Part shown: in pieces, positions 1 to 64,000 of the stretch
How the letters are laid out: each line of letters opens with the position of its first letter
Position numbering within the stretch: the stretch's first letter is position 1
The notes under the pieces: generated by a model
Told to the model about the DNA's origin: nothing
What the model saw: the letters and a program-made list of their open reading frames with translations, nothing else
Database searches by the model: none
Position numbers and translations under genes: made by a program
Assembly (NCBI GenBank): GCA_028279765.1
Contig: JANQND010000007.1
Span: forward strand, 5,851-69,850
Source of the DNA: Candidatus Nanoarchaeia archaeon
Lineage (GTDB): Archaea > Nanobdellota > Nanobdellia > Woesearchaeales > WJIZ01
Length of the DNA: 64,000 nt
Direction of reading: 5' to 3'

Positions 1-2
1 TG

Positions 3-188
3 AACACCGCGCTTATTGCCATCGGGTCGTATATGCCGCAAGTGACAAAACAGGCAATTGAAGCAGCAAAAAGAATAGGAAAAGTTGAAGTAGATCATGG
101 AGATACCTCCTGTAAAACACCTGATGCTATTCCTTATATTGAAAAAGTTCTCAAAAGAAATAATAAGAAAAAAGTAAGGATTTGTTAA
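3..188 (+). CDS. C-terminal fragment of an unidentified protein (runs off the left edge)
   Basis: Open frame from the window edge to TAA at 186-188. It translates to ...NTALIAIGSYMPQVTKQAIEAAKRIGKVEVDHGDTSCKTPDAIPYIEKVLKRNNKKKVRIC. No family recognised. Confidence 0.3.
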   Translation, partial: NTALIAIGSYMPQVTKQAIEAAKRIGKVEVDHGDTSCKTPDAIPYIEKVLKRNNKKKVRIC

Positions 189-197
189 TGCGAAAAG

Positions 198-1193
198 CTA
201 ATTTTTAGGAACCTTCTTCTTAGATATCTTCACCGGAAGCTTACGCAGTATCGCCCTTGCCTCTTTCAGAGTAAGAAGTTTATTCTTTGCCCCGTGATAC
301 GAGATTACTGACTCGGCATTTGTAGTTGCAAGCCTCATAGCAAAAGAAACATCGTCCTTTAAGATCATACCTGCCAAAAAAGATGAGGCAAAGGCATCAC
401 CTGCCCCAGTTGTTTCTAAAGGAGGTACATGGTTCGTGTGCGCAAAGTAGAGCACATCGTCATAAAAGCAGTATGCCCCTTTTTTTCCGTCAGTGATGAC
501 GACGTAATTCGGGCCCAGGGAATGCAGTTTCCTGCCCAGGTAGGCCATAGAGTCTGCACCTACAATAAGTTCAGCCTCTTCTTTGTTCAGTACAAGAATT
601 TCAGTCATGGAAAGAATTTTTCGCAAATATTGCGTTCCTTTTTCTGCCAGGTAAGAGCTGGGATTAAACGCAATCTTGATGCTGTTTTTTTGAGCAAATG
701 CGGCAAGTGATTCCAGAGTCTTAAAGGCCTTGCCCATCATAGCAGAGAAATAAAACCACTTCGTTTTGAGCAGTTTCTTATTAATGTCCCGGTAAAACAA
801 ATCGTTGTTGACGCCTTTATAGGCAAGGATAGTTCGGTCGTGTTCCAAGCTATCCAGAATTATGGAGTACCCGGTCTCCCCCTTTTTGCGCACCACCAGG
901 CTTGTGTCAACATGTTCCTCTTTGAGCTTAGAGAGTACCATCTCTGAGTTTGATCCCTTTCCCATGCATCCAAGATAAGAAGACTTCAGCCCCAGGCGGG
1001 AGAGAGATACCGCGACATTCGTGCCGCCGCCCCCGGTAGTAAAGTCAATTTCGTCAACCAGTATCTTTGCGCCGGTAGGGTATGCCAGTAAGTCGGTTTC
1101 TCCTTCTTCCTTGAAAATCTTAATGAGTTCAGAATGTTTTGTCTTTGCAAAAGCATCAACCGTAGAGCTCCCCACACAGATTACATCATGCAT
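198..1193 (-). CDS. PfkB/ribokinase-family carbohydrate or nucleoside kinase
   Basis: ORF 198..1349 trimmed to the internal Met (MHDVICVGSSTVDAF), a typical family N-terminus. Contains TTGGGGTNVAVSL and TTGAGDAF motifs. Confidence 0.85.
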   Translation of the reverse strand: MHDVICVGSSTVDAFAKTKHSELIKIFKEEGETDLLAYPTGAKILVDEIDFTTGGGGTNVAVSLSRLGLKSSYLGCMGKGSNSEMVLSKLKEEHVDTSLVVRKKGETGYSIILDSLEHDRTILAYKGVNNDLFYRDINKKLLKTKWFYFSAMMGKAFKTLESLAAFAQKNSIKIAFNPSSYLAEKGTQYLRKILSMTEILVLNKEEAELIVGADSMAYLGRKLHSLGPNYVVITDGKKGAYCFYDDVLYFAHTNHVPPLETTGAGDAFASSFLAGMILKDDVSFAMRLATTNAESVISYHGAKNKLLTLKEARAILRKLPVKISKKKVPKN

Positions 1194-1435
1194 AATCCCC
1201 CTCGGACTATAGAAGTTTATAAAGATTGTTGTATGGGAGACTCTGTTGAAAAGATCATTAGCAGCCAAGGGTAAAATCCAATCTGTGACTAGTATCAAGC
1301 TGACAAGGGGGAAGCCCCAGGCGGGGAATGTCAGCCCTCTAATAAGCAAAAAAGGATTTTACAGCCTGCTAATCAAAGCGCTAGCGTAGATTTTCAACAG
1401 AGTCTGTGTAGGATAAAAAAAGAGGATAGCACAGG

Positions 1436-2473
1436 TCAAAACGAAATACTATCAAGCACATCATGCGCATCAACGCTCGAAAGCAAATAGGATAACCGCT
1501 CTTTATTCTTAACCTTTGAGAGCAGCAGCGCACGTGCATATTCCTCATCCTTCTTGCTTATTCGGGCAAAGGAGTCTGCCGCAAGCAGAGGGTAAGGGTA
1601 GCCAAAGAAGAGCGGATCAGAGGAATACGAAGAGAGTATACGCACGTAGTCCTGCAGTTTTTCCTTGCATGCAGAATCAATTTCAAGCCGGAAAACGTGC
1701 TTTGAAGAAGAATGGAGTCGAACAAAGCACATCTCACCCAAATAATACTCGTTAGACACCTCAAAAACCGGATAATACAACCAACTGGATTTCGGGCCTC
1801 TGTCCTGCAGTGCGCTGCTAAGTCCTGATGCACTGCGCGTAAGCAAGCGGCAGGTTTTGCTCAAGAATCCGACCATCATCTCTTTTTTGCGGGCTGCATC
1901 AAGCAGGTCTTTGAGGACATTATATTCTTCCTTTGTTTTTGCTTTAATGCTTCCATCTATCGCAACCATAAGGCTATCGCTTTCCTCCACTATTCTCTTT
2001 GCATAGAGTAGCTCTGCGCGCCGTCTGATCATCCCTGCAATGTGCTCCATCTCAGTACTATACCTCTCACCATCAAGCGTAATGGTTTGTGAATCAAAAC
2101 CAAGAGGCTCGCTGAAAGGTGCATCACCAAAGAAGGATACAGTATAGTGCAGCACACCGTTATTCTCTTTAGCCTCAATAAAACAAATGAATTCACTGAC
2201 TGACTGAAGTGCTCTTTGCTTTTGTTGGTAGGAAACTGCTGCAATGCGCATAAAATGAAGAGAGAAATTCGGACCGGACAAAATCTGGGCATTGCCTCCA
2301 TCGATCGCAAGCAATGGTTTTTCTTCTCCAAAAAGGCTCAGTTCATGAAAGTTTTTGCTATCAATCCTTATACCGGAAAAGCCTTTGTCAGAAGAAAACG
2401 GAAGAAGGTCTGTTTCTTTATTGATAAACTCATCAAAAGATCGCAGCAATTGTTCTGCATCAGAGGATTTCAT
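1436..2473 (-). CDS. NurA-like nuclease domain protein (tentative)
   Basis: 345-aa ORF with LAIDGGNA and VAIDGSIKA motifs reminiscent of the NurA fold. Weak assignment by eye only. Confidence 0.35.
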   Translation of the reverse strand: MKSSDAEQLLRSFDEFINKETDLLPFSSDKGFSGIRIDSKNFHELSLFGEEKPLLAIDGGNAQILSGPNFSLHFMRIAAVSYQQKQRALQSVSEFICFIEAKENNGVLHYTVSFFGDAPFSEPLGFDSQTITLDGERYSTEMEHIAGMIRRRAELLYAKRIVEESDSLMVAIDGSIKAKTKEEYNVLKDLLDAARKKEMMVGFLSKTCRLLTRSASGLSSALQDRGPKSSWLYYPVFEVSNEYYLGEMCFVRLHSSSKHVFRLEIDSACKEKLQDYVRILSSYSSDPLFFGYPYPLLAADSFARISKKDEEYARALLLSKVKNKERLSYLLSSVDAHDVLDSISF

Positions 2474-2545
2474 AACAATAGAATACCAAAGAGGCTTTTA
2501 TAATTTGTGAGTTGGGTGACAGAGACATAATGAATCCCTAGAGAA

Positions 2546-2630
2546 GCAACAACAATGGCGCAGACGAACTTAGTATCTAAGTTCGAGATTTTCGAAAGAA
2601 AATCGTTCTGCCTGCCGTTATTGTTGTTGC
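2546..2630 (+). repeat. Copy 1 of an ~85-nt palindromic element (small ncRNA, MITE-like element or upstream regulatory element)
   Basis: Termini GCAACAACAA / TTGTTGTTGC pair. Two internal hairpins: CGAACTTAG-TAT-CTAAGTTCG and GATTTTC-GAAA-GAAAATC. Shares the 14-mer AACAACAATGGCGC and AAAATCGTT..CTGCC.TTATTGTT with the copy at 11220-11302. Confidence 0.5.
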
Positions 2631-2665
2631 AAATCTCAAAAACTACAAATAACAATCAAAAATCC

Positions 2666-2677
2666 AAACCTTTAAAT
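2666..2677 (+). promoter_or_regulatory. BRE/TATA-like box (AAACCTTTAAAT) for nadC
   Basis: TTTAAAT lies 26 nt upstream of the ATG at 2703. The same AAACCTTTWWAA motif recurs upstream of topA, the pilus operons and 34121. Confidence 0.45.
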
Positions 2678-2702
2678 TGTTATCCCGGCTCTAAAAAATG
2701 CT

Positions 2703-3641
2703 ATGAATCGCAGGAAAGTTCTCCTCAAAGCGTTCTCACGTGAAAAGCTTCTGACGTTGCACTCACCCTTTTACAGGTCCTGGGTAGAGCGTTTCATCAT
2801 TGATGAAACCAAGGCAGACTTAGGAACAAAGGGAGATATCACTACAAATGCAATTCTCAACGGAAAGAAGCATGCCCGCGCGCAGGTAGTCGGCAGAGAG
2901 CCGGGGATCGCTGCAGGAATCGAAGAGGCATCACATTTATACAGGAAGAATGGCCTGCAGGTAAAACAAATCAAAAAAGACGGGCAGAGAATAAAAAAAG
3001 GGGATATCCTATTAGAGTTGCAGGGAGAGAAAAAAGCCCTCTTTCGTATTGAGCGCTCTGCAGTAGATATTCTGCAGAGGATGTCAGGAATAGCAACCCT
3101 TACTGCTCAGGTTTTCAGATCTATTAATTATAAAGTGCCTATCGCACCTACCAGAAAAACACAGTGGCGCTATCTGGACAAAAAAGCAGTATCCCTGGGT
3201 GGAGGGCTCACACATCGATTAGCGCTCTGGGAGGCAATCCTTATTAAGGATAATCATCTCAAAATGCTCAAAAGCGAAGGGGAAAAAGATCCTATCAGAA
3301 CAGCAATGCAGAGGGCGCATGCCTATAAAAAAAAATCAACATTCATTGAAATTGAAGTAACGACCCTAAGGCAGGCATGCCGTGCTGCGGCAATGTTCAA
3401 AGAGATGAACAGCAGTGTTCCGTCACTCATTATGCTCGATAATATGACGCCAGCGCAGATCAACAAAACGATCAAAGAGCTCAAGAAAAACAAGCTTTAC
3501 GATTATGCCCTTCTGGAAGCATCCGGCGGAATCAATCCGAAAAACATAAAAAAGTATGCCCGGACAAAAGTAGATGTTATCTCCATGGGATACTTGACAC
3601 ACTCTGCCCATGCGCTTGATATAAAGCAATATATTCTGTAA
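2703..3641 (+). CDS. nadC: Nicotinate-nucleotide pyrophosphorylase (quinolinate phosphoribosyltransferase)
   Basis: PTRKTQWRYLDKKAVSLGGGLTHRLALWEAILIKDNH block is typical of the NadC family. Adjacent to nadB. Confidence 0.9.
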   Translation: MNRRKVLLKAFSREKLLTLHSPFYRSWVERFIIDETKADLGTKGDITTNAILNGKKHARAQVVGREPGIAAGIEEASHLYRKNGLQVKQIKKDGQRIKKGDILLELQGEKKALFRIERSAVDILQRMSGIATLTAQVFRSINYKVPIAPTRKTQWRYLDKKAVSLGGGLTHRLALWEAILIKDNHLKMLKSEGEKDPIRTAMQRAHAYKKKSTFIEIEVTTLRQACRAAAMFKEMNSSVPSLIMLDNMTPAQINKTIKELKKNKLYDYALLEASGGINPKNIKKYARTKVDVISMGYLTHSAHALDIKQYIL

Positions 3642-3644
3642 AAA

Positions 3645-5198
3645 ATGAAAACAGATATCGTGATAATAGGGTCAGGAATAGCGGGCCTTACGGCAGCACT
3701 CAAGGCTGTGCGGTTTTCTAAGGTGACGCTGATTGCTAAGGAAAAGCTGCAGGAATCCAATACGTACTATGCCCAGGGAGGTCTTGCAGCAGCAATAGGG
3801 CACGATGACAATATCGAAACCCATATCCAGGACACCTTGCGCGCAGGCGATGGCATCTCAGAGAGAATGCAGGCAAAGATTCTTGCTACGGAATCAGCAA
3901 AGCGTATCCAGGAGTTAAAGGAGCTTGGTGTGCGCTTCGATACAAGAGGGAAAAAGTACAGGCTCAGCAGAGAAGCGGTGCATTCTCGGGCGCGTATCAT
4001 CCATGCATCCGACATGACCGGAAAGGAAATACAACTGCAGTTAGTAAAGAAAGCTCGTGAGAATCAGAATATCACGATTCTTGAGTATCATATGGGATTG
4101 GACTTGATCGTGCATAAAAAGAAATGCGTTGGTGTGCAGGTTCTTGACCTGAAAACAGAAAATACTTTCAGTGTCTTTGCCAAGAAAACAGTTTTAGCGA
4201 CAGGTGGGCTGGGAAGATTATATAGCAAAACAACCAACCCGCACATAGCGACCGGTGATGGGATCGCGATGGCCTTTCGTGCAGGAGCGCAGTTGCAGGA
4301 CATGGAATTCGTTCAGTTTCATCCCACCATGCTGCATAACTCAGAGCCTTCCTTTCTGATATCAGAGACCCTGCGCGGCGAAGGAGGAATCCTCAAGAAT
4401 AAACACGGCAAGGCCTATATGGGAAAGTATCACCGTGATGGCGAGCTTGCTCCTCGTGACGTAGTAGCAAAATTCTCTGTCATTGAAATGCAAAAAACAA
4501 ATGCAAAGCATACCTTTCTGGACATGACGCATATTGAAGAAGCATACCTGAAAAAAAGGTTTCCCCATATCTACAAAGAGTGCCTCAAGTATGGTATTGA
4601 TATGGCAAAACAAATGATCCCGGTGAGTCCTGCTGCGCATTATGTTTGCGGTGGTATAAAAACCGATAGTTTTGGCCAGGCCTCAGTAAAGAATCTCTAT
4701 GCTATCGGCGAGTGTGCCTGCACCGGGTTGCACGGTGCTGATAGGTTAGCATCAAACTCCATGACCGAAGGGCTGGTGTATGGGACGCGCCTTGCAGAGA
4801 AGATCAGAAAAGAAGTGAAAAAAGAAAAAGTGCTGGGAAAGGAAACGGAGGATAGGCTGATTACGTCTGTTCGCAATGGCCGCGTCGAAAAAATAAAGAA
4901 ATTGCTCCAGGGTATTATGTGGCAGCAGGTAGGGATTATTCGCTCGAAAAAAGGCCTTGTTGCTGCATTAGGAAAAATCAAAAAGCTTGAAGCTAAGTTG
5001 AAGAAATTAGTAAAAGAGAGTACCAACAAGGAAGTGCAGGAGTTAAAGAATATGCTTTTGCTGGGCAAGATCATTATTATTAATGCCCTTCGCAGAAAAG
5101 AATCCCGTGGAACGCATTTCATTCTCGATTATCCCGAGCGGCACGATAATATCTGGAAGACCCATTTGGTTATTGATAAAAAATATAGGGGATTGTGA
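3645..5198 (+). CDS. nadB: L-aspartate oxidase
   Basis: N-terminal FAD fold DIVIIGSGIAGLTAAL, plus YAQGG, RGEGG, GGIKTD and LYAIGECACTGLHGADRLASNS motifs. Confidence 0.92.
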   Translation: MKTDIVIIGSGIAGLTAALKAVRFSKVTLIAKEKLQESNTYYAQGGLAAAIGHDDNIETHIQDTLRAGDGISERMQAKILATESAKRIQELKELGVRFDTRGKKYRLSREAVHSRARIIHASDMTGKEIQLQLVKKARENQNITILEYHMGLDLIVHKKKCVGVQVLDLKTENTFSVFAKKTVLATGGLGRLYSKTTNPHIATGDGIAMAFRAGAQLQDMEFVQFHPTMLHNSEPSFLISETLRGEGGILKNKHGKAYMGKYHRDGELAPRDVVAKFSVIEMQKTNAKHTFLDMTHIEEAYLKKRFPHIYKECLKYGIDMAKQMIPVSPAAHYVCGGIKTDSFGQASVKNLYAIGECACTGLHGADRLASNSMTEGLVYGTRLAEKIRKEVKKEKVLGKETEDRLITSVRNGRVEKIKKLLQGIMWQQVGIIRSKKGLVAALGKIKKLEAKLKKLVKESTNKEVQELKNMLLLGKIIIINALRRKESRGTHFILDYPERHDNIWKTHLVIDKKYRGL

Positions 5199-5262
5199 TT
5201 ATTTTTTGGCCTATTATTTTCTATATAGAAAGAAATTAAAGAAAAAAAAGAGATAATTAAAA

Positions 5263-6105
5263 AAATGTGAGAGCAGTAGTCGCGTTTTACTTACTCTCAC
5301 ACCCCATATTTCTGGCGGTTTGGTAGTGGTTGACACCCATAGTAGATACAAAACCAACCTAATTAGCCTTAATCCAACTATAACCGCCATCAATGGAGAA
5401 ATATGTGATAACAGAATGTTATCACAACCGGTGTGCAATCAAAAAGTGTCCTAAGGCAGCAGCGAGGCAAGAATGCTGTGCCTTAGGACTGTTACCGGTG
5501 AGCTTTGCGGTAGTTGCGGTTGCAGTGGCGTCACCGGTAAAGGAGAAGGAAATCTATTGTGAGGCTCGGCAAAGACTAGAGGAAACCTCTTCGGGAAACG
5601 TCGATGCCGAGCGTATAACCAAAAATAAATGTGAGAGCAGTGATAAAGCGTTGAAATTCAATGAATACGTACTCTCACATCCCATGTCCGAGAAACAAAG
5701 ACAACATTCGCAATAAGTTGACTTTGAGCCGATTTTCGGTTAAATCTTGCAGACATGGAAGAAATGAAAAATAAACTCAACGCATACAGGGGAAGGAGTT
5801 AACAAATACCGTATGCACTAAGCTTATACCCTAAAATAAGAGTGTAGGACAAAAGCCCTACACCCCCCTGATAGCATCAGATACATTCTGAGCGAAAACC
5901 GTTGGATGCTATCAGTGTGTTGTTCTGTTCGATCAAAAAAATGATACCGGGAGATCCCGAAGGATAACCAGGTATCATAAAAAAACCCGGGCACCGAATA
6001 ACGGCGTGATTCCCGGGAGGAAGTGGAGTATCAAAGTAAAGGTGCCCGGTAAACAAGAAGATGAAATATGAGGTTTCTAAATTTCCAGTTAAAACCGGGC
6101 ATGTG
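5263..6105. ncRNA. Hairpin-dense ORF-free block A (candidate structured RNA, strand unresolved)
   Basis: Serial helices at 5266-5301, 5314-5388, 5405-5425, 5448-5489 (11 bp), 5492-5540 (10 bp) and 5565-5611. Further helices at 5630-5679, 5782-5816, 5842-5863, 5868-5915 (11 bp), 5941-5978 and 5985-6050. Confidence 0.4.
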
Positions 6106-7188
6106 TTAATCATTGACATCAATGATGACTTTCAGGCTCATCTCACCATTCTCATCGATATGGTTGTAAGCATCAAGATATTGGTCAAAGGTGAATCGGT
6201 CCGTGATTAATGGATCACAAAGAACTTTCCCTTCAGAGATTAGCCCAACCGCATTTTCGTAGTCTTCGTGTTTATACATCAAGGTACCGATCAGGGTCAG
6301 TTCACGATCCTGCAGGCCAGCCAAGTCAACAACAGGTGGCTGGGTAAAACAGCCAACGATAATGATTTCGCTTCCTTTGTTGATATTCGCAACGATACCA
6401 TTAAGTGCAATCTGTACAGCAGAGCATTCGAATGCCAGATCAAAGCCATCATTGCCAAATACGCGTTTAATTGCATCTGGGAGTTTCTCAGTTTTGGGAT
6501 TGCTAACAAAGTCAATCTTACATTCGGTAGCCTTTTCCAGGCGAAAATCGCTGATATCAGTGATTAAAACCTTTTTAGCCCCGTTGGCTTTGGCAACCTG
6601 AGCTACGAGGTTACCAATAGGACCGGCACCAGTTACTAGAACATTTTTTCCTTTTACCTCAGTTGCACGGCTCATAGTATGAACCGCAACCGAGACAGGC
6701 TCAACCAAAGTTCCTTGATCATGGGTGAAATTATCTGGGAAAGTAATTACATTTGACTCATCGGTAACAAAATAATCCTGAGCAACACCTGGCGCCTGGA
6801 ATCCTTCGACTTTCAGTTCATTACAAATATGATAGTCATCTCGTTTGCAAGGAGGACATTCACCACAAACAATTTGTGGTCGGGCAATTGCTTTTTTACC
6901 AAGTATAGCCGCGGGTACACCATCACCAGTCTCAACGATTTCTGCAGAGTATTCATGGCCCTGAATGAGAGGGTACATCTCCGGCGGAACAGTTGCGTGT
7001 GTGCCGTGGTTAACATGGATATCAGAGCCGCATACACCAATTTTTTTGATGTGTAGTAAAACTTGGCCACGGCCAGGTCGCGGCACTTTTTCTTCTGAGA
7101 ATTCAATGTTATCAGAATTCTGTGGTTTTGGGCAAATCATTGTTGCCCGTTTCATTGTTTCTGGTATGTCAGTTATACTCGTGTTCAT
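6106..7188 (-). CDS. Zn-dependent medium-chain alcohol/polyol dehydrogenase (sorbitol/threonine dehydrogenase-like)
   Basis: GVCGSDIHV, GHEYSAEIVETG, CGECPPCKRDDYHIC and VLVTGAGPIGN motifs. Shine-Dalgarno AGAGAGGA lies 5 nt upstream of the ATG. All 10 Arg codons are CGN, unlike the neighbouring genes. Confidence 0.9.
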   Translation of the reverse strand: MNTSITDIPETMKRATMICPKPQNSDNIEFSEEKVPRPGRGQVLLHIKKIGVCGSDIHVNHGTHATVPPEMYPLIQGHEYSAEIVETGDGVPAAILGKKAIARPQIVCGECPPCKRDDYHICNELKVEGFQAPGVAQDYFVTDESNVITFPDNFTHDQGTLVEPVSVAVHTMSRATEVKGKNVLVTGAGPIGNLVAQVAKANGAKKVLITDISDFRLEKATECKIDFVSNPKTEKLPDAIKRVFGNDGFDLAFECSAVQIALNGIVANINKGSEIIIVGCFTQPPVVDLAGLQDRELTLIGTLMYKHEDYENAVGLISEGKVLCDPLITDRFTFDQYLDAYNHIDENGEMSLKVIIDVND

Positions 7189-7283
7189 AATATCCTCTCT
7201 TTCTTAGTTAAAATATTTACTAATTAGTTATAACAATAGAAATTACACCAAAAAAAAACAAAAAACAATTTGATTCAAAATAT

Positions 7284-9449
7284 AATGATAGCCACTAGCA
7301 TCAATAGGGACGCTAGCAGCTATCAAAGAAAAGTGTGGGGATGGAGTATCAATAATACGTACCCAGTTGGACGTGGTGGTCGGGAAATTAGATTCCACGT
7401 CAACCGGGTACAGGGTTCCCTAGAAAATAAAGTCCCGGCCCGGTACTCTTCTCAGGAGACCTAGAGTTAAGCACCGAGCCTTGTGGACCGGTCGAGCAGG
7501 TGGTAGTTGCCAAGGAAGAGTACTGATAAAAATTAAAAGGCACCATGAGCAAAAGCTGCATGGCACCTTGAGAAGTGGGCATCTAAATAAAGACTTGGAC
7601 CCTAATGGTATAGAGTCCAAGCCAGCAAATGGACGCCTGCTAAAAATAGCAGGTGTCTAGGTAACAAAAATTGCAAGCACCAAGCGTAGCCCCACAGCAG
7701 TACCTGGTGCTTGCTAAGGCGAATATATATATATAACTCGCCGCGAAAGCAAGATGAAAGTTATAAAACGTAAGCCCACGGATGTGAGCTTACGCAAGTC
7801 AGGGGAGGACACTTTCTTAATAATAATATAGGAAAGTTCCTCAGTCTTTTCCAGCAAAGTCTGAAACAGACCTGCTGGCAGGGACATAGTAAGGGTGAGC
7901 ACTTAGCATACACCTTGCAGCGATACCAAGTGCTCAGACCGTGTAAAGGACTAAACAAAAGCCGAACCCCCATTGCGCATCACACTATTATGCGTCACGA
8001 CCAGTTCGGCTATCCAGAGAACTAAAATTAAAGCCTACCTGAACAAAAATTGCTCAGGTAAGCCATGTTTCCACATTGTCAGGTGCTCGCCGCAGCACTC
8101 TGACATGCAGAGAAGCATATCAAAATGAATATGCCAGCGGTCCCTGTCGGTCAGGGAATAAAAATGAATGCAGAGAACACGCTGGCGGTTGGTATCAGAT
8201 AGTGACCGTCTTTTAATTTTCCCTTCATCCAACTATCTGATGGGGGCAAGTTTACACTATCCTTTTGAAACAGACTAGCGGGTGGTCCCAGTCAACCTGC
8301 CCGCTAATCTTCAGGAAGTGGAGTATCTAAGTAATGTAAAATGCTGCGCTAAGTTTCCCTAGATGGATTCCTTTCCGGCTTAGCGCACACATCCACGACA
8401 AGAAATTTCAAATGAAGACCTGGCAGATAAATGTGGCGAGATATCTGCCAGGTGGAGGCGACTTGCGATATCTCCGAGATATCGCGCTCTAAATAAATCC
8501 ATATAGTAAACCATTATAATACTCAGCAACGCTGAACTCGCAAGTAGCCCAGCGCTGTGAGGAGTCATATTTCTATGACTCAGTTCTAATGGGGATTCCA
8601 GGATAATTAATTACCGGAAGCTGTCAGCAGAACCAAGTAACCCGTAAGCGATGAGCGCTAACGTACTGACAGCCCCCGGCATTGTTCCGACCGGCATCCG
8701 TGCCAGGCAAAGGCAGGATGTGTCCGCAGTCATCCAACCGGCCAGTAGCATCCATGAAGGAAAGATATCATATGTAATAAAGCGCCCTACAGTCTCTTCA
8801 ATGGTGTACTTTCGGGCGCTGACCTAAGCGTTCGAAGGATCAAAAAGCCGAATTGAAAAAAGTATCGGTACTTGTATGGCTTTGATCCTTCTTAACTCAG
8901 GTCTGAAAAGAAAAGTAATAATCATGAAGTAAAAATCAATATAAGCAAGGCAGACAGCAGAAACGGTCCATACTAATGTTTCAGTGCTGGCTGCCTGACC
9001 TTGCTTCCTCTTTAGGACATTTAAAAAACAGTGCCCTAGCTGCTTAAGGGATTAAAGGATGGTCTCTAAGCTGTGAAAAGAGTTATCGAGATATCTTCGG
9101 TCTTGGGAGTGAAATGAATATATGTACAGCTAAGAGACCAATAAGGGTGTAAATACCCGAACGTGGAATGCATAATATGATAGCAAAACACACCCCATAT
9201 CCGAAGACACAGGGTGTGGGACCTGTTTGCGCATCGCTTTTGTAATGAAAATGTGTAAAGGATACGCATCATCCCCGGGCCCTCCCATTGGTTATTCTTT
9301 TTCTCTCTTCCTTTTGGTCTTCTCCGTAGAAAAAAGGACTGCTATCCGCAGATAGCAGTCCAAGGTAAGCTTTCGATATAAATCGAAAACAACGGTTAAT
9401 AACTAAACTTTAACATCACCTACTAACCGAACGCGATGGTTTAGGTGAT
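7284..9449. ncRNA. Hairpin-dense ORF-free block B (candidate very large structured RNA or RNA array, strand unresolved)
   Basis: About 30 consecutive, mutually unrelated stem-loops with 7-14 bp stems and purine-rich linkers. Coordinates are listed in the findings. No ORF longer than about 70 codons. Confidence 0.45.
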
Positions 9450-9992
9450 TTGCATGGCCGGTGCTGTGGCATAAATCACTTTTGCTACGATGGTATTTTG
9501 AGTAAGAATTTTCTCAGCTCGAAAGACCGCAAAGGTACCACCGGAATCAACAACCAGACTATAAATGGAGTTAACCTTTAATACACCGTCAGTTAATGTA
9601 AAATTCAGCAACGGTGTAGCCCATTGTTGACTTTCCGGCATCGCTGCCAAAACAGAATCATCTTCACTCGTAATTGCCATAACTTCAGCAATTTGCGCGT
9701 TTCCAATTTTTTCGACGTTTTCTACTAACGCGCCAACATCAATTGTCTTCAAATTTTCGATCAAAGTCTGGATACCGTCCTGTGTCGTCTTCTTTATGAC
9801 ACTTTTCCCGGTGGTATCCATCGCATTCGTTACTACGCCAACTTCAGGCACCTTTAGCTTTGCCTCAGGGGAAGTGGCTTCATTTTGTGCTAACATACTT
9901 GTGCCGATTTCATCCTGCGCAGTAGCACCTTGCGACAGCGGCACCAGCCCAATGACAAAGCAAAGGGAGATAAATAATTGTAACTTTTTCAT
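9441..9992 (-). CDS. Secreted protein of unknown function
   Basis: ORF 9441..10100 trimmed to MKKLQLFISLCFVIGLVPLSQGATAQ (Sec-type signal peptide). GGAG lies 6 nt upstream of this ATG. CGA Arg codon. Hairpin 9415-9449 overlaps the stop codon. Confidence 0.6.
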   Translation of the reverse strand: MKKLQLFISLCFVIGLVPLSQGATAQDEIGTSMLAQNEATSPEAKLKVPEVGVVTNAMDTTGKSVIKKTTQDGIQTLIENLKTIDVGALVENVEKIGNAQIAEVMAITSEDDSVLAAMPESQQWATPLLNFTLTDGVLKVNSIYSLVVDSGGTFAVFRAEKILTQNTIVAKVIYATAPAMQIT

Positions 9993-11219
9993 TGTTAACT
10001 CCATTCTGAATGAAATTAATAAATTGATACAACAACACCAAGAGGTGTTGTACGACATGTTTTTCTCACCATCCGTAGAAATAACAACGCTGCTGATCAA
10101 AGATGAAAAAGAGACTATTCAATTGTAATATGGATGATTTCTCTTAATTGTCTTGCCGATGTCTCCCTTCTTAAATTGGAGCGGCTCTTGACAAAGATTT
10201 GTCAAGTGTCGAAAAGAAACATCCTAGCACTTTATTTTGTGAGCGGCTCATCCAGCCTTCGTCTGGTTCATTGACCCTCGAACCTAGGGAAGAAACACAA
10301 ATTGTCAGAAACGCTCTATTGCAGTCTCCGCTGCGTAAGTGTCCGTTTCTTATGGACATGACTAGCAGATTACATGGCATTTTTTTACCACAACATGATT
10401 ACGTAAGTATCCGTTTTAGGAGCATCAGAAGCTCTTTTACGTATCCTCACGGAGGACTAGGGTTGTGTGAGGCACTTTACACACAGACACGCTTTACTGT
10501 AAGAGGGCTACTTCATCATCTCCAAGGAAACTTGCTTTAAGTTCCCTAAAATCATTTTCCGGTTATCGCATATTTATGCAACCACAAAAAGGCAGGTAGG
10601 CTTTCCCGAAGTTTTAAACAACGTTCGGCCCGATCGAAGAATAACCATTGGCATTTCTCCTTTTGTTAAAGTATCAGACTTCATAAAATTACTGAGGTTT
10701 ATGAGGTAAAAAACATTTACATCATAGGCAAATCCTCCCATCAAATAATAGAATAGTACTGAATCCAGGTTCTTTCACATTGAAATTTCCTGAATTCCCG
10801 ATTATAACCAAGATCACTTATAGCAAAAGCTAAAGAAAAAAGCTTTTCTTACCGAAAATATGCATCCAATTCTGCATATTTCTTGCCTTTCCAACCGTAA
10901 TGTGCTATAATTCTCTCAGTGCGGAAAATCTTGGTAGCAATTGGTTTTTAGGTTGTCAGACGTTCAACAATCCAAAGAACAAACTCTTCGTTTCGAGTGT
11001 TTGTTTTTGAAATGTTGCAGCTAAAAGCTGTGGTGTCGAACCGATGGGCTCAACGAAATGGTTAGGTAAAAAACATGAGGTGTGATATAATTTTGGGATA
11101 ACTTTTGAACAATAATGAACATTTGATTACTAACCTAATTGCCTTTTCATTTTTAAACTTTACTCAGAAAAAAAGGCCTAATTTCACGACCGCACAGCAA
11201 CGACAAAAGCGAAATATTT

Positions 11220-11302
11220 GGAACAACAATGGCGCGAACAGAGTGTCTCATTCCGAATTTTTGCTTTACAAAAATCGTTTCGTCTGCCATTATTGTTACA
11301 AC
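11220..11302 (+). repeat. Copy 2 of the ~85-nt palindromic element
   Basis: GGAACAACAATGGCGC ... CGAATTTTTG-CTTTA-CAAAAATCG ... TCTGCCATTATTGTTACAAC. It ends 71 nt before the topA ATG; copy 1 ends 73 nt before the nadC ATG. Confidence 0.5.
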
Positions 11303-11337
11303 TCTATTTCAGATTCTTCTCTATCCATATAAATCAC

Positions 11338-11349
11338 AAACCTTTTTAA
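11338..11349 (+). promoter_or_regulatory. BRE/TATA-like box (AAACCTTTTTAA) for topA
   Basis: Located 24 nt upstream of the ATG at 11373. No Shine-Dalgarno site, consistent with a leaderless transcript. Confidence 0.45.
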
Positions 11350-11372
11350 CCCCTCTTTGACCCGCAAACAGT

Positions 11373-13592
11373 ATGACAGAATTAATTGTCACTGAAAAAC
11401 CTGCCGCTGCAAAGAAAATAGCCGAATCACTAGCAGACGGAAAAGCCATCAAAGAAAACATCAATGGTGTTCCGCACTACCAGCTCTCCCATGGCAATCA
11501 GGACATCATTGTTACCTGCGCAGTAGGCCATTTGTACGGTTTAGAGCAAAAAGAAGGAAAAAAGTGGACCTATCCCCTCTTTGACATAGAGTGGAAGCCG
11601 TCGTACGAAACAAAAAAACAATCCGCCTTCACCAAAAAATACCTTGCAGCAATAAAAAAACTTGCAAAACAGGCAAATGAGTTCACTGTTGCAACAGATT
11701 ATGATATAGAAGGGGAAGTCATCGGATTAAATGTCATCAGATACGCCTGCAAGCAAAAAGATGCCCAGAGGATGAAATTCTCCACTCTCACCAAAGATGA
11801 CCTCATAAAAGCCTACAAAAACAAATCTAAAACCCTGGACTGGGGACAGGCCAATGCAGGGGAAACAAGGCATTTCTTAGACTGGTATAATGGCATCAAT
11901 TATAGCAGGGCGCTCACCGCAGCCATCAAATCCACCGGCGCCTTCAAGATCATGTCCGTGGGAAGAGTGCAGGGCCCGGCATTAAAAACCATCGTGGAGC
12001 GGGAAAAAGAAATCCGGGCCTTCAAGCCTGAGCCCTACTGGCAGATTGAACTCACCGGAAAAATAAAAGAAGGAGCGATACAGGCCTGGCATAGCAAAGA
12101 TAAATTCTGGGATAAAGCTGAAGCAGAGGAAGTTCTTGAAAAAACAAAAGGGGAAAAACAAGGTGAAGTAACAAAAGTATCCACCTCTACTTTCAAGCAG
12201 GCACCTCCCACACCCTTTGATCTTACGACACTGCAAACCGAAGCATACCGCTGCCACAAGATTGCTCCGAAAAATACCTTAGAGATAGCTCAGGAACTCT
12301 ATAGTTCAAGCTATATCTCATATCCAAGAACATCATCACAACAGTATCCTGAAAGTATCGGGTATGCAAAAATTCTTGATAGCCTCAAAAATAATTCCGC
12401 CTACAGCACGCTGGCGCAGGACATTCTCAAGAAAAATCCTCTCAAGCCAAACAACGGTAAAAAAACCGATCCTGCACATCCCGCTATCTATCCGACAGGC
12501 ATCAAGCCAATGAACCTCAACTCCTACGAAGAAAAACTCTACGATCTCATCGTCAGAAGGTTCCTGGCAACTTTCGCAGACTACGCAAAGCGGGAAACCA
12601 ATAAGATAGAAATCAATGTCAAAGGCGAGCCCTTCATCGCAAAAGGAACCAGAACAACAGAAAAAGGCTGGCACACCTATTATGGGCCCTACGTCAATTT
12701 AGAAGAAGAAGAGCTTCCAAAAGTAAAAGAAAAGGACAGCGTAGGCATAAAAAAGATAGCCAAGCATGACAAAGAAACCCAGCCGCCGAAGCGATATACT
12801 CCTGCATCAATCATTAAGGAGTTGGAAAAACGAAACCTGGGAACAAAAGCAACCCGTGCATCCATCATCGAGACTCTCTTCAACAGAGGATATATTGATG
12901 GAAAAGCAATCCAGGCAACAGAGCTGGGCATACGCACAACTGAAACACTGGAAAAGCACTCACCAAAGATCATTGACGAGAAGCTCACCGGCCATTTCGA
13001 AGAGCAAATGGAAGAAATACGAAAAGGGAAAAAAACAGAAGAGGAAGTGCTCAGTGAGGCAAAAGAGGCTCTCACAAAAATATTAGCAGATTTCAAGGAA
13101 AAAGAAAAAGAAATTGGAAAAGAGCTGCACACAGCAAACATCGAAACACGCGATGCCATGACCACTATTGGCAGCTGTCCGAAATGCGCTGAAGGCTCCC
13201 TGCAGATACGAAAAGGAAAATTCGGGCAATTTGTTGCCTGCAACAAATACCCCGACTGTAAGACTACGTTCTCACTGCCAGGCAATGCGCTCATCAAGCC
13301 TGCAAAACAGGTATGTGAGCAATGCAACATCCCTATGGTGCTCACCATCAAAAAAGGAAAGCGGCCAACAGCATTCTGTATCAATAAGGACTGCAAATCA
13401 AAAATAGTAGAAAACGAAAAAGCCCAGCAAGAAGCAAATGAGCTCATCGGAACAGAATGCCCTGATTGTAAAAAAGGAAAAATTGCACTCAGAACATCCA
13501 TCTATGGGTCTTTTCTGGGCTGCGACAAATATCCAAAGTGCAAATACACGAAACAGTTAACACAGCAAAAAGAGGAAACAGAGAGCCAATGA
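11373..13592 (+). CDS. topA: DNA topoisomerase I (type IA) with C-terminal zinc ribbons
   Basis: Toprim segments ELIVTEKP and DYDIEGE, active-site segment YISYPRTSSQ, and repeated CPKC/CxxC zinc-ribbon modules at the C-terminus. Confidence 0.95.
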   Translation: MTELIVTEKPAAAKKIAESLADGKAIKENINGVPHYQLSHGNQDIIVTCAVGHLYGLEQKEGKKWTYPLFDIEWKPSYETKKQSAFTKKYLAAIKKLAKQANEFTVATDYDIEGEVIGLNVIRYACKQKDAQRMKFSTLTKDDLIKAYKNKSKTLDWGQANAGETRHFLDWYNGINYSRALTAAIKSTGAFKIMSVGRVQGPALKTIVEREKEIRAFKPEPYWQIELTGKIKEGAIQAWHSKDKFWDKAEAEEVLEKTKGEKQGEVTKVSTSTFKQAPPTPFDLTTLQTEAYRCHKIAPKNTLEIAQELYSSSYISYPRTSSQQYPESIGYAKILDSLKNNSAYSTLAQDILKKNPLKPNNGKKTDPAHPAIYPTGIKPMNLNSYEEKLYDLIVRRFLATFADYAKRETNKIEINVKGEPFIAKGTRTTEKGWHTYYGPYVNLEEEELPKVKEKDSVGIKKIAKHDKETQPPKRYTPASIIKELEKRNLGTKATRASIIETLFNRGYIDGKAIQATELGIRTTETLEKHSPKIIDEKLTGHFEEQMEEIRKGKKTEEEVLSEAKEALTKILADFKEKEKEIGKELHTANIETRDAMTTIGSCPKCAEGSLQIRKGKFGQFVACNKYPDCKTTFSLPGNALIKPAKQVCEQCNIPMVLTIKKGKRPTAFCINKDCKSKIVENEKAQQEANELIGTECPDCKKGKIALRTSIYGSFLGCDKYPKCKYTKQLTQQKEETESQ

Positions 13593-15343
13593 AGAAAATA
13601 ATTCTTCTTATACTGCTGATCATAGCAGTTCCTGCTGTAGTATCCTTAGAAGGAAAAATGCCGCTCCTTGCAGTAAGGGAGACAAGTGAGGGCTTTAAAG
13701 GAAGCAGGGCAGAGCTATTCCTGGAAGTAAAGGAAGGAACCGGAAGAGTATTCGTAGATACCTTTCCTCTCAGCAAAGTTGACACGCAAATTTCCATGCG
13801 ATTTGCAAAAGAGATTGCCTGTGATTTCCTGGAAAAAAACTGCGATAGCCATGACTTCATTTATACCATCAGGGCAAACGCGCCTATCATTGGAGGTCCA
13901 AGCGCAGGAGCAGCAGCCAGTATTCTTACCGTGTCAGTACTCTCGCAAACACCACTGGACCAAAGAAAAGCAATCACCGGAACGATTAATTCAGGGGGAA
14001 TCATAGGGCCGGTAGGGGGCATAAAAGAAAAAATAGAAGCAGCAGCATCTGACGGGCTCACCCATGTCCTTATCCCGCTTGGAGAGAGCAGCACTGCAAA
14101 TGAATCAGTGAATGAAACCGTCAACCTCACACAATTAGGGGAAGAAAAAGGAATCAGCATAATAGAAGTCGTGGACCTAAATGAAGCCCTAAAAGCATTC
14201 ACCGGAAAAACATTTCAGCAGGACGATCAGCAAATCCAGACCACGAGCTCGTATCAGCAAACCATGAAAAATCTTGCGGTAGAGCTTTGCGATCGAAACC
14301 AAAAGCTGCGATCAAGCATCGTGTTCACCAATGATACTCAGGGCCTCTTTGAGTTATCAACAAATCTCTCCAATAGAGGGAATGACGCCTTTGAAAGCAG
14401 CGAATACTATTCTGCAGCAAGCTTCTGTTTTGGGTCAAACGTTCGCATTAATCAGGCATTTCTCGAATCCAAAAACTTTTCTGCAGAAAAATATCAGGGA
14501 CTATTTGAAGAATTAAAAAGAGAAATAAGGAGCTTTGAAGAACAAATTGAAAGCCTCCCTATCAAAACGATTACTGACCTGGAAAGTTACATGATTGTCA
14601 AGGAGCGGTTGGTTGAAGCACTGCAGTATACCAATAACTCAAACAATAATTCACTGGCATATGCCTATGCATATGGGAATGAAAGGCTCCATTCTGCCTA
14701 TTCCTGGTCAAAATTCTTCAATCACCAGGGAAGGAACCTGGTACTTGATGAGGAAAGCCTCAAAGAATCATGCAGGCAGAAGATCGCAGAAGGAGAAGAG
14801 CGCCTGCAGTATGCCAGCATCTATCTTCCCTTCAGCCTGCAGTCGCCAAGAGAAGAACTTGATCTTGCCTATACAGATTTTAACAGCGAGGATTATGCAG
14901 CCTGCCTCTTCAAGTCAAGTAAGGCAAAAGCCGAGGCAAACATCGTACTCAACACCCTTGGTGTTCAAAATAGCTTCATTCCTATCCTCATTGATACCAA
15001 GCTAACCGCAGCAGGACGGGTAATCCAGAAGGCAGAGCAAAAAGACATGTTTCCTATTCTTGGATACAGCTACTATGAATATGCAAACAGCCTCAAAGAA
15101 TCTGATCAGTTCTCAGCGCTGCTCTATTCAGAGTATGCTCTGGAGCTTTCGAACCTGGATCTCTATTTCAGGGAAAAAGAAAGCCCTGTTCAGTCGATGA
15201 AAATTGATAAAGAGAAAATGATGTTCATTATTCTTGGAATTCTCATAGGGGTTGCAAGTGCAATACCCTTTATCAGGTATTCTCAGAAGCCTAAAGTAAA
15301 GAAGAAGAAAAAGGCAAAGAGAAGAAAACCCAGCAAGGCCTAA
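13589..15343 (+). CDS. Membrane-anchored Lon-like S16 peptidase lacking an AAA+ module
   Basis: ORF trimmed to MKKIILLILLIIAVPAVV, whose ATG overlaps the topA stop (ATGA). Catalytic segments GGPSAGAAASIL and GGIKEKIEAA. C-terminal TM helix followed by a Lys/Arg-rich tail. Confidence 0.8.
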   Translation: MKKIILLILLIIAVPAVVSLEGKMPLLAVRETSEGFKGSRAELFLEVKEGTGRVFVDTFPLSKVDTQISMRFAKEIACDFLEKNCDSHDFIYTIRANAPIIGGPSAGAAASILTVSVLSQTPLDQRKAITGTINSGGIIGPVGGIKEKIEAAASDGLTHVLIPLGESSTANESVNETVNLTQLGEEKGISIIEVVDLNEALKAFTGKTFQQDDQQIQTTSSYQQTMKNLAVELCDRNQKLRSSIVFTNDTQGLFELSTNLSNRGNDAFESSEYYSAASFCFGSNVRINQAFLESKNFSAEKYQGLFEELKREIRSFEEQIESLPIKTITDLESYMIVKERLVEALQYTNNSNNNSLAYAYAYGNERLHSAYSWSKFFNHQGRNLVLDEESLKESCRQKIAEGEERLQYASIYLPFSLQSPREELDLAYTDFNSEDYAACLFKSSKAKAEANIVLNTLGVQNSFIPILIDTKLTAAGRVIQKAEQKDMFPILGYSYYEYANSLKESDQFSALLYSEYALELSNLDLYFREKESPVQSMKIDKEKMMFIILGILIGVASAIPFIRYSQKPKVKKKKKAKRRKPSKA

Positions 15344-15499
15344 GCCCTGCCGGGAAAAAGAGGTGATAGATTCACAACTTAGAGTTCGCACTCCAAGATA
15401 GAAAACCTATTTATTTACTTTAAAGTAAAAACAAATATATAAAGATTTCTGTGTTCAAAAAGACAATTCCTTAAAAGAATGTATAGATGAGAAACCGGC

Positions 15500-16477
15500 A
15501 TGCCAAAGACCATAGCAATAACTACGCTCTGTTGTTTTCTCTTGCTCGCATCTTCCTGCCAGCAGCCTCAGCAAGCCCAGGATCAAATACTAAAGGAGAC
15601 TGAACAGCCTGTCGATATTTTTTTCTGCCCTCATCAAAATTGTGAAGCAGCGCTTGTTGAGCAGATAGAGGAAGCAAGGTCACAAATCCACTGCGCTTTC
15701 TTTGATATTGATTTGGAGATACTCATCAGAGCTCTGGAGAGAAAATCAAAAGAAATAGAAACAAAGATGATCATTGACGCAAATAACAATCACAACCAGC
15801 TCAAAAATCTCAACTACAAAGAAGACGACAACAGCCAATTAATGCATAACAAGTTCTGCATTATTGATAATAAGATAGTTGCCACCGGAAGCTTTAATCC
15901 GACAGAGAATGGGAACACAAAAAATAATAATAACCTTCTCATCATTCATTCCAAACAATTGGCAAGAAATTTCGGGGATGAATTTCAGGAGCTATGGAAT
16001 GAGCGGTTCGGAGAAGGAGACAAAACAAAAATACCTACTATAATCCACAATGGAAAAGCCGTTGAAAATTATTTCTGCCCGGAAGATCAGTGCAGTGAGC
16101 AGCTCATTGCAGCTATCCTCAACGCAAAACAATCCATCTACTTCATGACTTTCAGCTTCACTGATCAGAGGGTAGCAGATGCCATTCTCATGAGTAAAGC
16201 CCCGGATATACGAGGAGTTTTTGAAAAATTTCAGGCAGGCGGCAGATACTCACAGTATCAGCGATTGAAAGACTTCGGGTTAAGCATCTCCCTTGACAAC
16301 AATTCCAGAATGATGCACCACAAAGTATTCATCATCGACAATCAAACAGTAATCACCGGATCATACAATCCCACATCAGCAGGAACAAGAAAAAACGACG
16401 AGAACATGCTGATTATACATAATAAAAGGATCGCGAAAGAATTTTTGAATGAGTTTGAGAGAGTAAGCAGCCGGTAA
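15500..16477 (+). CDS. Secreted/lipid-anchored phospholipase D-family protein (two HKD motifs)
   Basis: HNKFCIIDNKIVATGSFNPT and HHKVFIIDNQTVITGSYNPT motifs. N-terminal signal with LLLASSC lipobox-like cysteine. Confidence 0.85.
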   Translation: MPKTIAITTLCCFLLLASSCQQPQQAQDQILKETEQPVDIFFCPHQNCEAALVEQIEEARSQIHCAFFDIDLEILIRALERKSKEIETKMIIDANNNHNQLKNLNYKEDDNSQLMHNKFCIIDNKIVATGSFNPTENGNTKNNNNLLIIHSKQLARNFGDEFQELWNERFGEGDKTKIPTIIHNGKAVENYFCPEDQCSEQLIAAILNAKQSIYFMTFSFTDQRVADAILMSKAPDIRGVFEKFQAGGRYSQYQRLKDFGLSISLDNNSRMMHHKVFIIDNQTVITGSYNPTSAGTRKNDENMLIIHNKRIAKEFLNEFERVSSR

Positions 16478-16526
16478 AAGGAGTGTTAGCGCAATCTATA
16501 AATACTCAAAAAAGAAAAAGCAATAG

Positions 16527-17705
16527 ATGCGCCAAGGAAAAAAGAGGAAATCCCAGGCAGCGATGGAGTTTATTCTCTCGTATGGATGGGCGATGTTGAT
16601 TGTGGTAACGACCATCTCTACCTTAGCATTCTTCAAAGTAGATCTGGTCAAGACACCAACACGAGCGCAAATCGTGCAGCCCCTGCTCCATGTCCCGGAT
16701 CACAAAGTTGTAGGATCAAATTCAGAATTTGAGGAAACACACAATTCATACTACATTGTTGTACGAAATAGTGAGCCTGCCGATGTTACCCTTTTGAGCG
16801 TGTCCATCCTAAAAGAAGGTGAACGATGCGGATACTTCGCTGCTGCAGAAACGATCACGCTGCAGCAGGATGAGTTAAGTGAACAATTATTAGGATACAT
16901 CACCGATCCGACCTGCCAGGGGAAAATAGGAGAAGGCTACCGCCTTGACCTGCAGGTCAAGTATCTCAACAGAAAAACAGGGTTGACTCATGTTGCAAAC
17001 GGGTTTATTCAGGGCGAGTATGTGGACACAACGGACAGATGGGAGATAGAACCCTGGACGATTGGTGCCCTAAAGGGGCCTAATGACATGGATCTGGAGA
17101 ACAAAAACGATAACGAACTTGCCTTTTGCACGACCCCGGCGCCTCCTTCAAATGTAGGAAGCTTCTCTGAGTTCGATGAGACTGCACTCATAACCTGGAA
17201 AGGAGAGCCAAGCGGGTGTAGTAATGAAAAAAGCGGAGGAAAAAGAATCTTTCATCAAAACGGTTTCGCAGACACCTGTGGCCATACTGCAGGAAATCTT
17301 GCCCAGGGCTGGCTGCACACCCGTATTTACCTTGATGAAATTTTCAAAGGCCACTCAGTCCTGATCTCAGGGCTCGCAGGATACTACGACCTGCAGGGAA
17401 ACTATAGAACAGACGGCATCTGCCTGGATGATAACCTGTATTTCTATATCGGAAATAAAATGCTGCATCACGGCGGAACATCAGGGCACATGGTCACCAA
17501 AGACAATCGCCTGGAGCCGGGAGAAGAAATACTAAAGAATTGCGATGTTTGTAGTGGCATAAAAGCATCCAGCTGGTGTGTTCCCCCTTTTAATCTAACA
17601 GCAACCAATGATTTCAAATGGGGAGAAGACAATGACATCTATATTCTCGTCGAGGATTTTTGTAAAGGAGGAGGCATGTCCCCCTTGAAGGTAAGCATTA
17701 TCTAA
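16527..17705 (+). CDS. Prepilin-like protein with a large C-terminal domain
   Basis: Class III signal peptide KRKSQAAMEFILSYGWAMLIVV, nearly identical in pattern to the pilin at 33537. Confidence 0.65.
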   Translation: MRQGKKRKSQAAMEFILSYGWAMLIVVTTISTLAFFKVDLVKTPTRAQIVQPLLHVPDHKVVGSNSEFEETHNSYYIVVRNSEPADVTLLSVSILKEGERCGYFAAAETITLQQDELSEQLLGYITDPTCQGKIGEGYRLDLQVKYLNRKTGLTHVANGFIQGEYVDTTDRWEIEPWTIGALKGPNDMDLENKNDNELAFCTTPAPPSNVGSFSEFDETALITWKGEPSGCSNEKSGGKRIFHQNGFADTCGHTAGNLAQGWLHTRIYLDEIFKGHSVLISGLAGYYDLQGNYRTDGICLDDNLYFYIGNKMLHHGGTSGHMVTKDNRLEPGEEILKNCDVCSGIKASSWCVPPFNLTATNDFKWGEDNDIYILVEDFCKGGGMSPLKVSII

Positions 17706-17885
17706 GACTCACGCTCACAATCAAAAAATATATAAATTATATAGAACAACCTAGAAAAAATTCAAATGAACTTTGCTGACGAAGAACCCTTGGATGAAGA
17801 TTCACTAGAGGAAGAATTCGAAGACTCTTTTGAAGAAGAAGAGATTGATGACGAAGTGTATTGAAACCGTCATCTATTTAAACAC

Positions 17886-18788
17886 ATGCAAAACGAATTC
17901 TTCATGGTTGACGTAGTTATTCTTGGAACAATTGGTATAGACACCCTCAAGACCCCGTTTGGTACAGCAGAAGATGTAATCGGCGGAAGCGCGGTATACT
18001 CTTCCTACGCAGCATCGTTTTTCTCAAAGCCGGGGATGATTTCTATCAAAGGAACAGACCTCAAAGAGGAAGAGCTCTCTTTTCTCAAAGAGCGCGGTGT
18101 ATCCTTAGAGGGCATCAAGACCGAAGGCAGTACATTCAAATGGTCAGGAGAATATGAGTTTGACATGAATGAAGCAAAGACGCTCAAAACAGAACTCAAT
18201 TCCCTTGCCACCTTCAGGCCGCAGATCCCACAATCATATAAAGAAGCAAAATACTTGTTCTTAGGCAACATGGATCCCCAGCTGCAGATAGAAGTCATTG
18301 AATCTGTAAAAAATCCTGAACTTATTATCATGGATACTATGAATTTTTGGATTGAGAGCCAAAAAGAAAAAGTCATAGAAGCAATAAAGAAAGTTGATAT
18401 CCTCGTCTTAAATGATGGTGAGGCACGGCAGCTTTTCGAAACGCCAAACCTCATTAAAGCAGCAAAAGATGCCCTGCAGTTAGGACTCAAAGCAGTTATC
18501 ATCAAAAAAGGGGAGCATGGGTCCCTTCTTTTCACGAAAGAAGGCCATTTCAACTGTCCGGGGTATCCCCTGGAAAACCTCGTTGACCCGACAGGTTGCG
18601 GGGACTGCTTTGGCGGATCGTTTATAGGGTATTATGCCAAGACAAAAGATATGCGAAAAGCCATGGTATACGGTTCAGTAATTGCATCCTACAACGCAGA
18701 AGGGTTCGGCCTGGAAAACCTCAGGAAGATAACCGAGCAGGACGTTGAAGGCCGATACCGGGAAATGGTTGCCTTAAGAGAATTTTAA
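17886..18788 (+). CDS. PfkB-family sugar/nucleoside kinase
   Basis: VVILGTIGIDT N-terminus and DPTGCGDCFGGSF motif. An alternative start lies at Met7. Confidence 0.8.
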   Translation: MQNEFFMVDVVILGTIGIDTLKTPFGTAEDVIGGSAVYSSYAASFFSKPGMISIKGTDLKEEELSFLKERGVSLEGIKTEGSTFKWSGEYEFDMNEAKTLKTELNSLATFRPQIPQSYKEAKYLFLGNMDPQLQIEVIESVKNPELIIMDTMNFWIESQKEKVIEAIKKVDILVLNDGEARQLFETPNLIKAAKDALQLGLKAVIIKKGEHGSLLFTKEGHFNCPGYPLENLVDPTGCGDCFGGSFIGYYAKTKDMRKAMVYGSVIASYNAEGFGLENLRKITEQDVEGRYREMVALREF

Positions 18789-18859
18789 TTTTTTTAGTTT
18801 CTAATCACTCTTACGTCTTATCCGATACTTTTTTATAAACAAAGTAGTAAAACAAGCCT

Positions 18860-19909
18860 ATGACAAAAGAGCGTAATTATTTCGCCTCATTCTCGCTGGC
18901 AATGATCATTGTTATTGCTGCTGCTTTCGCTACAGTCTTCTATGCAGAAACAACAGGCAATGCAGGGTATCAGAACCAGGCAGAGCCACCAGTGCAATCC
19001 CAGAAAGACACACAGGCAGGTTCAATCCCAACAGTCAACTATTACCTACCCAAAGAAAAAACAATCAGGATTTCCGAGGAAGAATACGTCCGGTTTAGCC
19101 AGCAGGATTCTGTGCCTGTTTCCGGTTCAGCACGATATCAGTGGAAAGTAAACGGCATCGTCCAGTCACAGCAGAAGGACTTTGTTTTCATGGGGAAAAC
19201 CTATGATAAGGGAAACCATAAAGTGAGTGTAGAAGTACTCGACAACAACCAAAGAGCTATCGCAGAGTGGATAGTGGCAGTCAATGAAGTAGTAAGGGCA
19301 AGGCAACAGAGCAATCCGGAAAGTAGAGTCATCACCCCCGGCTGCAGCGCAACCTGTGGTAATGACCAGATTGAATGCAATGAAGAGTGTGACGGCAACA
19401 GAAATTTTGCGTGCGGAGGGTCCCGCTGCCTCAGCGATTGTACCTGCCAGCAGGCGCAATCCGTCGCTTGTAGTGAAAACTGGGTATGCACACCCTTTTC
19501 CGAGTGTGATGACGGGTTCAAAAGAAGGTCCTGCAGCGATCAGAACTCCTGTGGCAGCACCCAGAACAAGCCTAATACCCAAATAGCATGTCAAAATGCG
19601 CAGCAGCAGTCAGAGGAGAGAGCATCTCCTTCAGGATCAAGAGCACTAACCTGGATTATCTTAGGGCTTATCCTTGTACCTTTTGCAGCAATAACTATCA
19701 CTAAGTTCGCCAAGATGAGAACGATCACAGGGCAGGAAGAAGTAAGCCAGGATACCGTTTCTACTCAGAGTAAATTATCAGAAATGGTGCAATGGTACAA
19801 AAACCATGGAATGGATTCAGCTGCAACCTACAGTATGCTCCAGCGAATGGGGTTTTCAAAGCAGGAAGCATATCAGGCAACGCAGCAGGCCTTCAGTCAG
19901 AAAAAATGA
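18860..19909 (+). CDS. Membrane protein with extracellular Cys-rich modules
   Basis: N-terminal TM helix and a second TM helix near residue 260. Contains CSATCGNDQIECNEECDG and ENWVCTPFSECDDGFKRRSCSDQNSCGS modules. Confidence 0.6.
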   Translation: MTKERNYFASFSLAMIIVIAAAFATVFYAETTGNAGYQNQAEPPVQSQKDTQAGSIPTVNYYLPKEKTIRISEEEYVRFSQQDSVPVSGSARYQWKVNGIVQSQQKDFVFMGKTYDKGNHKVSVEVLDNNQRAIAEWIVAVNEVVRARQQSNPESRVITPGCSATCGNDQIECNEECDGNRNFACGGSRCLSDCTCQQAQSVACSENWVCTPFSECDDGFKRRSCSDQNSCGSTQNKPNTQIACQNAQQQSEERASPSGSRALTWIILGLILVPFAAITITKFAKMRTITGQEEVSQDTVSTQSKLSEMVQWYKNHGMDSAATYSMLQRMGFSKQEAYQATQQAFSQKK

Positions 19910-20526
19910 GTACTTTTCTTCAGAAGATTCCCTCTCAAGTGCAGATTCTTGCAGCTACGAAAACGAGAAGTGCTGAGGAAGTCAGGCAGATTCAACGGCA
20001 GGGAATTTCAATTATCGGCGAGAATTATGTACAGGAGGCAGAAAAGAGAAGAGAGGAGTTTCCCAGTGTAGAAATGCATTGTATAGGCCATTTGCAGTCA
20101 AACAAAGTAAAAAAAGCAGTGCAACTCTTTGACATGATCCAGACCATTGATTCTGAGAAGATAGCGAGAGCGGTAAGCAAAGAATGCCAAAAAATAGAAA
20201 GAAAAATGCCGGTTCTCATGGAAGTAAATATAGCAGATGAGCCTTCAAAAACTGGTTGCCGCCCTGATGAGTCAAGCCAGCTGGCAGAGAAAATCGCTAC
20301 GCTGCCTTTTATAGAGCTCAGAGGAATTATGGTAATGGCACCAAAAAAAAATCCCCGGGCATACTTCAAAAAAGCAAGAAAGCTCTTCGAGAAAATAAAA
20401 GCAAATCAACCCACAAAGAAGATCAATACACTCTCCATGGGAATGTCTGACTCCTACGAGATTGCCATAGAAGAAGGGTCGACAATGGTCAGGCTTGGCA
20501 CGATTTTATTTGGTAAAAGAGAATAA
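19906..20526 (+). CDS. YggS-family PLP-binding protein
   Basis: ORF 19792.. trimmed to MSTFLQKIP, whose ATG overlaps the upstream stop (ATGA). LAATKTRSAEEV, IGHLQSNK and SMGMSDSYEIAIEEGSTMVRLGT motifs. Confidence 0.85.
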   Translation: MSTFLQKIPSQVQILAATKTRSAEEVRQIQRQGISIIGENYVQEAEKRREEFPSVEMHCIGHLQSNKVKKAVQLFDMIQTIDSEKIARAVSKECQKIERKMPVLMEVNIADEPSKTGCRPDESSQLAEKIATLPFIELRGIMVMAPKKNPRAYFKKARKLFEKIKANQPTKKINTLSMGMSDSYEIAIEEGSTMVRLGTILFGKRE

Positions 20527-20632
20527 GTAAGGAAAAGGAAGGAAAGAAAACCGGGACACCCTGAGAAACAGTGTTGTTGGGGGTATCAAGATATCCCGGC
20601 TCCCGCTCCGCGCGAGTATGATGTGTTCTTCG

Positions 20633-21055
20633 CTATAATTCTTCTTTAATAGTTGCTGTTGCAACCATGGTATGGGTGGTCTCTACCTCCTCTTCTGCAC
20701 GGAATTTGATAATAAAATCATTAAAGTCAACAACATCAGAAAATTTCATCTTGATCAGAAGGTCATATTCACCGGTAATGCCGAAAATTTCCCTTATGCG
20801 CTTATCACTGAGGATTTTTTTAGAAAGAACCACAGATGGCTTGGTCTTAACAAACATAAATACGATGAAGCCCTGGCCTGCTTTAGCATTATCCAGTTTG
20901 ACCGTAAATTTCTCAATCACCCCGTCCTGTTTTAATTTAGTAATGCGCTGATGAACAGTAGAGGGACGGATTTTCGTTTTCTTTGCAATAGAGCGCACAG
21001 AAGACCGGCTATCTTCAAGAAGCTGAGTAAGAATAATTTGGTCTTTTTTATCCAC
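20633..21055 (-). CDS. Lrp/AsnC-family transcriptional regulator
   Basis: N-terminal HTH (DKKDQIILTQLLEDSRSSVRSIAKKTKIRPSTVHQRITKL) followed by a RAM-like C-terminal domain. Confidence 0.9.
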   Translation of the reverse strand: MDKKDQIILTQLLEDSRSSVRSIAKKTKIRPSTVHQRITKLKQDGVIEKFTVKLDNAKAGQGFIVFMFVKTKPSVVLSKKILSDKRIREIFGITGEYDLLIKMKFSDVVDFNDFIIKFRAEEEVETTHTMVATATIKEEL

Positions 21056-21095
21056 GAGTTATAATTTATCCAATTTATTTATATATTTTACTAAA

Positions 21096-21128
21096 TTTGT
21101 CCATAAAATTATCAAATATATGGACAAA
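21096..21128. promoter_or_regulatory. 10-bp inverted repeat in the Lrp/ahcY divergent promoter region (candidate operator)
   Basis: TTTGTCCATA-N13-TATGGACAAA, a perfect palindrome between the divergent genes. Confidence 0.4.
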
Positions 21129-21210
21129 ATATAGAGAAAAAGGAGAAATATATATTAACTTGTTCACGATACACCAGAAGTTTTAAACAGGATTTGAGGA
21201 GGATGGAAAA

Positions 21211-22623
21211 ATGGATGAGACAGAAAACTACAAAGTAAAAGACCTATCGCTGGCTGATTTTGGAAGAGCAGAAATCGAAATCGCAGAAAAAGAAATGCCG
21301 GGATTAATGGCAACCAGAAAAAAATATGAGGGAAAGAAGCCACTAAAGGGCGCCAGAATAATGGGAAGTCTTCACATGACTATTCAAACTGCTGTGCTTA
21401 TAGAAACCTTAGTAGAATTAGGAGCAGAAGTAAGATGGGCATCCTGCAATATTTTTTCAACGCAGGATCATGCTGCGGCTGCAATCGCAAAAGCAGGAGT
21501 TCCGGTGTTTGCCTGGAAAGGGGAAACGCTCAAGGAATACTGGTGGTGTACTGAAAAAGCACTTGACTTCGGAGACGGACAGGGGCCTAACCTCATCGTA
21601 GATGATGGTGGGGATGCTACGATGATGATCCATAAAGGAGTGGATATCGAAAAAGACCCTTCCATTCTTGATGAAGACTATAGTAGTGAAGGAGAGGATT
21701 TTCAGGAATTAATGGCAAAATTAAAAGAGATTCATGAAAAAGAAAAAAACAGGTGGACACCAGTTGCAAAGGGAATAAAAGGAGTGTCAGAAGAAACAAC
21801 CACCGGTGTCCATAGGCTCTATCAGATGCTCGAGCAAAAGGAATTACTCTTCCCTGCCATCAACGTGAATGATTCAGTAACCAAGTCCAAATTTGATAAT
21901 CTCTACGGATGCAGGGAATCATTAGCTGACGGCATCAAAAGAGCAACTGATGTGATGGTTGCGGGGAAAGTCGTGGTCGTGTGTGGCTATGGCGATGTAG
22001 GGAAAGGATGTGCGCAGAGCATGAAGGGATTTGGCGCACGAGTCATTGTTACTGAAATTGACCCTATTTGCGCCTTGCAGGCAGTGATGGAAGGCTATGA
22101 AGTCAAGACCATAGAAGACACCCTAAAGGAAGCAGACATCTTTGTAACCACGACCGGTAATAAAGACATCATCAAAATTGAGCATATGGAAAAAATGAAA
22201 AGTACCGCAATTGTGTGCAACATTGGCCATTTTGACAATGAAATACAAATGGATAAACTGGAAGCATTCCCGGGCATCAAAAAGGTCAATGTTAAAGAGC
22301 AAGTTGACCAATATCATTTCCCTGACGGACATTATATCACTGTGCTTGCAGAAGGAAGGCTGGTCAATCTGGGCTGTGCAACAGGTCATCCAAGTTTTGT
22401 GATGAGTAACTCATTTACCAACCAGACCCTGGCGCAGATCGAGCTGTGGACAAAAGAATATGAAATCGGTGTCTACATGCTTCCAAAGGAGCTTGATGAA
22501 GAAGTAGCAAGGCTGCACCTTGGTCAACTGGGAGTGAGGCTTACCACATTGAGTAAGGATCAAGCAGATTATATTGGAGTTCCCGTTGAAGGGCCCTATA
22601 AGCCTGCACATTATCGATACTGA
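21211..22623 (+). CDS. ahcY: Adenosylhomocysteinase
   Basis: Full-length match in pattern to the SAHH family: [30 protein letters not shown] and HFDNEI motifs. Confidence 0.95.
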
Positions 22624-22638
22624 TCGTTATTGCTGCGA

Positions 22639-22665
22639 TTTTTTCATTTCTTTTTTTTATTTTTT
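22639..22665 (+). terminator. Oligo-T terminator after ahcY
   Basis: Three T-runs (T6, T8, T6) immediately downstream of the stop codon. Confidence 0.4.
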
Positions 22666-22711
22666 CTATATGTCCCATCGGGTTATCATCTTTCTTTACC
22701 CAATATTAAAC

Positions 22712-22723
22712 AACCTTTAAATA
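22712..22723 (+). promoter_or_regulatory. BRE/TATA-like box (AACCTTTAAATA) for the first pilin operon
   Basis: Located 26 nt upstream of the ATG at 22748. Confidence 0.45.
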
Positions 22724-22747
22724 CCTCAATTATCCTACATAAGTACA

Positions 22748-23155
22748 ATGAAAAAAAGAGGACAGGTGAGCATAGAGTTCGTTATAACCGTGGGTTTTGC
22801 TATGCTCATGATTATTCCGCTCACGCTGCTTCTCTATGAGCATACCACAACAACCTATGAAGATGTCAATAATAACCAGGCAGGGTTGATCGCAAGAAAA
22901 ATAACCGACACGGCAAACGCAGTCTATTTTCTGGGGCAACCGTCAACCATCACTATAAAAGTCTTTATGCCTGATGACATCTCCTCAATTAATATTACCG
23001 GGAGAGAGCTCGTTATGGTTTCTGAGACAAGCTCAGAGATAGTAAGTATCGCCGATATCAACCTTACCGGGAGCCTTTCAGCAAGTTCAGGTCTGCGGTT
23101 CATTAAAATATCTGCATTAGAGAACCAAGTAAACATTTCAGATGATGTGTCATAA
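22748..23155 (+). CDS. Prepilin-like protein (EppA/DUF361-type signal)
   Basis: MKKRGQVSIEFVITVGFAMLMII matches the K/R-G-Q-x-S-x-E-F archaeal pilin signal. Confidence 0.7.
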   Translation: MKKRGQVSIEFVITVGFAMLMIIPLTLLLYEHTTTTYEDVNNNQAGLIARKITDTANAVYFLGQPSTITIKVFMPDDISSINITGRELVMVSETSSEIVSIADINLTGSLSASSGLRFIKISALENQVNISDDVS

Positions 23156-23540
23156 AAAATCACAGATAACCATGGAGTTTTTGGTATTGATGAGTTTTCT
23201 CTTTCTTATTTCTATCGGCTTTATCCTGATAGGAGGTGTTAAGCTAAAAGAATACACAGACAATGAAAATAGTAAGCTGGTAAATGAATTTGGCCTAAGC
23301 CTTCAGAATGAAATCGAGATCGCATCCGTAGTAAAGGACGGATATCAGAGAGAAATAACTCTTCCAGAAGAAATAGACGGAATGATCAATTATTCTGTCA
23401 GCATGCAGTCTGCAACACTCTCTATAATTACCGACGATTATCGTTTTACTGCAATCATTCCTCAAACAATAGGCAGCCTGCAAAAAGGAAAAAATACCAT
23501 CACAAAAAACAATGATATTGTCACGATAACAAATGGGTAA
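23142..23540 (+). CDS. Prepilin-like protein
   Basis: KKSQITMEFLVLMSFLFLISIGF class III signal. Overlaps the upstream gene by 14 nt. Confidence 0.65.
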   Translation: MMCHKKSQITMEFLVLMSFLFLISIGFILIGGVKLKEYTDNENSKLVNEFGLSLQNEIEIASVVKDGYQREITLPEEIDGMINYSVSMQSATLSIITDDYRFTAIIPQTIGSLQKGKNTITKNNDIVTITNG

Positions 23541-23542
23541 GA

Positions 23543-24049
23543 ATGAGTAGGCAATCACAAATCTGGACATTGGATCTTATCGCCGGAGTAAGCATCTTCA
23601 TGATAGTGGTAGTAGTTTTTCTGTTCTTTAGCACAAACATCGTAAACTTCGAGCAGGCTGATTTCGAAGAGATTTATCAGGAAGCAGCCATCCTCTCTGA
23701 TACACTCATTTCAGCCGGGACCTCAGCGCAGGAAAACATAAGCACAGGGAACGAAATAAGCATCACAAATGGGAATCACCGGATCAACTACTCAAAGCTG
23801 GAAAACGTCAGCAACCTGGGCTATTCTGCGCTCAAGCTCCGCCTGAAAACAAAGTATGATTACCTGATCTTCTTTGAAAATGAGAGCAGGCAGGTCATAA
23901 GCATAGAAAATGTGACCTACATTGGAAAATCAGGCCTGACAAAAGAAAACTTCAAATCAGTAGAGCAGCCGCAATCCATTATTTCATTAAGTAGGTTCCT
24001 AACCTATGATTCACGTATTGTTACGATGAATATTTACCTATGGGAATAA
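23543..24049 (+). CDS. Prepilin-like protein
   Basis: RQSQIWTLDLIAGVSIFMIVVVVF N-terminal hydrophobic segment following a basic residue. Operon position. Confidence 0.55.
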   Translation: MSRQSQIWTLDLIAGVSIFMIVVVVFLFFSTNIVNFEQADFEEIYQEAAILSDTLISAGTSAQENISTGNEISITNGNHRINYSKLENVSNLGYSALKLRLKTKYDYLIFFENESRQVISIENVTYIGKSGLTKENFKSVEQPQSIISLSRFLTYDSRIVTMNIYLWE

Positions 24050-24074
24050 GAAGCAAGCAAAAGAAAACAAGCAG

Positions 24075-27000
24075 ATGAGAATGAAACAAATGACAAAGAA
24101 AGCATTCTTGTTTAGTGTTGATGCCATCATTGCAACGATTATCTTGGTTTCCACTATCCTTATCTTCTCAAATTTGCTCATTGAAGAAAAGCAGGTGACT
24201 CATCTCGAATTCCTCTCCAGCGACATGCTTAATATCATGTCAGAGTTAAAAATTCATGAAGTAAACAATAGTTACGTAAAAACCCTCATTAGTCAGGGGA
24301 ATATCTCGAATGTAAACAACTCGCTTATCGATCAGATAGGGGAACTCTGGGCCCTGAACAAAACGGGTCTTGCGCAGAATCTTGCAAAGAATCTTACCTC
24401 GGAACTCTTTCCCTCTCAGTATGGTTTTAGTATTGCAGCAAACAATGAAGAGCTCTACAAGAGAGGCTCAGGCAACAACCAAGTTATCGTTGCATCGAGA
24501 AAAATGATTTCTGGTTTTGAGCGAGACAAGCCCATCAAAGGGTCTACCTCAAGATCCTTTCTCAAGAGCATTCAGGAAAAGGAATTTTCATCCTATGCCT
24601 ATTTAGGAGGTTTTGTTGGCCAGGGAGACATTTCGGTGTTCATTCGCGATATTCCGTCAGGTGTCACACTAAAGGAAATGATGCTTGAGGTTGATGCGGT
24701 AAGCAACTTTAATCTTCTCATAAATAATGTGCAATGCAACGCGAATTTCACACCCTCAGTGCAGCAAATGCAGGCTGACCGCTGGAACATATCAGGATGC
24801 CTTGGACTACTTACCCCGGGATCAGACAATGAATTTACCATACAGTTCCCGGGAGATGTCTCGGGTGCATACATAGGAGGGGGATTTATCAAAGTAAGCT
24901 ACACCACGACTGAATTTTCACAGACAACAGCATCAAGTAAAGATACCGTCTGGCTACCGGGCATCAGCGGCATCATCAACCTGTATTCCTCAATGTACAT
25001 TCCCGGAACATTAAATAGTATGAGTGTCTACCTGCATTTCCTTACCCAGGATATCAACGGCTCAAACAATACCTTCTATTTGACCATTGGCAATTATACG
25101 CTTGTACAGCTTAATGCATCAGGTGATACTACGATTGTACTCACTGACCAAAATATCACTCCCTATCTTGATTATAGTAATATGAGCCTAAAAACCGTTC
25201 CTATTCGAATAGGGTTTGAGAATGCGACATTTGGTTTCATTTTTGAGGGGAACGCAGATGTTGCACTCATAACCGATCTCTCCGGAAGCATGAACTGGAG
25301 AATGGACAGCAGCAGTACAGGAACGCTCCGTGAATGCACTGATGCACAGTACAGTGATCCCTCAACAAGAAGGATTAGCATTGCTAAATGTCTTGATAAG
25401 CAGTTTGCAAGAGATATCCTAAACATAAGCGGTAATCAGATCGGGCTTATCTCATTTAATGGGGCAACTGTAGGAAGCCAGACGGTCTTGCCGACGACTA
25501 ATATCAATACGATTGATTCGACAGTGGGCGACTCGGTTCCCCTGACAGGCTACTCCGCCGGCGGCTCAACATGCATTTGCTGCGGTATTAATTCAGCAAA
25601 AGATATTCTTACGCAGGGTTCCACAACTAGTACCCTCATTGCATCAGGCTCGACTTGGCTCTACAATGACACCAGCCTCTCTGGTGAGCCGCTGCCTGAT
25701 AGCAGCAATAATACCTGGTACAGCCTAGGGTACAGTGATGATGCAGGCTGGCAAACAGGAACCGCTATACTCGGTGCAACAAACGGGCTATCCTATTCTC
25801 CTGCGGTAGTCACGGAGTTAAACGTAGACCTAAGCGGCTCAGGCCTTTTTGCAGATCTCTGGGAGCATGAGAGTGACACTGCGGGAGCGCCCAATGATTT
25901 CTCCTCAGGCATCCTTAACAGCACAGCAAATACGTATGGGTCAGCAGGAGCAGACGATGGGTGGGATTGGGATACTGAAGACGGCACCGGACCCTTTGGA
26001 TTTGATGATGACTATGATTATAACGGAATTGTGAGCCAGCGGTTGGAAATGGACAATGCACAAAATGACAACCGATGCAGCAGCGATGATTGCTCAGGTG
26101 CATACGGAATTTTAATCAATATAACAGATGAGCTATATCAAACAATCTCATCCCAGGGTTCTGCAACATTGAGTTTCTGGTATGAATGGGATGATCGGGA
26201 TGGGAACTGGTTTGAGTCCGCAGACCAGGTCTGGACAAAAGCAAGATGGACCAGTCCAAATTCCGGGGCCCATTACCTTGGCTCCAGCCTGGACTCAGGG
26301 CATAGCGGCTCTGACTCCGATCCGGAGGTCGCCACCTCTGACAACCCGGATGTAGACTACTCAGGCAACTTCCTGCAGGACATCACCTCATGGGTAGAAT
26401 CACCCGGATTATATTATTTGGAGATTGGAGGAAAGCTGCGAGCCAGTCAGAACCAGGAATACGGGCACTGGCGCTTTGATGACATCCAATTGGAAGTCTC
26501 GAACGCAACAGACCACTATTACTTCAGAAAAAACTTCACTATTACTGATCTGAGCGCTGTTCAGCGAGGGATAATGAACGTACTCACCGATGATCGGTCC
26601 CGCATTTATCTTAACGGACAGGAGATTCATAGTGATTCAAGCTCTGAACTTGCTGAATACTGGAATACCCGGGGGATAAATATCCAGGGAAACCTATTTC
26701 GGCAGGGGGAGAACGTTATTGCAGTGGAAATTTTCAATAGTGCCCAGGCAGCGAAGTTTGACCTGGAATTGATCGGGACCAACGAGTCCAGAGAAAAAGC
26801 CATGATGGTAATGACAGATGGAGTAGCAACCACCGATGCCGGATGTCCTCAAAGCGGTACCCCCAGTGAAGAGGCAATACAGGCAGCGTGTGAGGCAAGA
26901 GAGGATTATGGCATCACGGTGTATGCCGTTGGTTTTAGTGACGATGCTGATGAAGCCACGCTCAATTCCATTGCTCAGTGTGGAGAAGGTATTTACACGA

Positions 27001-27839
27001 AAAGTAATAACATCACTGCACTTCAGGAATTCTACCAGGATGTTGCCTCATCAATCGTAAGCACTTCACGGCATGCCCAGACCATTGAGGTGCAGGGAAA
27101 CCTGACAGAGAGCATCCTCTTCAATGATTCTTACATAAAAATTAACTATACCCCTATCGTTGATCCGCCGGAGTTCGGAGAGATAGAAGTCCTTACAGAA
27201 GTAAGCAATTTCCAAAACTGCAGTTTTAATGTTACGATACCTGCAGGCATGAGAATCCATGATGCAAGGCTTACTTCCTATTCATCAGAGCACTGGACAG
27301 ATTATCTGACGGTCAATAATAATGAAGTCTATAACCTGAGCACATACAATGAAGATTATACTACGCTGGGAGACCCTTTTGTTATCGATATACCGCCAAC
27401 ATATCTGCAGAACGGGGTAAACGATTTTTTCATACGGACCGGGGATGCACCGTCTAATTCAACAGGGTGTTCGCTCAACAACACGTTTATTTACACTGGC
27501 CTGGTTAAAGGGTCAATCTCCTACAGTGGAGTATATGAAAAAGCTGATGGCTGCAGCTGGACCATCGAAACCGATCAGGGAAGTACTATCACAGCAGATG
27601 TACCCTCGACCTATAGTGGAGCAAAATCATGCAGCTATACCGCAACCAATATCAGCTTTGATCCAAGTGATAGCATTGATCAGGCAGTCCATGAATTATT
27701 AGCAAACCTGGATTTTGATGGGAATGGGAAGATCAATATTGACATTGAGCAGGAGGACTTAGAGATAGAAGCCCTCTGGGTCTCGCAAGTGCCCTACCTT
27801 TGGGGTCCTGCAATACTAGAAGTGAGGCTATGGCAGTAA
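24075..27839 (+). CDS. Giant prepilin-like vWA-domain protein (candidate pilus tip adhesin)
   Basis: N-terminal KKAFLFSVDAIIATIILV segment. MIDAS DLSGS at 25275-25289, AGGSTCICCGINSAKDIL, then MMVMTDG at about 26805 and VYAVGFS. The vWA fold is split by a roughly 390-aa insert. Confidence 0.8.
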   Translation: MRMKQMTKKAFLFSVDAIIATIILVSTILIFSNLLIEEKQVTHLEFLSSDMLNIMSELKIHEVNNSYVKTLISQGNISNVNNSLIDQIGELWALNKTGLAQNLAKNLTSELFPSQYGFSIAANNEELYKRGSGNNQVIVASRKMISGFERDKPIKGSTSRSFLKSIQEKEFSSYAYLGGFVGQGDISVFIRDIPSGVTLKEMMLEVDAVSNFNLLINNVQCNANFTPSVQQMQADRWNISGCLGLLTPGSDNEFTIQFPGDVSGAYIGGGFIKVSYTTTEFSQTTASSKDTVWLPGISGIINLYSSMYIPGTLNSMSVYLHFLTQDINGSNNTFYLTIGNYTLVQLNASGDTTIVLTDQNITPYLDYSNMSLKTVPIRIGFENATFGFIFEGNADVALITDLSGSMNWRMDSSSTGTLRECTDAQYSDPSTRRISIAKCLDKQFARDILNISGNQIGLISFNGATVGSQTVLPTTNINTIDSTVGDSVPLTGYSAGGSTCICCGINSAKDILTQGSTTSTLIASGSTWLYNDTSLSGEPLPDSSNNTWYSLGYSDDAGWQTGTAILGATNGLSYSPAVVTELNVDLSGSGLFADLWEHESDTAGAPNDFSSGILNSTANTYGSAGADDGWDWDTEDGTGPFGFDDDYDYNGIVSQRLEMDNAQNDNRCSSDDCSGAYGILINITDELYQTISSQGSATLSFWYEWDDRDGNWFESADQVWTKARWTSPNSGAHYLGSSLDSGHSGSDSDPEVATSDNPDVDYSGNFLQDITSWVESPGLYYLEIGGKLRASQNQEYGHWRFDDIQLEVSNATDHYYFRKNFTITDLSAVQRGIMNVLTDDRSRIYLNGQEIHSDSSSELAEYWNTRGINIQGNLFRQGENVIAVEIFNSAQAAKFDLELIGTNESREKAMMVMTDGVATTDAGCPQSGTPSEEAIQAACEAREDYGITVYAVGFSDDADEATLNSIAQCGEGIYTKSNNITALQEFYQDVASSIVSTSRHAQTIEVQGNLTESILFNDSYIKINYTPIVDPPEFGEIEVLTEVSNFQNCSFNVTIPAGMRIHDARLTSYSSEHWTDYLTVNNNEVYNLSTYNEDYTTLGDPFVIDIPPTYLQNGVNDFFIRTGDAPSNSTGCSLNNTFIYTGLVKGSISYSGVYEKADGCSWTIETDQGSTITADVPSTYSGAKSCSYTATNISFDPSDSIDQAVHELLANLDFDGNGKINIDIEQEDLEIEALWVSQVPYLWGPAILEVRLWQ

Positions 27840-28789
27840 AAAAAGGATTCGGAATGAACAAAAAAGGAGTTTTCTTTACTATCATCAGTATTATTTTAGT
27901 ATCAGGGCTAATCTTCTTCTATATCAGTGGAAACCGCTACACTCTTACAGAAAAAAGCAGAGTAGTACAAACCAGAATTCTCACCATGGACTCATTCATC
28001 GGTGATATTGAGCACGACATCGAGCGGGGGCTCTTTATCTCGTCAATGCGCTCATTGATAGGTATGTCAGAGTACCTTACGGAGAACGGCTCCTATTTCA
28101 CTAATTTTAGCAAGAGTTTCAATGAGATCATGCTCAATGGGACTATCGAGGGGAATCAGCTCAATATAACCAAGGAGTCGCATTTCGGTAACTGGACAGA
28201 TAAAGTCTCAAGTATAGGAAGCAAGTTGGGCATAGAGGTTTCACTGCAGAATCTTAGCATTGAAACATTCCAGGATAATCCCTGGAATGTGAAAATACGT
28301 GCACGAGGAAACCTGCAACTAGTGGACATCACGCAAACCGCCTCATGGGACAGGGATTTGAACGTTACCACAAACTTAGACATCACGGAATTCGAAGATC
28401 CGCTCTACTTAGTAAGCTCTGCAGGAAAATTCACCAATACCATCATTAGAAGTAACATCACAGACTTCGTATCAGGCTCTAATGCTTCCAATCTCATTGA
28501 GCACGTTAACCGCTCGTGGTATCGGGCATCAACGCTTGCCCCCAGTTTTCTCATGCGCTATGAAGGAAATTTGTCTGCATCGCCCTTTGGTATTGAGAGC
28601 ATAGTGCATATTGAAAATATCCAGGTAATTGCACCAGAGCTGTATTACTCAGGGAAAAGTACGGTAGACTATGTATACTTCAATGCAGGGAATCCTGCAA
28701 ACTGTGAAGTAAACGAAACGAAAAATGTTCTGGCGTGGTTCCGCCTTGAAAATGCCCACCTCTCCGAGTATGAGGCGCACTGCTCTTAG
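27830..28789 (+). CDS. Prepilin-like protein
   Basis: MNKKGVFFTIISIILVSGLIFF signal-like N-terminus. The start is ambiguous (27830 or 27854). Overlaps the upstream stop. Confidence 0.55.
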   Translation: MAVKKGFGMNKKGVFFTIISIILVSGLIFFYISGNRYTLTEKSRVVQTRILTMDSFIGDIEHDIERGLFISSMRSLIGMSEYLTENGSYFTNFSKSFNEIMLNGTIEGNQLNITKESHFGNWTDKVSSIGSKLGIEVSLQNLSIETFQDNPWNVKIRARGNLQLVDITQTASWDRDLNVTTNLDITEFEDPLYLVSSAGKFTNTIIRSNITDFVSGSNASNLIEHVNRSWYRASTLAPSFLMRYEGNLSASPFGIESIVHIENIQVIAPELYYSGKSTVDYVYFNAGNPANCEVNETKNVLAWFRLENAHLSEYEAHCS

Positions 28790-28827
28790 GGAACTGTAGT
28801 TCAATATATACTTTTATAGTCATTAGT

Positions 28828-28839
28828 AACCTTTTTAAA
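28828..28839 (+). promoter_or_regulatory. Internal BRE/TATA-like box (AACCTTTTTAAA)
   Basis: Located about 23 nt upstream of the ATG at 28862, ahead of the wHTH/ATPase/FlaJ sub-operon. Confidence 0.4.
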
Positions 28840-28861
28840 GTAGTAGGAGTAGAACGAAAGC

Positions 28862-30019
28862 ATGGGGTCAAAAAATTCTGTCATAGAGACTGGAGTCGAT
28901 AAACTGGTCACTATTGTACGAAGTAAGAGGAAAATTTCAATACCTGATGCCGCAAAACAGTTGGGTGTGGGGCCAACAGTAGTTGAAGAATGGGCAGATT
29001 TCTTAGAAGAAGAAGGTATTATCAGTATGGAATATAAGTTTGCAACACCATATCTTATCGAGAGAAAACTTACACAGGAAGAAGTAAAGCACAAAGAAAA
29101 AGAGTTCCATAGTAAGAAAGAAGGGTTCGTCCGAAAAGCAGAAGTAACACTCGCAGCACTCGACAAAGACGGTGAGAGCTTTCAGAAATTCAAAAAGAGC
29201 TTCGAGATACTCAAAAAAGAACTGGGTGAAGAGTTGCAGCACGTAGAGGCAGAGTTCAAAGAATTAGAAAAATTCGAAGATCTCAAGAATAATACCGATA
29301 AGAAAATCCTTGAAGAAGAAAAGCAGTTCAGGGAAAAATGGAAAGAGTTCGAAGCAGAAATGAATCGCGAACAAAAAAAGTATGGTGATATCGTAAAAAA
29401 TATTGATCTTGAGCAGGAACGCCTCGATAAAGAGAGGATAGAGGCACTCTCATTGAAGGAAAAGGAAGTATTAATGAGAAAGAAAGTGAGCCAGTTTCAA
29501 GAAACAATCAAAAAGATCAGTGAAGTAGTCTCAGGCCAGGAAAAAATGCTTAGTGATGCAGAGGAGCGCATAAAATCTCTCAATAAGTTAGGGGAAAAGG
29601 TGAAAAGAGAGATCGAGAAAAAGAAAGAAAGAGGAAAAGAACTCATTAAGGAGAGCAGGCAGCATAAAGAGCAGATTCTGAATATGCAGGATGGAGTTCT
29701 TCACAAAATACAAAAGAAAAGGGAAGCTATTTCTAAGAATGTTGATCAGGGGAAAACATCTACCGAGAAGTTCAGAAAATTTTTTAAAAAGAAGTCGGAG
29801 ATAGAGAAACTAGTGAAGAACCTAGAGAATGAAAAGAACTCTATCGAAGAGAGTCTCATCGCACTTATCCGAAAAGCAAAGGCATACCATCTGTCAACAA
29901 GTTCGTCAGCATTGAAAAACCATACGAAAGAAGTAGAAGAAACATTCGATAAAATTAAGAAAAAGAAAACCAGGTTTGATCAGGAGTCAAAGCGGTTAAG
30001 TTCTCTGCTTAGAGAATGA
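28862..30019 (+). CDS. wHTH plus long coiled-coil protein of the pilus locus
   Basis: N-terminus ISIPDAAKQLGVGPTVVEEWADFLEEEGII is HTH-like. The remainder is a K/E-rich heptad-like coiled coil. Its stop overlaps the ATPase start. Confidence 0.6.
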   Translation: MGSKNSVIETGVDKLVTIVRSKRKISIPDAAKQLGVGPTVVEEWADFLEEEGIISMEYKFATPYLIERKLTQEEVKHKEKEFHSKKEGFVRKAEVTLAALDKDGESFQKFKKSFEILKKELGEELQHVEAEFKELEKFEDLKNNTDKKILEEEKQFREKWKEFEAEMNREQKKYGDIVKNIDLEQERLDKERIEALSLKEKEVLMRKKVSQFQETIKKISEVVSGQEKMLSDAEERIKSLNKLGEKVKREIEKKKERGKELIKESRQHKEQILNMQDGVLHKIQKKREAISKNVDQGKTSTEKFRKFFKKKSEIEKLVKNLENEKNSIEESLIALIRKAKAYHLSTSSSALKNHTKEVEETFDKIKKKKTRFDQESKRLSSLLRE

Positions 30020-31557
30020 AAAAAAAAGAGGGGAAAAAGAGGAAGAAGAAAGTAGTGAGTAGACAGCAGGCTGAGGAGCCTGAAAAAAGAGTTCTGGAAA
30101 CATATGAATTCAATTCTGACAAAATACCTGTCGTCATTACAATTTTCAAGACGAGGGAAAAATTTGTCCCATCATATGAGATTTCTATTTCCAGCATCAG
30201 CAAGAATACAGAAATCATTTTGGAGCGAATCAGAAAAGAATTAATCAAAGAAGTCAATTTAGGGGTTTCTAATATTGTCAATTTCAAAAGCAGTGACGTT
30301 GCGCAGGCCCGTTTTGAAGAGACCATTCGAAATCTTATCAAAAAGTATTTTCCCGATGCTGAAGCGAAAACCTCAGAATTCCTTACTGCATATCTCATCC
30401 AGAAAAGCCTGGGGCTGGGGACGATCGAAATTCTCGATGATGATCCCTATCTGGAGGAAATCGCTATCAATAGCGCGAATGAGCCCGTATGGGTCTATCA
30501 TAAGAAGCATGGATGGCTGGAAACAAATGTCACTGTTTCGGACGAGGATCAGATAAAGCACTACGCAGCGATGCTGGGAAGAAAGATTGGAAGGCAAATT
30601 TCTGTTCTTGAGCCATTGATGGATGCAAACATTGAGCATGGGGATCGCGTCAATGCAACCCTCAACCCTATTTCATCAAAGGGAAATACCATTACCTTGC
30701 GTAAGCACTCTTCAAAGCCATGGACCATAACCGACTTTCTTAAAGAAAATACTATCTCCATTTCTGCAGCTGCATTCATATGGCACTGTATCCAGTACGA
30801 GCTCTCCACCCTCATAGCAGGAGGCACGGCATCAGGAAAAACATCTACACTTAATGTGATTACCAATTTTTTTCCTCCAAACCAGAGAATTTTGAGCATT
30901 GAAGATACAAGAGAAATCCAGCTCCCCAAGTTCCTTCATTGGGTTCCCTTCGTTACCCGCCAGCCTAACACAGAAGGAAAAGGAGGCATTACTATGCTTG
31001 ATCTTGTTGTCAATAGCCTGAGAATGAGGCCTGATCGAATCATTGTGGGTGAAATACGGCGAAAAAAAGAAGCGGAAATCCTCTTTGAGGCCATGCATAC
31101 TGGACATTCAGTGTGTGCAACACTGCATGCAAACAATACCAATGAGACCATCACCAGGCTCACTTCACCGCCTATCGAGGTTCCTAAAAGCATGCTTCCG
31201 GCAATCTCGCTTATTGTTATTCAGTACCGAAACAGAAGAACGGGCTTGAGAAGAACCTTCCAGGTTTCAGAGATTTTGCCTGACGGCTCAGCAAACGTAC
31301 TCATGCAATATAGCGCAGCAAAAGACAAACTCATTGAAGTAAATAAATCGAAAGCAATACTCAATACCTTAGAGATGTATACCGGACAAAGCAAAGCGAT
31401 GATCGAAAAAGAAATCAAAGAAAAAGAAAAAATACTCAAGTGGCTCCTTCATCATAACATTAGTGATGTTGATGAGGTAGGCCGGGTGGTTGCAGAATTC
31501 TATACCAGAAAAGAGAATCTCCTCAAGCACGTTAATAAGAATATTCCGCTAAAATGA
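30016..31557 (+). CDS. FlaI/PilB/VirB11-family secretion ATPase
   Basis: Walker A GGTASGKTSTLN, Walker B-like RIIVGEIR, and the HTGH segment (EAMHTGHSVCATLHA). Confidence 0.9.
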   Translation: MKKKEGKKRKKKVVSRQQAEEPEKRVLETYEFNSDKIPVVITIFKTREKFVPSYEISISSISKNTEIILERIRKELIKEVNLGVSNIVNFKSSDVAQARFEETIRNLIKKYFPDAEAKTSEFLTAYLIQKSLGLGTIEILDDDPYLEEIAINSANEPVWVYHKKHGWLETNVTVSDEDQIKHYAAMLGRKIGRQISVLEPLMDANIEHGDRVNATLNPISSKGNTITLRKHSSKPWTITDFLKENTISISAAAFIWHCIQYELSTLIAGGTASGKTSTLNVITNFFPPNQRILSIEDTREIQLPKFLHWVPFVTRQPNTEGKGGITMLDLVVNSLRMRPDRIIVGEIRRKKEAEILFEAMHTGHSVCATLHANNTNETITRLTSPPIEVPKSMLPAISLIVIQYRNRRTGLRRTFQVSEILPDGSANVLMQYSAAKDKLIEVNKSKAILNTLEMYTGQSKAMIEKEIKEKEKILKWLLHHNISDVDEVGRVVAEFYTRKENLLKHVNKNIPLK

Positions 31558-32378
31558 CCGCGATCGTCAATGCATTGATTCAGCGAATCGCCAAATCCTC
31601 GACCCAGCTCACTCTAAAACTAAAGCAGGCCGAGATTAGTGATACGCCCGAAGAGTTCATCAAAAAGTCATTAGTGCTTGCCCTGTATATGAGCATAGGA
31701 ATTGTCGTATTTCTCTGGCTCTTACTTTCCAGACTGGGGCCGGTAACCCTCATTCTTCTGATGCTCTTTCCCGTACTTTTTGTGGTGTTTCTTTTCTATT
31801 TTCTGAGAGTGCCAGACGTAAAAGTACTCAAAAAGCAGCGTGATATCAATAAAGAAATCATTTTCGCAGGCAGGTTTCTTATTATTGAACTGGAGTCAGG
31901 CGTTCCTCTCTATGATGCCTTCAAAAATGTCACAAAAAATTATGAAGTGATCGGTAAATATTTTGCAGAAATTGTCAATAAAGTAGACTTAGGGACCGCA
32001 ATTGAAGATGCCATGAACGAGACCATTGAGTTCACGCCGTCAGCAAATTTTCGAAAGATACTCTGGCAGATTGTTAATTCCCAGCAGACCGGAGCTGATG
32101 TAAGCAGTTCCCTCAAAAGCGTGGTCGAACAGATAACCAAAGAGCAAATTATTGAAATTAAGGAATATGGGCGAAAGCTCAATCCGCTTGCCATGTTTTA
32201 TATGATTATTGCTGTTATACTCCCCTCAATAGGAATTACCATGTTCATTGTGCTCTCAACATTTCTTAACCTCACTCTCAAGCTGCCTATTTTATTATCT
32301 ATCTCAGTAGGGCTGGCAATAGTACAGTGTATGTTCCTTGCAATGATAAAACAATCCAGGCCATCAGTAGAACTATGA
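31554..32378 (+). CDS. FlaJ/TadC-like platform membrane protein (part 1)
   Basis: Polytopic protein with T2SS-F-like cytoplasmic segment GVPLYDAFKNV...FRKILWQIVNSQQTGADVSSSL. Translationally coupled to its neighbours. Confidence 0.75.
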   Translation: MTAIVNALIQRIAKSSTQLTLKLKQAEISDTPEEFIKKSLVLALYMSIGIVVFLWLLLSRLGPVTLILLMLFPVLFVVFLFYFLRVPDVKVLKKQRDINKEIIFAGRFLIIELESGVPLYDAFKNVTKNYEVIGKYFAEIVNKVDLGTAIEDAMNETIEFTPSANFRKILWQIVNSQQTGADVSSSLKSVVEQITKEQIIEIKEYGRKLNPLAMFYMIIAVILPSIGITMFIVLSTFLNLTLKLPILLSISVGLAIVQCMFLAMIKQSRPSVEL

Positions 32379-33412
32379 GCACAGAAAAAAAAGAAAAACC
32401 AAAAAAGGGCAAAATAGATAAGAAGAAAAAGAAGAAGGATTCACTCAGGAAGCTTGCAGTCATGGTCGAGAGAGCGGGAATATCGCTGAGCCTCAAAGCA
32501 GTGACCATGGCTATCTTTAAAGTAGCTATTGTCCTTAATATCATCATTTCAGGATTTATCATTTACTATTTCTCAGCAAGAAAACCCAGCACATTAGCGC
32601 ATATCTCCGTATTCCTTTTAAATCAATGGACATTCGGGTTCTTGGCTCTGCTCCTATTTGCATGGTTCCTATTCTTCATGGTTATCGATCTGAGGATTTA
32701 TCAGAGAAATGTAGGTATTGAGGAAGTACTGCCTGATTTTCTGCAATTAACATCAGCAAATATTCGGGCAGGGATGGCGATTGATCAGGCACTCTGGCAG
32801 GCTATCCGCCCAAATTTTGGAGTGCTGGCAAAAGAGATGGAAAATGTTGCCAAGCAGACCATGTCAGGAACAAGCCTTGAGGATGCCTTAATAGAATTTG
32901 CCTCAAAATATGATTCGACGGTATTGAAACGATCCATTAGTCTGCTTATTGAAGGGTTAAATGCAGGAGGAGAAATAGGGGAACTCTTGGATCGTATCTC
33001 CAGCAATATTCAGGAATCGCGCACCATGCAAAAGGAGATGTCTGCATCGGTAACCACCTATACGATATTTATTGGATTTGCCAGCATTGTTGCAGCACCG
33101 TTTTTGCTGGCTTTATCCAGTCAGCTGCTGGTCATTATCCAGAATATCATTTCCTCAATTAGTATTCCAAATACTGGCTCCTCCTTTGCGATTTCTTTCA
33201 CAAAGGTCGGCGTCGAGCCCATGCAGTTTCGCATATTTGCCATGGTAACCCTCTCTCTTACTGCGCTGATTTCAGCTGCTATTGTGTCCACTATCAAAAA
33301 AGGCAATGTAAAAGCAGGACTCAAGTATATTCCTGCATTTATCACCGCGACACTGCTTATCTTTTTATTCCTGGATTGGGCTTTTGGTCTGTTTATGGGT
33401 GGGATTTTCTAA
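32375..33412 (+). CDS. FlaJ/TadC-like platform membrane protein (part 2)
   Basis: Trimmed to MSTEKKEK (ATGA overlap with the upstream stop). Lys-rich N-terminus and T2SS-F-like segment IRAGMAIDQALWQAI...LLIEGLNAGGEIGELL. Confidence 0.75.
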   Translation: MSTEKKEKPKKGKIDKKKKKKDSLRKLAVMVERAGISLSLKAVTMAIFKVAIVLNIIISGFIIYYFSARKPSTLAHISVFLLNQWTFGFLALLLFAWFLFFMVIDLRIYQRNVGIEEVLPDFLQLTSANIRAGMAIDQALWQAIRPNFGVLAKEMENVAKQTMSGTSLEDALIEFASKYDSTVLKRSISLLIEGLNAGGEIGELLDRISSNIQESRTMQKEMSASVTTYTIFIGFASIVAAPFLLALSSQLLVIIQNIISSISIPNTGSSFAISFTKVGVEPMQFRIFAMVTLSLTALISAAIVSTIKKGNVKAGLKYIPAFITATLLIFLFLDWAFGLFMGGIF

Positions 33413-33536
33413 GAATCCGGGTAAAAGAAACTAATCTCCCTACCAGTATACATAAACGTAACATTTAAATAGGAGTACTCCCAAAACCTCCTCTATAAAG
33501 TATATTCACTACAATAGATAAGAGGTGTAATAAAAG

Positions 33537-34037
33537 ATGTATAGAAAAAAAGCACAAGCCGCCATGGAGTTCCTGATGACCTATGGATGGGCAATTTTAG
33601 TTGTTCTGGTTGCAATCGGAGCACTGGCATATTTCGGAGTTCTTAGTCCAGACCAGTTCCTACCAGAAAGATGTCAGGGAACAAGTGGACTCGACTGCTT
33701 AGATAAGGCATCAATTAGTAGTGATGCTAACACAGTTTCATTTGCTATGAAGAATAATGTAGGGTTTAGGATAAACATTACCCACGCACCCTCTGCTGAC
33801 GAAGATTGCGCTACTATTTCATCAGCAACTGCTAGTGTTGAAGGTGCAACTCCTGTAGCGATAGGAAGTGGAGGAGTAAATGCTACACTTGCTAATGGTG
33901 AGCAGGCAGTAATAACAATTACCTGTTCAGGTATTGATAGCGGAAGATTCAAGTCCAAAGTTGATGTTCCGTATGTTAACTTGGATACTGGACTAGCACA
34001 TGAAGCTACCTACAGCATTACTGGTATAGCAAGTTAA
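33537..34037 (+). CDS. Candidate major pilin
   Basis: MYRKKAQAAMEFLMTYGWAILVVLVAIGALAYFG class III signal. Small size, own TATA box (33464-33470), GAGGTG ribosome-binding site and an oligo-T terminator. Confidence 0.75.
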   Translation: MYRKKAQAAMEFLMTYGWAILVVLVAIGALAYFGVLSPDQFLPERCQGTSGLDCLDKASISSDANTVSFAMKNNVGFRINITHAPSADEDCATISSATASVEGATPVAIGSGGVNATLANGEQAVITITCSGIDSGRFKSKVDVPYVNLDTGLAHEATYSITGIAS

Positions 34038-34039
34038 GT

Positions 34040-34065
34040 CTTTTCTAATTTTTTCTTTTTCTTTT
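34040..34065 (+). terminator. Oligo-T terminator after the pilin gene
   Basis: Successive T-runs (CTTTTCTAATTTTTTCTTTTTCTTTT) directly after the stop codon. Confidence 0.4.
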
Positions 34066-34120
34066 AACCAATTCTACTCAAATCCAAAACCTTTTATACA
34101 ATTACGCGTAAAAACTCACC

Positions 34121-35707
34121 ATGAAAAGAGGTCTATTCATTCTTATAGCGGTCATTCTTGCAGTAAATGCAGTAGCAGAATTAGAGCTTGAAGAAGTCTA
34201 CAATGACGAAGTAAAAGACCAGGATGAATTTGAAGTAGAGGGTAAAACCTATACTGTCCTGCCATTAGATACCGAAAGAGCAAAAATCAAATTCCCGGAT
34301 ACCAGCAGCCAGATCATGTCTCCGGGCGATTGTGAAACAGTTCTGGGATATCATTTATGCGTTATAAACATCAGCGAAGGTCCTGATGAGGAATTCGATA
34401 TCGCAAATCAGCGCTATCCTCTCTATACAAAGATCACCGTCTCAAAACTGGATGCAGCATTGGAATTCACCAGAGACTTTGAGAATACTACTCTGGTCAC
34501 TGGAGAGAGCACGAAGGTAGATATTGCAGTTACAAACAATGGTAATGCGCCTATAACCGGCATTATCTTCAATGATAGTTATCCACAAAATTTTCTCATT
34601 ACCGAATGTGCAGGATGCACCACATCAGGTAATCTAGTTACCTGGCAGGGAAATCTGGGAGTAGATAAGACATACCACTTTAGCTATACCTTAAAAGCAA
34701 TAGCAGAAGGAGATTTCGATAGTACAGCATATGTAACCTTCAACAATGAAGTTGTCAGCAGCGATACAGAAACGATTGAAGCACAAAAAACGCTAGTGCT
34801 TATCAATTCCAGCTTCCCTGAGAAGTTAGAGCTGGGTAAAAAAGCAATCACCAACACCCAACTGCTCCTCAATGGGACCGAGCATCCCATTACGAATCTC
34901 AAGTATCGTGTTTTCTTCCCCGATGGCATAAAGAAAGCAAGAAGGGCAGGAGACATCAGCAGTTTTGGGGATCACTGGCTGCACACACAATCCAGCGGTA
35001 TTCAGGGAGCCAACCTCTCTTTCGAAATAGAGGCCCAGAAGTTAGGTAATTTCACCATAAGAGAAGAACTGGAATACACTATTAACAATGCGCTCTTCAA
35101 AACGGAAAACACATATACCATTCAAATAAGCACGCAAAAGCTCAAGGTAGGGTTAGATCATGAAGAATCATATACTGCTGGAGACGATGTAACCATTCCG
35201 CTTTCTCTCAAAAACCTCAATCCTGCCGTCACCTTCAGAAATATCAACATAAACATTGAATCAGACCTCCCTGAAATCAATTCACAGAGCCTCACTGAAG
35301 AAATAGGGCCACTCGACTTATTATATCCAACTGAGCTTTCATTCACCCTTCCAACAGAGGAGAAAGACTACACTATTACCATTACGGTAACGTACAGCTC
35401 TCCCTCGGGAGAAACCCTCTCCCAGAAGGAAGTTATAACAATAAGCGCAAAAAATAAGCAGCAAACAGATCAAAGTAACACAGAGCAAGCAGACAGTAAC
35501 ACAGGTCTTGAACAAGAGCCCTCCATTGATGGAAATGATCTCAATCCTGTGCAGGCTGCTCTTGACAGTCTCATCAAAGCAGGCTCGCAGTACGCGGTCA
35601 TCTCCCTTATCACCCTTATCATATGCATCCCCTTCGTGATTTTCATCCTGAGAAAAAATAAGCAGAAAAACCTCGAAGACAGGTTAAAAGAATCCAAAGA
35701 GCGATAA
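34121..35707 (+). CDS. Secreted, C-terminally anchored beta-sandwich (CARDB/DUF11-like) surface protein
   Basis: Signal peptide, VTNNGNAPITGIIF-type motif, C-terminal TM helix followed by a basic tail. TATA-like AAACCTTTTATA at 34087-34098. Confidence 0.6.
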   Translation: MKRGLFILIAVILAVNAVAELELEEVYNDEVKDQDEFEVEGKTYTVLPLDTERAKIKFPDTSSQIMSPGDCETVLGYHLCVINISEGPDEEFDIANQRYPLYTKITVSKLDAALEFTRDFENTTLVTGESTKVDIAVTNNGNAPITGIIFNDSYPQNFLITECAGCTTSGNLVTWQGNLGVDKTYHFSYTLKAIAEGDFDSTAYVTFNNEVVSSDTETIEAQKTLVLINSSFPEKLELGKKAITNTQLLLNGTEHPITNLKYRVFFPDGIKKARRAGDISSFGDHWLHTQSSGIQGANLSFEIEAQKLGNFTIREELEYTINNALFKTENTYTIQISTQKLKVGLDHEESYTAGDDVTIPLSLKNLNPAVTFRNININIESDLPEINSQSLTEEIGPLDLLYPTELSFTLPTEEKDYTITITVTYSSPSGETLSQKEVITISAKNKQQTDQSNTEQADSNTGLEQEPSIDGNDLNPVQAALDSLIKAGSQYAVISLITLIICIPFVIFILRKNKQKNLEDRLKESKER

Positions 35708-35714
35708 AGACAAA

Positions 35715-36548
35715 ATGCTACGAAAGCCAGCAGTTGCAGGCAGGTTCTATGCAGGCTCAGAAAGAGAACTAAGAGCTCAAATCAAAGCATGTCTCGGTTC
35801 GCACTCAAATAATCACCATCAGAAAGACAAAGCAATAAAACCCATTGCAGCGATTTCTCCTCATGCGGGCTATCAGTTCTCAGGTCCTTGCCAGGCACAG
35901 ATATACAAGCAGATACCAAAGGACATCCAGACAGTCATCATTATCGGGCTGAGCCATCAGGGATATTCTACCTGCATTTCCCTACAGGACTGGCAGACAC
36001 CAATGGGTATACTAAAAGCAGACAATAAGCTGCTCCAGTTATTAGGTTTACCAATTGATGAGCAGGCGCATCAGTATGAGCATAGCATTGAAGTGCAGCT
36101 GCCGTTCCTGCAATATCTCAGAGAAGATGTAAAGATAGCGCCCATCATCGCTTCAGCGGACATGAACTATAAAGAAATTGCAGAAAAGATCTATCAGGCA
36201 ATTAAAAAGGCAAGCAAAAAAATATTCATCATCGCAAGTTCTGACTTCACGCACTACGGGCCGGATTACCAGTATGTTCCATTTACCGAGGATAAAAAGA
36301 AAAAGATCTATGAGTTTGATCAAGGGGCCATCGACCATATCATCAATCTCAATGCACAGGAATTTCTTGCCTATGTACAGCAAACAGAAGCAACCATCTG
36401 CGGCAGATATCCTATAGCAGTATTGATTGAACTTGTCAAAAAGCTTGGCGCAAAGAGAGCTCATTTGCTCTCCTACTATACTTCAGCAGACGTACTAGGC
36501 GACTACACGAATGCGGTAGGGTATGCAGCAATAGCAGTAGAAGAGTAA
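35715..36548 (+). CDS. MEMO1/AmmeMemoRadiSam system protein B family
   Basis: RKPAVAGRFY, SPHAGYQFSG and SSDFTHYG motifs. Confidence 0.85.
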   Translation: MLRKPAVAGRFYAGSERELRAQIKACLGSHSNNHHQKDKAIKPIAAISPHAGYQFSGPCQAQIYKQIPKDIQTVIIIGLSHQGYSTCISLQDWQTPMGILKADNKLLQLLGLPIDEQAHQYEHSIEVQLPFLQYLREDVKIAPIIASADMNYKEIAEKIYQAIKKASKKIFIIASSDFTHYGPDYQYVPFTEDKKKKIYEFDQGAIDHIINLNAQEFLAYVQQTEATICGRYPIAVLIELVKKLGAKRAHLLSYYTSADVLGDYTNAVGYAAIAVEE

Positions 36549-36615
36549 ATCCGGGGATAGATAAAGAAAGAAATAAAGAAAAGGAAGAAGGAAAAGAAAT
36601 AAGAAAAAAAAGAGC

Positions 36616-39345
36616 CTATGCAGACCCTCCTTGCTTTTTCTTGATAGAAGCAAAGACGAAGTACACTACAACTCCTATAATAACCAAGATAAGGAAGAGC
36701 CATTTGAGCCAGCTTCCCGCTCCCCTCTGAGCATCCTCATCATCAGCGACTTCCTCTGTGGTCTCTTCCTGCGGCGTTTCTTCATCCTCTACCGTATCTT
36801 CACCGCTATCCTCAGAGGTATCTTCAGCCTCTTCCTCGGTTTTCTCACCGGTAATAACAAAGAAGCTAAAGCCAGGAGTTGTTGCCTCAAAATAAGCGCT
36901 AGAGCTATCAGTTCTCACTTCCTTTGTGTCCAGCTCAACCCATTTAGTGGTATATCGAAGAAGCTTCACGGTATTCCTTTTGACATTATTTTCATTGAAC
37001 CAGCTGAAAGGAACTTTAAATTCAATAGTTGCACTAGCTATGCCACTATCAGGAAGGTTTGAGGTATCAATCTCAAGGTACTGAAAGACTTCATTGGATG
37101 GGGCGCTTACGCTGCTTGGCTTTGCCAGGCTCTTCACGTCCATTCCGACATTCGTGTAAGTATCCGTTGTCTTAAAGACAACAGACTGAACAGCAATTTT
37201 GTCTTTGTTCACTGCAAAGGTCGTCTCCTCATCTTTAGAGATAGCTGACCACTGCCGGGAGACCTCAGCAAATGTCCCATCGTCTGCTGAAGGAGGGACA
37301 GTACCTGAACCGCTGCTGCCACTTGAGCTGCTGCTACTAGAACTATCATCACTACTGCTCTCTGTAAAGGTCAGGCTGACATTGATGAAGTTTACATCCG
37401 AGGCCGTCACATTATAGGAAATATTCTTATTACCTGCATCATCATGGCTCGTCACCGCAAACATCCTATTACAGGGAGATGACGCACAGTTTGAAGACGT
37501 AATGGTGTATGTCGTCGTGTTGGTCGTCACATTACTGTTTGAGATGACTGCAAATCCATTAGCAGTAAGGTTCTGGCTGGTATTGATAATACCACCGGAC
37601 TTAGTCCATACCTCGTATCGAAGGCCGGTGAAGTCTGGATTTCCTGAATTATCAAGAGTTACCTCAGGCCAGGTAATAGTAGCTACATTGCTTGAATTCG
37701 TAACATTGATGCTGGTTGGATTTCGAGGTGTAATTGTATCGTTAGTAGTACCATTGTTCTGTCCAATAGTAAAGTTAACAAGTGAGAGGTTCTCATTGCC
37801 CGAACGATCAATAGCTGTCATAACATACCAGTATGTCAATCCATGCGAAGTGGTGTTATCGGTAAAGAACGTTCCGGTAACATTTGCAACCCTGGTAGCA
37901 TTTGTCGCATCAGTAATATTCGAAGTACTTCTAAAGACACCGTACTCCTTAGCACCGCTGATCGCATTCCAGGTAAGGTTAACATTTCCATCGTCATCAG
38001 AATCCTGAAGCGTCATAAGAGGCGCTACATCCAGAGGGACAGTATCAACAGTGAATATCCTGGATAAGGAAGTATTTGAGTTTGCGGCACTATCCTCGCA
38101 GGTAGCATTCCATAAGTAGTCTCCATCATTGAACCCGGAGGTTGTATTAATAGAAGGAGTACCCACTGACACAACAAAATTGCTCAGGTTTACTGACCCG
38201 TTAATATTGATACTACAGTTCAGGGTAGTATAAAAATTATCCGTTGCCGTAAAATTAAATGTGATGGACGTTGCACTGGTATTATACCACTCAACTGGAC
38301 TATTAAGATTAACAGCCGGTTGCAGGGTATCATTTACACTAACCGTAATTAGAGTAGTATTAGCAGAATTTCCTACAGTATCGTTTGCCGACATCCACAG
38401 CAGGTAATCCCCTGCAGCATTTGATGGAAGAAGGTACGTTAGTTCCACCGGAGAGTTTTCTGTTACTGCACCTACAGTAGTGTTAACAGGTGTGGAAGAG
38501 CTGTTAATCCAGAGCGAAATAACTTCGACTTCAAGAGTAGTATCATTCCAGCTGGAGTTGAACTGGATCCAGGTATTACCCGCAGGATTATAAGTCGAGA
38601 TATTATTGGTCAAAAAATAAGAGGCATTATATGCAGGGCTGGTGGTATCGATACCAACAGTGATATTTGCAGCAGAAGTATTTTTATTTCCAAGGGTGTC
38701 ATTTGCCTCAGCCCTAAATGTGTAGATGCCGTCTGCAAGTCCTGTGAAGCTTTTATTAACAGTTACTTGAGAAGTACTGTGAATAGATCTATTGGTTTGG
38801 TTGACTCCTCCTGCACCATCAGCATAGAAAAAAAGCTCACATGCGCTAAGATTGAAGAGATCCTGGCAGAGGAATCCGACAGACAGATTATTAATTGTAG
38901 TATTCATGTTTGAAGGGGACAAGGAGCTTACCGTCGGAAAAATAGTATCAATAGTAAGGTTAAAAACCGTAGCATTTGCCACTTTCGATGTGTTTTCGAA
39001 CAGAGTAACGTTTAACTCATAGGTCCCATTAAGAGTAGGGAGGCTCCAAGAGCAAGTGTAATCTGTAAGATTCGTATCAACAACACTGGAATTTGCGCAC
39101 GCATTCGTCCAAGCACCGCCAGGCGCCCTGTATGTAGCGTTCATGTTCGTTACATTGGCATTGATAGTATATGAAGGTGTTACATTAATAACAAGGGGAA
39201 ATGAAGAGCTAGAGAGATTTGCACCTGCAGCCGGTGTTGTAACCGTAATGCTGTTAATACCGGCAAACACAACACCAGTAAGCCCTAAAATCAGTAATAA
39301 AGCAAATAAGAAAATAGTATAATGTAACATTCCTCTCTTTTTCAC
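36616..39345 (-). CDS. Large sequon-rich surface glycoprotein candidate (Ig/FN3-like repeats)
   Basis: Signal peptide, very dense N-x-S/T sequons, a Ser-rich linker, a TTPGFSFFVITG segment, an acidic stretch, and a C-terminal TM helix plus KKKQ tail. Confidence 0.7.
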   Translation of the reverse strand: MKKRGMLHYTIFLFALLLILGLTGVVFAGINSITVTTPAAGANLSSSSFPLVINVTPSYTINANVTNMNATYRAPGGAWTNACANSSVVDTNLTDYTCSWSLPTLNGTYELNVTLFENTSKVANATVFNLTIDTIFPTVSSLSPSNMNTTINNLSVGFLCQDLFNLSACELFFYADGAGGVNQTNRSIHSTSQVTVNKSFTGLADGIYTFRAEANDTLGNKNTSAANITVGIDTTSPAYNASYFLTNNISTYNPAGNTWIQFNSSWNDTTLEVEVISLWINSSSTPVNTTVGAVTENSPVELTYLLPSNAAGDYLLWMSANDTVGNSANTTLITVSVNDTLQPAVNLNSPVEWYNTSATSITFNFTATDNFYTTLNCSININGSVNLSNFVVSVGTPSINTTSGFNDGDYLWNATCEDSAANSNTSLSRIFTVDTVPLDVAPLMTLQDSDDDGNVNLTWNAISGAKEYGVFRSTSNITDATNATRVANVTGTFFTDNTTSHGLTYWYVMTAIDRSGNENLSLVNFTIGQNNGTTNDTITPRNPTSINVTNSSNVATITWPEVTLDNSGNPDFTGLRYEVWTKSGGIINTSQNLTANGFAVISNSNVTTNTTTYTITSSNCASSPCNRMFAVTSHDDAGNKNISYNVTASDVNFINVSLTFTESSSDDSSSSSSSSGSSGSGTVPPSADDGTFAEVSRQWSAISKDEETTFAVNKDKIAVQSVVFKTTDTYTNVGMDVKSLAKPSSVSAPSNEVFQYLEIDTSNLPDSGIASATIEFKVPFSWFNENNVKRNTVKLLRYTTKWVELDTKEVRTDSSSAYFEATTPGFSFFVITGEKTEEEAEDTSEDSGEDTVEDEETPQEETTEEVADDEDAQRGAGSWLKWLFLILVIIGVVVYFVFASIKKKQGGSA

Positions 39346-39539
39346 AGATATCCCCCCAGGTATAATTTATAGTATGAATTGAACATAGTAACTCACAATC
39401 AATACTCTTCTCCCTTATCCTCTATATAAATATTTCTATAAATCACTTTTATCTGATGTGTTTCTATCCGTGGAAGCCATCGGCTCTAATTATCATATTT
39501 TTCAAAACACATATATATCATATCACAACATCAGAATAC

Positions 39540-40241
39540 ATGAAAGCAATAATTCTGGTTGGAGGGGAAGGGACAAGACTGCGTCCATTGACTCACAAAA
39601 TACCGAAAGCACTAGTCCCCATTAGAGATAAGACACTCACGGAACATGTATTTGATATCCTAAGAAAGTTCAGGGTAAAAGAAATCATCCTCAGTGTCGC
39701 ATACAAAAAAGAAATGGTAAGGGAGAAATTTGGAGAGGGCAAAGATCTCGGCCTTGAAATATCATATGTAGAAGAGCCCAGCCCGCTCGGAACTGCAGGG
39801 CCGCTCATTATTCTTAATCAGCAAAACAGTCCTCTGACAGAGACTTTCTTTATGATCAATGGCGATAATCTCTTTGATCTTGATCTTAAAGAGATGCTGG
39901 AGTTCCACAAAAGAAATAATGCGGCCGCAACCATCGCCCTTTCCAGGGTTGAAGATCCACGAAGTTTTGGGGTTGCAGTCATGGAAGATGATAAGATCAC
40001 CGAGTTTGTCGAAAAACCGCAAGTTCCTCCTAGCAATTATATTAACTCAGGGTATTATATTATGGAACCAGAAGTCTTTGAAATCATTAAAGGCAAAGAG
40101 AAAGCAATGATAGAAAAAGACATCTTTCCTGTACTCGCAGAGCAGGGAAAGCTCTTTGGATACAGATCAGATAATCTCTGGTTCGATACGGGGACACCTG
40201 AGCGCTATGATCAAGTTAAAAAAGAATGGAAGTTATCATAA
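39540..40241 (+). CDS. Sugar-1-phosphate nucleotidyltransferase
   Basis: MKAIILVGGEGTRLRPLT N-terminus after trimming ORF 39456... The upstream ATG at 39456 sits 25 nt after a TATA-like box, so the start is not fully settled. Confidence 0.85.
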   Translation: MKAIILVGGEGTRLRPLTHKIPKALVPIRDKTLTEHVFDILRKFRVKEIILSVAYKKEMVREKFGEGKDLGLEISYVEEPSPLGTAGPLIILNQQNSPLTETFFMINGDNLFDLDLKEMLEFHKRNNAAATIALSRVEDPRSFGVAVMEDDKITEFVEKPQVPPSNYINSGYYIMEPEVFEIIKGKEKAMIEKDIFPVLAEQGKLFGYRSDNLWFDTGTPERYDQVKKEWKLS

Positions 40242-40546
40242 AAGGAGAGCAGGAAACAATAAGCGCACAAAAAAGAATATCAGTTCTTGGAAAAGCGCTT
40301 GGTTTAATGTTTTCACCAAGAAAAAATCTTCTGTTTGTATTTTCACAGGAGCAAAGAATTTCTTTGCATATGCTCTTTGTGTTTTTCCCTATTTGGGCAC
40401 TATTTGTTGATGAAGAAAAAAGAGTTGTTCATATTCAGAAACTTCTTCCCTTTCTCTCGCTGTGCTATCCAAAATGTAAAGCAAAGTTTATTATAGAAGC
40501 ATACAAGAAACCAAACATAAAAATGAACGAAAAACTGAGGTGGTAA
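40226..40546 (+). CDS. DUF192-like small protein
   Basis: GLMF...ISLHMLFVFFPIWALFVD pattern resembles COG1430/DUF192. Weak call. Confidence 0.45.
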   Translation: MEVIIKGEQETISAQKRISVLGKALGLMFSPRKNLLFVFSQEQRISLHMLFVFFPIWALFVDEEKRVVHIQKLLPFLSLCYPKCKAKFIIEAYKKPNIKMNEKLRW

Positions 40547-40962
40547 GAGTGATGTTGTGGCAGCACTTCACCGTATCGACCATAATTGCTATCGCGCTTT
40601 ATCCCTTCTTAGGGCTATGGTCGCTTGTGGTATACGTGACAGGGTTTCTTATTGACAGTGACCACTATTTATTCTATATCATCAAAAAAAAATCCTGGAA
40701 TATAAAAAAAGCCTATCGGTATTTCAGAACAGAGACACAGAAGGTAAGCGAATACAAAAAAATGGTCAAAGTATTTCATTTTCTGGAATATATCCCGGTA
40801 ATGCTGATTGCTTCCCTTTTCCATACGCTATTCATTGCTGCAGCAATAGGGTTTGTAGCCCATATCATCATGGACTTCATCTATGAAGAGCACGCATTCG
40901 GTTCTGTAAGAGGATATTCACTGCTTTCCAGGCTCAGTGCTGGCAAACAAAAAGCCTTATAA
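40540..40962 (+). CDS. Small polytopic membrane protein, unknown function
   Basis: Three to four hydrophobic helices with His-rich motifs (DSDHYLFY, HIIMDF). Confidence 0.5.
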   Translation: MVRVMLWQHFTVSTIIAIALYPFLGLWSLVVYVTGFLIDSDHYLFYIIKKKSWNIKKAYRYFRTETQKVSEYKKMVKVFHFLEYIPVMLIASLFHTLFIAAAIGFVAHIIMDFIYEEHAFGSVRGYSLLSRLSAGKQKAL

Positions 40963-41002
40963 AACAAGATTTATTCTTAGAACTATAGCAGAACTCAACT
41001 AT

Positions 41003-41122
41003 GGGGGCGTAGTATAATCTGGCTAGTACAGCCGGCTCCAGATGTTGGAGCGTTGAGGCAAGAGCCGATGATAAGCACGCAGGCAAAACCGGCCGATCGG
41101 GGTTCAAATCCCTGCGTCCCCA
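41003..41122 (+). tRNA. tRNA-Trp (CCA) with a 46-nt intron at the canonical 37/38 position
   Basis: Acceptor stem GGGGGCG/CGTCCCC, D-arm GTAT..GTAC, anticodon stem GCCGG/CCGGC with loop CTCCAG/A, and T-arm CGGGG-TTCAAAT-CCCTG. Intron spans 41042-41087. No encoded CCA. Confidence 0.85.
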
Positions 41123-41201
41123 TCTTCTACTCAAATTCTCTCCTTCCTACATCCTCACTACTCCAAAACATTTTAATACTTCTTTATCAGCAGACAACAT
41201 C

Positions 41202-42020
41202 ATGAAAAAGAGGCATGCTGTATTCATTCTGATTCTAGCCATACTCACAATAAGCTGCGATAATAAACCGCAATATAATGAAGTGACAAAAGAAGAAAGC
41301 AAAGTAATTGCTGAGCAGCATATCAAACAAATGAAGGAGTATGAGCAATACAAGGCAAGAAGTATTACGCAGGTAAGCTCCACTGAAGCAAGATGTCCCT
41401 TTTGCTGGAAATTTGTGTATGAAATAGAAATTGAAAGAATTCAAGGGTTTGATCGGGCAAGAAGTGAAGTAACGGTCAAAGAAGGAGAAGTAATCTCAGG
41501 GACATTCGAACTGCTGGAAAAGGAAATTAAGAATTTTGAGGATTGCAAAGAAGGAGGAGGAGAAATCAAAGATTATTATCCAAGAGAGTGCGCCACTCAG
41601 CAAGGCATCATCTTTGAGGAAAAAGTTGCTCCGCTGACAAACACAAGTGAGAAAGGGACCGCAGTAGCCAACGTATCAATCAGGTCGTCCTGCATTAAAG
41701 GAAAGCCTGGCGGAGAGGTCTATTTCAGGCTCAAAAGCTTCTTTCAGGAAGCAGAATTCCAGATAAAAATTTCAAGCGACGAGTACAAAAAGATTCATTC
41801 CAGTGCAGGATCATACGAGAAATTCACGCCGTTCTCTGTCTGCCAGGACTGTCCTGAAGGAGAATTTTCTCTTAAGCCTGACAAGGTCTATGTGCTTCGC
41901 GTGCTTTTTAAGAACCCGGGAAAAGTATATAGCAACGAGTATCTCATAGATACCAGAAATGAATCCTCCCTGCTTGAAAAAGAGTGTAAAGAAGATAAAA
42001 TAATTATTAAGAGATGGTAA
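41202..42020 (+). CDS. Lipoprotein-like secreted protein, unknown function
   Basis: MKKRHAVFILILAILTISC lipobox-like signal. Confidence 0.55.
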   Translation: MKKRHAVFILILAILTISCDNKPQYNEVTKEESKVIAEQHIKQMKEYEQYKARSITQVSSTEARCPFCWKFVYEIEIERIQGFDRARSEVTVKEGEVISGTFELLEKEIKNFEDCKEGGGEIKDYYPRECATQQGIIFEEKVAPLTNTSEKGTAVANVSIRSSCIKGKPGGEVYFRLKSFFQEAEFQIKISSDEYKKIHSSAGSYEKFTPFSVCQDCPEGEFSLKPDKVYVLRVLFKNPGKVYSNEYLIDTRNESSLLEKECKEDKIIIKRW

Positions 42021-42034
42021 GGCCAGCAGCGATA

Positions 42035-44119
42035 TTATTTCTTCTCCATGCGGTTAAGGACAGAGATAATCACCCACAATAGAATAAATCCAACTATAAT
42101 ATACCAAATATATTCAAGTATGAAGGAAAGCACAAATAAAACAACCTCCCACAATCGCATGGAAAAAAGAGAGAGAAGCACTACAACGATAATCAATAAG
42201 GCAGCTATAGCAATAGGAAGCAAAGATATAGCAGGTTTCTGACCCTTTACTTTTTTTGCAGCTTTGCTAGCTTTCTTTTTTTTCTCCTCTTTGAGTGTTT
42301 TCATAATCAGCCGCTTAATTTTCCATGATCGCACTCTTTCACGAATAATAAAAGCAAAGAGCACAACTAAAATAGCCAGTACAATGCCTCCGTACACCCA
42401 GTATCGGTAATAATTCAGCCCCTGAGCAAAGACTTGAAGAAAATGGGGTGAATCGCGGATACTAAGCGTAATAGTGTGTTGATAAGCAATAGAATCGGCT
42501 GCAGCACGAATGCGCACCGGATAGTTGCCTGAGGTGAGGTTGTGGGTGGAAAGGGAAAGCAATTGTGATGATCGCTCGCCAGGTAAAAGAGTAATATTGA
42601 TGGTATCAAAGTGAACTCCGGCATCAGCTTCAGCGTCAATACGATAGGTGGTTGGTTTTGAGCCTTCATGAATAATAGTAAAGGGAATATCCCATGATTC
42701 ATTAACAAGGACGGAAATATCCTGCGCTTCTATAAACACTTGATAACATTCATCAAGAGAGATAGGGTCAAACCCTACAGAGCTAAGAGCCTCTGTTCGG
42801 TTATTTGCAACTGAGGCTCGAAGCTGAAACCAGTACTGCTCAGAAAAATTATAGGAAGGGGGGACATCAATGAAAAATTCGGCGGACTCGCCTGCATCAA
42901 GAGTAAGGGTAGGCGTACGCAATGCAAGAATATTCTTTGGTTGGAAGATTTCAAGAGTTATTTCTTCTTCAAACAAACCAATATTTGATAATTGGGCAGC
43001 AACTTCCTGCTCGGTGTTCAGGCATACTGGCTCACGGATCAGGGGCTCCATCGCAAGACCGTAGCAGTCATTCACCTTCACGGTAATTGCCTGCTGCTCA
43101 CCTTGCTTGCCCCTCTGGCTTTGGGCGGTCAGCACAAGAGTATGTTCTCCTTCTGTTCCTTGAGGAGGATTCAAATCGATAAACGAGTATCCCTTTTCAT
43201 ATCCGTCCAGTTGCAGTGTATCTCCATACAAGCTTGCCCACTGCGGGCCTTCCAGAGTATATCTAAAATTATTTCCTACATATCCATAATTGTCCAGTTC
43301 TATCTGAAGAGATTTGTGATCGCCGGCACAGACAGAATAACTGGAAGACTCAAATGAGTATGCCTCATCGTATCGCTCATCGGTATTTTCCAGTAGCTTT
43401 CCGGTAGAGAGCGCATAATCATAGCACTTATCAATGTCCAAAAGTAGCGGAACCGAGCTTGAAATGCCACTGGACTGCGCGTGCGAGGAAAAATAAACAA
43501 TATGAGTTCCATAGATGCTGCAATCAAGGTTCATCTGAAGCTGAACTTGGGACTCTTCTCCCGGGCTTAAAACCAAAGGATTTGCACTAACGTTAGCATA
43601 TGATGAAAACTCATCAAGGCTAAACACATATGTTTCCGGAACTGTTCCGGTATTTTTTATGGTGAAATCATAATTCATAGGCAGGCAGGGGCAGGCGCTC
43701 TGGTTGAAGTTATGAGCAAGAAGGACATTATTGTTGCACAAATGAGCCTGCAGGGTTTTTGTCAGTTTCTTCTGCAGGCCAAATCCCGTCTCAATTAAAA
43801 CTTCTACATCATACGTATCCTGCGAGCCTGCAGGGAAATGATAATAGAAAACAAGCTCAGCGCTCTCTCCTGGCATCAATGAAAATGTTGAAGGAAGGAT
43901 CGTAATATATTCAGAGCCTCTGCCATGAGCACTCACCTTATACTCACTATATAAGTTGCCGGTATTACTGACAGTGAGAACATCTTCAACCGTTGAGAGA
44001 GTACAAAAGGAAAGAGCAGAGCTGCTCATTCCTGCGACAAAATCTTCAGCGGCAAATCCTGCAGGCAGCAATAGCAAAAAAACCGTCAAAAAAAAAGTGA
44101 AATGTATAGGCCTGCTCAT
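42035..44119 (-). CDS. Multi-domain beta-sandwich surface protein with C-terminal membrane anchor (COG1470-like)
   Basis: Signal peptide, repeated NTGN/NTGT-type motifs (VSNTGNLYSEYKV, IKNTGTVPETYVF), and C-terminal TM helices separated by a Lys-rich segment. Confidence 0.6.
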   Translation of the reverse strand: MSRPIHFTFFLTVFLLLLPAGFAAEDFVAGMSSSALSFCTLSTVEDVLTVSNTGNLYSEYKVSAHGRGSEYITILPSTFSLMPGESAELVFYYHFPAGSQDTYDVEVLIETGFGLQKKLTKTLQAHLCNNNVLLAHNFNQSACPCLPMNYDFTIKNTGTVPETYVFSLDEFSSYANVSANPLVLSPGEESQVQLQMNLDCSIYGTHIVYFSSHAQSSGISSSVPLLLDIDKCYDYALSTGKLLENTDERYDEAYSFESSSYSVCAGDHKSLQIELDNYGYVGNNFRYTLEGPQWASLYGDTLQLDGYEKGYSFIDLNPPQGTEGEHTLVLTAQSQRGKQGEQQAITVKVNDCYGLAMEPLIREPVCLNTEQEVAAQLSNIGLFEEEITLEIFQPKNILALRTPTLTLDAGESAEFFIDVPPSYNFSEQYWFQLRASVANNRTEALSSVGFDPISLDECYQVFIEAQDISVLVNESWDIPFTIIHEGSKPTTYRIDAEADAGVHFDTINITLLPGERSSQLLSLSTHNLTSGNYPVRIRAAADSIAYQHTITLSIRDSPHFLQVFAQGLNYYRYWVYGGIVLAILVVLFAFIIRERVRSWKIKRLIMKTLKEEKKKKASKAAKKVKGQKPAISLLPIAIAALLIIVVVLLSLFSMRLWEVVLFVLSFILEYIWYIIVGFILLWVIISVLNRMEKK

Positions 44120-44200
44120 TTTTCGATATCCCCCCTAGTGAGAGAGAAAGGGTGTTTATATAATAATAGTAAAGAAAAAGAGAAAAAAAAAGGTAAGAGC

Positions 44201-45499
44201 TTAGTAATAGCTCTCTCCGTCTTCCTTATCTTCGTCATCCCCTTTAAGCTTGTTAAAGCCAATAATCAAAGCAAGGATAACCAAGATAACCACTAAGACG
44301 ATAAGACCGATTTCAAGAGCTCTCTTCAGACTTACACTCTCTGCAGCGGATCCGCCAACAACATTAGCTTTCAAAGTAACATCTTTGATAACTTTGTCGC
44401 CAGATTTGATGCTAACACCGAATACCTGAGTTCCCTCAGCAGCATTCTGGTTTGCAGCCGCATAAATGTAAACAGTCTTTGTTTCATCTCCATCAACAGT
44501 AATAACGTTGGTAGGTGAAACTCTGAAAGTTCCCCAGTCTCCGCCAGTAACACTAACGGTGTAGGTCTTTGCGCTTCCAGTGTTGGTTACGGTAACAGGA
44601 TAGATAACGCCACCAGCAGATTTAGCTACGTCCTGTGATTCTGGGCCAACACTAATAACGGTTTTTCCTTCAACAGGTTTTTTGTCCATGCTAGGTGCAT
44701 GAGCAGCAGATCTTCCGCAGGTCTCATCTTCAAATACTTCAACACTCAAAGCTTTTCGTACTGATCGCTCAAGGTCATCAAACTGAACCAATACATCTGC
44801 ATCATATACACCAGCTTTGGTACATTGAGGAATTCTCAGATAAAGCTCCTCAGTGGATTTCTGATCGTCATCGTCGCCATCTTTTTCAAGCTCATCAATG
44901 TAATCAGATGCGGAAATGCCAAGCTCTGGAACAGAGAAGGTAACCTTCACATCATCTTCATCATGCTTTCCGTAGTTCTGTACTCGCACAGTTGCAAGAA
45001 GAGCTCGTCCTGCGACAACGCCGCTGTTAGGGCTCAGAACAACATCTTTGATAACAACCTGGTTTCGCTCAGTTTCAATGTCCAGCTCATATGTCTGAAC
45101 TTCTGCACTTCCTGATCGTCCTGCAACTTCAACACGTAGAGTGTATCTGTCCTGATCAATTCTCTGAGGGAACCTCAAATTTAGCTTTTTAATGTAAGAA
45201 TTTCCTGCTTTCATGTCGAAAACGCTGGAAACATCGTAAATTCTGTCATCGTGGTCATATCCTCGAAGATATGCTGCGATCTCAACATCATCAACATCAG
45301 CTTGAGCTTGTACTTTTACCTTAACTTCAAACTCGTCCCCTTTGTCGTATGACTGAGGATTGGCTACGTTGCCAGGTGTGATCTCATCATTATCGATCTT
45401 TACTGACTCAATAGTTGCAGGAATAGCGCTCACAAGTCCGCTTACTGCAAGAATACCCATAAGAAGTATTCCCATCAAAATCATGTGTTTTAACTTCAT
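44201..45499 (-). CDS. S-layer-like/CARDB-like anchored surface protein
   Basis: Signal peptide, VQNYGKHDEDDVKVTF and VTNTGSAKTYTV motifs, C-terminal TM helix and an acidic tail. Confidence 0.6.
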   Translation of the reverse strand: MKLKHMILMGILLMGILAVSGLVSAIPATIESVKIDNDEITPGNVANPQSYDKGDEFEVKVKVQAQADVDDVEIAAYLRGYDHDDRIYDVSSVFDMKAGNSYIKKLNLRFPQRIDQDRYTLRVEVAGRSGSAEVQTYELDIETERNQVVIKDVVLSPNSGVVAGRALLATVRVQNYGKHDEDDVKVTFSVPELGISASDYIDELEKDGDDDDQKSTEELYLRIPQCTKAGVYDADVLVQFDDLERSVRKALSVEVFEDETCGRSAAHAPSMDKKPVEGKTVISVGPESQDVAKSAGGVIYPVTVTNTGSAKTYTVSVTGGDWGTFRVSPTNVITVDGDETKTVYIYAAANQNAAEGTQVFGVSIKSGDKVIKDVTLKANVVGGSAAESVSLKRALEIGLIVLVVILVILALIIGFNKLKGDDEDKEDGESYY

Positions 45500-45678
45500 T
45501 TTTATTGAACCCCCATGGTTGTTGTTAACATCCTTATTTTATTTTTTTTATATGAGAGATTATGAAATCTCTAGATAGGTTTTAATCTCCCTATGTAATC
45601 TTACCCTCATATTTAAAGTTTTCGTTTATTTAGTATACAAGAGTAGTTAAAAAAGAGGACTATCTTGTAGTAAATAAA

Positions 45679-48600
45679 TTACTTAATTTCTACCTCCCTA
45701 TGGATCACACGCCGAATAGCATCGTTCGAAACAACAACACGGACATCATACCATCCTGAAGCAGCGCTAAACGGTAAATCAAATCGCTCCCTCAGAGTTA
45801 TTGAGTCTCCGTCGTCTAGGTCAAAGCTTCCAAGAGGATAATACAGCCCAAGGTCATAGATAAGCGCATCAACACTAAGATCATCAAGATCTCTATCACC
45901 GGTATTACGCAAAGTTATTCCAAATTCAAGCTGGTCATCAAGCACAAATCGGTCAACCCGGCCCAGGCTAATATCACTTATGTGAAGGTCACTGTCAAGC
46001 AATGTTTTCCTTTTCGTCGAGATACATTGGTTATTTGAACATCCATGAGCACAGCTCTGCACGATAGCATCATCCACATGTTCCACGCAATGAGACTGGG
46101 GTGTTCCTGCCTGCTCACAGGTAAAGAACGAAAACTGTTGGTGCAAATCGTCAGAGCGACAAAATGCGTTCCCGAAGTAAGTAGGGGAACCACAGTCTTC
46201 ATTTTGATAACAGGTTATTGCAGGCTGGTCAGTACAACTTCCCAGTTCGCATCCAAAAGGACAAGCCTGAGTTCTTGTCGGAGTAAGCGTTGATGAGCAC
46301 TGGGAGCTCAAGCCGCTGCCTGAGCAAGTATGTGATTCGTAACTTTGATACACATCATTGCCCTGGCAAAAACTGTCTCCAACAAAGCCATCTGCTCCAC
46401 AATCACTGTTTGACAAGCAAGAGAGAGACTCATGAATACAATGAGAAGTGGTCGCTCCCGGATTCTCGCATCGATCAAGAGTTAAAGAGTTTCCATCTTC
46501 ACAATCTGAGTCTGAGAAACACTCAATTACGGGCCCATCGTTACATGCGCCGTTTGCGCAACCGTATTCACAAGGTTCAACCATTGTAGGTGTCAAACTA
46601 TCTGAGCACGACGCACTACTAGAACCAGCCTCAGAACAAGAATAGGTAACAAAATTCTGATGCACATTATCATCTTTACAGAAGGTGTCGCCTGTGAAAC
46701 TATCTACTCCACATTCAGTATCAACAAAGCAGGCAATGGGAAGATTATTGCATTGAGAATCAACGGTTCCTGGGTTCTCACAGATGTCCTCTGTAAAAAC
46801 ATCTCCATCGTCACACTGAGCATCAGCAGTACAGAGAATGGTGTCATTAATAAGAGGAGTATTGAAGCAATAAGCGTTTGCAGTTCCTGCATTAATACAA
46901 CTATCAGTTGTTGATGCATTATTATCATTACAGTCAGTGTTGTCAAAACAAGCCACAGCAGCGACTTCGACACTAACCTGTTGAAAATCGCTATCTCCAT
47001 TGCGATCTGTAAGGGACAAGGTCATGATATCTGATCCAGGAGAGAGACCTTTGAGAGTGAGCAATTTGTCCTGTAATGAGACTCCAACAGGAGACGGGAA
47101 CACACCACTAACGCCCCAGAGTAAATCTTCATCAGAGTCCTCGAGATCATACTCATATGCTGAAAGATCAATCGTTTTTGACTCGCCCTCAAGCAATATT
47201 TGATCGCTTATCCTGCCAACAATTTGAGGAGGATTGTTCAGGATAGTAAGGTCAACCTGTTCCTGCCCACCTGAACCGTCTGAAAAGTTGAATACGAAAG
47301 TAAATACCTGGCTGGTTCCAAGAAAATCGTGTGTTGCAGGAATTGGAGTAAGTTGGTAGCGGTAAATTCCAGCAGAATTATCAATAAGTTCAAGCGCAGC
47401 AGATCCGCCGGGAGGGCTAACAAGAGTCGCGCGGGAGATTAAACCATTCGCTGCAGAGCCATCAGAAATCTTAGCTGCCTCAAATTGGACATAAAGCTTT
47501 TCTCCCCTAAAGAAAAGATTATCTTCATTGTTAAACTGGCTGTCGTTATACAGTTTAAGATTAATAATGTCATATTTTTCCTCCAGAACGCCATACGAGA
47601 AAAGAGGAACGGTATCTAGGTCTCCTATACTTCCAACCCGGGATGCCTGGGCATAGACAGCATAAGAGCCAGCAGAATTCTCAACACGGCTAACATCGCA
47701 GCCTCCTGAAAGAGCATCAGTTTCGCAGGAGCCAAAGAAGTCTCCATTGCTATAATAGACATTGACTTGTGCGTCACTAACCTGAGAGGAACCAGCAGTT
47801 ACAAAAATTGAGCATATCTGTTCATGCCCTTCAATGATTTCCGAAAAACAGGAGAGCGATGCTGAAAGCTGTTCGTCTCCTTCGTTATCATCCAAAGGGT
47901 CGCTGCAGCCAGGATCAAGATCATCAATAAGACCGTCACCATCATTATCTTCTCCATCATTGCACTGTTTAACAGAAGGAGTAGAGTCGCAGTATTCATA
48001 GAGTTCGATTCCCGAGCCAGCAAGTTCGTTACTATCCTCTCCTTTAAAGTAAAGAGTATCCCCTTTTTTCACTTCAATCTGTGTCTCAGCAAAACCACAG
48101 TACTGCCGAACGCCGTTTCGTATATCAGTGATATGCTTATCATCACATTCACCAACATATTTAGAATGCAAAAGTACTTTATCATACGATCTTGTTCCAT
48201 GGCTTGTAACCGCAAAGTTATACAGTAGTACGCCCTCCCTTGAATAAATACAGGCAGAGTCATCCCCTCCTGGGCAATAAAAAGCGCTATCTAGTCCCTG
48301 GATAACTACCACTTCCTTGGAAGGTTTTTGTAGCAGAACTAATCCTCCATCGCGCATTTTATTCTTAAAAGTGAGCAGACCGTCCTCTGCAATGTGCAAA
48401 GCAGATTGCATCTTATATTCCTTATTTCGAAGAGGCTCAAAAACTTTTACTGCAGGACTAAGGTCAACAAACTCAGCAGATCTTTCCCATTTTCCCTTTT
48501 CCGATCGTTTCACCTTTGAAGTTAAATACAAAGTGTCAGACCAGTCAATAATTTTTTCCTTGCCCTCTACACACTCAACAAGTTCTTCATCTTCAGTGTT

Positions 48601-49125
48601 ATCGGAAGGATCAACACAGCCAGGGTCATCAAGGTCAACGAGTCCATCGTTATCGTTATCCTCACGGTCATTACATTGAGTAAAGCAGCCAGCTGACTTT
48701 ATTCGCAGGGAGTTATATTCGTGAGCGATTCTGTTTTTAGGGAAGCGTAGGAAGCCATCCTCAGTGATGGTTTCCTTGATAAGTTTATGAGTAAAAGTTA
48801 CTTCTTTTATTTTGTGCTTGCTGGCATTGAGAATAAATACCTTGACCTTCGCAGCTACACCCTTTCCCAGAAACTGATGCTCAATAATATCCCCCGACTT
48901 AACCCGAACATCTACGCTCCGGTCCCAGGCAATATAATCATCGTTGCGCTGAAATTGAGAGTGCAGCACCTGGCCATTCCTGTTCCATACCTTAGCAAGA
49001 TCATCTCCGGATCCTGCAAAGTCCTGTGCGTAGATCTTTCGATCAAAACAGGATTCCGTTGCGCTAACAAAGCTCAAAGAAAACAAGAAGAGTAATGAGA
49101 AAAGAATTTTTTTGATCGTGCTCAT
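45679..49125 (-). CDS. Giant secreted Cys-rich modular protein with Ca-binding-like repeats
   Basis: Signal peptide, DNDNDGLVDLDDPGC and DGEDNDGDGLIDDLDPGC motifs, and alternating Cys-rich module types repeated three to four times. Confidence 0.7.
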   Translation of the reverse strand: MSTIKKILFSLLFLFSLSFVSATESCFDRKIYAQDFAGSGDDLAKVWNRNGQVLHSQFQRNDDYIAWDRSVDVRVKSGDIIEHQFLGKGVAAKVKVFILNASKHKIKEVTFTHKLIKETITEDGFLRFPKNRIAHEYNSLRIKSAGCFTQCNDREDNDNDGLVDLDDPGCVDPSDNTEDEELVECVEGKEKIIDWSDTLYLTSKVKRSEKGKWERSAEFVDLSPAVKVFEPLRNKEYKMQSALHIAEDGLLTFKNKMRDGGLVLLQKPSKEVVVIQGLDSAFYCPGGDDSACIYSREGVLLYNFAVTSHGTRSYDKVLLHSKYVGECDDKHITDIRNGVRQYCGFAETQIEVKKGDTLYFKGEDSNELAGSGIELYEYCDSTPSVKQCNDGEDNDGDGLIDDLDPGCSDPLDDNEGDEQLSASLSCFSEIIEGHEQICSIFVTAGSSQVSDAQVNVYYSNGDFFGSCETDALSGGCDVSRVENSAGSYAVYAQASRVGSIGDLDTVPLFSYGVLEEKYDIINLKLYNDSQFNNEDNLFFRGEKLYVQFEAAKISDGSAANGLISRATLVSPPGGSAALELIDNSAGIYRYQLTPIPATHDFLGTSQVFTFVFNFSDGSGGQEQVDLTILNNPPQIVGRISDQILLEGESKTIDLSAYEYDLEDSDEDLLWGVSGVFPSPVGVSLQDKLLTLKGLSPGSDIMTLSLTDRNGDSDFQQVSVEVAAVACFDNTDCNDNNASTTDSCINAGTANAYCFNTPLINDTILCTADAQCDDGDVFTEDICENPGTVDSQCNNLPIACFVDTECGVDSFTGDTFCKDDNVHQNFVTYSCSEAGSSSASCSDSLTPTMVEPCEYGCANGACNDGPVIECFSDSDCEDGNSLTLDRCENPGATTSHCIHESLSCLSNSDCGADGFVGDSFCQGNDVYQSYESHTCSGSGLSSQCSSTLTPTRTQACPFGCELGSCTDQPAITCYQNEDCGSPTYFGNAFCRSDDLHQQFSFFTCEQAGTPQSHCVEHVDDAIVQSCAHGCSNNQCISTKRKTLLDSDLHISDISLGRVDRFVLDDQLEFGITLRNTGDRDLDDLSVDALIYDLGLYYPLGSFDLDDGDSITLRERFDLPFSAASGWYDVRVVVSNDAIRRVIHREVEIK

Positions 49126-49304
49126 ACCGTAACCCCCAATAGAAATCAGGAAGTGTAAACATATTTATAAATCTTTTTCATTTTTACCATTTTAAAATAG
49201 TAAATAAAAAAGCAAGCGCTCAAGGTTTCAGATGGAGAATCCAGTGTTTTCAATAAATTTATAAATCAATTCCTGATTCAAATTAAGCAAGTGAGGGGAA
49301 CAAC

Positions 49305-52300
49305 GTGGCAGAGCAGGATGACGACGAAATAAGTATAGACTTCTCAAAGATAAAAAATATCTTCAAAAAGAAGGCAGAAAAGGAAAAAGTACAGGTAGTT
49401 GAGCAGAAAGCAGAAGAAATCGAAAGTTACTCTCACAGCGCTAAAGATAAAGAGCGCGTTGAAGGTCTGAAAGATCAACCAAGAAAACAGGAGGATGAAG
49501 AAATCTCATTCGATTTTTCAAAGATAACCGGATTTTTCAAAAAACTGGGAAAGGATTCAGGTAATTCGCATCTGAAAAAAGGGGGGAGAGAAAAACAAAG
49601 CAGCGATGATGAATTCTCATTCGATTTCAGGAAAGCGTGGAGTTTTATCAATAAGCATAAAGTGTTGCTGCTTATACTCATTCCGCTTCTCTTTTCTGTA
49701 TACCTGAGAACTATCCCAGGTCATCTTCCCATTACTGATAATTGGGCAGAGAGTACTCTCCTTAATGGGGCACAGCAGCAAATTGAATCCCAGGTAAGGT
49801 CACAGTATCCCAATCTGCCCGAAGAAAATATCAATAATCTCATTAGTACCCAGATGCAGCAATTACTGAATGCAGAAAGGGGACAATTTGAACAGCAGGT
49901 AAGTTTACTCTCCGAGCAATTTAAGTCCAGGCTCCAAAAAGATGGTCAAACATATCTTATAGCTATCGACCCCTATTTTTGGATGCTGCATGCGCAAAGT
50001 ATACTTGAGAGAGGGTACCCGGGTGATCTGCTGAGAAATCCGCAGACTATGGAGGAATGTAGCAGGATCGCAAAGGACTGTGTTCCCTGGGATCAACACA
50101 TGGAAGCTCCTCTTGGAAGAAAAACCCCATACGACATGTTTCATGCTTATGCAGTTGCATATACACATAAAATTCTAAGCATCTTCAATCCAAAACAGGA
50201 CATTATGAGTTCTGCATTTATTGTACCTATTATTCTTGCATCTCTTTGCGTCATACCTGCGTTTTTCATTGCGCGAAAAGTAGGAGGTAATTTTGCAGGC
50301 TTCGTAGCAGGTTTCTTTGTTGCTATACATCCCGCATTTCTCACAAGAACGGTGGGAGGGTTTTCTGACACTGATGCCTATAATGTGCTTTTCCCCCTGC
50401 TCATTACCTGGCTCTTTCTGGAAGCATATGAGGTCAAGCAAAAATGGAAGAGCATCCTCATTACCTGCAGTGCAGGTTTAGCTATTGGTTTATACAGTGT
50501 TACCTGGGGAGGATGGTGGTACATCTTTGATTTCATCATCGGGTCGCTTGTTATTTATCTTATTATCTACGTGCTCATTCACAGAGATGAAATTAAGGTG
50601 CTGCACAAACAGGAAACAATCAGGAAAAATGCAACCATTGGCATACTCCTTTTCGTATCCACTCTGATTTTTACCAGTATTATTTCGGAATTTTCGACAT
50701 TTATGCAGGCATTCAGGGGGCCCTTGAACTTCATCACATTCAAGGAAGTGGGGATATCAACTATTTGGCCAAATGTTATTACCACAGTTGCTGAGCAGAA
50801 CGCAGCATCTCTAAATAGTGTGATCACTCAAATAGGGACTAATTCGCTTGTAATTTTCATATTATCCATATTCGGAATCACCTTAACCTTATTACAAAGA
50901 AACAGTAGCAGTAAAATCGATTTATACTATACGATTATCTCACTTATTTGGATAAGTATCGTCCTTGCGATTCGACCTGACTTACCGGTAATGATCGCCT
51001 TAATTACGCTTCCACTGATTGCGAAGATTGTATTCGCTATATATTCAAAGGACACAGCAATTGATTTTAAGCTCGCCATCATCCTTATTATCTGGTTCAC
51101 TTCTACCCTGTATGCAAGTACCAAAGGGGTTCGGTTTATGCTATTGCTTGTACCCGCAGCTTCAATAGGTCTAGGCATAGCCCTTGGCCACATAGTGGAG
51201 CAGGTTTCAAGGTTCATGAATAGAAGCCTTGACTTGAATAGGACATTGAGCAAATCAATTATTGTACTTGTACTCCTCTTCGCACTATTTATCAGTCCGT
51301 TCAATACCGCAAGAGCAACGGCATCACAGGAAATACCCAGTATGAATGATGCGTGGTATAGCGCACTTGAGAAGGTTCGTTTAGAATCTGAGCCGGATGC
51401 TATTATTAATTCCTGGTGGGACTTTGGCCATTGGTTCAAAGCTATTGGCAATCGTGCGGTGACATTTGATGGGACATCTCAGAACACTCCCATGGCTCAT
51501 TGGATAGGACATGTGCTCTTGACGAACGATGAAGATAAGGCGGTAGGTCTGCTGCGAATGCTGGACTGTGGGTCCAATTCCGCGTTTGAGAAACTTGATG
51601 CAGCAGTAAACGATGGTGCAAGGTCGGTAAGCATCCTGCATACCATTGCTCCTCTAAACAGAGAAGATGCAAAAAAGGAACTTCTTAAATATACTGACAA
51701 TACTCAGGCAGAAGAAGTGCTCAGGTACAGCCATTGTACTCCCCCCGAAAACTATTTTATTACCTCAGATGATATGATAGGGAAATCGGGTGTGTGGGGT
51801 CATTTTGGGAGCTGGGATTTCGACAGGGCACTCATTTATAATACGCTAAAAAAGAAAGAGTTTGAAAACGATAAAGAAAAAAGCGTTTCATTTCTTAAAG
51901 AGCGCTTTAGTTTTTCTGATGAAGAAGCTGAGGAGTTTTTCTTTGAAGTAAGAAATATTCAGGATAGCAATGAAGCAAACAACTGGATCGCTCCCTGGCC
52001 AGGGTACGCCTCAACGGTTATAGGCTGTCAAAACCGAAACGAGGATATAATCGTATGCCCGGTAAATGGAAGGGGGGGAACCCTGAACATGGAAGTGAAC
52101 CTCAAAGAAAAAACAGCCGCAGCTGAAACACCGGTGGGGGTAAATCATCCGCAGGCAATCGCGTTCATAACAAAAGAAGGCATAGAAAAAACAGAATACA
52201 AGAACAATACCTTTGGAGCTGCAATGACCCTTATTCCACAGGGAGATTCATGGAATTATATTATGTCAGCAAGTCCTCTTGAAGACAGCATGTTTACCCG

Positions 52301-52487
52301 GTTATTTTTTACTGACGGTCATGGGCTTAAAAAATTCAAGAAATTCACTGAAGAGCATTCCGTAGTCGGAAATAGGATAATTGTGTGGAAAGTAGATTGG
52401 GAAGGAAAAGAGGAGAATAAAGTGTTCTTCAATGAAGAAGAACAGGATGCTCAGATAGACCCGGTCCAGGAAGGCCATAGTGCATAA
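49305..52487 (+). CDS. aglB: Archaeal oligosaccharyltransferase (STT3 family)
   Basis: WWDFG motif at 51414-51428, about 13 TM helices, and a large C-terminal soluble domain. GTG start as given in the ORF track. Confidence 0.9.
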   Translation: MAEQDDDEISIDFSKIKNIFKKKAEKEKVQVVEQKAEEIESYSHSAKDKERVEGLKDQPRKQEDEEISFDFSKITGFFKKLGKDSGNSHLKKGGREKQSSDDEFSFDFRKAWSFINKHKVLLLILIPLLFSVYLRTIPGHLPITDNWAESTLLNGAQQQIESQVRSQYPNLPEENINNLISTQMQQLLNAERGQFEQQVSLLSEQFKSRLQKDGQTYLIAIDPYFWMLHAQSILERGYPGDLLRNPQTMEECSRIAKDCVPWDQHMEAPLGRKTPYDMFHAYAVAYTHKILSIFNPKQDIMSSAFIVPIILASLCVIPAFFIARKVGGNFAGFVAGFFVAIHPAFLTRTVGGFSDTDAYNVLFPLLITWLFLEAYEVKQKWKSILITCSAGLAIGLYSVTWGGWWYIFDFIIGSLVIYLIIYVLIHRDEIKVLHKQETIRKNATIGILLFVSTLIFTSIISEFSTFMQAFRGPLNFITFKEVGISTIWPNVITTVAEQNAASLNSVITQIGTNSLVIFILSIFGITLTLLQRNSSSKIDLYYTIISLIWISIVLAIRPDLPVMIALITLPLIAKIVFAIYSKDTAIDFKLAIILIIWFTSTLYASTKGVRFMLLLVPAASIGLGIALGHIVEQVSRFMNRSLDLNRTLSKSIIVLVLLFALFISPFNTARATASQEIPSMNDAWYSALEKVRLESEPDAIINSWWDFGHWFKAIGNRAVTFDGTSQNTPMAHWIGHVLLTNDEDKAVGLLRMLDCGSNSAFEKLDAAVNDGARSVSILHTIAPLNREDAKKELLKYTDNTQAEEVLRYSHCTPPENYFITSDDMIGKSGVWGHFGSWDFDRALIYNTLKKKEFENDKEKSVSFLKERFSFSDEEAEEFFFEVRNIQDSNEANNWIAPWPGYASTVIGCQNRNEDIIVCPVNGRGGTLNMEVNLKEKTAAAETPVGVNHPQAIAFITKEGIEKTEYKNNTFGAAMTLIPQGDSWNYIMSASPLEDSMFTRLFFTDGHGLKKFKKFTEEHSVVGNRIIVWKVDWEGKEENKVFFNEEEQDAQIDPVQEGHSA

Positions 52488-52518
52488 AAATAAGGAAGAA
52501 TACCATTTTTTTCTCAGG

Positions 52519-53178
52519 ATGAGCGCATCAATTTGGGCGGTAATAGCTGCCAAGAACGAAGAAAAAGACATCAGCAGCGTCATCAAAGAAACAAAAAAGT
52601 TTGTTGATGAAGTGATTGTAGTAGATGACGGCTCTTCGGATTCTACCGGTGCTATAGCGAAAAAAGCCGGCGCTACGCTGCTCACCCATGTAGTAAACCT
52701 CGGTAAAGGTGCAGCAACAAATACCGGATGCGAATATGCCATCTCAAAAAATGCAAAGATAATAGTCCTCCTCGATGCGGATGGGCAGCATGAGCCAAAA
52801 GACATACCTAAATTTGTGCAGGCATTACGCGGTAACGATATCGTCTTTGGCATCCGCACAGAGAAAAAAAGTATGCCGCTCATCCTTAAATTCGGGAACA
52901 ATGCCATAAACAGGATTGCATATGTTTTGTTCGGGATCTATATTGCCGATACGCAGTGCGGGTTCCGGGCCTTCAGGGCAGCTACATACAAAAAAATAAG
53001 ATGGAAGAGCAGAAACTACAGCATGGAATCTGAAATGATAGCGCATGTCGGAAAGAAAAGATTAAAATATGCGCAGATTCCCATAAGCACCATATATGCT
53101 GATAAGTATAAAGGAACAACAGTTATTGACGGGATAAAGATTGTCCTCAATATGGTTTGGTGGAAGATTTCCAGGTAA
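52519..53178 (+). CDS. GT2 polyprenyl/dolichyl-phosphate glycosyltransferase
   Basis: Trimmed to MSASIWAVIAAKNEEKDI. VVDDGSSDST and LDADGQH motifs. Confidence 0.85.
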   Translation: MSASIWAVIAAKNEEKDISSVIKETKKFVDEVIVVDDGSSDSTGAIAKKAGATLLTHVVNLGKGAATNTGCEYAISKNAKIIVLLDADGQHEPKDIPKFVQALRGNDIVFGIRTEKKSMPLILKFGNNAINRIAYVLFGIYIADTQCGFRAFRAATYKKIRWKSRNYSMESEMIAHVGKKRLKYAQIPISTIYADKYKGTTVIDGIKIVLNMVWWKISR

Positions 53179-53187
53179 AAGAAAAAA

Positions 53188-53514
53188 ATGGTACTCGGTA
53201 TTCAGATTATTGGACTATGCTTCGGGCTTTTCATGGCCTATTACTCTTTCCTGCATTTCAAGCGAAAAGAGTTTACGCTTAAGGAATTCGGCTTTTGGAT
53301 CGTGCTTTGGATAGCATTCACATACGTCTCCTTGTTTCCTTCCACTTTGGAATTTGTCGTAAAGAGGCTGAATCTGGGAAGAGCCATGGATCTTTTCACA
53401 ATCATTGGCTTCATGGTACTCATTGCTATGTTTTTTTACACGTATAATCTTGTGCGTGAAAACCAGAGAAAGATCGAAAAGATCGTAAGAAAGGTTGCAA
53501 AGAAGAGAAAATAA
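53188..53514 (+). CDS. DUF2304-like small membrane protein
   Basis: Three TM helices. Typical partner downstream of a GT2 gene. Confidence 0.55.
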   Translation: MVLGIQIIGLCFGLFMAYYSFLHFKRKEFTLKEFGFWIVLWIAFTYVSLFPSTLEFVVKRLNLGRAMDLFTIIGFMVLIAMFFYTYNLVRENQRKIEKIVRKVAKKRK

Positions 53515-53599
53515 GAAAAAAATAATCCCTAATCAGGAGGTCTCGCAGCACATTCTTCTTCAGAAACCATTATAAACACTCCCCGCACTATTTCTTCGC

Positions 53600-54700
53600 A
53601 TGGTTGAGACCATTAAATTCATTGATAGATATGCAGGGACTCTATTGTGTGCGATGCTTGGCATAGTAAGCAAAAAGAATTCTAAGGCACCTGAAAAGCC
53701 AAAAAGAATAGCAGTCATCCAGCTCTGGGGGGTTGGCGAAACTATCCTGACACTTCCTGCAATTAAAGCATTAAGAAAGAAATATCCTAAAGCAGAAATA
53801 GACATTCTTTGCACTGCAAGAAATAAGGATGTGTACTATGATCAAAAAGTGAGCATCATTGATATTTCACTCAACCCGCTCTCTATCGCATCCCTTATGC
53901 TCAAAAACTACAGGGAATATGACATAGTAATTGATCTCGAGGAGTATCTGAACATTTCTGCTCTGATCGCATTCTTTGTTGGAAAGTTCAGGGTAGGATA
54001 CTCCCATAGTGCAAGGAGCAGGCTCTACCATCAGTCAGTACCCTACAACGATAACCAGCACGTTTCACAGACGTTCATGGATCCTCTACAGGTTTTAGGT
54101 ATCAGGCAGAAGGTAACGCAATTAGAAGATGTCCGGTATCCAAAAGAGAAAGAACAAAAAGTAAAGAAATTGTTACAGGGAATAAATACAAGAAGTCCTA
54201 TGGTAGGAATTTCTGCAGGAGCAGCAGAGTCCGCTAAAAGCAGGATGTGGCCTGAAGAAAAATGGGCGGCACTGATCGACAAAATAAGTGCACACAAAGG
54301 ATCAACCTTCATTCTTCTTGGAGCAGGTGATGTGAAAGAGACGAATAAAAAGATTATAAGCAAAGTAAAGCAGAAAAAAAATACTCATAATTTTGCGGGG
54401 ATAACTGATGTTCCCGAACTCTTTGCACTGTGTAAAAAGCTGGACCTCATGATCTCCATTGATTCAGGGCCCATGCACATTGCAGCTGCACAGAGGATAA
54501 AAACGATTGGACTCTTCTGCCCTAATACTCCGATAAGATTCGGTCCTCTGGGGAAAAACAATGTATCCATATACAAACCAATTCTTAAAAAGCCCTGTAT
54601 CAATGTGCATAAGGGGGAGGTCCCTGAATGCAGGGGCCACAATCACATGAGCAGAATAACAGTTGAGGATGTCTTTAAGGCTGTGAAGAGACTGTTGTAG
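53600..54700 (+). CDS. GT9-family glycosyltransferase (heptosyltransferase-like)
   Basis: RIAVIQLWGVGETILTLPAIKALRKKYPKAEIDIL and DSGPMHIAAA motifs, characteristic of the WaaC/WaaF family. Confidence 0.85.
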   Translation: MVETIKFIDRYAGTLLCAMLGIVSKKNSKAPEKPKRIAVIQLWGVGETILTLPAIKALRKKYPKAEIDILCTARNKDVYYDQKVSIIDISLNPLSIASLMLKNYREYDIVIDLEEYLNISALIAFFVGKFRVGYSHSARSRLYHQSVPYNDNQHVSQTFMDPLQVLGIRQKVTQLEDVRYPKEKEQKVKKLLQGINTRSPMVGISAGAAESAKSRMWPEEKWAALIDKISAHKGSTFILLGAGDVKETNKKIISKVKQKKNTHNFAGITDVPELFALCKKLDLMISIDSGPMHIAAAQRIKTIGLFCPNTPIRFGPLGKNNVSIYKPILKKPCINVHKGEVPECRGHNHMSRITVEDVFKAVKRLL

Positions 54701-54713
54701 TCATGCAATAAGC

Positions 54714-55448
54714 TCACCCAAAATGTTCATACTCGCCATACGTAAAAAACCCAACTAATTGCTTGAGCTTTGCCAGCAGAGGAAATAAGTCCTGCTCCAA
54801 AGATTTACCCTCGATCAATTCAAAGGCTTCTTTCTTAAAAATATAGATTCCTGCATTAACAATATGGGAGCTGAGTGCTGCTTTTTTTTCCTTGAAATCA
54901 ATAATCAAATCCCCATCCAAGATTGCAGTGCCATAATCCGAAGATTTCTCGCGGGTCATAAGGCCCATCGTGACAAGTTTGTCAAGCTGCAGGTGCTTGT
55001 GAACCATTTTAGAAAGATCAAAACGATTAAAAGTATCCGCGGACATGACCAGAAAAGAGCCATTCAGTGTTTCTTTGAGGGACAAGAGGGCCGATGCGTT
55101 GCCCCTCGAATCATTCTCAATGATTTCCACCATGGAATCCTTGAGCTCTTCGCGAAGAGACAGCTTTGCTTTACTGGTAACTAAAAGGACTTTCTTGATG
55201 CCATAGCGTGCTAGAAAATCAATTTGGTTTCGAATGAGTGATTTTCCTTTAAACATCTTCAGGGCAATGTCCTGGTGTGAACCTTTCAGTAACAGGACAG
55301 CAGTAGTAAGAGAGTCCTGTGAGATTCCTTTGCGAAGATAGTATTCAATTCCCTGGCTCCGCGAACGAATAATGGACCCATCGACCTTAGAGTCAATAAG
55401 CTCAAGCAGGGATTGTTCAATAGAAATCGCGATCTTGTTTTTAATCAT
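54714..55448 (-). CDS. Ribbon-helix-helix domain fused to a degenerate sugar nucleotidyltransferase-like domain
   Basis: N-terminus KIAISIEQSLLELID...RSRSQGIEYYLRKG is CopG/NikR-like. The remainder resembles the NTP-transferase fold but lacks the GxGxR loop. Confidence 0.55.
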   Translation of the reverse strand: MIKNKIAISIEQSLLELIDSKVDGSIIRSRSQGIEYYLRKGISQDSLTTAVLLLKGSHQDIALKMFKGKSLIRNQIDFLARYGIKKVLLVTSKAKLSLREELKDSMVEIIENDSRGNASALLSLKETLNGSFLVMSADTFNRFDLSKMVHKHLQLDKLVTMGLMTREKSSDYGTAILDGDLIIDFKEKKAALSSHIVNAGIYIFKKEAFELIEGKSLEQDLFPLLAKLKQLVGFFTYGEYEHFG

Positions 55449-55574
55449 AGTAATACCCAGTAATACTTTAAGTATTTAAATATTACGAACAAAAAAGAGA
55501 AAAAAAGCACAAAATTTAAATAATAAATAAGATATTAGTATGAAAAAGTAATACTTTCGGAGATAGTGATCACC

Positions 55575-56159
55575 ATGCAAAACACAAAACAAATGATGCA
55601 GGAGAGCATCCAGACAAAAGAATCCTTTTTGCAGCAGGAAGAAAACATCAATAAAGCAGCAGAAGCAATAATTGAATGTTTCAAAGAAGGCAACAAAGTG
55701 CTCATCTGTGGCAATGGGGGATCAGCTGCTGATGCGCAACACATAGCTGCAGAATTTGTTGGAAGATACAAGTTAGAAAGAGAAGGGTATCCTGCTATTG
55801 CTTTGACAACGGACTCATCTATACTTACAGCATGGTCAAACGATTACTCTTATGATACCGTTTTCGAGCGCCAGGTGCAGGCCTTAGGGCAGAAAGGAGA
55901 TATTCTTCTGGGAATTTCAACATCAGGGAATTCAGAAAATATAGTGAAGGCGTTTGAGAAGGGAAAAGAAAAGAGCTTAACACTCATTTCACTTACCGGA
56001 AACAAAGGAGGAAAGCTCAAAGGAATGAGCAACATCAATATAGATGTTGATTCAAACAACACACCAAGAATTCAGGAGTGCCATATCTTAGCATATCACA
56101 TCATCTGTGAGATTGTTGAAAGAGAGTTAGTAAAAGAAGAGCAGAATAATGAAAATTAG
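55575..56159 (+). CDS. gmhA: Sedoheptulose-7-phosphate isomerase
   Basis: SIS domain with GNGGSAADAQHIAAEFVGRY and GISTSGNSENI motifs. An alternative start lies at 55566. Confidence 0.85.
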   Translation: MQNTKQMMQESIQTKESFLQQEENINKAAEAIIECFKEGNKVLICGNGGSAADAQHIAAEFVGRYKLEREGYPAIALTTDSSILTAWSNDYSYDTVFERQVQALGQKGDILLGISTSGNSENIVKAFEKGKEKSLTLISLTGNKGGKLKGMSNINIDVDSNNTPRIQECHILAYHIICEIVERELVKEEQNNEN

Positions 56160-57063
56160 TATTATTGGTGCAGGAGCTATCGGAGGTTTGCTTGGAGCAA
56201 AGCTGCAAAAAGCAAATTACGAAGTAACGCTGATAGCAAAAGAAGATCAGGCCAGGGTAATCAGTAACCAAGGCATTATCCTCGAAGGAGAGGGGAAAGA
56301 GACCATCAAAGTCAAAGTTAGGACAGAAGAAGAAACCGGAGACGAAAGAGCAGATCTTGTGATCTTGGCAACAAAAGCATATGACACGCAGAAAGCAGCA
56401 AGCCTTTGCAGGGAACTCGTATCAAATAATGGATTGGTTCTCTCCATTCAAAACGGCCTGGGGAATGAAGAGATTTTAGCAGAGTCAATCGATAAGGAAA
56501 AAATAATTGGAGCGGTTACCCATTGCGGTGCAAGTACCTTAGGGGGAGGGAAAATCAAAGTAAACGGAATCGGCGAAACAATAATCGGGTATTACTATGA
56601 TGAGAATCAGGATAGCAGTAAAATAAAGAAGATTCAGCAGGTGTTATCAGGTTCAGGCTTGCCTTGCAGGGTATCTGAAGACATAAAGCAAGATATATAC
56701 GAGAAGTTCATTATTAATACCGGTATAAACGCGCTCGGGGCTATAGCGCAGGTAAAGAATGGGATGCTCATAAGCAACACCTATTTGCAATCAACGATGG
56801 AAAACATCATCAAAGAAGCTAGGGAAGTAGCAAAAGCAGAAAACATCCCAATCCCTGAAAACATTATCCACAAAACAAGAGAAATTTGTGACAAAACAAA
56901 AAACAATACTAATTCCCTCTATCAGGACGTTCTCAAAAAGAAGAAAACAGAAATCGATTTTTTCAATGGTATGGTCGTTAAGAAAGCAAAAGATCACCAC
57001 ATCTCCGTGCCGTACAATCAAATCATGACAAATTTAATAAAAGCAAAAGAGGACCGATACTAG
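56149..57063 (+). CDS. Ketopantoate reductase (PanE/ApbA) family oxidoreductase
   Basis: MKISIIGAGAIGGLLGAKL Rossmann N-terminus and a family-like C-terminal domain. Confidence 0.75.
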   Translation: MKISIIGAGAIGGLLGAKLQKANYEVTLIAKEDQARVISNQGIILEGEGKETIKVKVRTEEETGDERADLVILATKAYDTQKAASLCRELVSNNGLVLSIQNGLGNEEILAESIDKEKIIGAVTHCGASTLGGGKIKVNGIGETIIGYYYDENQDSSKIKKIQQVLSGSGLPCRVSEDIKQDIYEKFIINTGINALGAIAQVKNGMLISNTYLQSTMENIIKEAREVAKAENIPIPENIIHKTREICDKTKNNTNSLYQDVLKKKKTEIDFFNGMVVKKAKDHHISVPYNQIMTNLIKAKEDRY

Positions 57064-57064
57064 G

Positions 57065-57952
57065 ATGAAATGCATAGTTACCGGAGGAGCAGGATTTATT
57101 GGGTCTAACCTGGCCCTCCATCTGGAAAATGAAGGGCACGAAGTTATTGTGATAGATAACTTTAGTTCAGCAAGCAGAAATAACCTCAAGGGATTCAAGG
57201 GAAGGATTGTAGAGCAAGATGTGTCAGAGCTTTCCGAGTTCAATGAAAAAGTAGAGGTAATTTTTCATCAGGCAGCAATTACTGACCCCAGATACCCCGA
57301 TGACGAAGAAACAATACATCAAAATGTGAAAGGATTCAAAAACATCATTAAGCTGGCAAAAAAAAATAATGCAAGATTAATCTATGCTTCATCTGCAAGC
57401 ATGTATGGTAATGGGCCTTCTCCTCAAAAAGAGAATCAGGAAAAAGACATTCTTAGTGCGTATGCGAAATCAAAGCTGATGATGGATGAAATTACCGAGA
57501 GGGAAATGAGCGCGATGCACATAGTAGGCCTAAGATACTTCAATGTTTTCGGTCCTCATGAAGCCCACAAAGGAAGGCCCGCATCTATGATCTATCATCT
57601 TGCGAAGCAGATTAAAGCGGGGAAAAACCCAAAAATCTTCAGGATGGGTGAGCAAAGGCGCGATCATATCCATGTGAAAGACTGTGTTGAAGCAAACATA
57701 AAGGCACTGAGCGGAAGACCAGGAATCTATAATATAGGAACAGGAGTAGCAACTAGCTTCAACCAGGTAGTCCAATACATCAATGAAGGGCTGGGGACAA
57801 ATCTGGAGCCGGAATATATAGACAATCCATATGAAGGAACCTATCAAAATCATACTCAGGCAGATATTACCAAAGCAAAGCAAGGATTGGATTTTAGCTC
57901 GCAATACCCGATAAAGGATGCAATTGCTGAATATGTAAAGAAAATAGAGTAA
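57065..57952 (+). CDS. hldD: NAD-dependent epimerase, probable ADP-L-glycero-D-manno-heptose 6-epimerase
   Basis: IVTGGAGFIGSNL and YASSASMYG motifs. The specific assignment rests on its position within the heptose gene cluster. Confidence 0.7.
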   Translation: MKCIVTGGAGFIGSNLALHLENEGHEVIVIDNFSSASRNNLKGFKGRIVEQDVSELSEFNEKVEVIFHQAAITDPRYPDDEETIHQNVKGFKNIIKLAKKNNARLIYASSASMYGNGPSPQKENQEKDILSAYAKSKLMMDEITEREMSAMHIVGLRYFNVFGPHEAHKGRPASMIYHLAKQIKAGKNPKIFRMGEQRRDHIHVKDCVEANIKALSGRPGIYNIGTGVATSFNQVVQYINEGLGTNLEPEYIDNPYEGTYQNHTQADITKAKQGLDFSSQYPIKDAIAEYVKKIE

Positions 57953-57956
57953 TACC

Positions 57957-58940
57957 ATGAAAGAAATTAATCCAACTGATCTGAAAAAGATCACAAAAAA
58001 ATTTCAAAGCAAAAGAATAGTAGTCCTGGGAGATCTTATGCTCGACAAATATATTTTTGGAGAAGTAAGAAGGATATCTCCGGAAGCGCCCATTCCAATT
58101 GTTAAAGTCCAAAAAGAGCGGTTTGTTCCGGGAGGAGCAGCCAATGCTGCTAATAATATTTCATCGCTAAGTGCAAACGTGTATCTCTTTGGTGTTCTGG
58201 GCAATGATCTGGCAAAAGATATCCTTATTGATGTAGCAAAAACACATTCTATTAACACAGAAGGAGTGATCATTGACGGAAAAAAACAAACCATCCAGAA
58301 AATCAGGGTGCTCGGGCAAAACCAGCAGCTTCTTCGTGTTGATTATGAAGATCAGGAATATTTAGGGTCTGATGAGCATAGCACCATACTGGAAAGGTTG
58401 CGGGGAATGGGACAGATTGACAGCATCATTGTCTCAGATTATGCTAAAGGAACCATTACCAAAAAGTTGATGGGAGAGTTAACTACGTTTGCAAAAGAAA
58501 ACAATATCCTGCTTATCATCGACCCTAAGCCCAAGCACAAGAAGTATTACAAAGGAGTATCGCTGATCACCCCAAACAAAAAAGAAGCAGAGGAACTCAC
58601 AGGAATGGAGTTAAAAACTACTGAAGATATTGAAAAAGCAGGACTTCAACTCATTAAAGAGCTGGAATGCAGCGTTCTTATTACAACCGGGAATAAAGGA
58701 ATGTCTCTGTTTGAAAAAAACAAGAATCCTGTTCATATTCCGACAGTCGCACGGGAAGTGTTCGACGTATCCGGAGCAGGTGATACTGTCATTGCTACCC
58801 TGAGTCTTGCATTATCCAGTGGTGCAAGTCTGCATGAGGCAGCGGTGCTTGCAAATTATGCTGCAGGAGTGAAGGTAGGAAAAGTAGGAACCGCACCGGT
58901 ATCTCTCTCTGAACTTGAACAAAGCCTGCAGTCAAAATGA
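57957..58940 (+). CDS. hldA: D-glycero-beta-D-manno-heptose-7-phosphate kinase (RfaE domain I type)
   Basis: RIVVLGDLMLDKYIFGEVRRISPEAPIPIV and DVSGAGDTVIA motifs. Confidence 0.85.
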   Translation: MKEINPTDLKKITKKFQSKRIVVLGDLMLDKYIFGEVRRISPEAPIPIVKVQKERFVPGGAANAANNISSLSANVYLFGVLGNDLAKDILIDVAKTHSINTEGVIIDGKKQTIQKIRVLGQNQQLLRVDYEDQEYLGSDEHSTILERLRGMGQIDSIIVSDYAKGTITKKLMGELTTFAKENNILLIIDPKPKHKKYYKGVSLITPNKKEAEELTGMELKTTEDIEKAGLQLIKELECSVLITTGNKGMSLFEKNKNPVHIPTVAREVFDVSGAGDTVIATLSLALSSGASLHEAAVLANYAAGVKVGKVGTAPVSLSELEQSLQSK

Positions 58941-59950
58941 ACAGCAAAGCTATTTTTCTGGATAGGGATGGTACACTGGTAAAAGATCATGGGTATGTGC
59001 ACAAGAGGGAAGATTTTGCGTTGCTGAACAACGTTATAGAGGGACTGCAGCTTCTTCATGAATACAGGCTTTTCATTGTAACGAACCAATCAGGCATTAG
59101 CAGGGGGAAATTCACTCAGAAAGACATGCAGGAATTTAACGATCATCTTGTGGAGGAGTTAAAGGAGCACCACATACATATAGAAGAAGTCTACTTTTGT
59201 CCTCATTCTCCTCAGGAAGGTTGTCAGTGCAGAAAACCAAGCACAGGGATGATCAGGCAGGCATCAGAGAAATTCGATATTGATCTGAAAAACTCGTATG
59301 TTATAGGGGACCACGCTACTGATATAGAATTAGCAAAAAATGCAGGATGTCATGGGATTCTCGTGCTTACAGGACAGGGCAGCAGGTATATTGAACAGGC
59401 AAAAAATAAGAGCCCCTATTACATTGCTGCAGATGTAGAGCAGGCAGCGAGGATCATATCATTCAGCCAGGGTCAAAAAATCATAACAAGAGAAACTCTC
59501 TCACAAACAGTCGAAAATATCAGAAAGCAGAACAAAACCATAGTCACTCTAAACGGAACCTTCGATATTCTTCATGAAGGGCATGCAAAAATACTCAAAG
59601 AGTCAAAAGTTCAGGGAGACGTGCTCATAGTAGGGGTAAACGCTGACTCCTCAGTAAAAGAAAATAAAGGAGAGTCACGCCCGTTCAATAATGAGCAGCA
59701 AAGGGCAAAAATGCTCGCTACCTTCAAAGAAGTGGACTATGTGGTCGTATTCAAAGAGAAAACACCTATTCCACTCTTAGAGATCATCAAGCCAAACGTG
59801 CATGTCAACGGGTCAGAATACAGTGAAGACTGTATTGAGGCACCAACCGTGACAAAGAACGGGGGGAGAATTCATGTCGTAGAACTTCTACAAGGATTCT
59901 CTACCACGAATCTCGTTGAACGAGGAAGGAAAGAGATTTCTAACCAATAA
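58937..59950 (+). CDS. Fusion of heptose-1,7-bisphosphate phosphatase (GmhB-like) and heptose-1-phosphate adenylyltransferase (RfaE domain II type)
   Basis: N-terminal half: AIFLDRDGTL and CPHSPQEGCQCRKP. C-terminal half: LNGTFDILHEGHAKIL and VGVNADSSV. Confidence 0.85.
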   Translation: MNSKAIFLDRDGTLVKDHGYVHKREDFALLNNVIEGLQLLHEYRLFIVTNQSGISRGKFTQKDMQEFNDHLVEELKEHHIHIEEVYFCPHSPQEGCQCRKPSTGMIRQASEKFDIDLKNSYVIGDHATDIELAKNAGCHGILVLTGQGSRYIEQAKNKSPYYIAADVEQAARIISFSQGQKIITRETLSQTVENIRKQNKTIVTLNGTFDILHEGHAKILKESKVQGDVLIVGVNADSSVKENKGESRPFNNEQQRAKMLATFKEVDYVVVFKEKTPIPLLEIIKPNVHVNGSEYSEDCIEAPTVTKNGGRIHVVELLQGFSTTNLVERGRKEISNQ

Positions 59951-59984
59951 GTAGCTAAGATAGCAGATCGCTTAAATTCTAAAG

Positions 59985-61100
59985 TTACACTTCCTTCGCA
60001 CAAAACTCCTTGATGCAAGAAACAACCTCTTTAATCTGCTCTTCGGTTATTTCCGGGAACAGGGGAAGGGAAAGAATCGTATCAGCATATGCTTCTGTTA
60101 TCGGAAAGCTACCTTTATGGTAATCAAGGTCAACATATGCTTCCTGCAAATGAATAGGAACCGGATAATGGATTCCTGCATAGACTTCTTTTTCATGCAA
60201 GTAAGTAAGCAGCTTATCCCGCTCAGGGTGACGGATAACATACAAATGGAATACGTGCTCAGCACCCTCCCTAGTATGAGGGGTTTCAATCTGAGGAATA
60301 TCAGAAAGCAGTTCAGTATACAATGCTGCTGCCTTCCTTCGTGACTCATTCCAGTCAGCCAAATGATCTAGTTTCACATTCAGAATAGCTGCCTGCAAAG
60401 CATCGAGGCGATTATTCATGCCCTTAGAAGAATGATAATACTTCTTTTTCTGCCCGTATTCTCTGAGCATGCGAAGCTTTTCTGCAATGTGCTCATCATT
60501 AGTCGTGATAGCCCCTCCGTCTCCGTATCCTCCGAGGTTCTTTCCGGGGTAGAAGCTAAAGCAGCCAATATCTCCAAAGCTTCCTGCAGAAATTCCGTCA
60601 AGAGAAGCCCCGTGAGCCTGGCAGGCATCCTCAATAATGTATAGTCCGTGCTCAGTAGCAATTTCCTTGATTTCTTTCATGCGTGCTGGTTGTCCATACA
60701 GGTGAACAGGGATGATTGCCTTTGTTTTGTCTGTTATGGCCTTTTTTATTCCTTCTACATCTATAGTATAATCTTCTTTGTCACAGTCAACAAGCACCGG
60801 TGTTGCACCGACATAAGAAATCGCAAGTGACGTTGCTATAAAAGTATTGGCTACCGTAATTACTTCGTCTCCCGGGCCAATCTCCAGAACGCGCAAGGCA
60901 AGCTGCAGGGCATCTGTTCCTGAACTAACCCCTATGCAGTGCTTGGATTGAGTAAACTCAGCAAATTTCTTCTCAAAAAGAGAAACTTCATCACCCAGAA
61001 TAAACGCAGTATTTTCCATAACACTCTGCATACGCTGATTGATATCCTCTTTCAGGTTTTGATACTGTGTTTTCAGATCGACAAATGGGATAGACATCAT
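59985..61100 (-). CDS. DegT/DnrJ/EryC1/StrS-family sugar aminotransferase
   Basis: IPFVDLKTQY N-terminus and a FSFYPGKNLG Lys motif region. Confidence 0.9.
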   Translation of the reverse strand: MMSIPFVDLKTQYQNLKEDINQRMQSVMENTAFILGDEVSLFEKKFAEFTQSKHCIGVSSGTDALQLALRVLEIGPGDEVITVANTFIATSLAISYVGATPVLVDCDKEDYTIDVEGIKKAITDKTKAIIPVHLYGQPARMKEIKEIATEHGLYIIEDACQAHGASLDGISAGSFGDIGCFSFYPGKNLGGYGDGGAITTNDEHIAEKLRMLREYGQKKKYYHSSKGMNNRLDALQAAILNVKLDHLADWNESRRKAAALYTELLSDIPQIETPHTREGAEHVFHLYVIRHPERDKLLTYLHEKEVYAGIHYPVPIHLQEAYVDLDYHKGSFPITEAYADTILSLPLFPEITEEQIKEVVSCIKEFCAKEV

Positions 61101-61134
61101 TTCACCTTTTCAATTCAATAAATTTCAATAATCA

Positions 61135-62001
61135 TCATCTGTTTTTATTCTTTTCTACTTCTTTCATGAGCAGAGTTCCGGAATTCATCGTAACAATGAA
61201 GCCGCTCTTCGTTTTCTCAAGAGAACCATTTTTCCCCTGGCCTGCAACAAGGGAAACAGAACAAATCTCTACTTCTTTTCCTTCATATTCAATAACCGGA
61301 AATTGGAAAGGTGGAAAAATAAGCGCATTTGCTCTGCGAAGAACTGATTGAGCATCGCTGCTCAAATCTAATTTCTTGTTCTTAAAATCAAAGGAATGGA
61401 TAGGATAATAGCTCGATTCGGCATCATTTTGTTTTATCCGGTTATTAGTACCCTCAAGAATAAGGCCAAGCTCACTCATGAAGAGCTTATGCCCCTGCTC
61501 TGTGCATTCGTCAAAGAGCTCGCGAGCGGTTTTATCCTGCGCAGAAAAAGCCCGCTGAGCAATGAGATCACCAGTATCAACTCCCTCATCAATATAGTGC
61601 AAAGTAACCCCTATTTCTTTTTCGCCGTTTTGTACTGCCCAGGCAATAGGATAGCAGCCACGATAGCGAGGCAGTTTTGCAAAGTGCAGATTAATCACTC
61701 CCATTTTTGGGATTTCAATAAGTTCTTTCTTAAGAATTCTTCTGCACTGCATTGAAAAAATAATATCAATATCTTTCCTGCGCAGCTCAGATAAAAATTC
61801 AGGGTCAGAGAGGTTTTTCTGCTCAATGAGGGGGAGGCCAAGCTCCTTTGTTTTTTTCTTCAAAGACAACTGCCAGGTATCCTGGCTGGTGTCAGAGGGT
61901 TCAGGAACAACTCCTACAATCGCTACATCCTGTTTCGAAAGATATTCCAGGCAATAACAGGCAATAGTGTTATTTCCTATAACAAGGACACGCTTTTTCA
62001 T
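61135..62001 (-). CDS. Formyltransferase (sugar N-formyltransferase/Fmt-like)
   Basis: INLHFAKLPRYRGCYPIAWAV...GVTLHYIDEGVDTGDLI catalytic segment. Confidence 0.85.
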   Translation of the reverse strand: MKKRVLVIGNNTIACYCLEYLSKQDVAIVGVVPEPSDTSQDTWQLSLKKKTKELGLPLIEQKNLSDPEFLSELRRKDIDIIFSMQCRRILKKELIEIPKMGVINLHFAKLPRYRGCYPIAWAVQNGEKEIGVTLHYIDEGVDTGDLIAQRAFSAQDKTARELFDECTEQGHKLFMSELGLILEGTNNRIKQNDAESSYYPIHSFDFKNKKLDLSSDAQSVLRRANALIFPPFQFPVIEYEGKEVEICSVSLVAGQGKNGSLEKTKSGFIVTMNSGTLLMKEVEKNKNR

Positions 62002-62002
62002 A

Positions 62003-62716
62003 TTATTTTCGAATCCCTAAAAGGCAGTAGATCATCGGCTTAGAGATACTCCACCATCCCTTAAACGGGGCCATCTTCGAATAGCTTTTTCCCTCGGGCC
62101 AGTATTTTGGAACGCCTACTTCTTTTACTTTGTAGCCCCTGCGAATAACCTCAAGCAGAAAATAGGGCTCCATCTCATATTCGTTAAGCCATTTCTTATG
62201 AAGATTAATTTTTTTGAGAAGGTGTGGCTTAAACGCACGAAAGCCGTTGCTTGCATCGGTAATCCATTTCCCGGCAGGTATGGAAAAAAAAACAGAAAAC
62301 AGCCGGGTAGTCACGTGACGAAATTTAGGCAGGTCTAGTTTTTTCTCATAAAGGTAGCGGGAGCCTTGAATATAATCATATCCGTCGTTAAGAATAGGTT
62401 CGATCGCCCGCTTAATAAACGCAGGGTCATCCTGATCATCACCGGCAAGCTCGGCAATGATGTCATATCCTTTCTCAAGGCCATAATAATATCCAGTGCG
62501 GTATGCAGCACCTGCGCCCATATTTTTCTCATGGCTAAGAACAGTCGCACCTGCAGCCTTAGCTTCCTTCACGGTGTTATCTGAGCTGCAGTCGTTCACG
62601 ACAACAACCTCATCAACAAACGGGGCTCGCTTCTTTGTTTTTGTAACGACGTTGCCTATCTTCCCTTCCTCGTTGTATGCTGCTGCGACAACAATTACTT
62701 TCTTTTCATCAATCAA
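62003..62716 (-). CDS. GT2 polyprenyl-phosphate glycosyltransferase (ArnC/DPM1-like)
   Basis: VVVAAAYNEEGKI, VVNDCSSDNT and AGDDQDDP motifs. Confidence 0.85.
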   Translation of the reverse strand: MIDEKKVIVVAAAYNEEGKIGNVVTKTKKRAPFVDEVVVVNDCSSDNTVKEAKAAGATVLSHEKNMGAGAAYRTGYYYGLEKGYDIIAELAGDDQDDPAFIKRAIEPILNDGYDYIQGSRYLYEKKLDLPKFRHVTTRLFSVFFSIPAGKWITDASNGFRAFKPHLLKKINLHKKWLNEYEMEPYFLLEVIRRGYKVKEVGVPKYWPEGKSYSKMAPFKGWWSISKPMIYCLLGIRK

Positions 62717-63711
62717 GAGAAATCAACCTGTATTGTTTTTTTTTCTTTGAGAGAAGTATGGCATGCCTCAACAATTTTAATAACATCAATAGCATTCTGG
62801 GCATCACTAATAGGTTTTTTACTCTTTTCCACGCATTCCAGGAAATGATGGATTTCTTCCTTGAGAGGTTCTTTGTTATGAATAAAAGGACTATAGTCAT
62901 CTCCCTCTTGTTTTACAAGGCTGAATTCGCCAAAAGAATCATATTGAGGAACAATTCCTTTATTATAGATAGTCAGCTCCTGGGTCATATAATCCATGCT
63001 TGCACTCTTCTCTTCGCCAATGATCCAAAGTTCCCTCACCTTTTTGGGAGTAAGCCAGCTTACCCCAACGTTCGCTTTGATATTTTTTGAGAAGCTCAGG
63101 GTAATAAAACCAACATCTTCGAATTGGTTCTTATTATAGAAACTGCCGGTGCAGGTTACTTCTGTTGGCAACTCATTGAGAAGATAGCAAAACGTATCTA
63201 TGTCATGCACCGCAAAGTCATAGATAACCCCGCAGTCCTGCCTAGGAGTCATGAGTCCCATTCGGGAACCATACATAAATCGTATTTTTCCGAAAGTTCC
63301 TTTCTTGATTTCTTCTTTAAGCTTATGCACACCTGGATGATAACGGAAGATGTGGCCCACCATAAGAACCAGGTTCTTCTGGCCTGCAAGGTTCTGTAAT
63401 TCAATTGCCTGTTCCGAGTCCGTGGTCATTGGTTTCTCAACGAGAACGTGCTTGCCTGAAAGAAGAGCTTCCTTTATTATGGAGTAATGCTGCGAAGAAG
63501 GAACGCAGATAGAAACGGCATCTATCGAAGAGTCCTGCAGTATTTCTGTATGATCCTGTGTAGTGGGAATCTTAAAGGTATTGTGAAGATATTCTAAATT
63601 AGTACCTTTAGCATCACATATTTTCACCAAGTCCGCACTGCCTGATTCCGTAAGTACACGTACATGATTTTTCCCCCATGTGCCCGTACCAATAACCGCT
63701 ATTTTTAACAT
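62713..63711 (-). CDS. Gfo/Idh/MocA-family oxidoreductase (sugar-nucleotide dehydrogenase-like)
   Basis: MLKIAVIGTGTWGKNH N-terminus and an EKPM segment. Confidence 0.85.
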   Translation of the reverse strand: MLKIAVIGTGTWGKNHVRVLTESGSADLVKICDAKGTNLEYLHNTFKIPTTQDHTEILQDSSIDAVSICVPSSQHYSIIKEALLSGKHVLVEKPMTTDSEQAIELQNLAGQKNLVLMVGHIFRYHPGVHKLKEEIKKGTFGKIRFMYGSRMGLMTPRQDCGVIYDFAVHDIDTFCYLLNELPTEVTCTGSFYNKNQFEDVGFITLSFSKNIKANVGVSWLTPKKVRELWIIGEEKSASMDYMTQELTIYNKGIVPQYDSFGEFSLVKQEGDDYSPFIHNKEPLKEEIHHFLECVEKSKKPISDAQNAIDVIKIVEACHTSLKEKKTIQVDFS

Positions 63712-63830
63712 GAAAACACTCCTAAGCTGTTTTGAGGATATTTATATAAGTTTCGCAAGGTCCTGTAAATACAAAAAAAGGGATAAAAAAGAGATGTACA
63801 GCAGAAGCAACTAGCAGAGTACTTTCCGGT

Positions 63831-64000
63831 TTAGGCAAGCGCTTCACAGGTAGTAAGTCCATTGAAGGTTTCCCTGCTGCCTTCTAGCAAAACATACCTT
63901 CCATTTTCAAAAAGAGGGAAAACCCCCGGAGTTGATCGCATACATTCAGTTGATGAGGACTCCTTATCAAAAAGATAAAAAAACTGTCCGGATTCCTCTA
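63831..64000 (-). CDS. C-terminal fragment of an unidentified protein (runs off the right edge)
   Basis: Open minus-strand frame ending at TAA (63831-63833). It translates to ...QFFYLFDKESSSTECMRSTPGVFPLFENGRYVLLEGSRETFNGLTTCEALA. Confidence 0.3.
   Translation of the reverse strand, partial: EESGQFFYLFDKESSSTECMRSTPGVFPLFENGRYVLLEGSRETFNGLTTCEALA

Follow-up and report, generated by a model that had tools for sequence, protein, structure and literature searches.

DPANN genomes are small and tightly packed, so 4.5 kb of retained non-coding DNA in one of them is unexpected. Such DNA lies between nadB and topA on a contig assigned to a Candidatus Nanoarchaeia archaeon (Woesearchaeota), a small organism of symbiotic type, within the 64,000-nucleotide stretch analysed here, which we call the window. 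It raises the question of whether the DNA is a genuine foreign acquisition and what it carries. Two minus-strand ORFs (6106-7188 and 9441-9992), both recognized in the original prediction, cover 26.5% of 5199-11372; the rest of the window is 90.7% coding, and this is by far its longest coding gap. As also predicted, the remainder holds no credible ORF, with no long frame appearing even when any single stop codon is recoded. The features discussed below are the following:

3645..5198, plus strand: host nadB (L-aspartate oxidase), left flank, with Pfam FAD_binding_2 and Succ_DH_flav_C
5193..5200, no strand: TTGTGATT, left half of an 8-bp inverted repeat flanking the insertion; takes in the final codon of nadB and its stop
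5199..11335, no strand: insertion; the nadB/nadX-to-topA spacer is short in related contigs and nothing inside matches relatives
5260..6105, minus strand: hairpin-dense non-coding block B, downstream of the dehydrogenase gene (fold z -9.9)
6018..6039, minus strand: motif UUACUUUGAUACUCCACUUCCU, a 22-nt repeat, single-stranded and followed by a hairpin and U tail (sRNA-like module)
6106..7188, minus strand: Zn-dependent medium-chain (MDR) dehydrogenase, threonine/polyol-dehydrogenase-like (ADH), with Pfam ADH_N and ADH_zinc_N
7189..7285, minus strand: AT-rich leader or putative promoter upstream of ADH; AGAGAGGA precedes the ATG by 5 nt, as read from the sequence
7286..9440, minus strand: hairpin-dense non-coding block A, about 30 stem-loops, delimited by fold z and hairpin density
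7286-7325, 7592-7623, 8032-8064, 9189-9218 and 9336-9361, minus strand: example stem-loops of block A, from folding
9441..9992, minus strand: ORF2, a 183-aa orphan without homologue, with an N-terminal signal-peptide-like segment (MKKLQLFISLCFVIGLVPLSQGATAQ)
9993..11335, no strand: unstructured AT-rich non-coding tail (about 1.3 kb), no ORF with a family match (fold z -3.7)
11337..11372, plus strand: topA promoter and spacer kept from the host (CAAACCTTTTTAAC...); relatives have the homologous AATTCCAAAACTTTTTATA
11373..13592, plus strand: host topA (type IA topoisomerase, by Pfam), right flank

A lineage-specific insertion at a recurrent variable site

At about 5199-11335, between nadB and topA, the ORF-poor stretch forms an insertion of about 6.13 kb that is specific to the lineage. 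The nadB/nadX-topA spacer measures only 46-110 nt in 18 of the 27 related Woesearchaeota loci in which nadB or nadX lies upstream of topA, so that the empty junction for which a search of related genomes had been proposed does exist. The gene order PfkB-NurA-(NadA)-NadC-NadB-TopA-Lon, with a spacer of about 40 nt, is kept in L030, L031, L032, L035 and a JGI contig, and an equivalent conserved order with NadX replacing NadB is found in L037-L039; the closest empty site is that of L035, TGATTACAAAGCTTTTTATAT. Both flanks belong to the host. At the DNA level, window positions 258-5188 and 11379-16407 are colinear with relatives, and 5199-11370 has no DNA match to them. The host nadB is colinear with those of L030, L031 and L032, and the host topA shares 65-74% identity with Woesearchaeota TopA. 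Absence from the orthologous site of relatives with colinear flanks bears out the prediction that the stretch was horizontally acquired.

The same junction has received other DNA. L036 carries a different 6.2-kb insert with seven genes at the same junction point, and L041, L054, L063, L064 and L065 carry inserts of 0.5-4.8 kb with unrelated genes. With six other relatives carrying unrelated protein-coding inserts here, the nadB/nadX-topA junction counts as a recurrent variable site of the order.

Each junction can be placed to within about 5 nt (5199-5202 on the left, 11331-11336 on the right). The boundaries had been placed, approximately, at 5199-11160; the left one stands, directly after the nadB stop codon (TGA, 5196-5198), and the right one moves to about 11331-11336. 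The weak GGCCTA similarity noted near the ends (5208-5213 and 11175-11180) lies off the right junction and is not significant. What does flank the insertion is TTGTGATT, whose inverted-repeat partner AATCACAA is located at 11332-11339. The two junction regions have no other 8-mer in common in inverted orientation; the pair may stem from a palindromic target, represent short terminal repeats or be due to chance. No integrase or transposase Pfam domain was detected in the ORFs of the insertion or in its six-frame translations, no tRNA target was found, and the junctions show no direct repeats.

An assembly chimera, in which foreign reads had been spliced into an archaeal contig whose true genome has nadB adjoining topA, was named as an alternative in the original prediction. 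It would fit the bacterial affinity of ADH, the metagenomic source of the contig and the AT-rich, low-complexity sequence at the junctions. However, both flanks keep the synteny of relatives and every host base is retained, with nadB still ending in its stop codon and topA still preceded by its promoter, so a chimera would require two joins, both exact, with the second resuming at the very next host base. The insertion also matches the host in GC, real inserts occur at the same junction in other Woesearchaeota, and only the ADH gene is common to the insertion and the nearest bacterial contig. We consider a chimera very unlikely.

Coding content and origin of the insertion

The insertion had been described as compositionally foreign, and this description weakened on formal analysis, as did the arguments from arginine codons and ribosome-binding sites. 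The GC content equals that of the host flanks, the drop in tetranucleotide correlation is modest (0.68-0.74, with two other parts of the window lower) and, in a ranking of 43 ORFs by codon usage, ORF2 came first (z -3.7), host nadB second and ADH only eighth (z -1.6). All ten arginine codons of ADH are indeed CGN (P = 2.7e-4 for one gene), as is the single one of ORF2, but the rest of the window, said to use mostly AGA/AGG, does so in just 56% of cases (349 AGR, 273 CGN), and nadB and topA each have more than 50% CGN. The bacterial-style ribosome-binding sites, among them the GGAG placed 6 nt before the ATG of ORF2, do not discriminate, with a Shine-Dalgarno-like 4-mer upstream of 12 of 41 host ORFs. 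Given that the composition does not mark it as foreign, the insertion would represent either an old, ameliorated transfer or DNA from a donor of similar composition.

The evidence for a bacterial source comes from ADH. Its best relative, with 75% identity, is found in a Sedimentisphaerales MAG, and all 28 loci with relatives in GTDB representative genomes are bacterial. At the DNA level, ADH is 73% identical to L001 across the gene only. Cargo with affinity outside the host lineage is thus present, and ORF2, as an orphan, is uninformative on this point. The bacterial-type origin proposed for the whole cassette is accordingly narrowed: judged by sequence affinity, it extends to the ADH gene only, the non-coding DNA having no database relative. 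The best PDB match of ADH is a threonine dehydrogenase (E 5e-51). An assignment as an L-threonine 3-dehydrogenase (Tdh) equivalog was rejected at 217.6 bits against an NCBIfam cut-off of 380; ADH scores below every NCBIfam equivalog cut-off, and the most that can be said is that it is an MDR polyol/threonine-dehydrogenase-like enzyme. The AT-rich 7189-7285 upstream of it is probably its promoter region.

ORF2 has no homologue among 5.8 G clusters or among 1.84 G representatives (full HMMER), and no Pfam, NCBIfam or PHROG family was assigned to it. With an AF2 pLDDT of 34, its structural model is unusable. The ORF2 region is unstructured, like coding DNA, and is followed by a predicted terminator, the hairpin at 9336-9361 with a U6 tail. 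All recognizable cargo, that is, both ORFs and both hairpin blocks, is antisense to the host genes and lies on the minus strand.

The tail (9993-11335) departs from the prediction that stem-loops dominate the non-coding DNA. That prediction holds for 5260-6105 and 7189-9440 (z -9.9, and -19.6 and -7.7), and it fails for the tail, where the overall z is -3.7 and most 150-nt windows have values near 0. The tail contains a perfect palindrome, CTTGACAAA-GA-TTTGTCAAG, at 10187-10206, and shows no similarity to any sequence compared. Decay of transferred genes into pseudogenes heading for deletion is plausible for this part, which is unstructured and AT-rich and contains, on the minus strand, short fragments of protein-like frames. 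As an account of the non-coding DNA as a whole, decay is highly improbable: six-frame Pfam scans of the insertion were empty, tblastx gave no match, and decay would not create dense, strand-biased hairpins.

Hairpin blocks and their possible nature

Blocks A and B fold far better than dinucleotide shuffles, and the minus strand folds better than the plus strand in each part: z was -19.6 against -8.6 for 7281-8270, -7.7 against -6.0 for 8271-9260 and -9.9 against -8.8 for block B (5260-6105), with a background elsewhere in the window of mean -0.2 and sd 1.2. The minimum free energies obtained for 7280-8280 were -402.7 vs -352.8 kcal/mol. Block A contains 14 hairpins with 10 or more pairs and no bulge, or 6.2 per kb, with 0.3-0.8 per kb elsewhere; 13 hairpins fall within 2 kb, and the highest such count across 1.84 Mb of comparator loci was 8. 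When hairpins were sought without regard to strand, those of block A contained 22 G.U against 7 A.C pairs on the minus strand (binomial p 0.004 against 1:1, and about 0.03 allowing for base composition), a bias that is moderate given the U-richness of this strand.

The hairpins have GC-rich stems of 9-17 bp and loops of 3-6 nt, UUCG and GNRA-type loops among them, followed by U tracts, and many others lack a U tail. A terminator scan placed 11 of 12 terminator-like sites on the minus strand, with 5.7 expected on both strands. In block B, U-tailed terminator-like hairpins are found at 5986-6017 (U7 at 5979-5985), 5628-5681 and 5266-5301 (U7), the latter two being paralogues. Promoter-like sites were not enriched, and none was evident in the hairpin blocks. 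In archaea, hairpins are not known to be needed for termination. The motif UUACUUUGAUACUCCACUUCCU recurs at 8313-8334, with its core alone at 7342-7350, and the 22-nt repeat is 95% identical; it was not enriched in the 1.84 Mb of comparators. For TGGAGTATC, three of the four window matches lie in the insertion, on one strand, with 0.41 expected.

None of the databases and collections searched contained a homologue of the non-coding blocks. Rfam covariance models run over the whole window gave a single match, a tRNA at 41003-41122; within the insertion the best score was about 20 bits (E at least 1), and no family, be it rRNA, group I/II introns, GOLLD, ROOL, OLE, HEARO, riboswitches or ribozymes, reached its gathering threshold. 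A CRISPR array was considered and rejected, there being neither a direct-repeat family nor a tandem array.

The stems also suit an explanation at the DNA level, in which non-autonomous palindromic elements of the REP/BIME, MITE or PATE type, piled up and brought in from the donor, make up the blocks and have no RNA function of their own here. Near-perfect stems of 10-18 bp and a z of -19.6 are unusual for functional structured RNAs; long perfect stems are more typical of terminators, REP/MITE-type palindromes and DNA-level inverted repeats. The stems are very long and near-perfect, both strands fold far better than shuffles, a fold excess of this kind is typical of inverted-repeat DNA, and there are a few short internal paralogies. 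On the other hand, nearly all hairpins differ in sequence and no further copy occurs elsewhere in the 64-kb window, the public collections scanned contain none of three exact hairpin-block motifs, save for two chance 19-mer matches, and the strand bias in G.U pairs and z-scores speaks for constraint on the RNA. We regard such a pile-up as unlikely, though with a real chance of being correct.

Another DNA-level candidate is an integron-type cassette array (CALIN) in which the hairpins are attC sites. Such an array would need two or more attC sites less than 4 kb apart, a nearby IntI integrase being optional. Integrons are, to our knowledge, the one documented platform on which genes pass between Archaea and Bacteria. 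Integron cassettes are co-oriented, hairpin-bounded and often orphan or ORF-less. Nanoarchaeota MAGs are among the genomes in which both cassettes and CALINs are found (PMC9668308). No hairpin carries mutually paired RYYYAAC ... GTTRRRY cores, however; a regular expression for attC cores, which could miss divergent attCs, returned two spans, both with unpaired cores. Moreover, the hairpins are 70-150 nt apart rather than one per 0.5-1 kb cassette, many are U-tailed, and the insertion has no IntI or recombinase domain. An integron array is scarcely credible here.

At the RNA level, the blocks might form a new class of very large structured non-coding RNA, with one or two members here (about 2.1 kb and about 0.85 kb) of GOLLD, ROOL or OLE scale, carried as cargo of a mobile island. 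The extreme, strand-biased fold z, the UUCG and GNRA-type loops, the intergenic position in a streamlined genome and the failure to match any known family would suit such RNAs. Long-range pairs, however, add just about 4% of energy (-805 against -775 kcal/mol), which indicates a string of local hairpins rather than a multi-junction fold. Many hairpins carry terminator-like U tails, and no homologues were found that could show covariation. We consider such large RNAs distinctly unlikely, and a cluster of sRNA-like or terminator-like units more likely than one globular RNA.

The strand asymmetry, the excess of G·U pairs and the U-tailed hairpins point to minus-strand RNA. The reading that we favour, and hold to be moderately probable, is that of a genuine lineage-specific foreign insertion of about 6.1 kb whose hairpin blocks are minus-strand structured RNA, organized as clusters of sRNA-like or terminator-like units. 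The insertion sits in the short (about 20-40 nt) spacer that separates the NAD-biosynthesis operon (nadB) from topA in a Woesearchaeota-type DPANN archaeon. Along the minus strand, it presents ORF2, an orphan of secreted type, with its hairpin/U6 terminator, the hairpin block of about 2.1 kb, ADH and the hairpin block of about 0.85 kb, which ends in a strong U-tailed hairpin beside nadB. Both blocks would be transcribed from this strand as structured RNA, each unit presumably consisting of a stable hairpin with a CU-rich single-stranded segment before it and a U tail after it, and three units appear to have the core GAUACUCCA in common. A further suggestion, which we think unlikely, is that the blocks represent a previously unknown kind of RNA locus, namely kilobase arrays of unique long U-tailed hairpins that are moved horizontally with a few genes and could act as a multi-sRNA precursor or as a dsRNA-rich decoy or protective RNA; a streamlined DPANN genome would then keep them with the RNA itself as the selected cargo.

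Significance and comparison with known systems

Gene traffic into a Woesearchaeon is seen clearly at this locus, with an empty site in many relatives and different inserts at this junction in others, and the recurrent variability of the nadB/nadX-topA site makes it a useful place to study DNA uptake by these archaea. If the hairpin arrays are expressed and recurrent, they would constitute a new kind of large RNA cargo and raise the question of what role bacterial-style hairpin/U-tract units play in archaeal cells. Failing such recurrence, the insertion would be ordinary horizontal transfer with unusual junk.

With the flexible genomic islands and integration hot spots of bacterial and archaeal pangenomes, the insertion shares its presence in one lineage with an empty orthologous junction in relatives, the different cargo at the same junction in other genomes and one cargo gene of foreign phylogenetic affinity. 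It differs from them in having no integrase, transposase, tRNA target or direct repeats, and in a cargo that is three quarters non-coding and not clearly atypical in composition. Transfers from bacteria to DPANN are known, bacterial-type metabolic genes being found in Woesearchaeota and other DPANN, and a bacterial-type Zn-dependent dehydrogenase inside an archaeal chromosome segment conforms to them. The block described here adds kilobases of structured non-coding sequence with bacterial-style hairpin/U-tract terminators, for which we know of no description among such transfers.

REP/BIME, MITE and PATE elements likewise form dense, near-perfect inverted repeats that fold on both strands, but the units found here are not repeats of each other and have no extra copies in the searched sequence. 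The large ornate bacterial RNAs GOLLD, ROOL and OLE are comparable in being long, ORF-free, highly structured regions in an island-like context; unlike them, the insertion was matched by no covariance model with E values up to 10 allowed, has no homologues found and is built of serial local hairpins without multi-way junctions. The bacterial Rho-independent terminators and the 3' modules of Hfq-type sRNAs resemble the hairpins in their GC-rich stems of 9-17 bp, loops of 3-6 nt and U tracts; 11 of the hairpins are on one strand, and a common single-stranded CU-rich motif precedes three of them. In contrast to those terminators and modules, the hairpins here lack evident promoters, often lack U tails, run wall to wall over 3 kb and reside in an archaeon.

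An insertion at a variable nadB–topA junction

With a TopA that shares 65–74% identity with those of Woesearchaeota MAGs, the host belongs to this order of DPANN archaea. The gene order PfkB-NurA-(NadA)-NadC-NadB-TopA-Lon is common to the window and the closest contigs, in which the nadB to topA gap is ~40 nt (Woesearchaeota topA loci L030, L031, L032 and L035 and one JGI contig) and the spacer contains a conserved promoter, AATTCCAAAACTTTTTATA. More distant relatives encode NadX (aspartate dehydrogenase) instead of NadB, also adjoining topA. DNA-level colinearity with relatives covers 258-5188 and 11379-16407 of the window; 5199-11370 has no DNA match to the contigs of these colinear relatives, and a promoter remnant, CAAACCTTTTTAAC, is kept at 11337-11350. 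The colinear flanks, this remnant and L035, the closest empty site (TGATTACAAAGCTTTTTATAT), place the insertion borders at 5199-5202 on the left and 11331-11336 on the right, giving a size of ~6.13 kb. The original prediction had proposed searching relatives for an empty nadB–topA junction, and such sites do occur, L035 being one; its right boundary at 11160 falls ~175 nt short.

Edges of the nadB–topA gap
5196-5198, stop codon of host nadB, left edge
11373, start of host topA, right edge

The sole feature seen at the insertion junctions is a perfect 8-bp inverted repeat, TTGTGATT at 5193-5200, overlapping the nadB stop, and AATCACAA at 11332-11339, which may be a target palindrome, a short terminal repeat pair or chance. 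Joining the two halves would give a 16-bp palindrome. Integrase and transposase genes, tRNAs and direct repeats were looked for at the insertion and not found. Misassembly, in the form of the chimeric join initially offered as an alternative origin of the island, is highly improbable, given that the same synteny resumes on both flanks with no host base lost, so that a chimera would require two exact joins. The island is instead a real horizontal insertion in a Woesearchaeon, at a site that is recurrently variable, and it carries one gene of bacterial descent.

Among 88 Woesearchaeota topA loci surveyed, 27 have a same-strand nadB or nadX upstream of topA. The spacer measures 46–110 nt in 18 of these 27 loci and 206 nt in one, and six loci contain inserts of 0.5–6.2 kb; in L080, nadC alone lies ~8.1 kb upstream of topA.

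Inserts at the junction in relatives (locus coordinates)
L036, 617-6805, 6.2 kb, seven genes, directly bounded by the nadB stop and the AATTCCAAAC promoter
L041, 2983-3495
L054, 5754-6706
L063, 6622-10000
L064, 8799-10000
L065, 4715-9522

The L036 block encodes a Cys/Met PLP enzyme, two radical-SAM proteins, a TrmB regulator and three unknowns; the products of the other five inserts are a cupredoxin-like protein, a dihydrouridine synthase, a ThiF-like protein and orphans. None of the six resembles the island of the window; all are densely coding, whereas that of the window alone is mostly non-coding. Given these unrelated inserts at one junction in several relatives, the nadB/nadX–topA junction is a hot spot for lineage-specific DNA. 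The L036 block is nearly the size of the island and, like it, mostly antisense to its flanks. NadX (PF01958) takes the operon place of nadB in L037 (4621-5409), L038 (9028-9813), L039 (9164-9952) and ~15 more loci, amounting to non-orthologous displacement in the NAD operon. Many GTDB records titled 'uncultured Methanosarcinales archaeon' (L054, L059-L062, L067, L071, L075-L077 and others) encode TopA 57–65% identical to Woesearchaeota TopA, several of them in a NadX-TopA context, and these titles look taxonomically unreliable.

Coding content, descent and composition

Coding sequence makes up 26.5% of the interval between the nadB stop and the topA start, a gap far longer than any other in the window, against 90.7% of the rest, counted there from ORFs of at least 150 aa. 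The stretch is therefore ORF-poor, as first described, and both of the minus-strand ORFs reported in it are present.

ORFs of the island
6106-7188, minus strand, ADH, a Zn-dependent medium-chain dehydrogenase (Pfam ADH_N + ADH_zinc_N)
9441-9992, minus strand, ORF2, 183 aa, signal-peptide-like N-terminus

The claim that the remaining non-coding part (4.5 kb) has no credible ORF in any frame was borne out. Genes hidden by an alternative genetic code were rejected, recoding any single stop codon having produced no long ORF, as were pseudogenes: six-frame Pfam scans of 7189-9440 and 9993-11372 were empty, as was tblastx of all non-coding pieces against 1.84 Mb of comparator loci. The spurious ORFs of the non-coding blocks are absent from a 15-G protein collection.

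The ADH scores under every NCBIfam equivalog cut-off, and its nearest solved structures are threonine and polyol dehydrogenases. All 28 loci with ADH relatives found in GTDB representative genomes are bacterial (Planctomycetota, Bacteroidota, Fidelibacterota, Verrucomicrobiota and others), so bacterial descent of this gene is well supported. The best match, 75% identical, is encoded in a Sedimentisphaerales MAG contig (L001), and the next is ~60% identical. DNA similarity to L001 is limited to the ADH gene (73%); a shared non-coding context was ruled out, the L001 neighbourhood being ordinary dense coding DNA. ORF2 has no relative among 5.8 billion clusters in a word-indexed search, and full HMMER against 1.84 billion representatives returned one marginal match only (E 7e-4); its structure prediction is unusable (pLDDT 34). 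Of the two ORFs whose taxonomic affinity was at issue, the ADH is thus bacterial and the orphan ORF2 says nothing. A perfect, operator-like palindrome, CTTGACAAA-GA-TTTGTCAAG, lies ~200 nt upstream of ORF2, at 10187-10206, where the island is unstructured, with no regulator gene nearby.

The compositional arguments of the original prediction do not hold up well. The island, said to be compositionally foreign, equals the host in GC, and its tetranucleotide correlation of 0.68–0.74 is not the lowest in the window, lower values occurring elsewhere. All ten Arg codons of the ADH are indeed CGN, which is unusual (P ~3e-4 for one gene) but not unique; host genes have 44% CGN, and both nadB and topA exceed 50%. 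In synonymous codon use among 43 ORFs, ORF2 ranks first, host nadB second and ADH eighth. The bacterial-style ribosome-binding sites do not mark the two ORFs as foreign, given that SD-like motifs also precede 12 of 41 host ORFs. Of the acquired cassette, the horizontal insertion with its ADH of bacterial descent stands, and the case for a foreign composition is weak; the initial observations were largely right and their interpretation half right.

Other parts of the window also differ in composition. Two very large ORFs of 1254 and 909 aa, at 24075-27839 (plus strand) and 36616-39345 (minus strand), contain just 2.6% Lys and correlate least in tetranucleotides with the remainder of the window (0.53–0.56), being more atypical than the island. 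At 42035-49125 (minus strand), three consecutive genes have GGGGG-type SD motifs and a CGN Arg fraction of 0.68–0.76 in two and 0.50 in the third; these genes may form a further block with an origin of its own. A 120-nt tRNA match at 41003-41122 (plus strand) fits an archaeal host and, being too long for an uninterrupted tRNA, is presumably intron-containing.

Hairpin blocks and their strand

Two non-coding blocks fold far more strongly than dinucleotide-preserving shuffles, the rest of the window having a mean fold z of -0.2 (sd 1.2).

Fold z-scores of the hairpin blocks
7281-8270, minus strand -19.6 (-402.7 kcal/mol vs shuffle mean -283.8 ± 6.1), plus strand -8.6
8271-9260, minus strand -7.7, plus strand -6.0
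5260-6105, minus strand -9.9, plus strand -8.8

The stem-loop dominance ascribed to the whole non-coding part applies to 5260-6105 and 7281-9260, but not to 9993-11335 (z -3.7 over 990 nt, with most 150-nt windows near 0). The blocks form a near-unbroken string of local stem-loops, ~45 in number, many of which have bulge-free stems 10–18 bp long, and allowing long-range pairs gains only ~4% in energy. A strand-neutral search found 14 simple hairpins in 7189-9440, or 6.2 per kb vs 0.3–0.8 per kb elsewhere. The densest 2 kb contains 13, against a maximum of 8, weak and AT-rich, among comparator loci from bacteria and Woesearchaeota that total 1.84 Mb.

Internal paralogy of the hairpin units is limited. 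There are two copies of a 22-nt single-stranded motif, UUACUUNGAUACUCCACUUCCU, at 6018-6039 and 8313-8334, each with a hairpin after it, and a third copy of its core, GAUACUCCA, at 7342-7350, likewise lies right before a U-tailed hairpin. The island holds three of the window's four matches to this core, where 0.41 would be expected. Comparator loci show no enrichment of the motif GATACTCCA. Hairpins 5266-5301 and 5628-5681 have stems and flanks in common and differ in their loops.

In each of the three segments, folding is stronger on the minus strand. Transition-type non-Watson-Crick stem positions comprise 22 G·U on the minus strand vs 7 A·C (binomial p 0.004 against 1:1, ~0.03 allowing for minus-strand U-richness). 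Terminator-like sites, in which a U tract follows a GC-rich stem, number 12, of which 11 are on the minus strand, with 5.7 ± 2.6 expected for both strands. U-tailed hairpins are placed at 5266, 5986, 7286, 7592, 8032, 9189 and 9336.

Terminator-like hairpins after the ORFs and at the insert end (minus strand)
9336-9361, after ORF2, clean, U6
5986-6017, after ADH, clean, U7
5266-5301, at the very end of the insert, U7

Together with the paralogy, these strand biases and terminators suggest that the blocks would give minus-strand RNA composed of sRNA-like or terminator-like units in series, whose transcription and function we infer from sequence. The length and perfection of the stems would fit accumulated palindromic DNA elements, taken over from a donor not yet sampled, as well as they fit terminators; in view of the strand evidence we regard this alternative as unlikely.

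Comparison with known RNAs and elements

No Rfam match was obtained (gathering threshold or E<=10), and an rRNA operon, introns, ribozymes, riboswitches and known large ncRNAs were rejected on this basis. The island contains no tRNA or tmRNA and no CRISPR or tandem repeats; no hairpin has a copy elsewhere in the 64-kb window, and blastn detected no similarity to plasmids or phages. Of three exact motifs, the first is absent from GTDB genomes and viral contigs, the second from both and, as a 19-mer, from JGI metagenomes except for two chance matches with no similarity beyond the 19-mer, and the third from viral contigs, the sole collection scanned for it. Integron cassettes are the vehicle documented for transfer across domains, and Nanoarchaeota have them (PMC9668308); attC sites were therefore looked for by a core regex, which fails, no hairpin pairing RYYYAAC and GTTRRRY cores. 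A literature search revealed no account of similar hairpin arrays. The hairpin-saturated, strand-biased part of the non-coding cargo (3 kb) fits none of the known RNA or repeat families and is so far without a second example. The ncRNA arrays of UG27 reverse transcriptases were also rejected, since these come with the RT gene that they require, whereas the island has none. Horizontal transfer as such is ordinary; the hairpin arrays that it brought here are strange, but a singleton.

Follow-up and report, generated by a model that had tools for sequence, protein, structure and literature searches.

REP/BIME and other bacterial UTR hairpin elements are imperfect palindromes that follow one another in transcribed intergenic DNA, in many cases where two genes converge, with imperfections that are compatible with G.U pairing on the transcribed strand; they form genome-wide families with a consensus and act in termination and in exonuclease protection. 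Bacterial intrinsic terminators consist of a GC-rich stem, a UUCG or UGCG loop and a U-rich tail, and occur singly or in pairs. For archaeal RNA polymerase, T runs are termination signals, and oligo-T suffices without a hairpin. Among non-coding RNAs, CsrB/CsrC and RsmX/Y/Z (100–350 nt) are strings of local stem-loops with repeated GGA loops and without a global fold, and OLE, GOLLD, ROOL, HEARO and raiA (200–800 nt) combine a long ORF-free sequence with strong folding, wide conservation, long-range helices supported by covariation, and Rfam models. Integron attC sites and CALIN arrays are hairpins that are defined by structure, diverse in sequence and strand-specific, with R''/R' cores (RYYYAAC and GTTRRRY) that pair at the base of a 55–140-nt hairpin and one site per cassette, and they lie near horizontally acquired genes, a complete integron also having the tyrosine recombinase IntI nearby; integrons and attC arrays reportedly occur in Archaea, DPANN included, as routes for bacterial genes. 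A literature search on hairpin arrays or on DPANN non-coding RNA returned nothing relevant to the locus described here.

The DNA analysed, a stretch of 64 kb referred to as the window, belongs to a Woesearchaeota archaeon (DPANN). In four syntenic Woesearchaeota relatives (L030, L031, L032 and the P0126 contig) nadB and topA are adjacent, approximately 40–95 nt apart, and the entire segment that separates them in the window is absent. This insert has a coding share of only about 27%, and its components follow one another in the order given below.

3645–5198, plus strand: nadB, left neighbour of the insert, convergent with the ADH gene
5199–11372, no strand: lineage-specific insert of 6.17 kb that separates nadB from topA
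5199–6105, minus strand (probable): hairpin array 1, about 14–16 stem-loops, between the convergent nadB and ADH
6106–7188, minus strand: Zn-dependent alcohol dehydrogenase (ADH), with Pfam domains ADH_N and ADH_zinc_N
7189–7285, minus strand: AT-rich spacer without strong hairpins, with T6 and T9 runs and then a TATA-like sequence upstream of ADH
7286–9335, minus strand (probable): hairpin array 2, with 38 top-level helical domains, of which 32 have 8 bp or more
9441–9995, minus strand: orphan ORF (184 aa) whose N-terminus carries a signal-peptide-like segment
9996–11372, no strand: 1.4 kb of non-coding DNA of unremarkable structure, part of the same insert
11373–13592, plus strand: topA, right neighbour of the insert

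A different insert, of 6.1 kb, is found at the same junction in locus L033, and this comparison of gene order indicates that the nadB–topA junction is a hotspot of insertion or recombination. The ends of the island carry neither terminal inverted nor terminal direct repeats, and neither the island ORFs nor six-frame domain scans yielded an integrase or transposase, whether as a gene or as a remnant. The ADH gene is probably of bacterial origin, judging from its relatives: the closest homologue in a search of genome collections (75% identical) comes from a Sedimentisphaerales MAG, and the remaining homologues among the matches listed are at most 61% identical, those with an organism name being bacterial. 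The Sedimentisphaerales ADH locus is not syntenic with the island, has no non-coding DNA homologous to it and lacks a hairpin-dense stretch, having only single terminators. The orphan ORF has no Pfam match and no homologue besides itself among 5.8 billion cluster representatives, and its AlphaFold2 model (pLDDT 34) is unusable. A database that draws on about 15 billion sequences contained no protein at least 90% identical to either island gene; searches of phage and plasmid collections with blastn were negative, and viral contigs contained neither island protein. In the 1.4-kb segment at 9996–11372 the MFE z-scores are about 0 except at 10800–11100, and neither a six-frame Pfam scan nor Rfam gave a significant match.

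The earlier note on this DNA had described 7284–9449 as about 30 serial, mutually unrelated stem-loops, and as a candidate for one very large structured RNA. The analysis confirms the hairpins, whose density far exceeds chance. About 32 stable hairpins lie in 7286–9361, and nearly all the helices listed at the time were recovered to within 0–3 nt (among them 7286–7325, 7359–7411, 7443–7523, 7537–7569, 7594–7621, 7632–7657, 7673–7714, 8033–8063, 8194–8241, 8418–8453, 8465–8485, 8612–8681, 8834–8891, 9060–9140, 9189–9218 and 9336–9361); 9415–9449 was not, and 9393–9429 was found instead. Shuffled controls were among the checks that the note had named: perfect Watson-Crick inverted repeats that reach 8 bp or more (loops of 3–60 nt allowed) number 13 in 7284–9449 as against 1.32 ± 1.16 in dinucleotide shuffles (maximum 5 in 100), and 5 of at least 10 bp are present as against 0.08, while two coding controls contain 0 and 1 at the 8-bp threshold. 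Array 1, which lies outside the stretch described in the note and was absent from it, is as significant as array 2, with 10 such repeats of at least 8 bp versus 0.58 in shuffles. In scans of 150–200 nt, MFE z-scores range from -3.5 to -8 across 7200–8700 and 9300–9450 and from -3.7 to -7.4 in array 1, and the other approximately 400 scanned segments of the 64 kb are centred on 0. A GC-corrected scan of energy density in 800-nt stretches, covering about 650 kb (33 other loci plus the window), places 7281–8080 as the most extreme of all (-14.65, for a distribution with an sd of 1.58), array 1 second and 8401–9200 fourth; an outlier in locus L002 was judged to be a regression artefact (GC-rich coding DNA without an Rfam match). 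The extreme hairpin density is thus limited to the island, where about 45 hairpins occupy 3.1 kb in two arrays. Their spacing is irregular (36–127 nt) and their stems have 10–21 bp when G.U pairs are counted, many being perfect over 10–17 bp; about 58% of the bases of array 2 are paired, and its minus-strand linkers are U-rich.

The note was also right in taking the region as non-coding and as lacking the signatures of known RNAs. The segment 7286–9361 is ORF-free (longest open stretch at most 91 codons, with no single stop-codon reassignment opening the region) and has no protein-family match in a six-frame Pfam scan. Rfam 15, whose models include rRNA, RNase P, tmRNA, group I and group II introns, OLE, GOLLD and ROOL, returned at the gathering threshold only a tRNA, at 41003–41122, for the whole window, and permissive scans of 6900–9800, 5100–6200 and 9400–11400 gave sub-threshold chance matches (mir-878, SNORA21, RybB and ctRNA, E 0.2–2). 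Of these, the weak RybB-like match lies at the ADH terminators, where it reflects a generic shape of seed plus terminator (E=0.22, below the gathering score). GGA occurs in loops at chance level on both the plus strand (6/63, 6.7 expected) and the minus strand (3/63, 3.7 expected), and a Csr/Rsm-type sponge was rejected for this lack of enrichment. A regular-expression search of both strands for attC cores (RYYYAAC...GTTRRRY) found two loci in 64 kb, with poor R''/R' complementarity, neither of which bounds a hairpin.

The idea of one very large structured RNA was not supported by folding. Minus-strand pairs that span at most 100 nt contribute 93% (-397 of -425 kcal/mol) and 91% (-311 of -340 kcal/mol) of the global MFE, and since more than 90% of the energy is local, the layout is that of independent hairpins, like beads on a string. 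Long-range pairing exceeds that of module-permuted controls by only about 7–9 kcal/mol (z about -3.7 and -2.2), and long-range helices closing multi-helix domains were not seen in the minus-strand folding. The hairpins were said to share no sequence with one another, which is correct in that there is no family-wide consensus; the exceptions are one duplicated hairpin and a 22-nt motif that occurs twice.

5259–5307, minus strand: duplicated hairpin, copy 1 (TGTGAGAGCAGT..ACTCTCACAYCCCAT), found by self-comparison
5623–5685, minus strand: duplicated hairpin, copy 2, with stems and flanks identical to copy 1 and different loops
6018–6039, minus strand: 22-nt motif, copy 1 (AGGAAGTGGAGTATC[A/T]AAGTAA in plus-strand reading), in the loop closed by the stem CCGGGCACC/GGTGCCCGG
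8313–8334, minus strand: 22-nt motif, copy 2, 21/22 identical to copy 1, in the internal loop of a 99-nt hairpin (8246–8344)

The two copies of the motif (2 matches as against 0 expected in shuffles) bracket ADH and 1.1 kb of array 2, their flanks are unrelated, and degenerate copies are present at 7337–7358 and 7570–7592. Further copies of the motif or of the duplicated hairpin were found neither elsewhere in the window nor in the 33 fetched loci, a motif profile search included, and the motif was likewise absent from viral contigs; an exact 20-mer of it has one chance match in metagenome contigs, which falls within a coding region of a gene cluster of the ars type (arsenic-resistance-like). 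Candidate 364-nt units, when aligned, revealed no internal paralogy beyond these short elements, and neither did the flanks of the motif; the hairpin arms have only chance-level matches, of at most 16 nt, elsewhere in the window or in the 33 loci. A CRISPR array was discarded, given the irregular spacing and the lack of regular near-identical direct repeats in self-comparison, as was a REP/BIME, MITE or similar repeat family, given the lack of a shared consensus.

Certain hairpins lie directly behind the island genes and have the appearance of terminators.

5941–5978, minus strand: terminator-type hairpin 3' of the ADH stop codon; its loop is cUUCGg and a T7 run follows
5987–6018, minus strand: terminator-type hairpin 3' of the ADH stop codon, followed by T7
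9336–9361, minus strand: terminator hairpin of the orphan ORF, 11 bp, with a UGCG loop, followed by T6

The last of these had been counted as part of the RNA body and is instead the terminator hairpin of the upstream minus-strand ORF. Between 5000 and 11500, the minus strand has 11 of the 12 terminator-like matches, and stems there reach 17 pairs; in the 58 kb of the host outside the island such matches are at chance level and nearly all short-stemmed. In about 11 of the 31 hairpins of array 2, the 8 nt that follow on the minus strand include 5 or more T, many of the T runs of this strand sit within loops, and most hairpins are remote from any gene end. Read in the minus sense, both arrays finish in similar AT-rich boxes of T8–T9, and part of the spacer (7229–7263) resembles 5222–5256 at the matching end of array 1, a weak, low-complexity similarity (71% over 35 nt). 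No convincing promoter for the arrays was found.

The transcribed strand, which had been left open, is probably the minus strand, on which both island genes are also read. The imperfections of the stems are RNA-like, as had been suggested: symmetric internal-loop oppositions, counted only where flanked by at least 3 Watson-Crick pairs, comprise 13 A:C versus 2 G:T in the arrays and 26 versus 18 in a coding control, and tandem wobbles of the form 5'-UG/3'-GU appear on the minus strand in 7325–7286 and 7569–7537, two of the places where they had been pointed out. When G.U pairs are allowed, 29 of 50 hairpins are stabler on the minus strand and 12 of 50 on the plus strand (p=0.0007), with a minus-strand gain of 2.7 kcal/mol per hairpin, whereas neither strand has an energy advantage when only Watson-Crick pairs count; array 2 alone gives 24 hairpins for the minus strand and 7 of 31 for the plus strand. 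In addition, across 7200–8000 the minus strand has the lower MFE z-scores, U-rich tails follow hairpins on this strand, and its tetraloops include cUUCGg (twice), UGCG, GAAA and GCAA, that is, members of the UNCG and GNRA classes. The earlier argument for the plus strand from its A-rich linkers stands: in plus-strand reading, unpaired positions are 39–45% A and 8–11% C, and this A-rich, C-poor composition, by analogy with classical structured RNAs, argues for the plus strand. Furthermore, the excess of A:C could come in part from strand-biased transitions and not from selection on RNA pairing.

A possible reading, and the one that we tentatively prefer, is that the arrays are RNA hairpins of a UTR-type or insulating kind, read from the minus strand and carried on a horizontally acquired island. 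What the analysis shows is the structure with its statistics, the island setting and the bias in strand; that the arrays are transcribed, and that they terminate, insulate or stabilise, is inferred. The hairpins would fold during transcription, array 2 in RNA that reads through from the orphan ORF and array 1 in RNA that reads through from ADH, and there stem-loops and U tracts would stop or stall RNA polymerase and the hairpins would block exonucleases. The foreign genes would in this way be insulated from each other, and antisense transcription would be kept out of the convergent and essential nadB; the 22-nt motif in the loops may be a separate binding or seed element. Against an insulating role, 45 hairpins over 3.1 kb far exceed the needs of known terminators or insulators, and in DPANN genomes, which are small, 3.1 kb of hairpin DNA would be costly. 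Moreover, strong terminators stand right after each gene, so most of the arrays should see little transcription, T-rich tails are present on only about a third of the minus-strand hairpins, and 7 of the 31 hairpins of array 2 favour the plus strand.

It is doubtful, although worth weighing, that the arrays encode genuine long non-coding RNAs, one or two in number (about 0.9 and 2.1 kb), which serve as a beads-on-a-string scaffold, sponge or decoy for proteins that bind helices or AU-rich linkers; in essence this is the proposal of the note minus a globular fold. The extreme folding signal, the wobble bias and stable tetraloops (which suggest selection at the RNA level), the small but real excess of long-range pairing, the exposure of the conserved 22-nt motif in loops and the A-rich, C-poor unpaired positions of the plus strand are all consistent with such RNAs; proteins of this kind would, on the other hand, have no common loop or linker motif to recognise, GGA being at chance, and no convincing promoter or close homologue turned up (the latter in searches of proteins, phages, plasmids and motifs). 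The strand favoured by the wobbles also contains 12 runs of T5–T9, which, as archaeal termination signals, argue against a single 2-kb transcript. The retention of 3.1 kb of non-coding DNA in a lineage whose loci are otherwise tightly packed speaks for function, but the same island keeps 1.4 kb of featureless DNA, so retention alone is not evidence of it. That featureless DNA, together with the orphan ORF and the low coding share, fits a reading in which the arrays have no function in this host, being either imports from a bacterial, plasmid or viral donor, in which they were terminators, UTR elements or something else, or palindromes grown at the DNA level by template switching that perfects quasi-palindromes, which persist since the insertion is recent. 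The insert is lineage-specific and sits at an insertion hotspot, its hairpins resemble bacterial intrinsic terminators in their UUCG loops and U tails and are unlike the rest of the host's 58 kb, and non-wobble mismatches are common in the stems, at 18 of the 33 symmetric-loop oppositions; nevertheless, this reading too is rather unlikely, for the wobble asymmetry implies some period of selection on pairing, many stems are perfect over lengths that long neutral decay would not be expected to leave, a donor bearing arrays of this kind is not known (the Sedimentisphaerales locus having single terminators only), and DPANN genomes usually purge useless DNA. We regard as unlikely, in turn, an undescribed kind of archaeal or mobile-element RNA, of kilobase scale and made of dozens of individually selected, unrelated hairpins that travel with transferred genes in DPANN, for which a structural decoy or scaffold and a new type of cassette boundary are possible roles.

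Recombination or mobile sites, in the form of an attC-like cassette array (CALIN), a nest of MITE or REP elements, or att cores at the 22-nt direct repeats, are very unlikely. It is true that attC sites are conserved in structure and not in sequence, that a bacterial-type gene is embedded among the hairpins, that the 22-nt copies have unrelated flanks in the manner of attL/attR and that one hairpin is duplicated; however, no RYYYAAC...GTTRRRY pair flanks any hairpin, the hairpins, one every 40–100 nt, are far denser than one per cassette, six-frame scans contain no integrase or transposase, and there is neither a family-wide consensus nor a terminal repeat at the island ends. That the arrays are decayed or recoded protein-coding sequence is barely credible: the several ORFs of 60–70 codons on both strands are about the number expected by chance, the six-frame Pfam scan of all three non-coding parts is empty at E<=1, a single stop reassignment opens at most 219 codons in 2.25 kb, and decay would not generate dense inverted repeats.

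Three kilobases of near-solid RNA-type hairpins are conspicuous here because DPANN genomes are tiny and tightly packed. If functional, the arrays would illustrate how bacterial genes come to be domesticated or insulated in a reduced archaeal genome, or might represent a new kind of modular long non-coding RNA; if imported junk, they would mark a recent cross-domain transfer at the nadB–topA hotspot and point to a donor whose RNA biology is unusual. Whichever holds, the locus offers a clean test bed: a pair of arrays, a pair of genes, relatives in which the empty site is known, and a clear prediction of the strand.

Compared with the systems described at the outset, the arrays share with Csr/Rsm RNAs the beads-on-a-string arrangement, but they are about ten times longer and have no common loop motif. 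With OLE, GOLLD, ROOL, HEARO and raiA they have in common long ORF-free regions and a strong folding signal; unlike those RNAs they have no Rfam match and almost entirely local folding energy, no homologue of them turned up in the protein, phage, plasmid and motif searches, and they lack the nested domains with long-range closing helices that are seen in rRNA or group II introns. Like attC sites and CALIN, they consist of structured, sequence-diverse hairpins with a strand preference near horizontally acquired genes, although R''/R' cores and an integrase are missing and the spacing is denser. The hairpins after ADH and the orphan ORF resemble intrinsic terminators, which do not, however, come by the dozen, and only about a third of the array hairpins have T-rich tails. 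The seed-plus-terminator layout of 3'UTR-derived sRNAs is resembled by the 22-nt motif followed by a terminator hairpin, where the weak RybB-like match is located. As regards REP/BIME and related UTR elements, the arrays are likewise runs of imperfect palindromes with G.U-compatible imperfections, one of them between convergent genes, and they would share the roles in termination and exonuclease protection; they differ in that their approximately 45 hairpins have nothing in common beyond one duplicate, and in that they are larger (0.9 and 2.1 kb), belong to a DPANN host and are restricted to an acquired island.

The density of hairpins at 7284-9449, an interval which the earlier note had read by eye as a candidate very large structured RNA, is real. 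Nearly all of the helices listed there were regained by local folding, and the region between the two flanking minus-strand genes (7189-9440) contains no ORF of more than about 90 codons. Counted over 7284-9449, perfect Watson-Crick inverted repeats with stems of 8 bp or more number 13, against 1.3 +/- 1.2 in dinucleotide shuffles and 0 and 1 in two coding controls; for those of at least 10 bp the counts are 5 and 0.08 (shuffles). The MFE z-scores run from -3.5 to -8 over 7200-8700 and 9300-9450, while the remainder of the 64-kb window is centred on zero, and in a GC-corrected energy scan of the window and approximately 650 kb of other prokaryotic DNA the stretch 7281-8080 ranks first among 800-nt stretches, more than 9 sd out. 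Isolated stretches with z of about -5 are also found at 2551-2700 (+), in the divergent NurA/nadC intergenic region, and at 40051-40350 (+), at the 3' end of an NTP-transferase gene. A second array, absent from the earlier note, is ORF-free and as significant as the first; the alcohol dehydrogenase (ADH) gene is flanked by the two arrays. The features of the region are as follows.

5199-6105: array 1, hairpin-dense, in the gap between nadB and ADH, which are convergent; two of its hairpins are canonical terminators followed by T7
5259-5307 and 5623-5685: duplicated hairpin, stems identical, TGTGAGAG.../...CTCTCACA
6018-6039 and 8313-8334: 22-nt direct repeat, AGGAAGTGGAGTATC[A/T]AAGTAA, 21/22 positions identical
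6106-7188, minus strand: Zn-dependent ADH gene
7286-9335: array 2, hairpin-dense
9441-9995, minus strand: orphan ORF of 184 aa, N-terminus signal-peptide-like
9996-11372: featureless non-coding DNA of 1.4 kb, no ORF

The notion of a single giant RNA fares less well, and a molecule folded as a whole is probably not what these arrays encode. Most of the minus-strand energy is local (-397/-425 and -311/-340 kcal/mol with spans of at most 100 nt), and long-range pairing gains only 7-9 kcal/mol over module-permuted controls. Runs of T5-T9 terminate the archaeal polymerase; the favoured minus strand carries twelve of them, some of which lie in loops. Read in the minus sense, both arrays finish with a T8-T9 run, set in AT-rich boxes that resemble each other (family D1), and canonical terminators (a hairpin followed by T6/T7) stand after both island genes.

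The strand that would be transcribed, which had been left unresolved, is probably the minus strand. When only Watson-Crick pairs are counted, the strands of 50 hairpins are equal (mean difference -0.04 kcal/mol, p=0.75), but when G.U is allowed the minus strand is the more stable in 29 and the plus strand in 12 (p=0.0007), with a mean gain of 2.7 kcal/mol per hairpin; in array 2 alone, 24 hairpins prefer minus and 7 plus. Among symmetric internal loops flanked by at least three Watson-Crick pairs, A:C oppositions outnumber G:T by 13 to 2 (26 to 18 in the coding control), an excess that could stem partly from strand-biased transitions. The tandem CA/CA loops pointed out previously belong to these A:C oppositions and on the minus strand become the favourable 5'-UG/3'-GU, thus giving uninterrupted helices of 13-21 bp. 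The minus strand also holds the tetraloops cUUCGg (twice), UGCG, GAAA and GCAA, 11 of 12 terminator-like matches, the more negative z-scores over 7200-8000 and the sense of both island genes. Against a minus-strand transcript stand the seven array-2 hairpins that prefer plus and the unpaired composition of the plus-strand reading (A 39-45%, G 21-24%, U 23-29%, C 8-11%), since classical structured RNAs are typically A-rich and C-poor at such positions.

The copies of the duplicated hairpin have conserved flanks and different loops, with T-rich tails behind them on the minus strand. The two strong copies of the 22-nt motif, each in the loop of a larger hairpin and with unrelated flanks, bracket the ADH gene and 1.1 kb of array 2, and weaker, degenerate copies are found at 7337-7358 and 7570-7592. 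The motif could be a seed or binding element, or form att-like cores.

Both arrays lie on an island. Four Woesearchaeota relatives share the gene order PfkB-NurA-(NadA)-NadC-NadB-TopA-Lon-PLD, with a nadB-topA gap of about 40-95 nt and no insert, and in the window 6.17 kb is inserted there (5199-11372), comprising array 1, the Zn-ADH gene, array 2, the orphan ORF and the featureless DNA. At this junction a fifth relative (locus L033, 634-6806) has a 6.1-kb insert that differs from this one and encodes radical SAM, TrmB and Cys/Met PLP enzymes, which makes the junction a hotspot of insertion within this lineage of Woesearchaeota. In the relatives topA has a conserved promoter box, AATTCCAAACTTTTTTATAT, which is absent upstream of topA in the window. 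As for nadA, it stands between NurA and nadC in L030, L032 and the P0126 contig, and not at that place in the window (1436-3641) or in L031.

That the organism is a DPANN archaeon is borne out by the TopA protein, which shares 65-74% identity with its counterparts in Woesearchaeota and Nanoarchaeota, by AglB/STT3, NurA and an archaeal-type secretion ATPase encoded in the window, and by an intron-bearing tRNA at 41003-41122 (+). This tRNA is missed by ARAGORN in bacterial mode; its Rfam match is 120 nt long and spans all 71 positions of the model, so that an intron of approximately 49 nt is implied, and by eye it looks like a tRNA of archaeal type, possibly Trp-CCA. The nearest homologue of the Zn-ADH is from a Sedimentisphaerales bacterium (75% identity; at most 61% for the other homologues listed). 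The orphan ORF has no homologue among 5.8 billion protein clusters, and AlphaFold2 gave no usable model of it (pLDDT 34). The 1.4 kb of non-coding DNA shows no Pfam remnant, Rfam match or unusual folding, which is out of the ordinary in a DPANN genome.

The arrays match no Rfam family, and they are not an attC array, a repeat family or CRISPR array, a Csr-type sponge, or decayed or recoded coding sequence. The searchable collections hold no close relatives of this lineage, and the metagenome scan was by exact 20-mer match alone. That the hairpins serve as recombination sites is improbable; the island has neither terminal repeats at its ends nor a recombinase. Terminator-like hairpins outside it occur at chance frequency and are nearly all short-stemmed, so the long hairpins are foreign to the usual style of this genome. 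Functionless DNA, imported or generated by mutation, is a minority possibility, and a real long non-coding RNA built as beads on a string is given the same modest weight; both come close in support to a UTR-type reading, by which the size of the arrays is hard to justify. Tentatively, we prefer to regard the arrays as UTR-type hairpin strings, working at the RNA level on an acquired island, whose role would lie in termination, insulation or the protection of transcripts.

Follow-up and report, generated by a model that had tools for sequence, protein, structure and literature searches.

We report that a 64-kb window (the whole stretch of DNA analysed) from a Woesearchaeote, a tiny DPANN archaeon found in a coral metagenome, carries a gene set very probably encoding all five activities of ADP-heptose biosynthesis, as judged from equivalog-level HMM scores, homologues of solved structure and intact catalytic motifs. 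The only sequencing run containing the sequence is a DNA metagenome. On balance, the region as a whole is best explained as the sugar-supplying part of a cell-surface glycosylation island that is conserved in Woesearchaeota (DPANN). A complete and probably self-regulated ADP-heptose gene set beside N-glycosylation genes offers a hint as to why archaea make a 'bacterial' sugar.

Heptose pathway enzymes and gene order

All open reading frames that the original prediction had placed in this region are present at its coordinates, and its claim that every heptose step is encoded agrees with HMM, PDB-homology and motif checks for each assignment. The operon would convert sedoheptulose-7-phosphate to activated heptose in five steps, beginning with the isomerase GmhA (55566..56159, plus strand, with a GTG start at 55566 or an ATG at 55575), which would form D-glycero-D-manno-heptose-7-P. 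GmhA scores 234.6 bits against TIGR00441 (NCBIfam cut-off 209.45) and matches B. pseudomallei GmhA (2XBL) at 3.9e-55, with the residues for metal binding and catalysis (His, Glu, Gln and His) aligned to those of 2XBL. The beta-1,7-bisphosphate would then be made by a pfkB-type kinase (hldA; 57957..58940, plus strand), which is HldE-type by HMM (TIGR02198, 380.5 bits, NCBIfam cut-off 345), matches Burkholderia HldA (4E84) at 1.2e-57 and keeps the DVSGAGDT motif. Two further steps are assigned to a single fusion protein (58937..59950, plus strand), in which a heptose-1,7-bisphosphate 7-phosphatase, GmhB (residues 1 to about 175), would yield the beta-1-phosphate and a heptose-1-phosphate adenylyltransferase, HldC (about 185 to 337), would yield ADP-D,D-heptose. 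The set is completed by the ADP-glycero-manno-heptose 6-epimerase HldD (57065..57952, plus strand), which carries GxxGxxG and YxxxK motifs, scores 276.5 bits against TIGR02197 (NCBIfam cut-off 274.6) and matches the H. pylori (3SXP, 5.6e-57) and E. coli (1EQ2, 1.5e-39) enzymes.

GmhA, the kinase and HldD thus score above their equivalog cut-offs, whereas the fusion falls just below, with 175.6 bits for the GmhB half (NF006506, cut-off 178) and 163.4 bits for the HldC half (TIGR02199, cut-off 181.5; both NCBIfam). It nevertheless retains all catalytic motifs (DRDGT, CPH...CQCRKP, FDILHEGH) and matches E. coli GmhB (3L8E, 3e-31) and Burkholderia HldC (5X9Q, 1.2e-26). Its LLQGFSTT motif is without the Arg that marks NTP-promiscuous enzymes under the STTR5 rule, as given in PMC11573728.

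Because the genes overlap or lie only 1-9 nt apart, their arrangement, gmhA-(panE)-hldD-hldA-gmhB::hldC, is operon-like. The original prediction had set them downstream of an oligosaccharyltransferase and a GT2, and both are found there, as an STT3-type AglB (49305..52487) and a GT2 gene (52480..53178). This linkage is reinforced by synteny across Woesearchaeota: the order AglB-GT2-DUF2304-GT9, followed by the regulator-like gene divergent from isomerase-epimerase-kinase-phosphatase-adenylyltransferase, is kept in L007, L008, L089, L090 and L091, a count of 5/5 that refers to relatives' loci from which both the AglB block and the heptose block were recovered. The heptose half of the synteny is additionally found in L006 and L010. 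Such conservation, read from gene order, supports a link between heptose and glycoprotein synthesis, short of proof.

A divergent regulator-like gene and its candidate operators

A gene on the minus strand (54714..55448) encodes a ribbon-helix-helix (RHH) domain followed by a sugar-1-phosphate nucleotidyltransferase-like domain (PF00483, 69.2 bits, the match beginning at profile position 27). Although it lies within the interval, this gene had been overlooked in the original prediction, as had its operator. The N-terminus matches RHH_1 with an E-value of 0.002 and a Pfam score of 18.4, below the cut-off of 20.5 bits, and is modelled with moderate confidence (pLDDT 62-69). The protein has more than 120 Woesearchaeal homologue clusters at 59-71% identity, and in 7/7 loci its gene and the heptose operon are transcribed divergently. 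Its fold resembles GMPPA/GMPPB, VTC1 and eIF2B, and its profile also matches the GDP-heptose enzyme HddC.

An imperfect palindrome, O1 (GTATGAAAAAGTAATAC, 55538..55554), lies upstream of the gmhA start and downstream of a TATA box (55515-55522). In all seven loci that have the regulator-like gene, the pattern GTATGAA-N3-TNATAC occurs with the TATA box on one side and the start codon on the other. O1 is its sole match in the 64-kb window, with 0.1 expected, and L006, L007, L010, L089, L090 and L091 each have exactly one match, equivalently positioned; none was found in L004, a Woesearchaeal locus without the regulator-like gene. A second site, O2 (55450..55466), consists of two half-sites, GTAATAC-CCA-GTAATAC, adjoining the regulator's start codon and TATA box (55473-55482). 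Sites of the form GTATGAA-N3-xxAxTAC occupy the same place in L006, L089, L091 and L010, and the window and L007 arrange their half-sites differently from the other loci.

Taken together, it is likely that the RHH-nucleotidyltransferase-like protein is a local repressor of the heptose operon, and probably a sugar-sensing one. An RHH dimer would bind O1, which covers the heptose operon's predicted transcription start, and O2 at its own promoter. Through its catalytically degenerate domain for binding manno-sugar nucleotides, the protein would respond to a heptose phosphate or nucleotide and thereby set operon expression. PutA and NikR likewise join an RHH DNA-binding domain to an enzyme or ligand-binding domain, and GMPPA, an inactive pyrophosphorylase paralogue, has a sensor role. 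GMPPA, seen with GDP-mannose bound in PDB 7D72, shares with the window protein a nucleotidyltransferase-like domain with a degenerate active site, and the window gene stands beside the operon that it presumably controls, with a palindromic site present. It differs from all three in pairing RHH with a sugar-1-P nucleotidyltransferase fold, a combination of which we found no description in the searchable literature, and its DNA binding and ligand are predictions.

Glycosyltransferases and the oligosaccharyltransferase

The original prediction also named a heptosyltransferase-like GT9 gene (53600..54700, plus strand), and here family and fold stand. The protein scores 118.9 bits against PF01075 (cut-off 22) and, in an AF2 model of pLDDT 89.6, has top Foldseek matches to the GT9 protein 3TOV (TM 0.79), WaaF and WaaC; we are confident from this model that the fold is WaaC/WaaF-like. 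It shares with these proteins a GT-B fold (TM 0.65-0.79) and the conserved motifs K/R-x-W-P and, at the donor site, DSGxMH (here DSGPMH). However, it reaches none of the NCBIfam equivalog cut-offs for the LPS heptosyltransferases Hep I/II/III, and Glu47 occupies the position of the catalytic Asp of bacterial GT9s, being invariant together with D288 among 28 homologues. It further differs in the extra N-terminal helix (residues 2-23) that marks its Woesearchaeal subfamily and in a Cys/His-rich C-terminal segment, and Kdo2-lipid A cannot be its acceptor. Donor specificity is not readable from sequence; we slightly favour a putative ADP-heptose-dependent enzyme that would, at the cytoplasmic face, add heptose to an oligosaccharide linked to dolichol phosphate.

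AglB (1060 aa, plus strand, PF02516 138.7 bits) contains the WWDFG motif and is extended at its N-terminus by ~120 aa that include three DDE-x-SFDFSK repeats; in L007, L089, L090 and L091 an orthologue is found at the corresponding position. The start of the GT2 gene (plus strand, PF00535 84 bits) overlaps the AglB stop by 8 nt, and its product is 57-69% identical to syntenic orthologues. DUF2304 proteins are the usual partners of PpgS-type GT2 enzymes, and a gene for such a small membrane protein (53188..53514, plus strand, PF10066 68.3 bits) directly follows the GT2 gene here and in L007, L089, L090 and L091. This GT2-DUF2304 order recalls mycobacterial PpgS with its DUF2304-type small membrane partner, and haloarchaeal AglJ. 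Unlike these, the window GT2 scores far under the equivalog cut-offs in its best NCBIfam matches (PpgS 127.9 bits, AglJ 97 bits); it is a putative PpgS/AglJ-like polyprenyl/dolichyl-phosphate sugar synthase. The GT2/DUF2304 pair would provide Dol-P-sugar for a post-flipping step, and AglB would later attach the heptose-bearing oligosaccharide to surface proteins at their Asn sequons.

The sequon-rich surface proteins proposed as acceptors were borne out in part. The one encoded at 36616-39345 contains 55 N-X-S/T sequons where its own composition predicts 23 (z 7.4), and the ORFs at 24075-27839 and 27800-28789 are enriched too, whereas the 1148-aa surface protein directly beside AglB is not (5 against 9 expected). 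Besides the sequon-rich secreted proteins, a type IV pilus-like locus in the window offers candidate acceptors. We infer that the heptose enters N- or S-layer glycans.

Alternative explanations

The gene at 54714-55448 might instead encode a second, catalytically active nucleotidyltransferase, or a bifunctional enzyme of the PutA kind, making another NDP-sugar, e.g. GDP-heptose or GDP-mannose, with the palindrome bound by some other factor. Its NTP_transferase score exceeds the Pfam cut-off, the sugar-binding motifs GD..D, EKPK and NAGIY are intact, its closest active and solved relatives are GDP-mannose and GDP-heptose pyrophosphorylases, and distant RHH-fused members keep the full catalytic loop. 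Yet in its own clade a 9-residue deletion removes the NTP-binding loop (GGxGTRLxPLT) from 27/27 aligned members, a GHMP-type HddA kinase that would provide alpha-heptose-1-P is missing, and the N-terminal RHH, divergent orientation and strict co-occurrence of gene and palindrome suit a local transcription factor, all of which makes this reading unlikely. Less likely still is that the PanE/ApbA ketopantoate-reductase-family gene (56149..57063, plus strand) is a working pathway member, reducing a keto-heptose or keto-acid intermediate to a modified heptose. Overlapping gmhA by 11 nt and separated from hldD by 1 nt, it is translationally coupled within the operon, but tblastn found no match in 91 related loci, seven Woesearchaeal heptose operons included, nor did the metagenome scan find a close relative. 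The protein is moreover full-length (TIGR00745 272.3 bits, cut-off 141.35) and closest to the characterised T. kodakarensis ketopantoate reductase (5AYV, 7.9e-46), keeping the residues aligned with its substrate-binding region. Since it occurs in 0/91 other loci, panE is most likely a lineage-specific insertion of an unrelated ketopantoate reductase, in line with the earlier remark that it had no obvious role in the pathway.

The pathway could also be real and its product destined elsewhere than an AglB-transferred N-glycan, for a glycolipid or lipoglycan of the membrane, a protein carrying it in O-linkage or heptosylated directly (TibC/AAH-like), or an extracellular polysaccharide for host-cell attachment. 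Adjacency to AglB is itself compatible with entry into another glycoconjugate; GT9 enzymes classically use lipid-anchored, non-protein acceptors, TibC-type protein heptosyltransferases appear among the GT9 fold matches, the heptose clusters of L004 and L006 lie among GT4, Wzx-like and polysaccharide genes with no adjoining AglB, and AglB's neighbouring surface protein is not sequon-rich. Against this, AglB-GT2-DUF2304-GT9 is an apparent operon of kept order in five relatives' loci, the GT9 fold is much closer to WaaC, WaaF and 3TOV than to TibC, and a heptose-containing archaeal N-glycan is already known, from Thermoplasma (PMC11407970); we regard another fate as possible if rather improbable. 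It is by contrast extremely unlikely that the heptose genes came recently from bacteria, or that the segment is bacterial DNA that was mis-binned or joined in a chimera, and that they are uninformative on archaeal biology. The pathway is typically bacterial, and in a crude NJ tree of HldC the clade's domain falls beside Chlamydiota and archaeal sequences are polyphyletic. However, GC is flat (0.40-0.42) across cluster and flanks. For each gene, homologue clusters from Woesearchaeota number in the tens to hundreds, at 45-71% identity, and every nearest homologue is from Woesearchaeota/Nanoarchaeota, whereas identity to any bacterium is <=50%. The cluster is embedded between archaeal AglB, an intron-containing tRNA and type IV pilin genes whose products carry archaeal class III signal peptides, in a window that holds a type IV pilus-like locus.

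Comparison with known ADP-heptose systems

ADP-heptose clusters in archaeal glycosylation regions have already been published, for Iplasma (PMC3750248) and Methanococcus maripaludis KA1 and JJ (PMC12667266), as has a heptose N-glycan (PMC11407970), and Tang et al. 2024 (PMC11573728) report archaeal heptose enzymes active in vitro; the idea is therefore less new than the original prediction implied. Like these clusters, the window holds a complete pathway inside a glycan-biosynthesis region for which an S-layer or N-glycan role is proposed. It differs in coming from another phylum (Woesearchaeota), in the direct, conserved adjacency to AglB and GT9, and in its dedicated RHH regulator-like gene. 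With the bacterial pathway (2002, as cited in PMC12667266) it shares the five reactions and enzyme families, equivalog-level HMM matches and best PDB matches to bacterial enzymes, whereas its host, a DPANN archaeon, has no LPS and the fusion joins phosphatase to adenylyltransferase (GmhB-HldC) rather than kinase to adenylyltransferase (HldE). This architecture lies outside the three listed in the Tang et al. commentaries (PMC11573728, PMC11461863). The pathway also varies within the clade, being not uniform since HldD is replaced by a GSU2086-family protein in two relatives and GmhA by a small cupin in four.

The heptose operon and its enzymes

The genes assigned to an ADP-heptose pathway in the original prediction all appear at their predicted positions in the ORF map of the window, on the plus strand and close together, with gmhA (55566/55575-56159) overlapping panE (56149-57063) by 11 nt; panE ends 1 nt before the start of hldD (57065-57952), which lies 4 nt before the kinase gene (57957-58940), and this overlaps by 4 nt the last gene of the unit, encoding a GmhB-HldC fusion (58937-59950).

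Families were assigned by Pfam and NCBIfam scans using the curated NCBI equivalog cut-offs, which GmhA, the kinase and HldD exceed; the best solved-structure matches are bacterial pathway enzymes, and the expected motifs are intact. GmhA reaches 234.6 bits (TIGR00441, cut-off 209.45) and best matches B. pseudomallei GmhA (2XBL, 3.9e-55), with the active-site His, Glu, Gln and His conserved and the motifs AQHIAAEF and IQECH..H kept in the alignment to that structure. The kinase scores 380.5 bits as a heptose-7-phosphate kinase (TIGR02198, cut-off 345), has Burkholderia HldA (4E84, 1.2e-57) as its best solved structure and carries the GAGD motif as DVSGAGDT. HldD, at 276.5 bits for the ADP-heptose 6-epimerase model (TIGR02197, cut-off 274.6), matches H. 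pylori HldD (3SXP, 5.6e-57) and 1EQ2 (1.5e-39) and contains GGAGFIGS and YAKSK.

Both halves of the fusion score slightly below their cut-offs. The N-terminal half falls just short of the beta-specific GmhB model NF006506 (175.6 bits, cut-off 178) and of TIGR00213 (142.2 bits, cut-off 149.6), its best solved-structure match is E. coli GmhB (3L8E, 3e-31), and the motifs DRDGT (DxDGT), TNQSG, CPH...CQCRKP (CxH..CxC-RKP) and GDxxxD are present. The C-terminal half reaches 163.4 bits against RfaE domain II (TIGR02199, cut-off 181.5); its best match is HldC (Burkholderia 5X9Q, 1.2e-26), and it contains FDILHEGH (HxGH) and GFSTT (xSTT).

Because the kinase is a pfkB-type heptose-7-phosphate 1-kinase instead of a GHMP HddA, and HldD is present, the route is expected to be the beta-anomer ADP-L-glycero-D-manno one. 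Tang et al. associate nucleotide promiscuity in heptose nucleotidyltransferases with Arg as the fifth residue of (F/L)xxGxSTT, a rule (STTR5) that is not absolute (PMC11573728, PMC11461863). The HldC motif of the fusion, LLQGFSTT, lacks this Arg, so that an ATP-preferring enzyme is the simplest prediction under the rule. Overall, the profile and structure matches make the predicted assignment to the ADP-heptose pathway a strong one, very probably correct.

PanE had been singled out as having no obvious role in the pathway. The protein is complete and belongs to the ketopantoate reductase family (TIGR00745, 272.3 bits, cut-off 141.35); among solved structures it is closest to the characterised KPR of Thermococcus kodakarensis (5AYV, 7.9e-46 over the full length). 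A tblastn search of the 91 related loci found no counterpart and a metagenome scan no close relatives, and we therefore dropped PanE as a conserved pathway member; it is best explained as an unrelated, lineage-specific gene inserted into the heptose operon.

The AglB unit, the GT9 transferase and possible acceptors

Upstream of the heptose unit stands a second co-directional unit on the plus strand, comprising the oligosaccharyltransferase gene aglB (49305-52487; PF02516, 138.7 bits; WWDxG motif as WWDFG), a GT2 (52480-53178), a DUF2304 gene (53188-53514) and the GT9 gene (53600-54700). AglB has a cytoplasmic N-terminal extension of ~120 residues ahead of the first membrane helix (49305-49680), in which we observe three acidic/amphipathic repeats, DDDEISIDFSKIKNIFKKK, EDEEISFDFSKITGFFKKL and SDDEFSFDFRKAWSFINKH.

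The GT9 product had been described as heptosyltransferase-like, which holds for its domain and fold and stops short of any LPS class. It exceeds the Pfam family threshold (PF01075, Glyco_transf_9, 118.9 bits) and scores below the NCBIfam equivalog cut-offs for LPS heptosyltransferases II (98.3 vs 134.6), III (92.7 vs 170.2) and I (82.2 vs 185.3). An AlphaFold model built from 28 homologues (pLDDT 89.6, pTM 0.89) has a GT-B fold, with the GT9 protein 3TOV (TM 0.79), WaaF (1PSW) and WaaC (2H1H) as top Foldseek matches and TibC lower. Where 3TOV (LGDV) and WaaF (VGDM) have their G-D motif Asp, the position of the catalytic base Asp13 of WaaC, the window's protein has Glu47 (GVGET); the residue differs and the carboxylate is retained. 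Both Glu47 and Asp288, the latter in the donor-site motif DSGPMH, are invariant among the 28 Woesearchaeal homologues. Members of the subfamily further share an N-terminal helix (residues 2-23), not found in the bacterial enzymes, and have a Cys/His-rich segment near the C-terminus. The protein is a genuine family member in a distinct archaeal subfamily; ADP-heptose is its putative donor, from the conserved linkage to the heptose operon, and a lipid-linked glycan its putative acceptor.

In the alignment of GT9 homologues, a CxxC...C...C cluster near the C-terminus, possibly a metal site, is present in most Woesearchaeal members. The window's protein instead carries two Cys together with His residues there (residues ~330-352, 54590-54660), in the segment that the model predicts with lowest confidence.

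Sequon-rich surface proteins nearby had been put forward as plausible acceptors, and counts against composition-matched shuffles confirm the sequon enrichment for some of these proteins. The product of 36616-39345, the example originally named, has 55 sequons vs 23 expected (z 7.4) and an N-terminal hydrophobic segment, and sequons are also enriched in two ORFs ahead of type IV pilus-like genes, 24075-27839 (32 vs 18 expected) and 27800-28789 (12 vs 5). The 1148-aa Cys-rich protein encoded directly upstream of AglB (45679-49125, minus strand) shows no such enrichment (5 vs 9 expected).

This last protein is predicted to be secreted, contains 4.5% Cys, has no Pfam match and shows repeated C-x-D-x-x-D-C...F-x-G-D-x-F-C modules as well as calcium-binding-like DNDGDGL-x-D-x-x-DPGC motifs. 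The type IV pilus-like locus (24075-34037, plus strand) encodes a T2SSE ATPase, two T2SSF platform proteins and pilin-like proteins with a class III signal (QAAMEF...YGWA); its genes are preceded by very large sequon-rich proteins, one with a VWA domain. On the far side of the heptose operon, a convergent minus-strand cluster (59985-63711) encodes a DegT-type aminotransferase, a formyltransferase, an AglJ/PpgS-like GT2 and an oxidoreductase resembling archaeal UDP-GlcNAc 3-dehydrogenases. Every NCBIfam score in this cluster is below its equivalog cut-off; the gene content suggests synthesis of a 3-formamido sugar that would be loaded onto dolichol phosphate.

Conservation and lineage

Relatives were reached through protein searches, and 91 related loci were fetched. 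The closest homologues of the fusion, the GT9 and the minus-strand gene between the two units (54714-55448) all come from Woesearchaeota/Nanoarchaeota MAGs, at identities of 50-60%, 45-56% and 59-71%, respectively, and each protein has more than 100 clusters at 90% identity. In the neighbourhoods of these relatives a common order recurs: [FAD-dependent reductase]-AglB-GT2-DUF2304-GT9, variable genes and the RHH/NTase gene (the minus-strand gene, with a putative ribbon-helix-helix and a nucleotidyltransferase-like domain), then divergent heptose genes in the order isomerase-epimerase-kinase-phosphatase-adenylyltransferase. The full order from AglB to the heptose genes is found in five relatives' loci (L007/L008, L089, L090 and L091), and the heptose half with the divergent RHH/NTase gene also in L006 and L010. 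Recurrence of this order among genomes whose proteins are only ~50-70% identical is our main evidence that heptose synthesis, GT9 and AglB act together.

An exact-sequence look-up of the fusion protein returned no record, a close-relative scan of GTDB genomes gave distant bacterial matches only, and the sole public run with the window sequence is a coral metagenome. An archaeal host fits the intron-containing tRNA, the archaeal type IV pilin-like proteins and the pilus ATPase/platform locus of the window. The tRNA, of 120 nt (41003-41122, plus strand), a length that implies an intron, was the one found by Rfam (46.6 bits) and was missed by ARAGORN, which reported no tRNA.

Whether the pathway came by transfer from bacteria or by vertical descent had been left to phylogeny. 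Composition (GC is flat at 0.40-0.42 over the cluster and its flanks), clade-wide conservation and archaeal flanks led us to reject recent horizontal transfer or contamination. A rough neighbour-joining tree built from the HldC domain (150 aa), without support values and used solely for archaeal polyphyly and the window's place in the Woesearchaeal clade, sets that clade beside Chlamydiota; the other archaea (a second Woesearchaeal group, Micrarchaeota, Methanocaldococcus and Methanosarcinales) fall at various places among the bacterial sequences. The simplest explanation would be that the genes crossed between the domains several times long ago and have been retained since, as opposed to a recent acquisition.

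A putative regulator between the two units

The 244-codon gene 54714-55448 (minus strand), which lies between the AglB and heptose units, was overlooked in the original prediction. Its N-terminus (KIAISIEQSLLELID...RSRSQGIEYYLRKG) gives a sub-threshold RHH_1 match (E 0.002, 18.4 bits, cut-off 20.5) and in the model forms an extended stretch and then two helices, at residues 12-21 and 30-40 (pLDDT 62-69). The remainder has the fold of a sugar-1-phosphate nucleotidyltransferase (PF00483, 69.2 bits): Foldseek returns GMPPA/GMPPB, VTC1 and eIF2B subunits (E ~1e-13), and the family profile matches GDP-mannose pyrophosphorylases (~1e-15) as well as HddC, a GDP-heptose enzyme (1.4e-12).

The protein keeps the motifs for sugar binding (GD..D, EKPK and NAGIY), as would suit the alternative that the product is still an enzyme; the NTP-binding signature GGxGTRLxPLT is missing from the protein, all nucleotidyltransferase matches begin past the loop (the Pfam match from profile position 27), and the clade has LLLKG(S/E)HQ at that position. 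Alignment reveals a 9-residue deletion at the loop in the window's clade relative to distant members, some of which have a canonical loop (e.g. the related protein P0448, ILAGGVGTRLQPITFEIPKP). A full-library profile search finds the RHH-plus-nucleotidyltransferase architecture in more than 150 clusters at 50% identity. In the wider family (P0448, P0472, P0505 and others) the nucleotidyltransferase domain is apparently intact, and these proteins may, by analogy, be PutA-like 'trigger enzymes'; the degenerate Woesearchaeal clade seems to be derived from them.

The 117-bp divergent intergenic region contains an imperfect palindrome, O1 (GTATGAAAAAGTAATAC, 55538-55554), 16 nt downstream of the TTTAAATA box and shortly before gmhA. 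Across the 64-kb window the pattern GTAT[GT]A-N3-6-T[AC]ATAC occurs once (0.1 expected), and it occurs exactly once, between TATA box and start codon, in 7/7 loci with the RHH gene (the window, L006, L007, L010, L089, L090 and L091), where the relatives often have a perfect GTATGAA-N3-TTCATAC; it is found neither in L004, a Woesearchaeal heptose locus without the RHH gene, nor in the Micrarchaeota loci. A half-site pair, O2 (55450-55466), lies between the TATTTAAATA box and the putative regulator's own start, and four of the window's 32 half-sites fall inside the 105 bp spanning O1 and O2. At up to 2 mismatches the window holds no further operator copies, e.g. upstream of AglB or GT9; confinement of the putative operator to the heptose promoter gives no evidence for a wider regulon. 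A sigma-70 promoter and terminator scan was set aside because the organism is archaeal.

From these features we think it reasonably likely that 54714-55448 encodes a local, autoregulating repressor whose degenerate enzyme domain would sense a manno-configured sugar phosphate or nucleotide. Like PutA and NikR, such a protein would join an RHH domain to an enzyme or ligand domain, and its degenerate nucleotidyltransferase domain resembles GMPPA, an inactive pyrophosphorylase that serves as a sensor. We found no relevant literature on an RHH-nucleotidyltransferase regulator.

A possible role for archaeal ADP-heptose

The idea of archaeal ADP-heptose clusters is already published, and the present one is thus a further case: Methanococcus maripaludis KA1 and JJ have such clusters within glycan regions (PMC12667266), the Thermoplasma acidophilum N-glycan includes a heptose (PMC11407970), and archaeal enzymes form ADP-heptose in vitro, as shown by Tang et al. 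(2024; PMC11573728), who call its purpose elusive. No relevant paper linking heptose with Woesearchaeota or DPANN was found in the literature searched. As far as searched, the AglB-GT9-heptose gene order shared across the clade, the GT9 subfamily with Glu at the catalytic-base position and the putative RHH-pseudoenzyme with its conserved operator are new, as is the GmhB-HldC fusion, which lies outside the three architectures given in the commentaries on Tang et al.

Overall, the original interpretation is supported, both by the profile and structure matches of the enzymes and by the AglB-GT9-heptose order conserved in the five relatives' loci. On this genomic evidence it is plausible, and slightly more likely than not, that heptose is delivered into AglB-dependent glycans. 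The recurrent placement of a heptose operon and GT9 beside AglB offers a concrete, testable answer to why archaea make ADP-heptose, namely that the lipid-linked N-glycans of surface proteins would be heptosylated in these host-dependent, ultra-small archaea.

More tentatively, and as a possibility that we would not yet call likely, heptose might be a standard AglB-delivered part of Woesearchaeal surface glycoproteins, with its synthesis controlled by a new class of regulator that combines an RHH DNA-binding domain with a catalytically dead sugar-nucleotidyltransferase domain. The dead domain would sense heptose nucleotide or phosphate, and the operon would be repressed via the GTATGAA-N3-TTCATAC operator. 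If true, archaeal ADP-heptose would gain its first physiological role, and the regulator would illustrate how an enzyme can decay into a sensor. Of the proposals made here, that of a regulator is the most original, and with the putative repressor and its easily synthesised operator one could readily study in vitro how metabolites control transcription in uncultivated DPANN archaea.

Pathway variants in related loci

The heptose pathway is a drug target in bacteria, and variants among the relatives (a cupin for GmhA, a GSU2086-family protein for HldD, fusion of phosphatase and adenylyltransferase) point to non-orthologous replacements within it. The GmhB-HldC fusion occurs elsewhere in Micrarchaeota, one Methanosarcinales MAG, one Saccharibacteria MAG and a few other bacteria (L009, L022, L026, L037 and L041); the Woesearchaeal loci L089-L091 encode the two activities in separate genes. 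A cupin of 120-128 aa with weak mannose-6-P-isomerase or lyxose-isomerase similarity stands at the position of the SIS-type GmhA, and in its stead, in four heptose operons of Woesearchaeal relatives (L007:7759-8121, L006:7764-8129, L010:7535-7921 and L091:9320-9700); this cupin may be a sedoheptulose-7-P isomerase of non-orthologous origin. In L089 (8394-9290, minus strand) and L090 (7679-8590, minus strand), a GSU2086-family protein (NF052581, ~420 bits) with a distant deoxyhypusine-synthase-like NAD fold fills the place of HldD and may be an alternative epimerase or a modifier of ADP-heptose.
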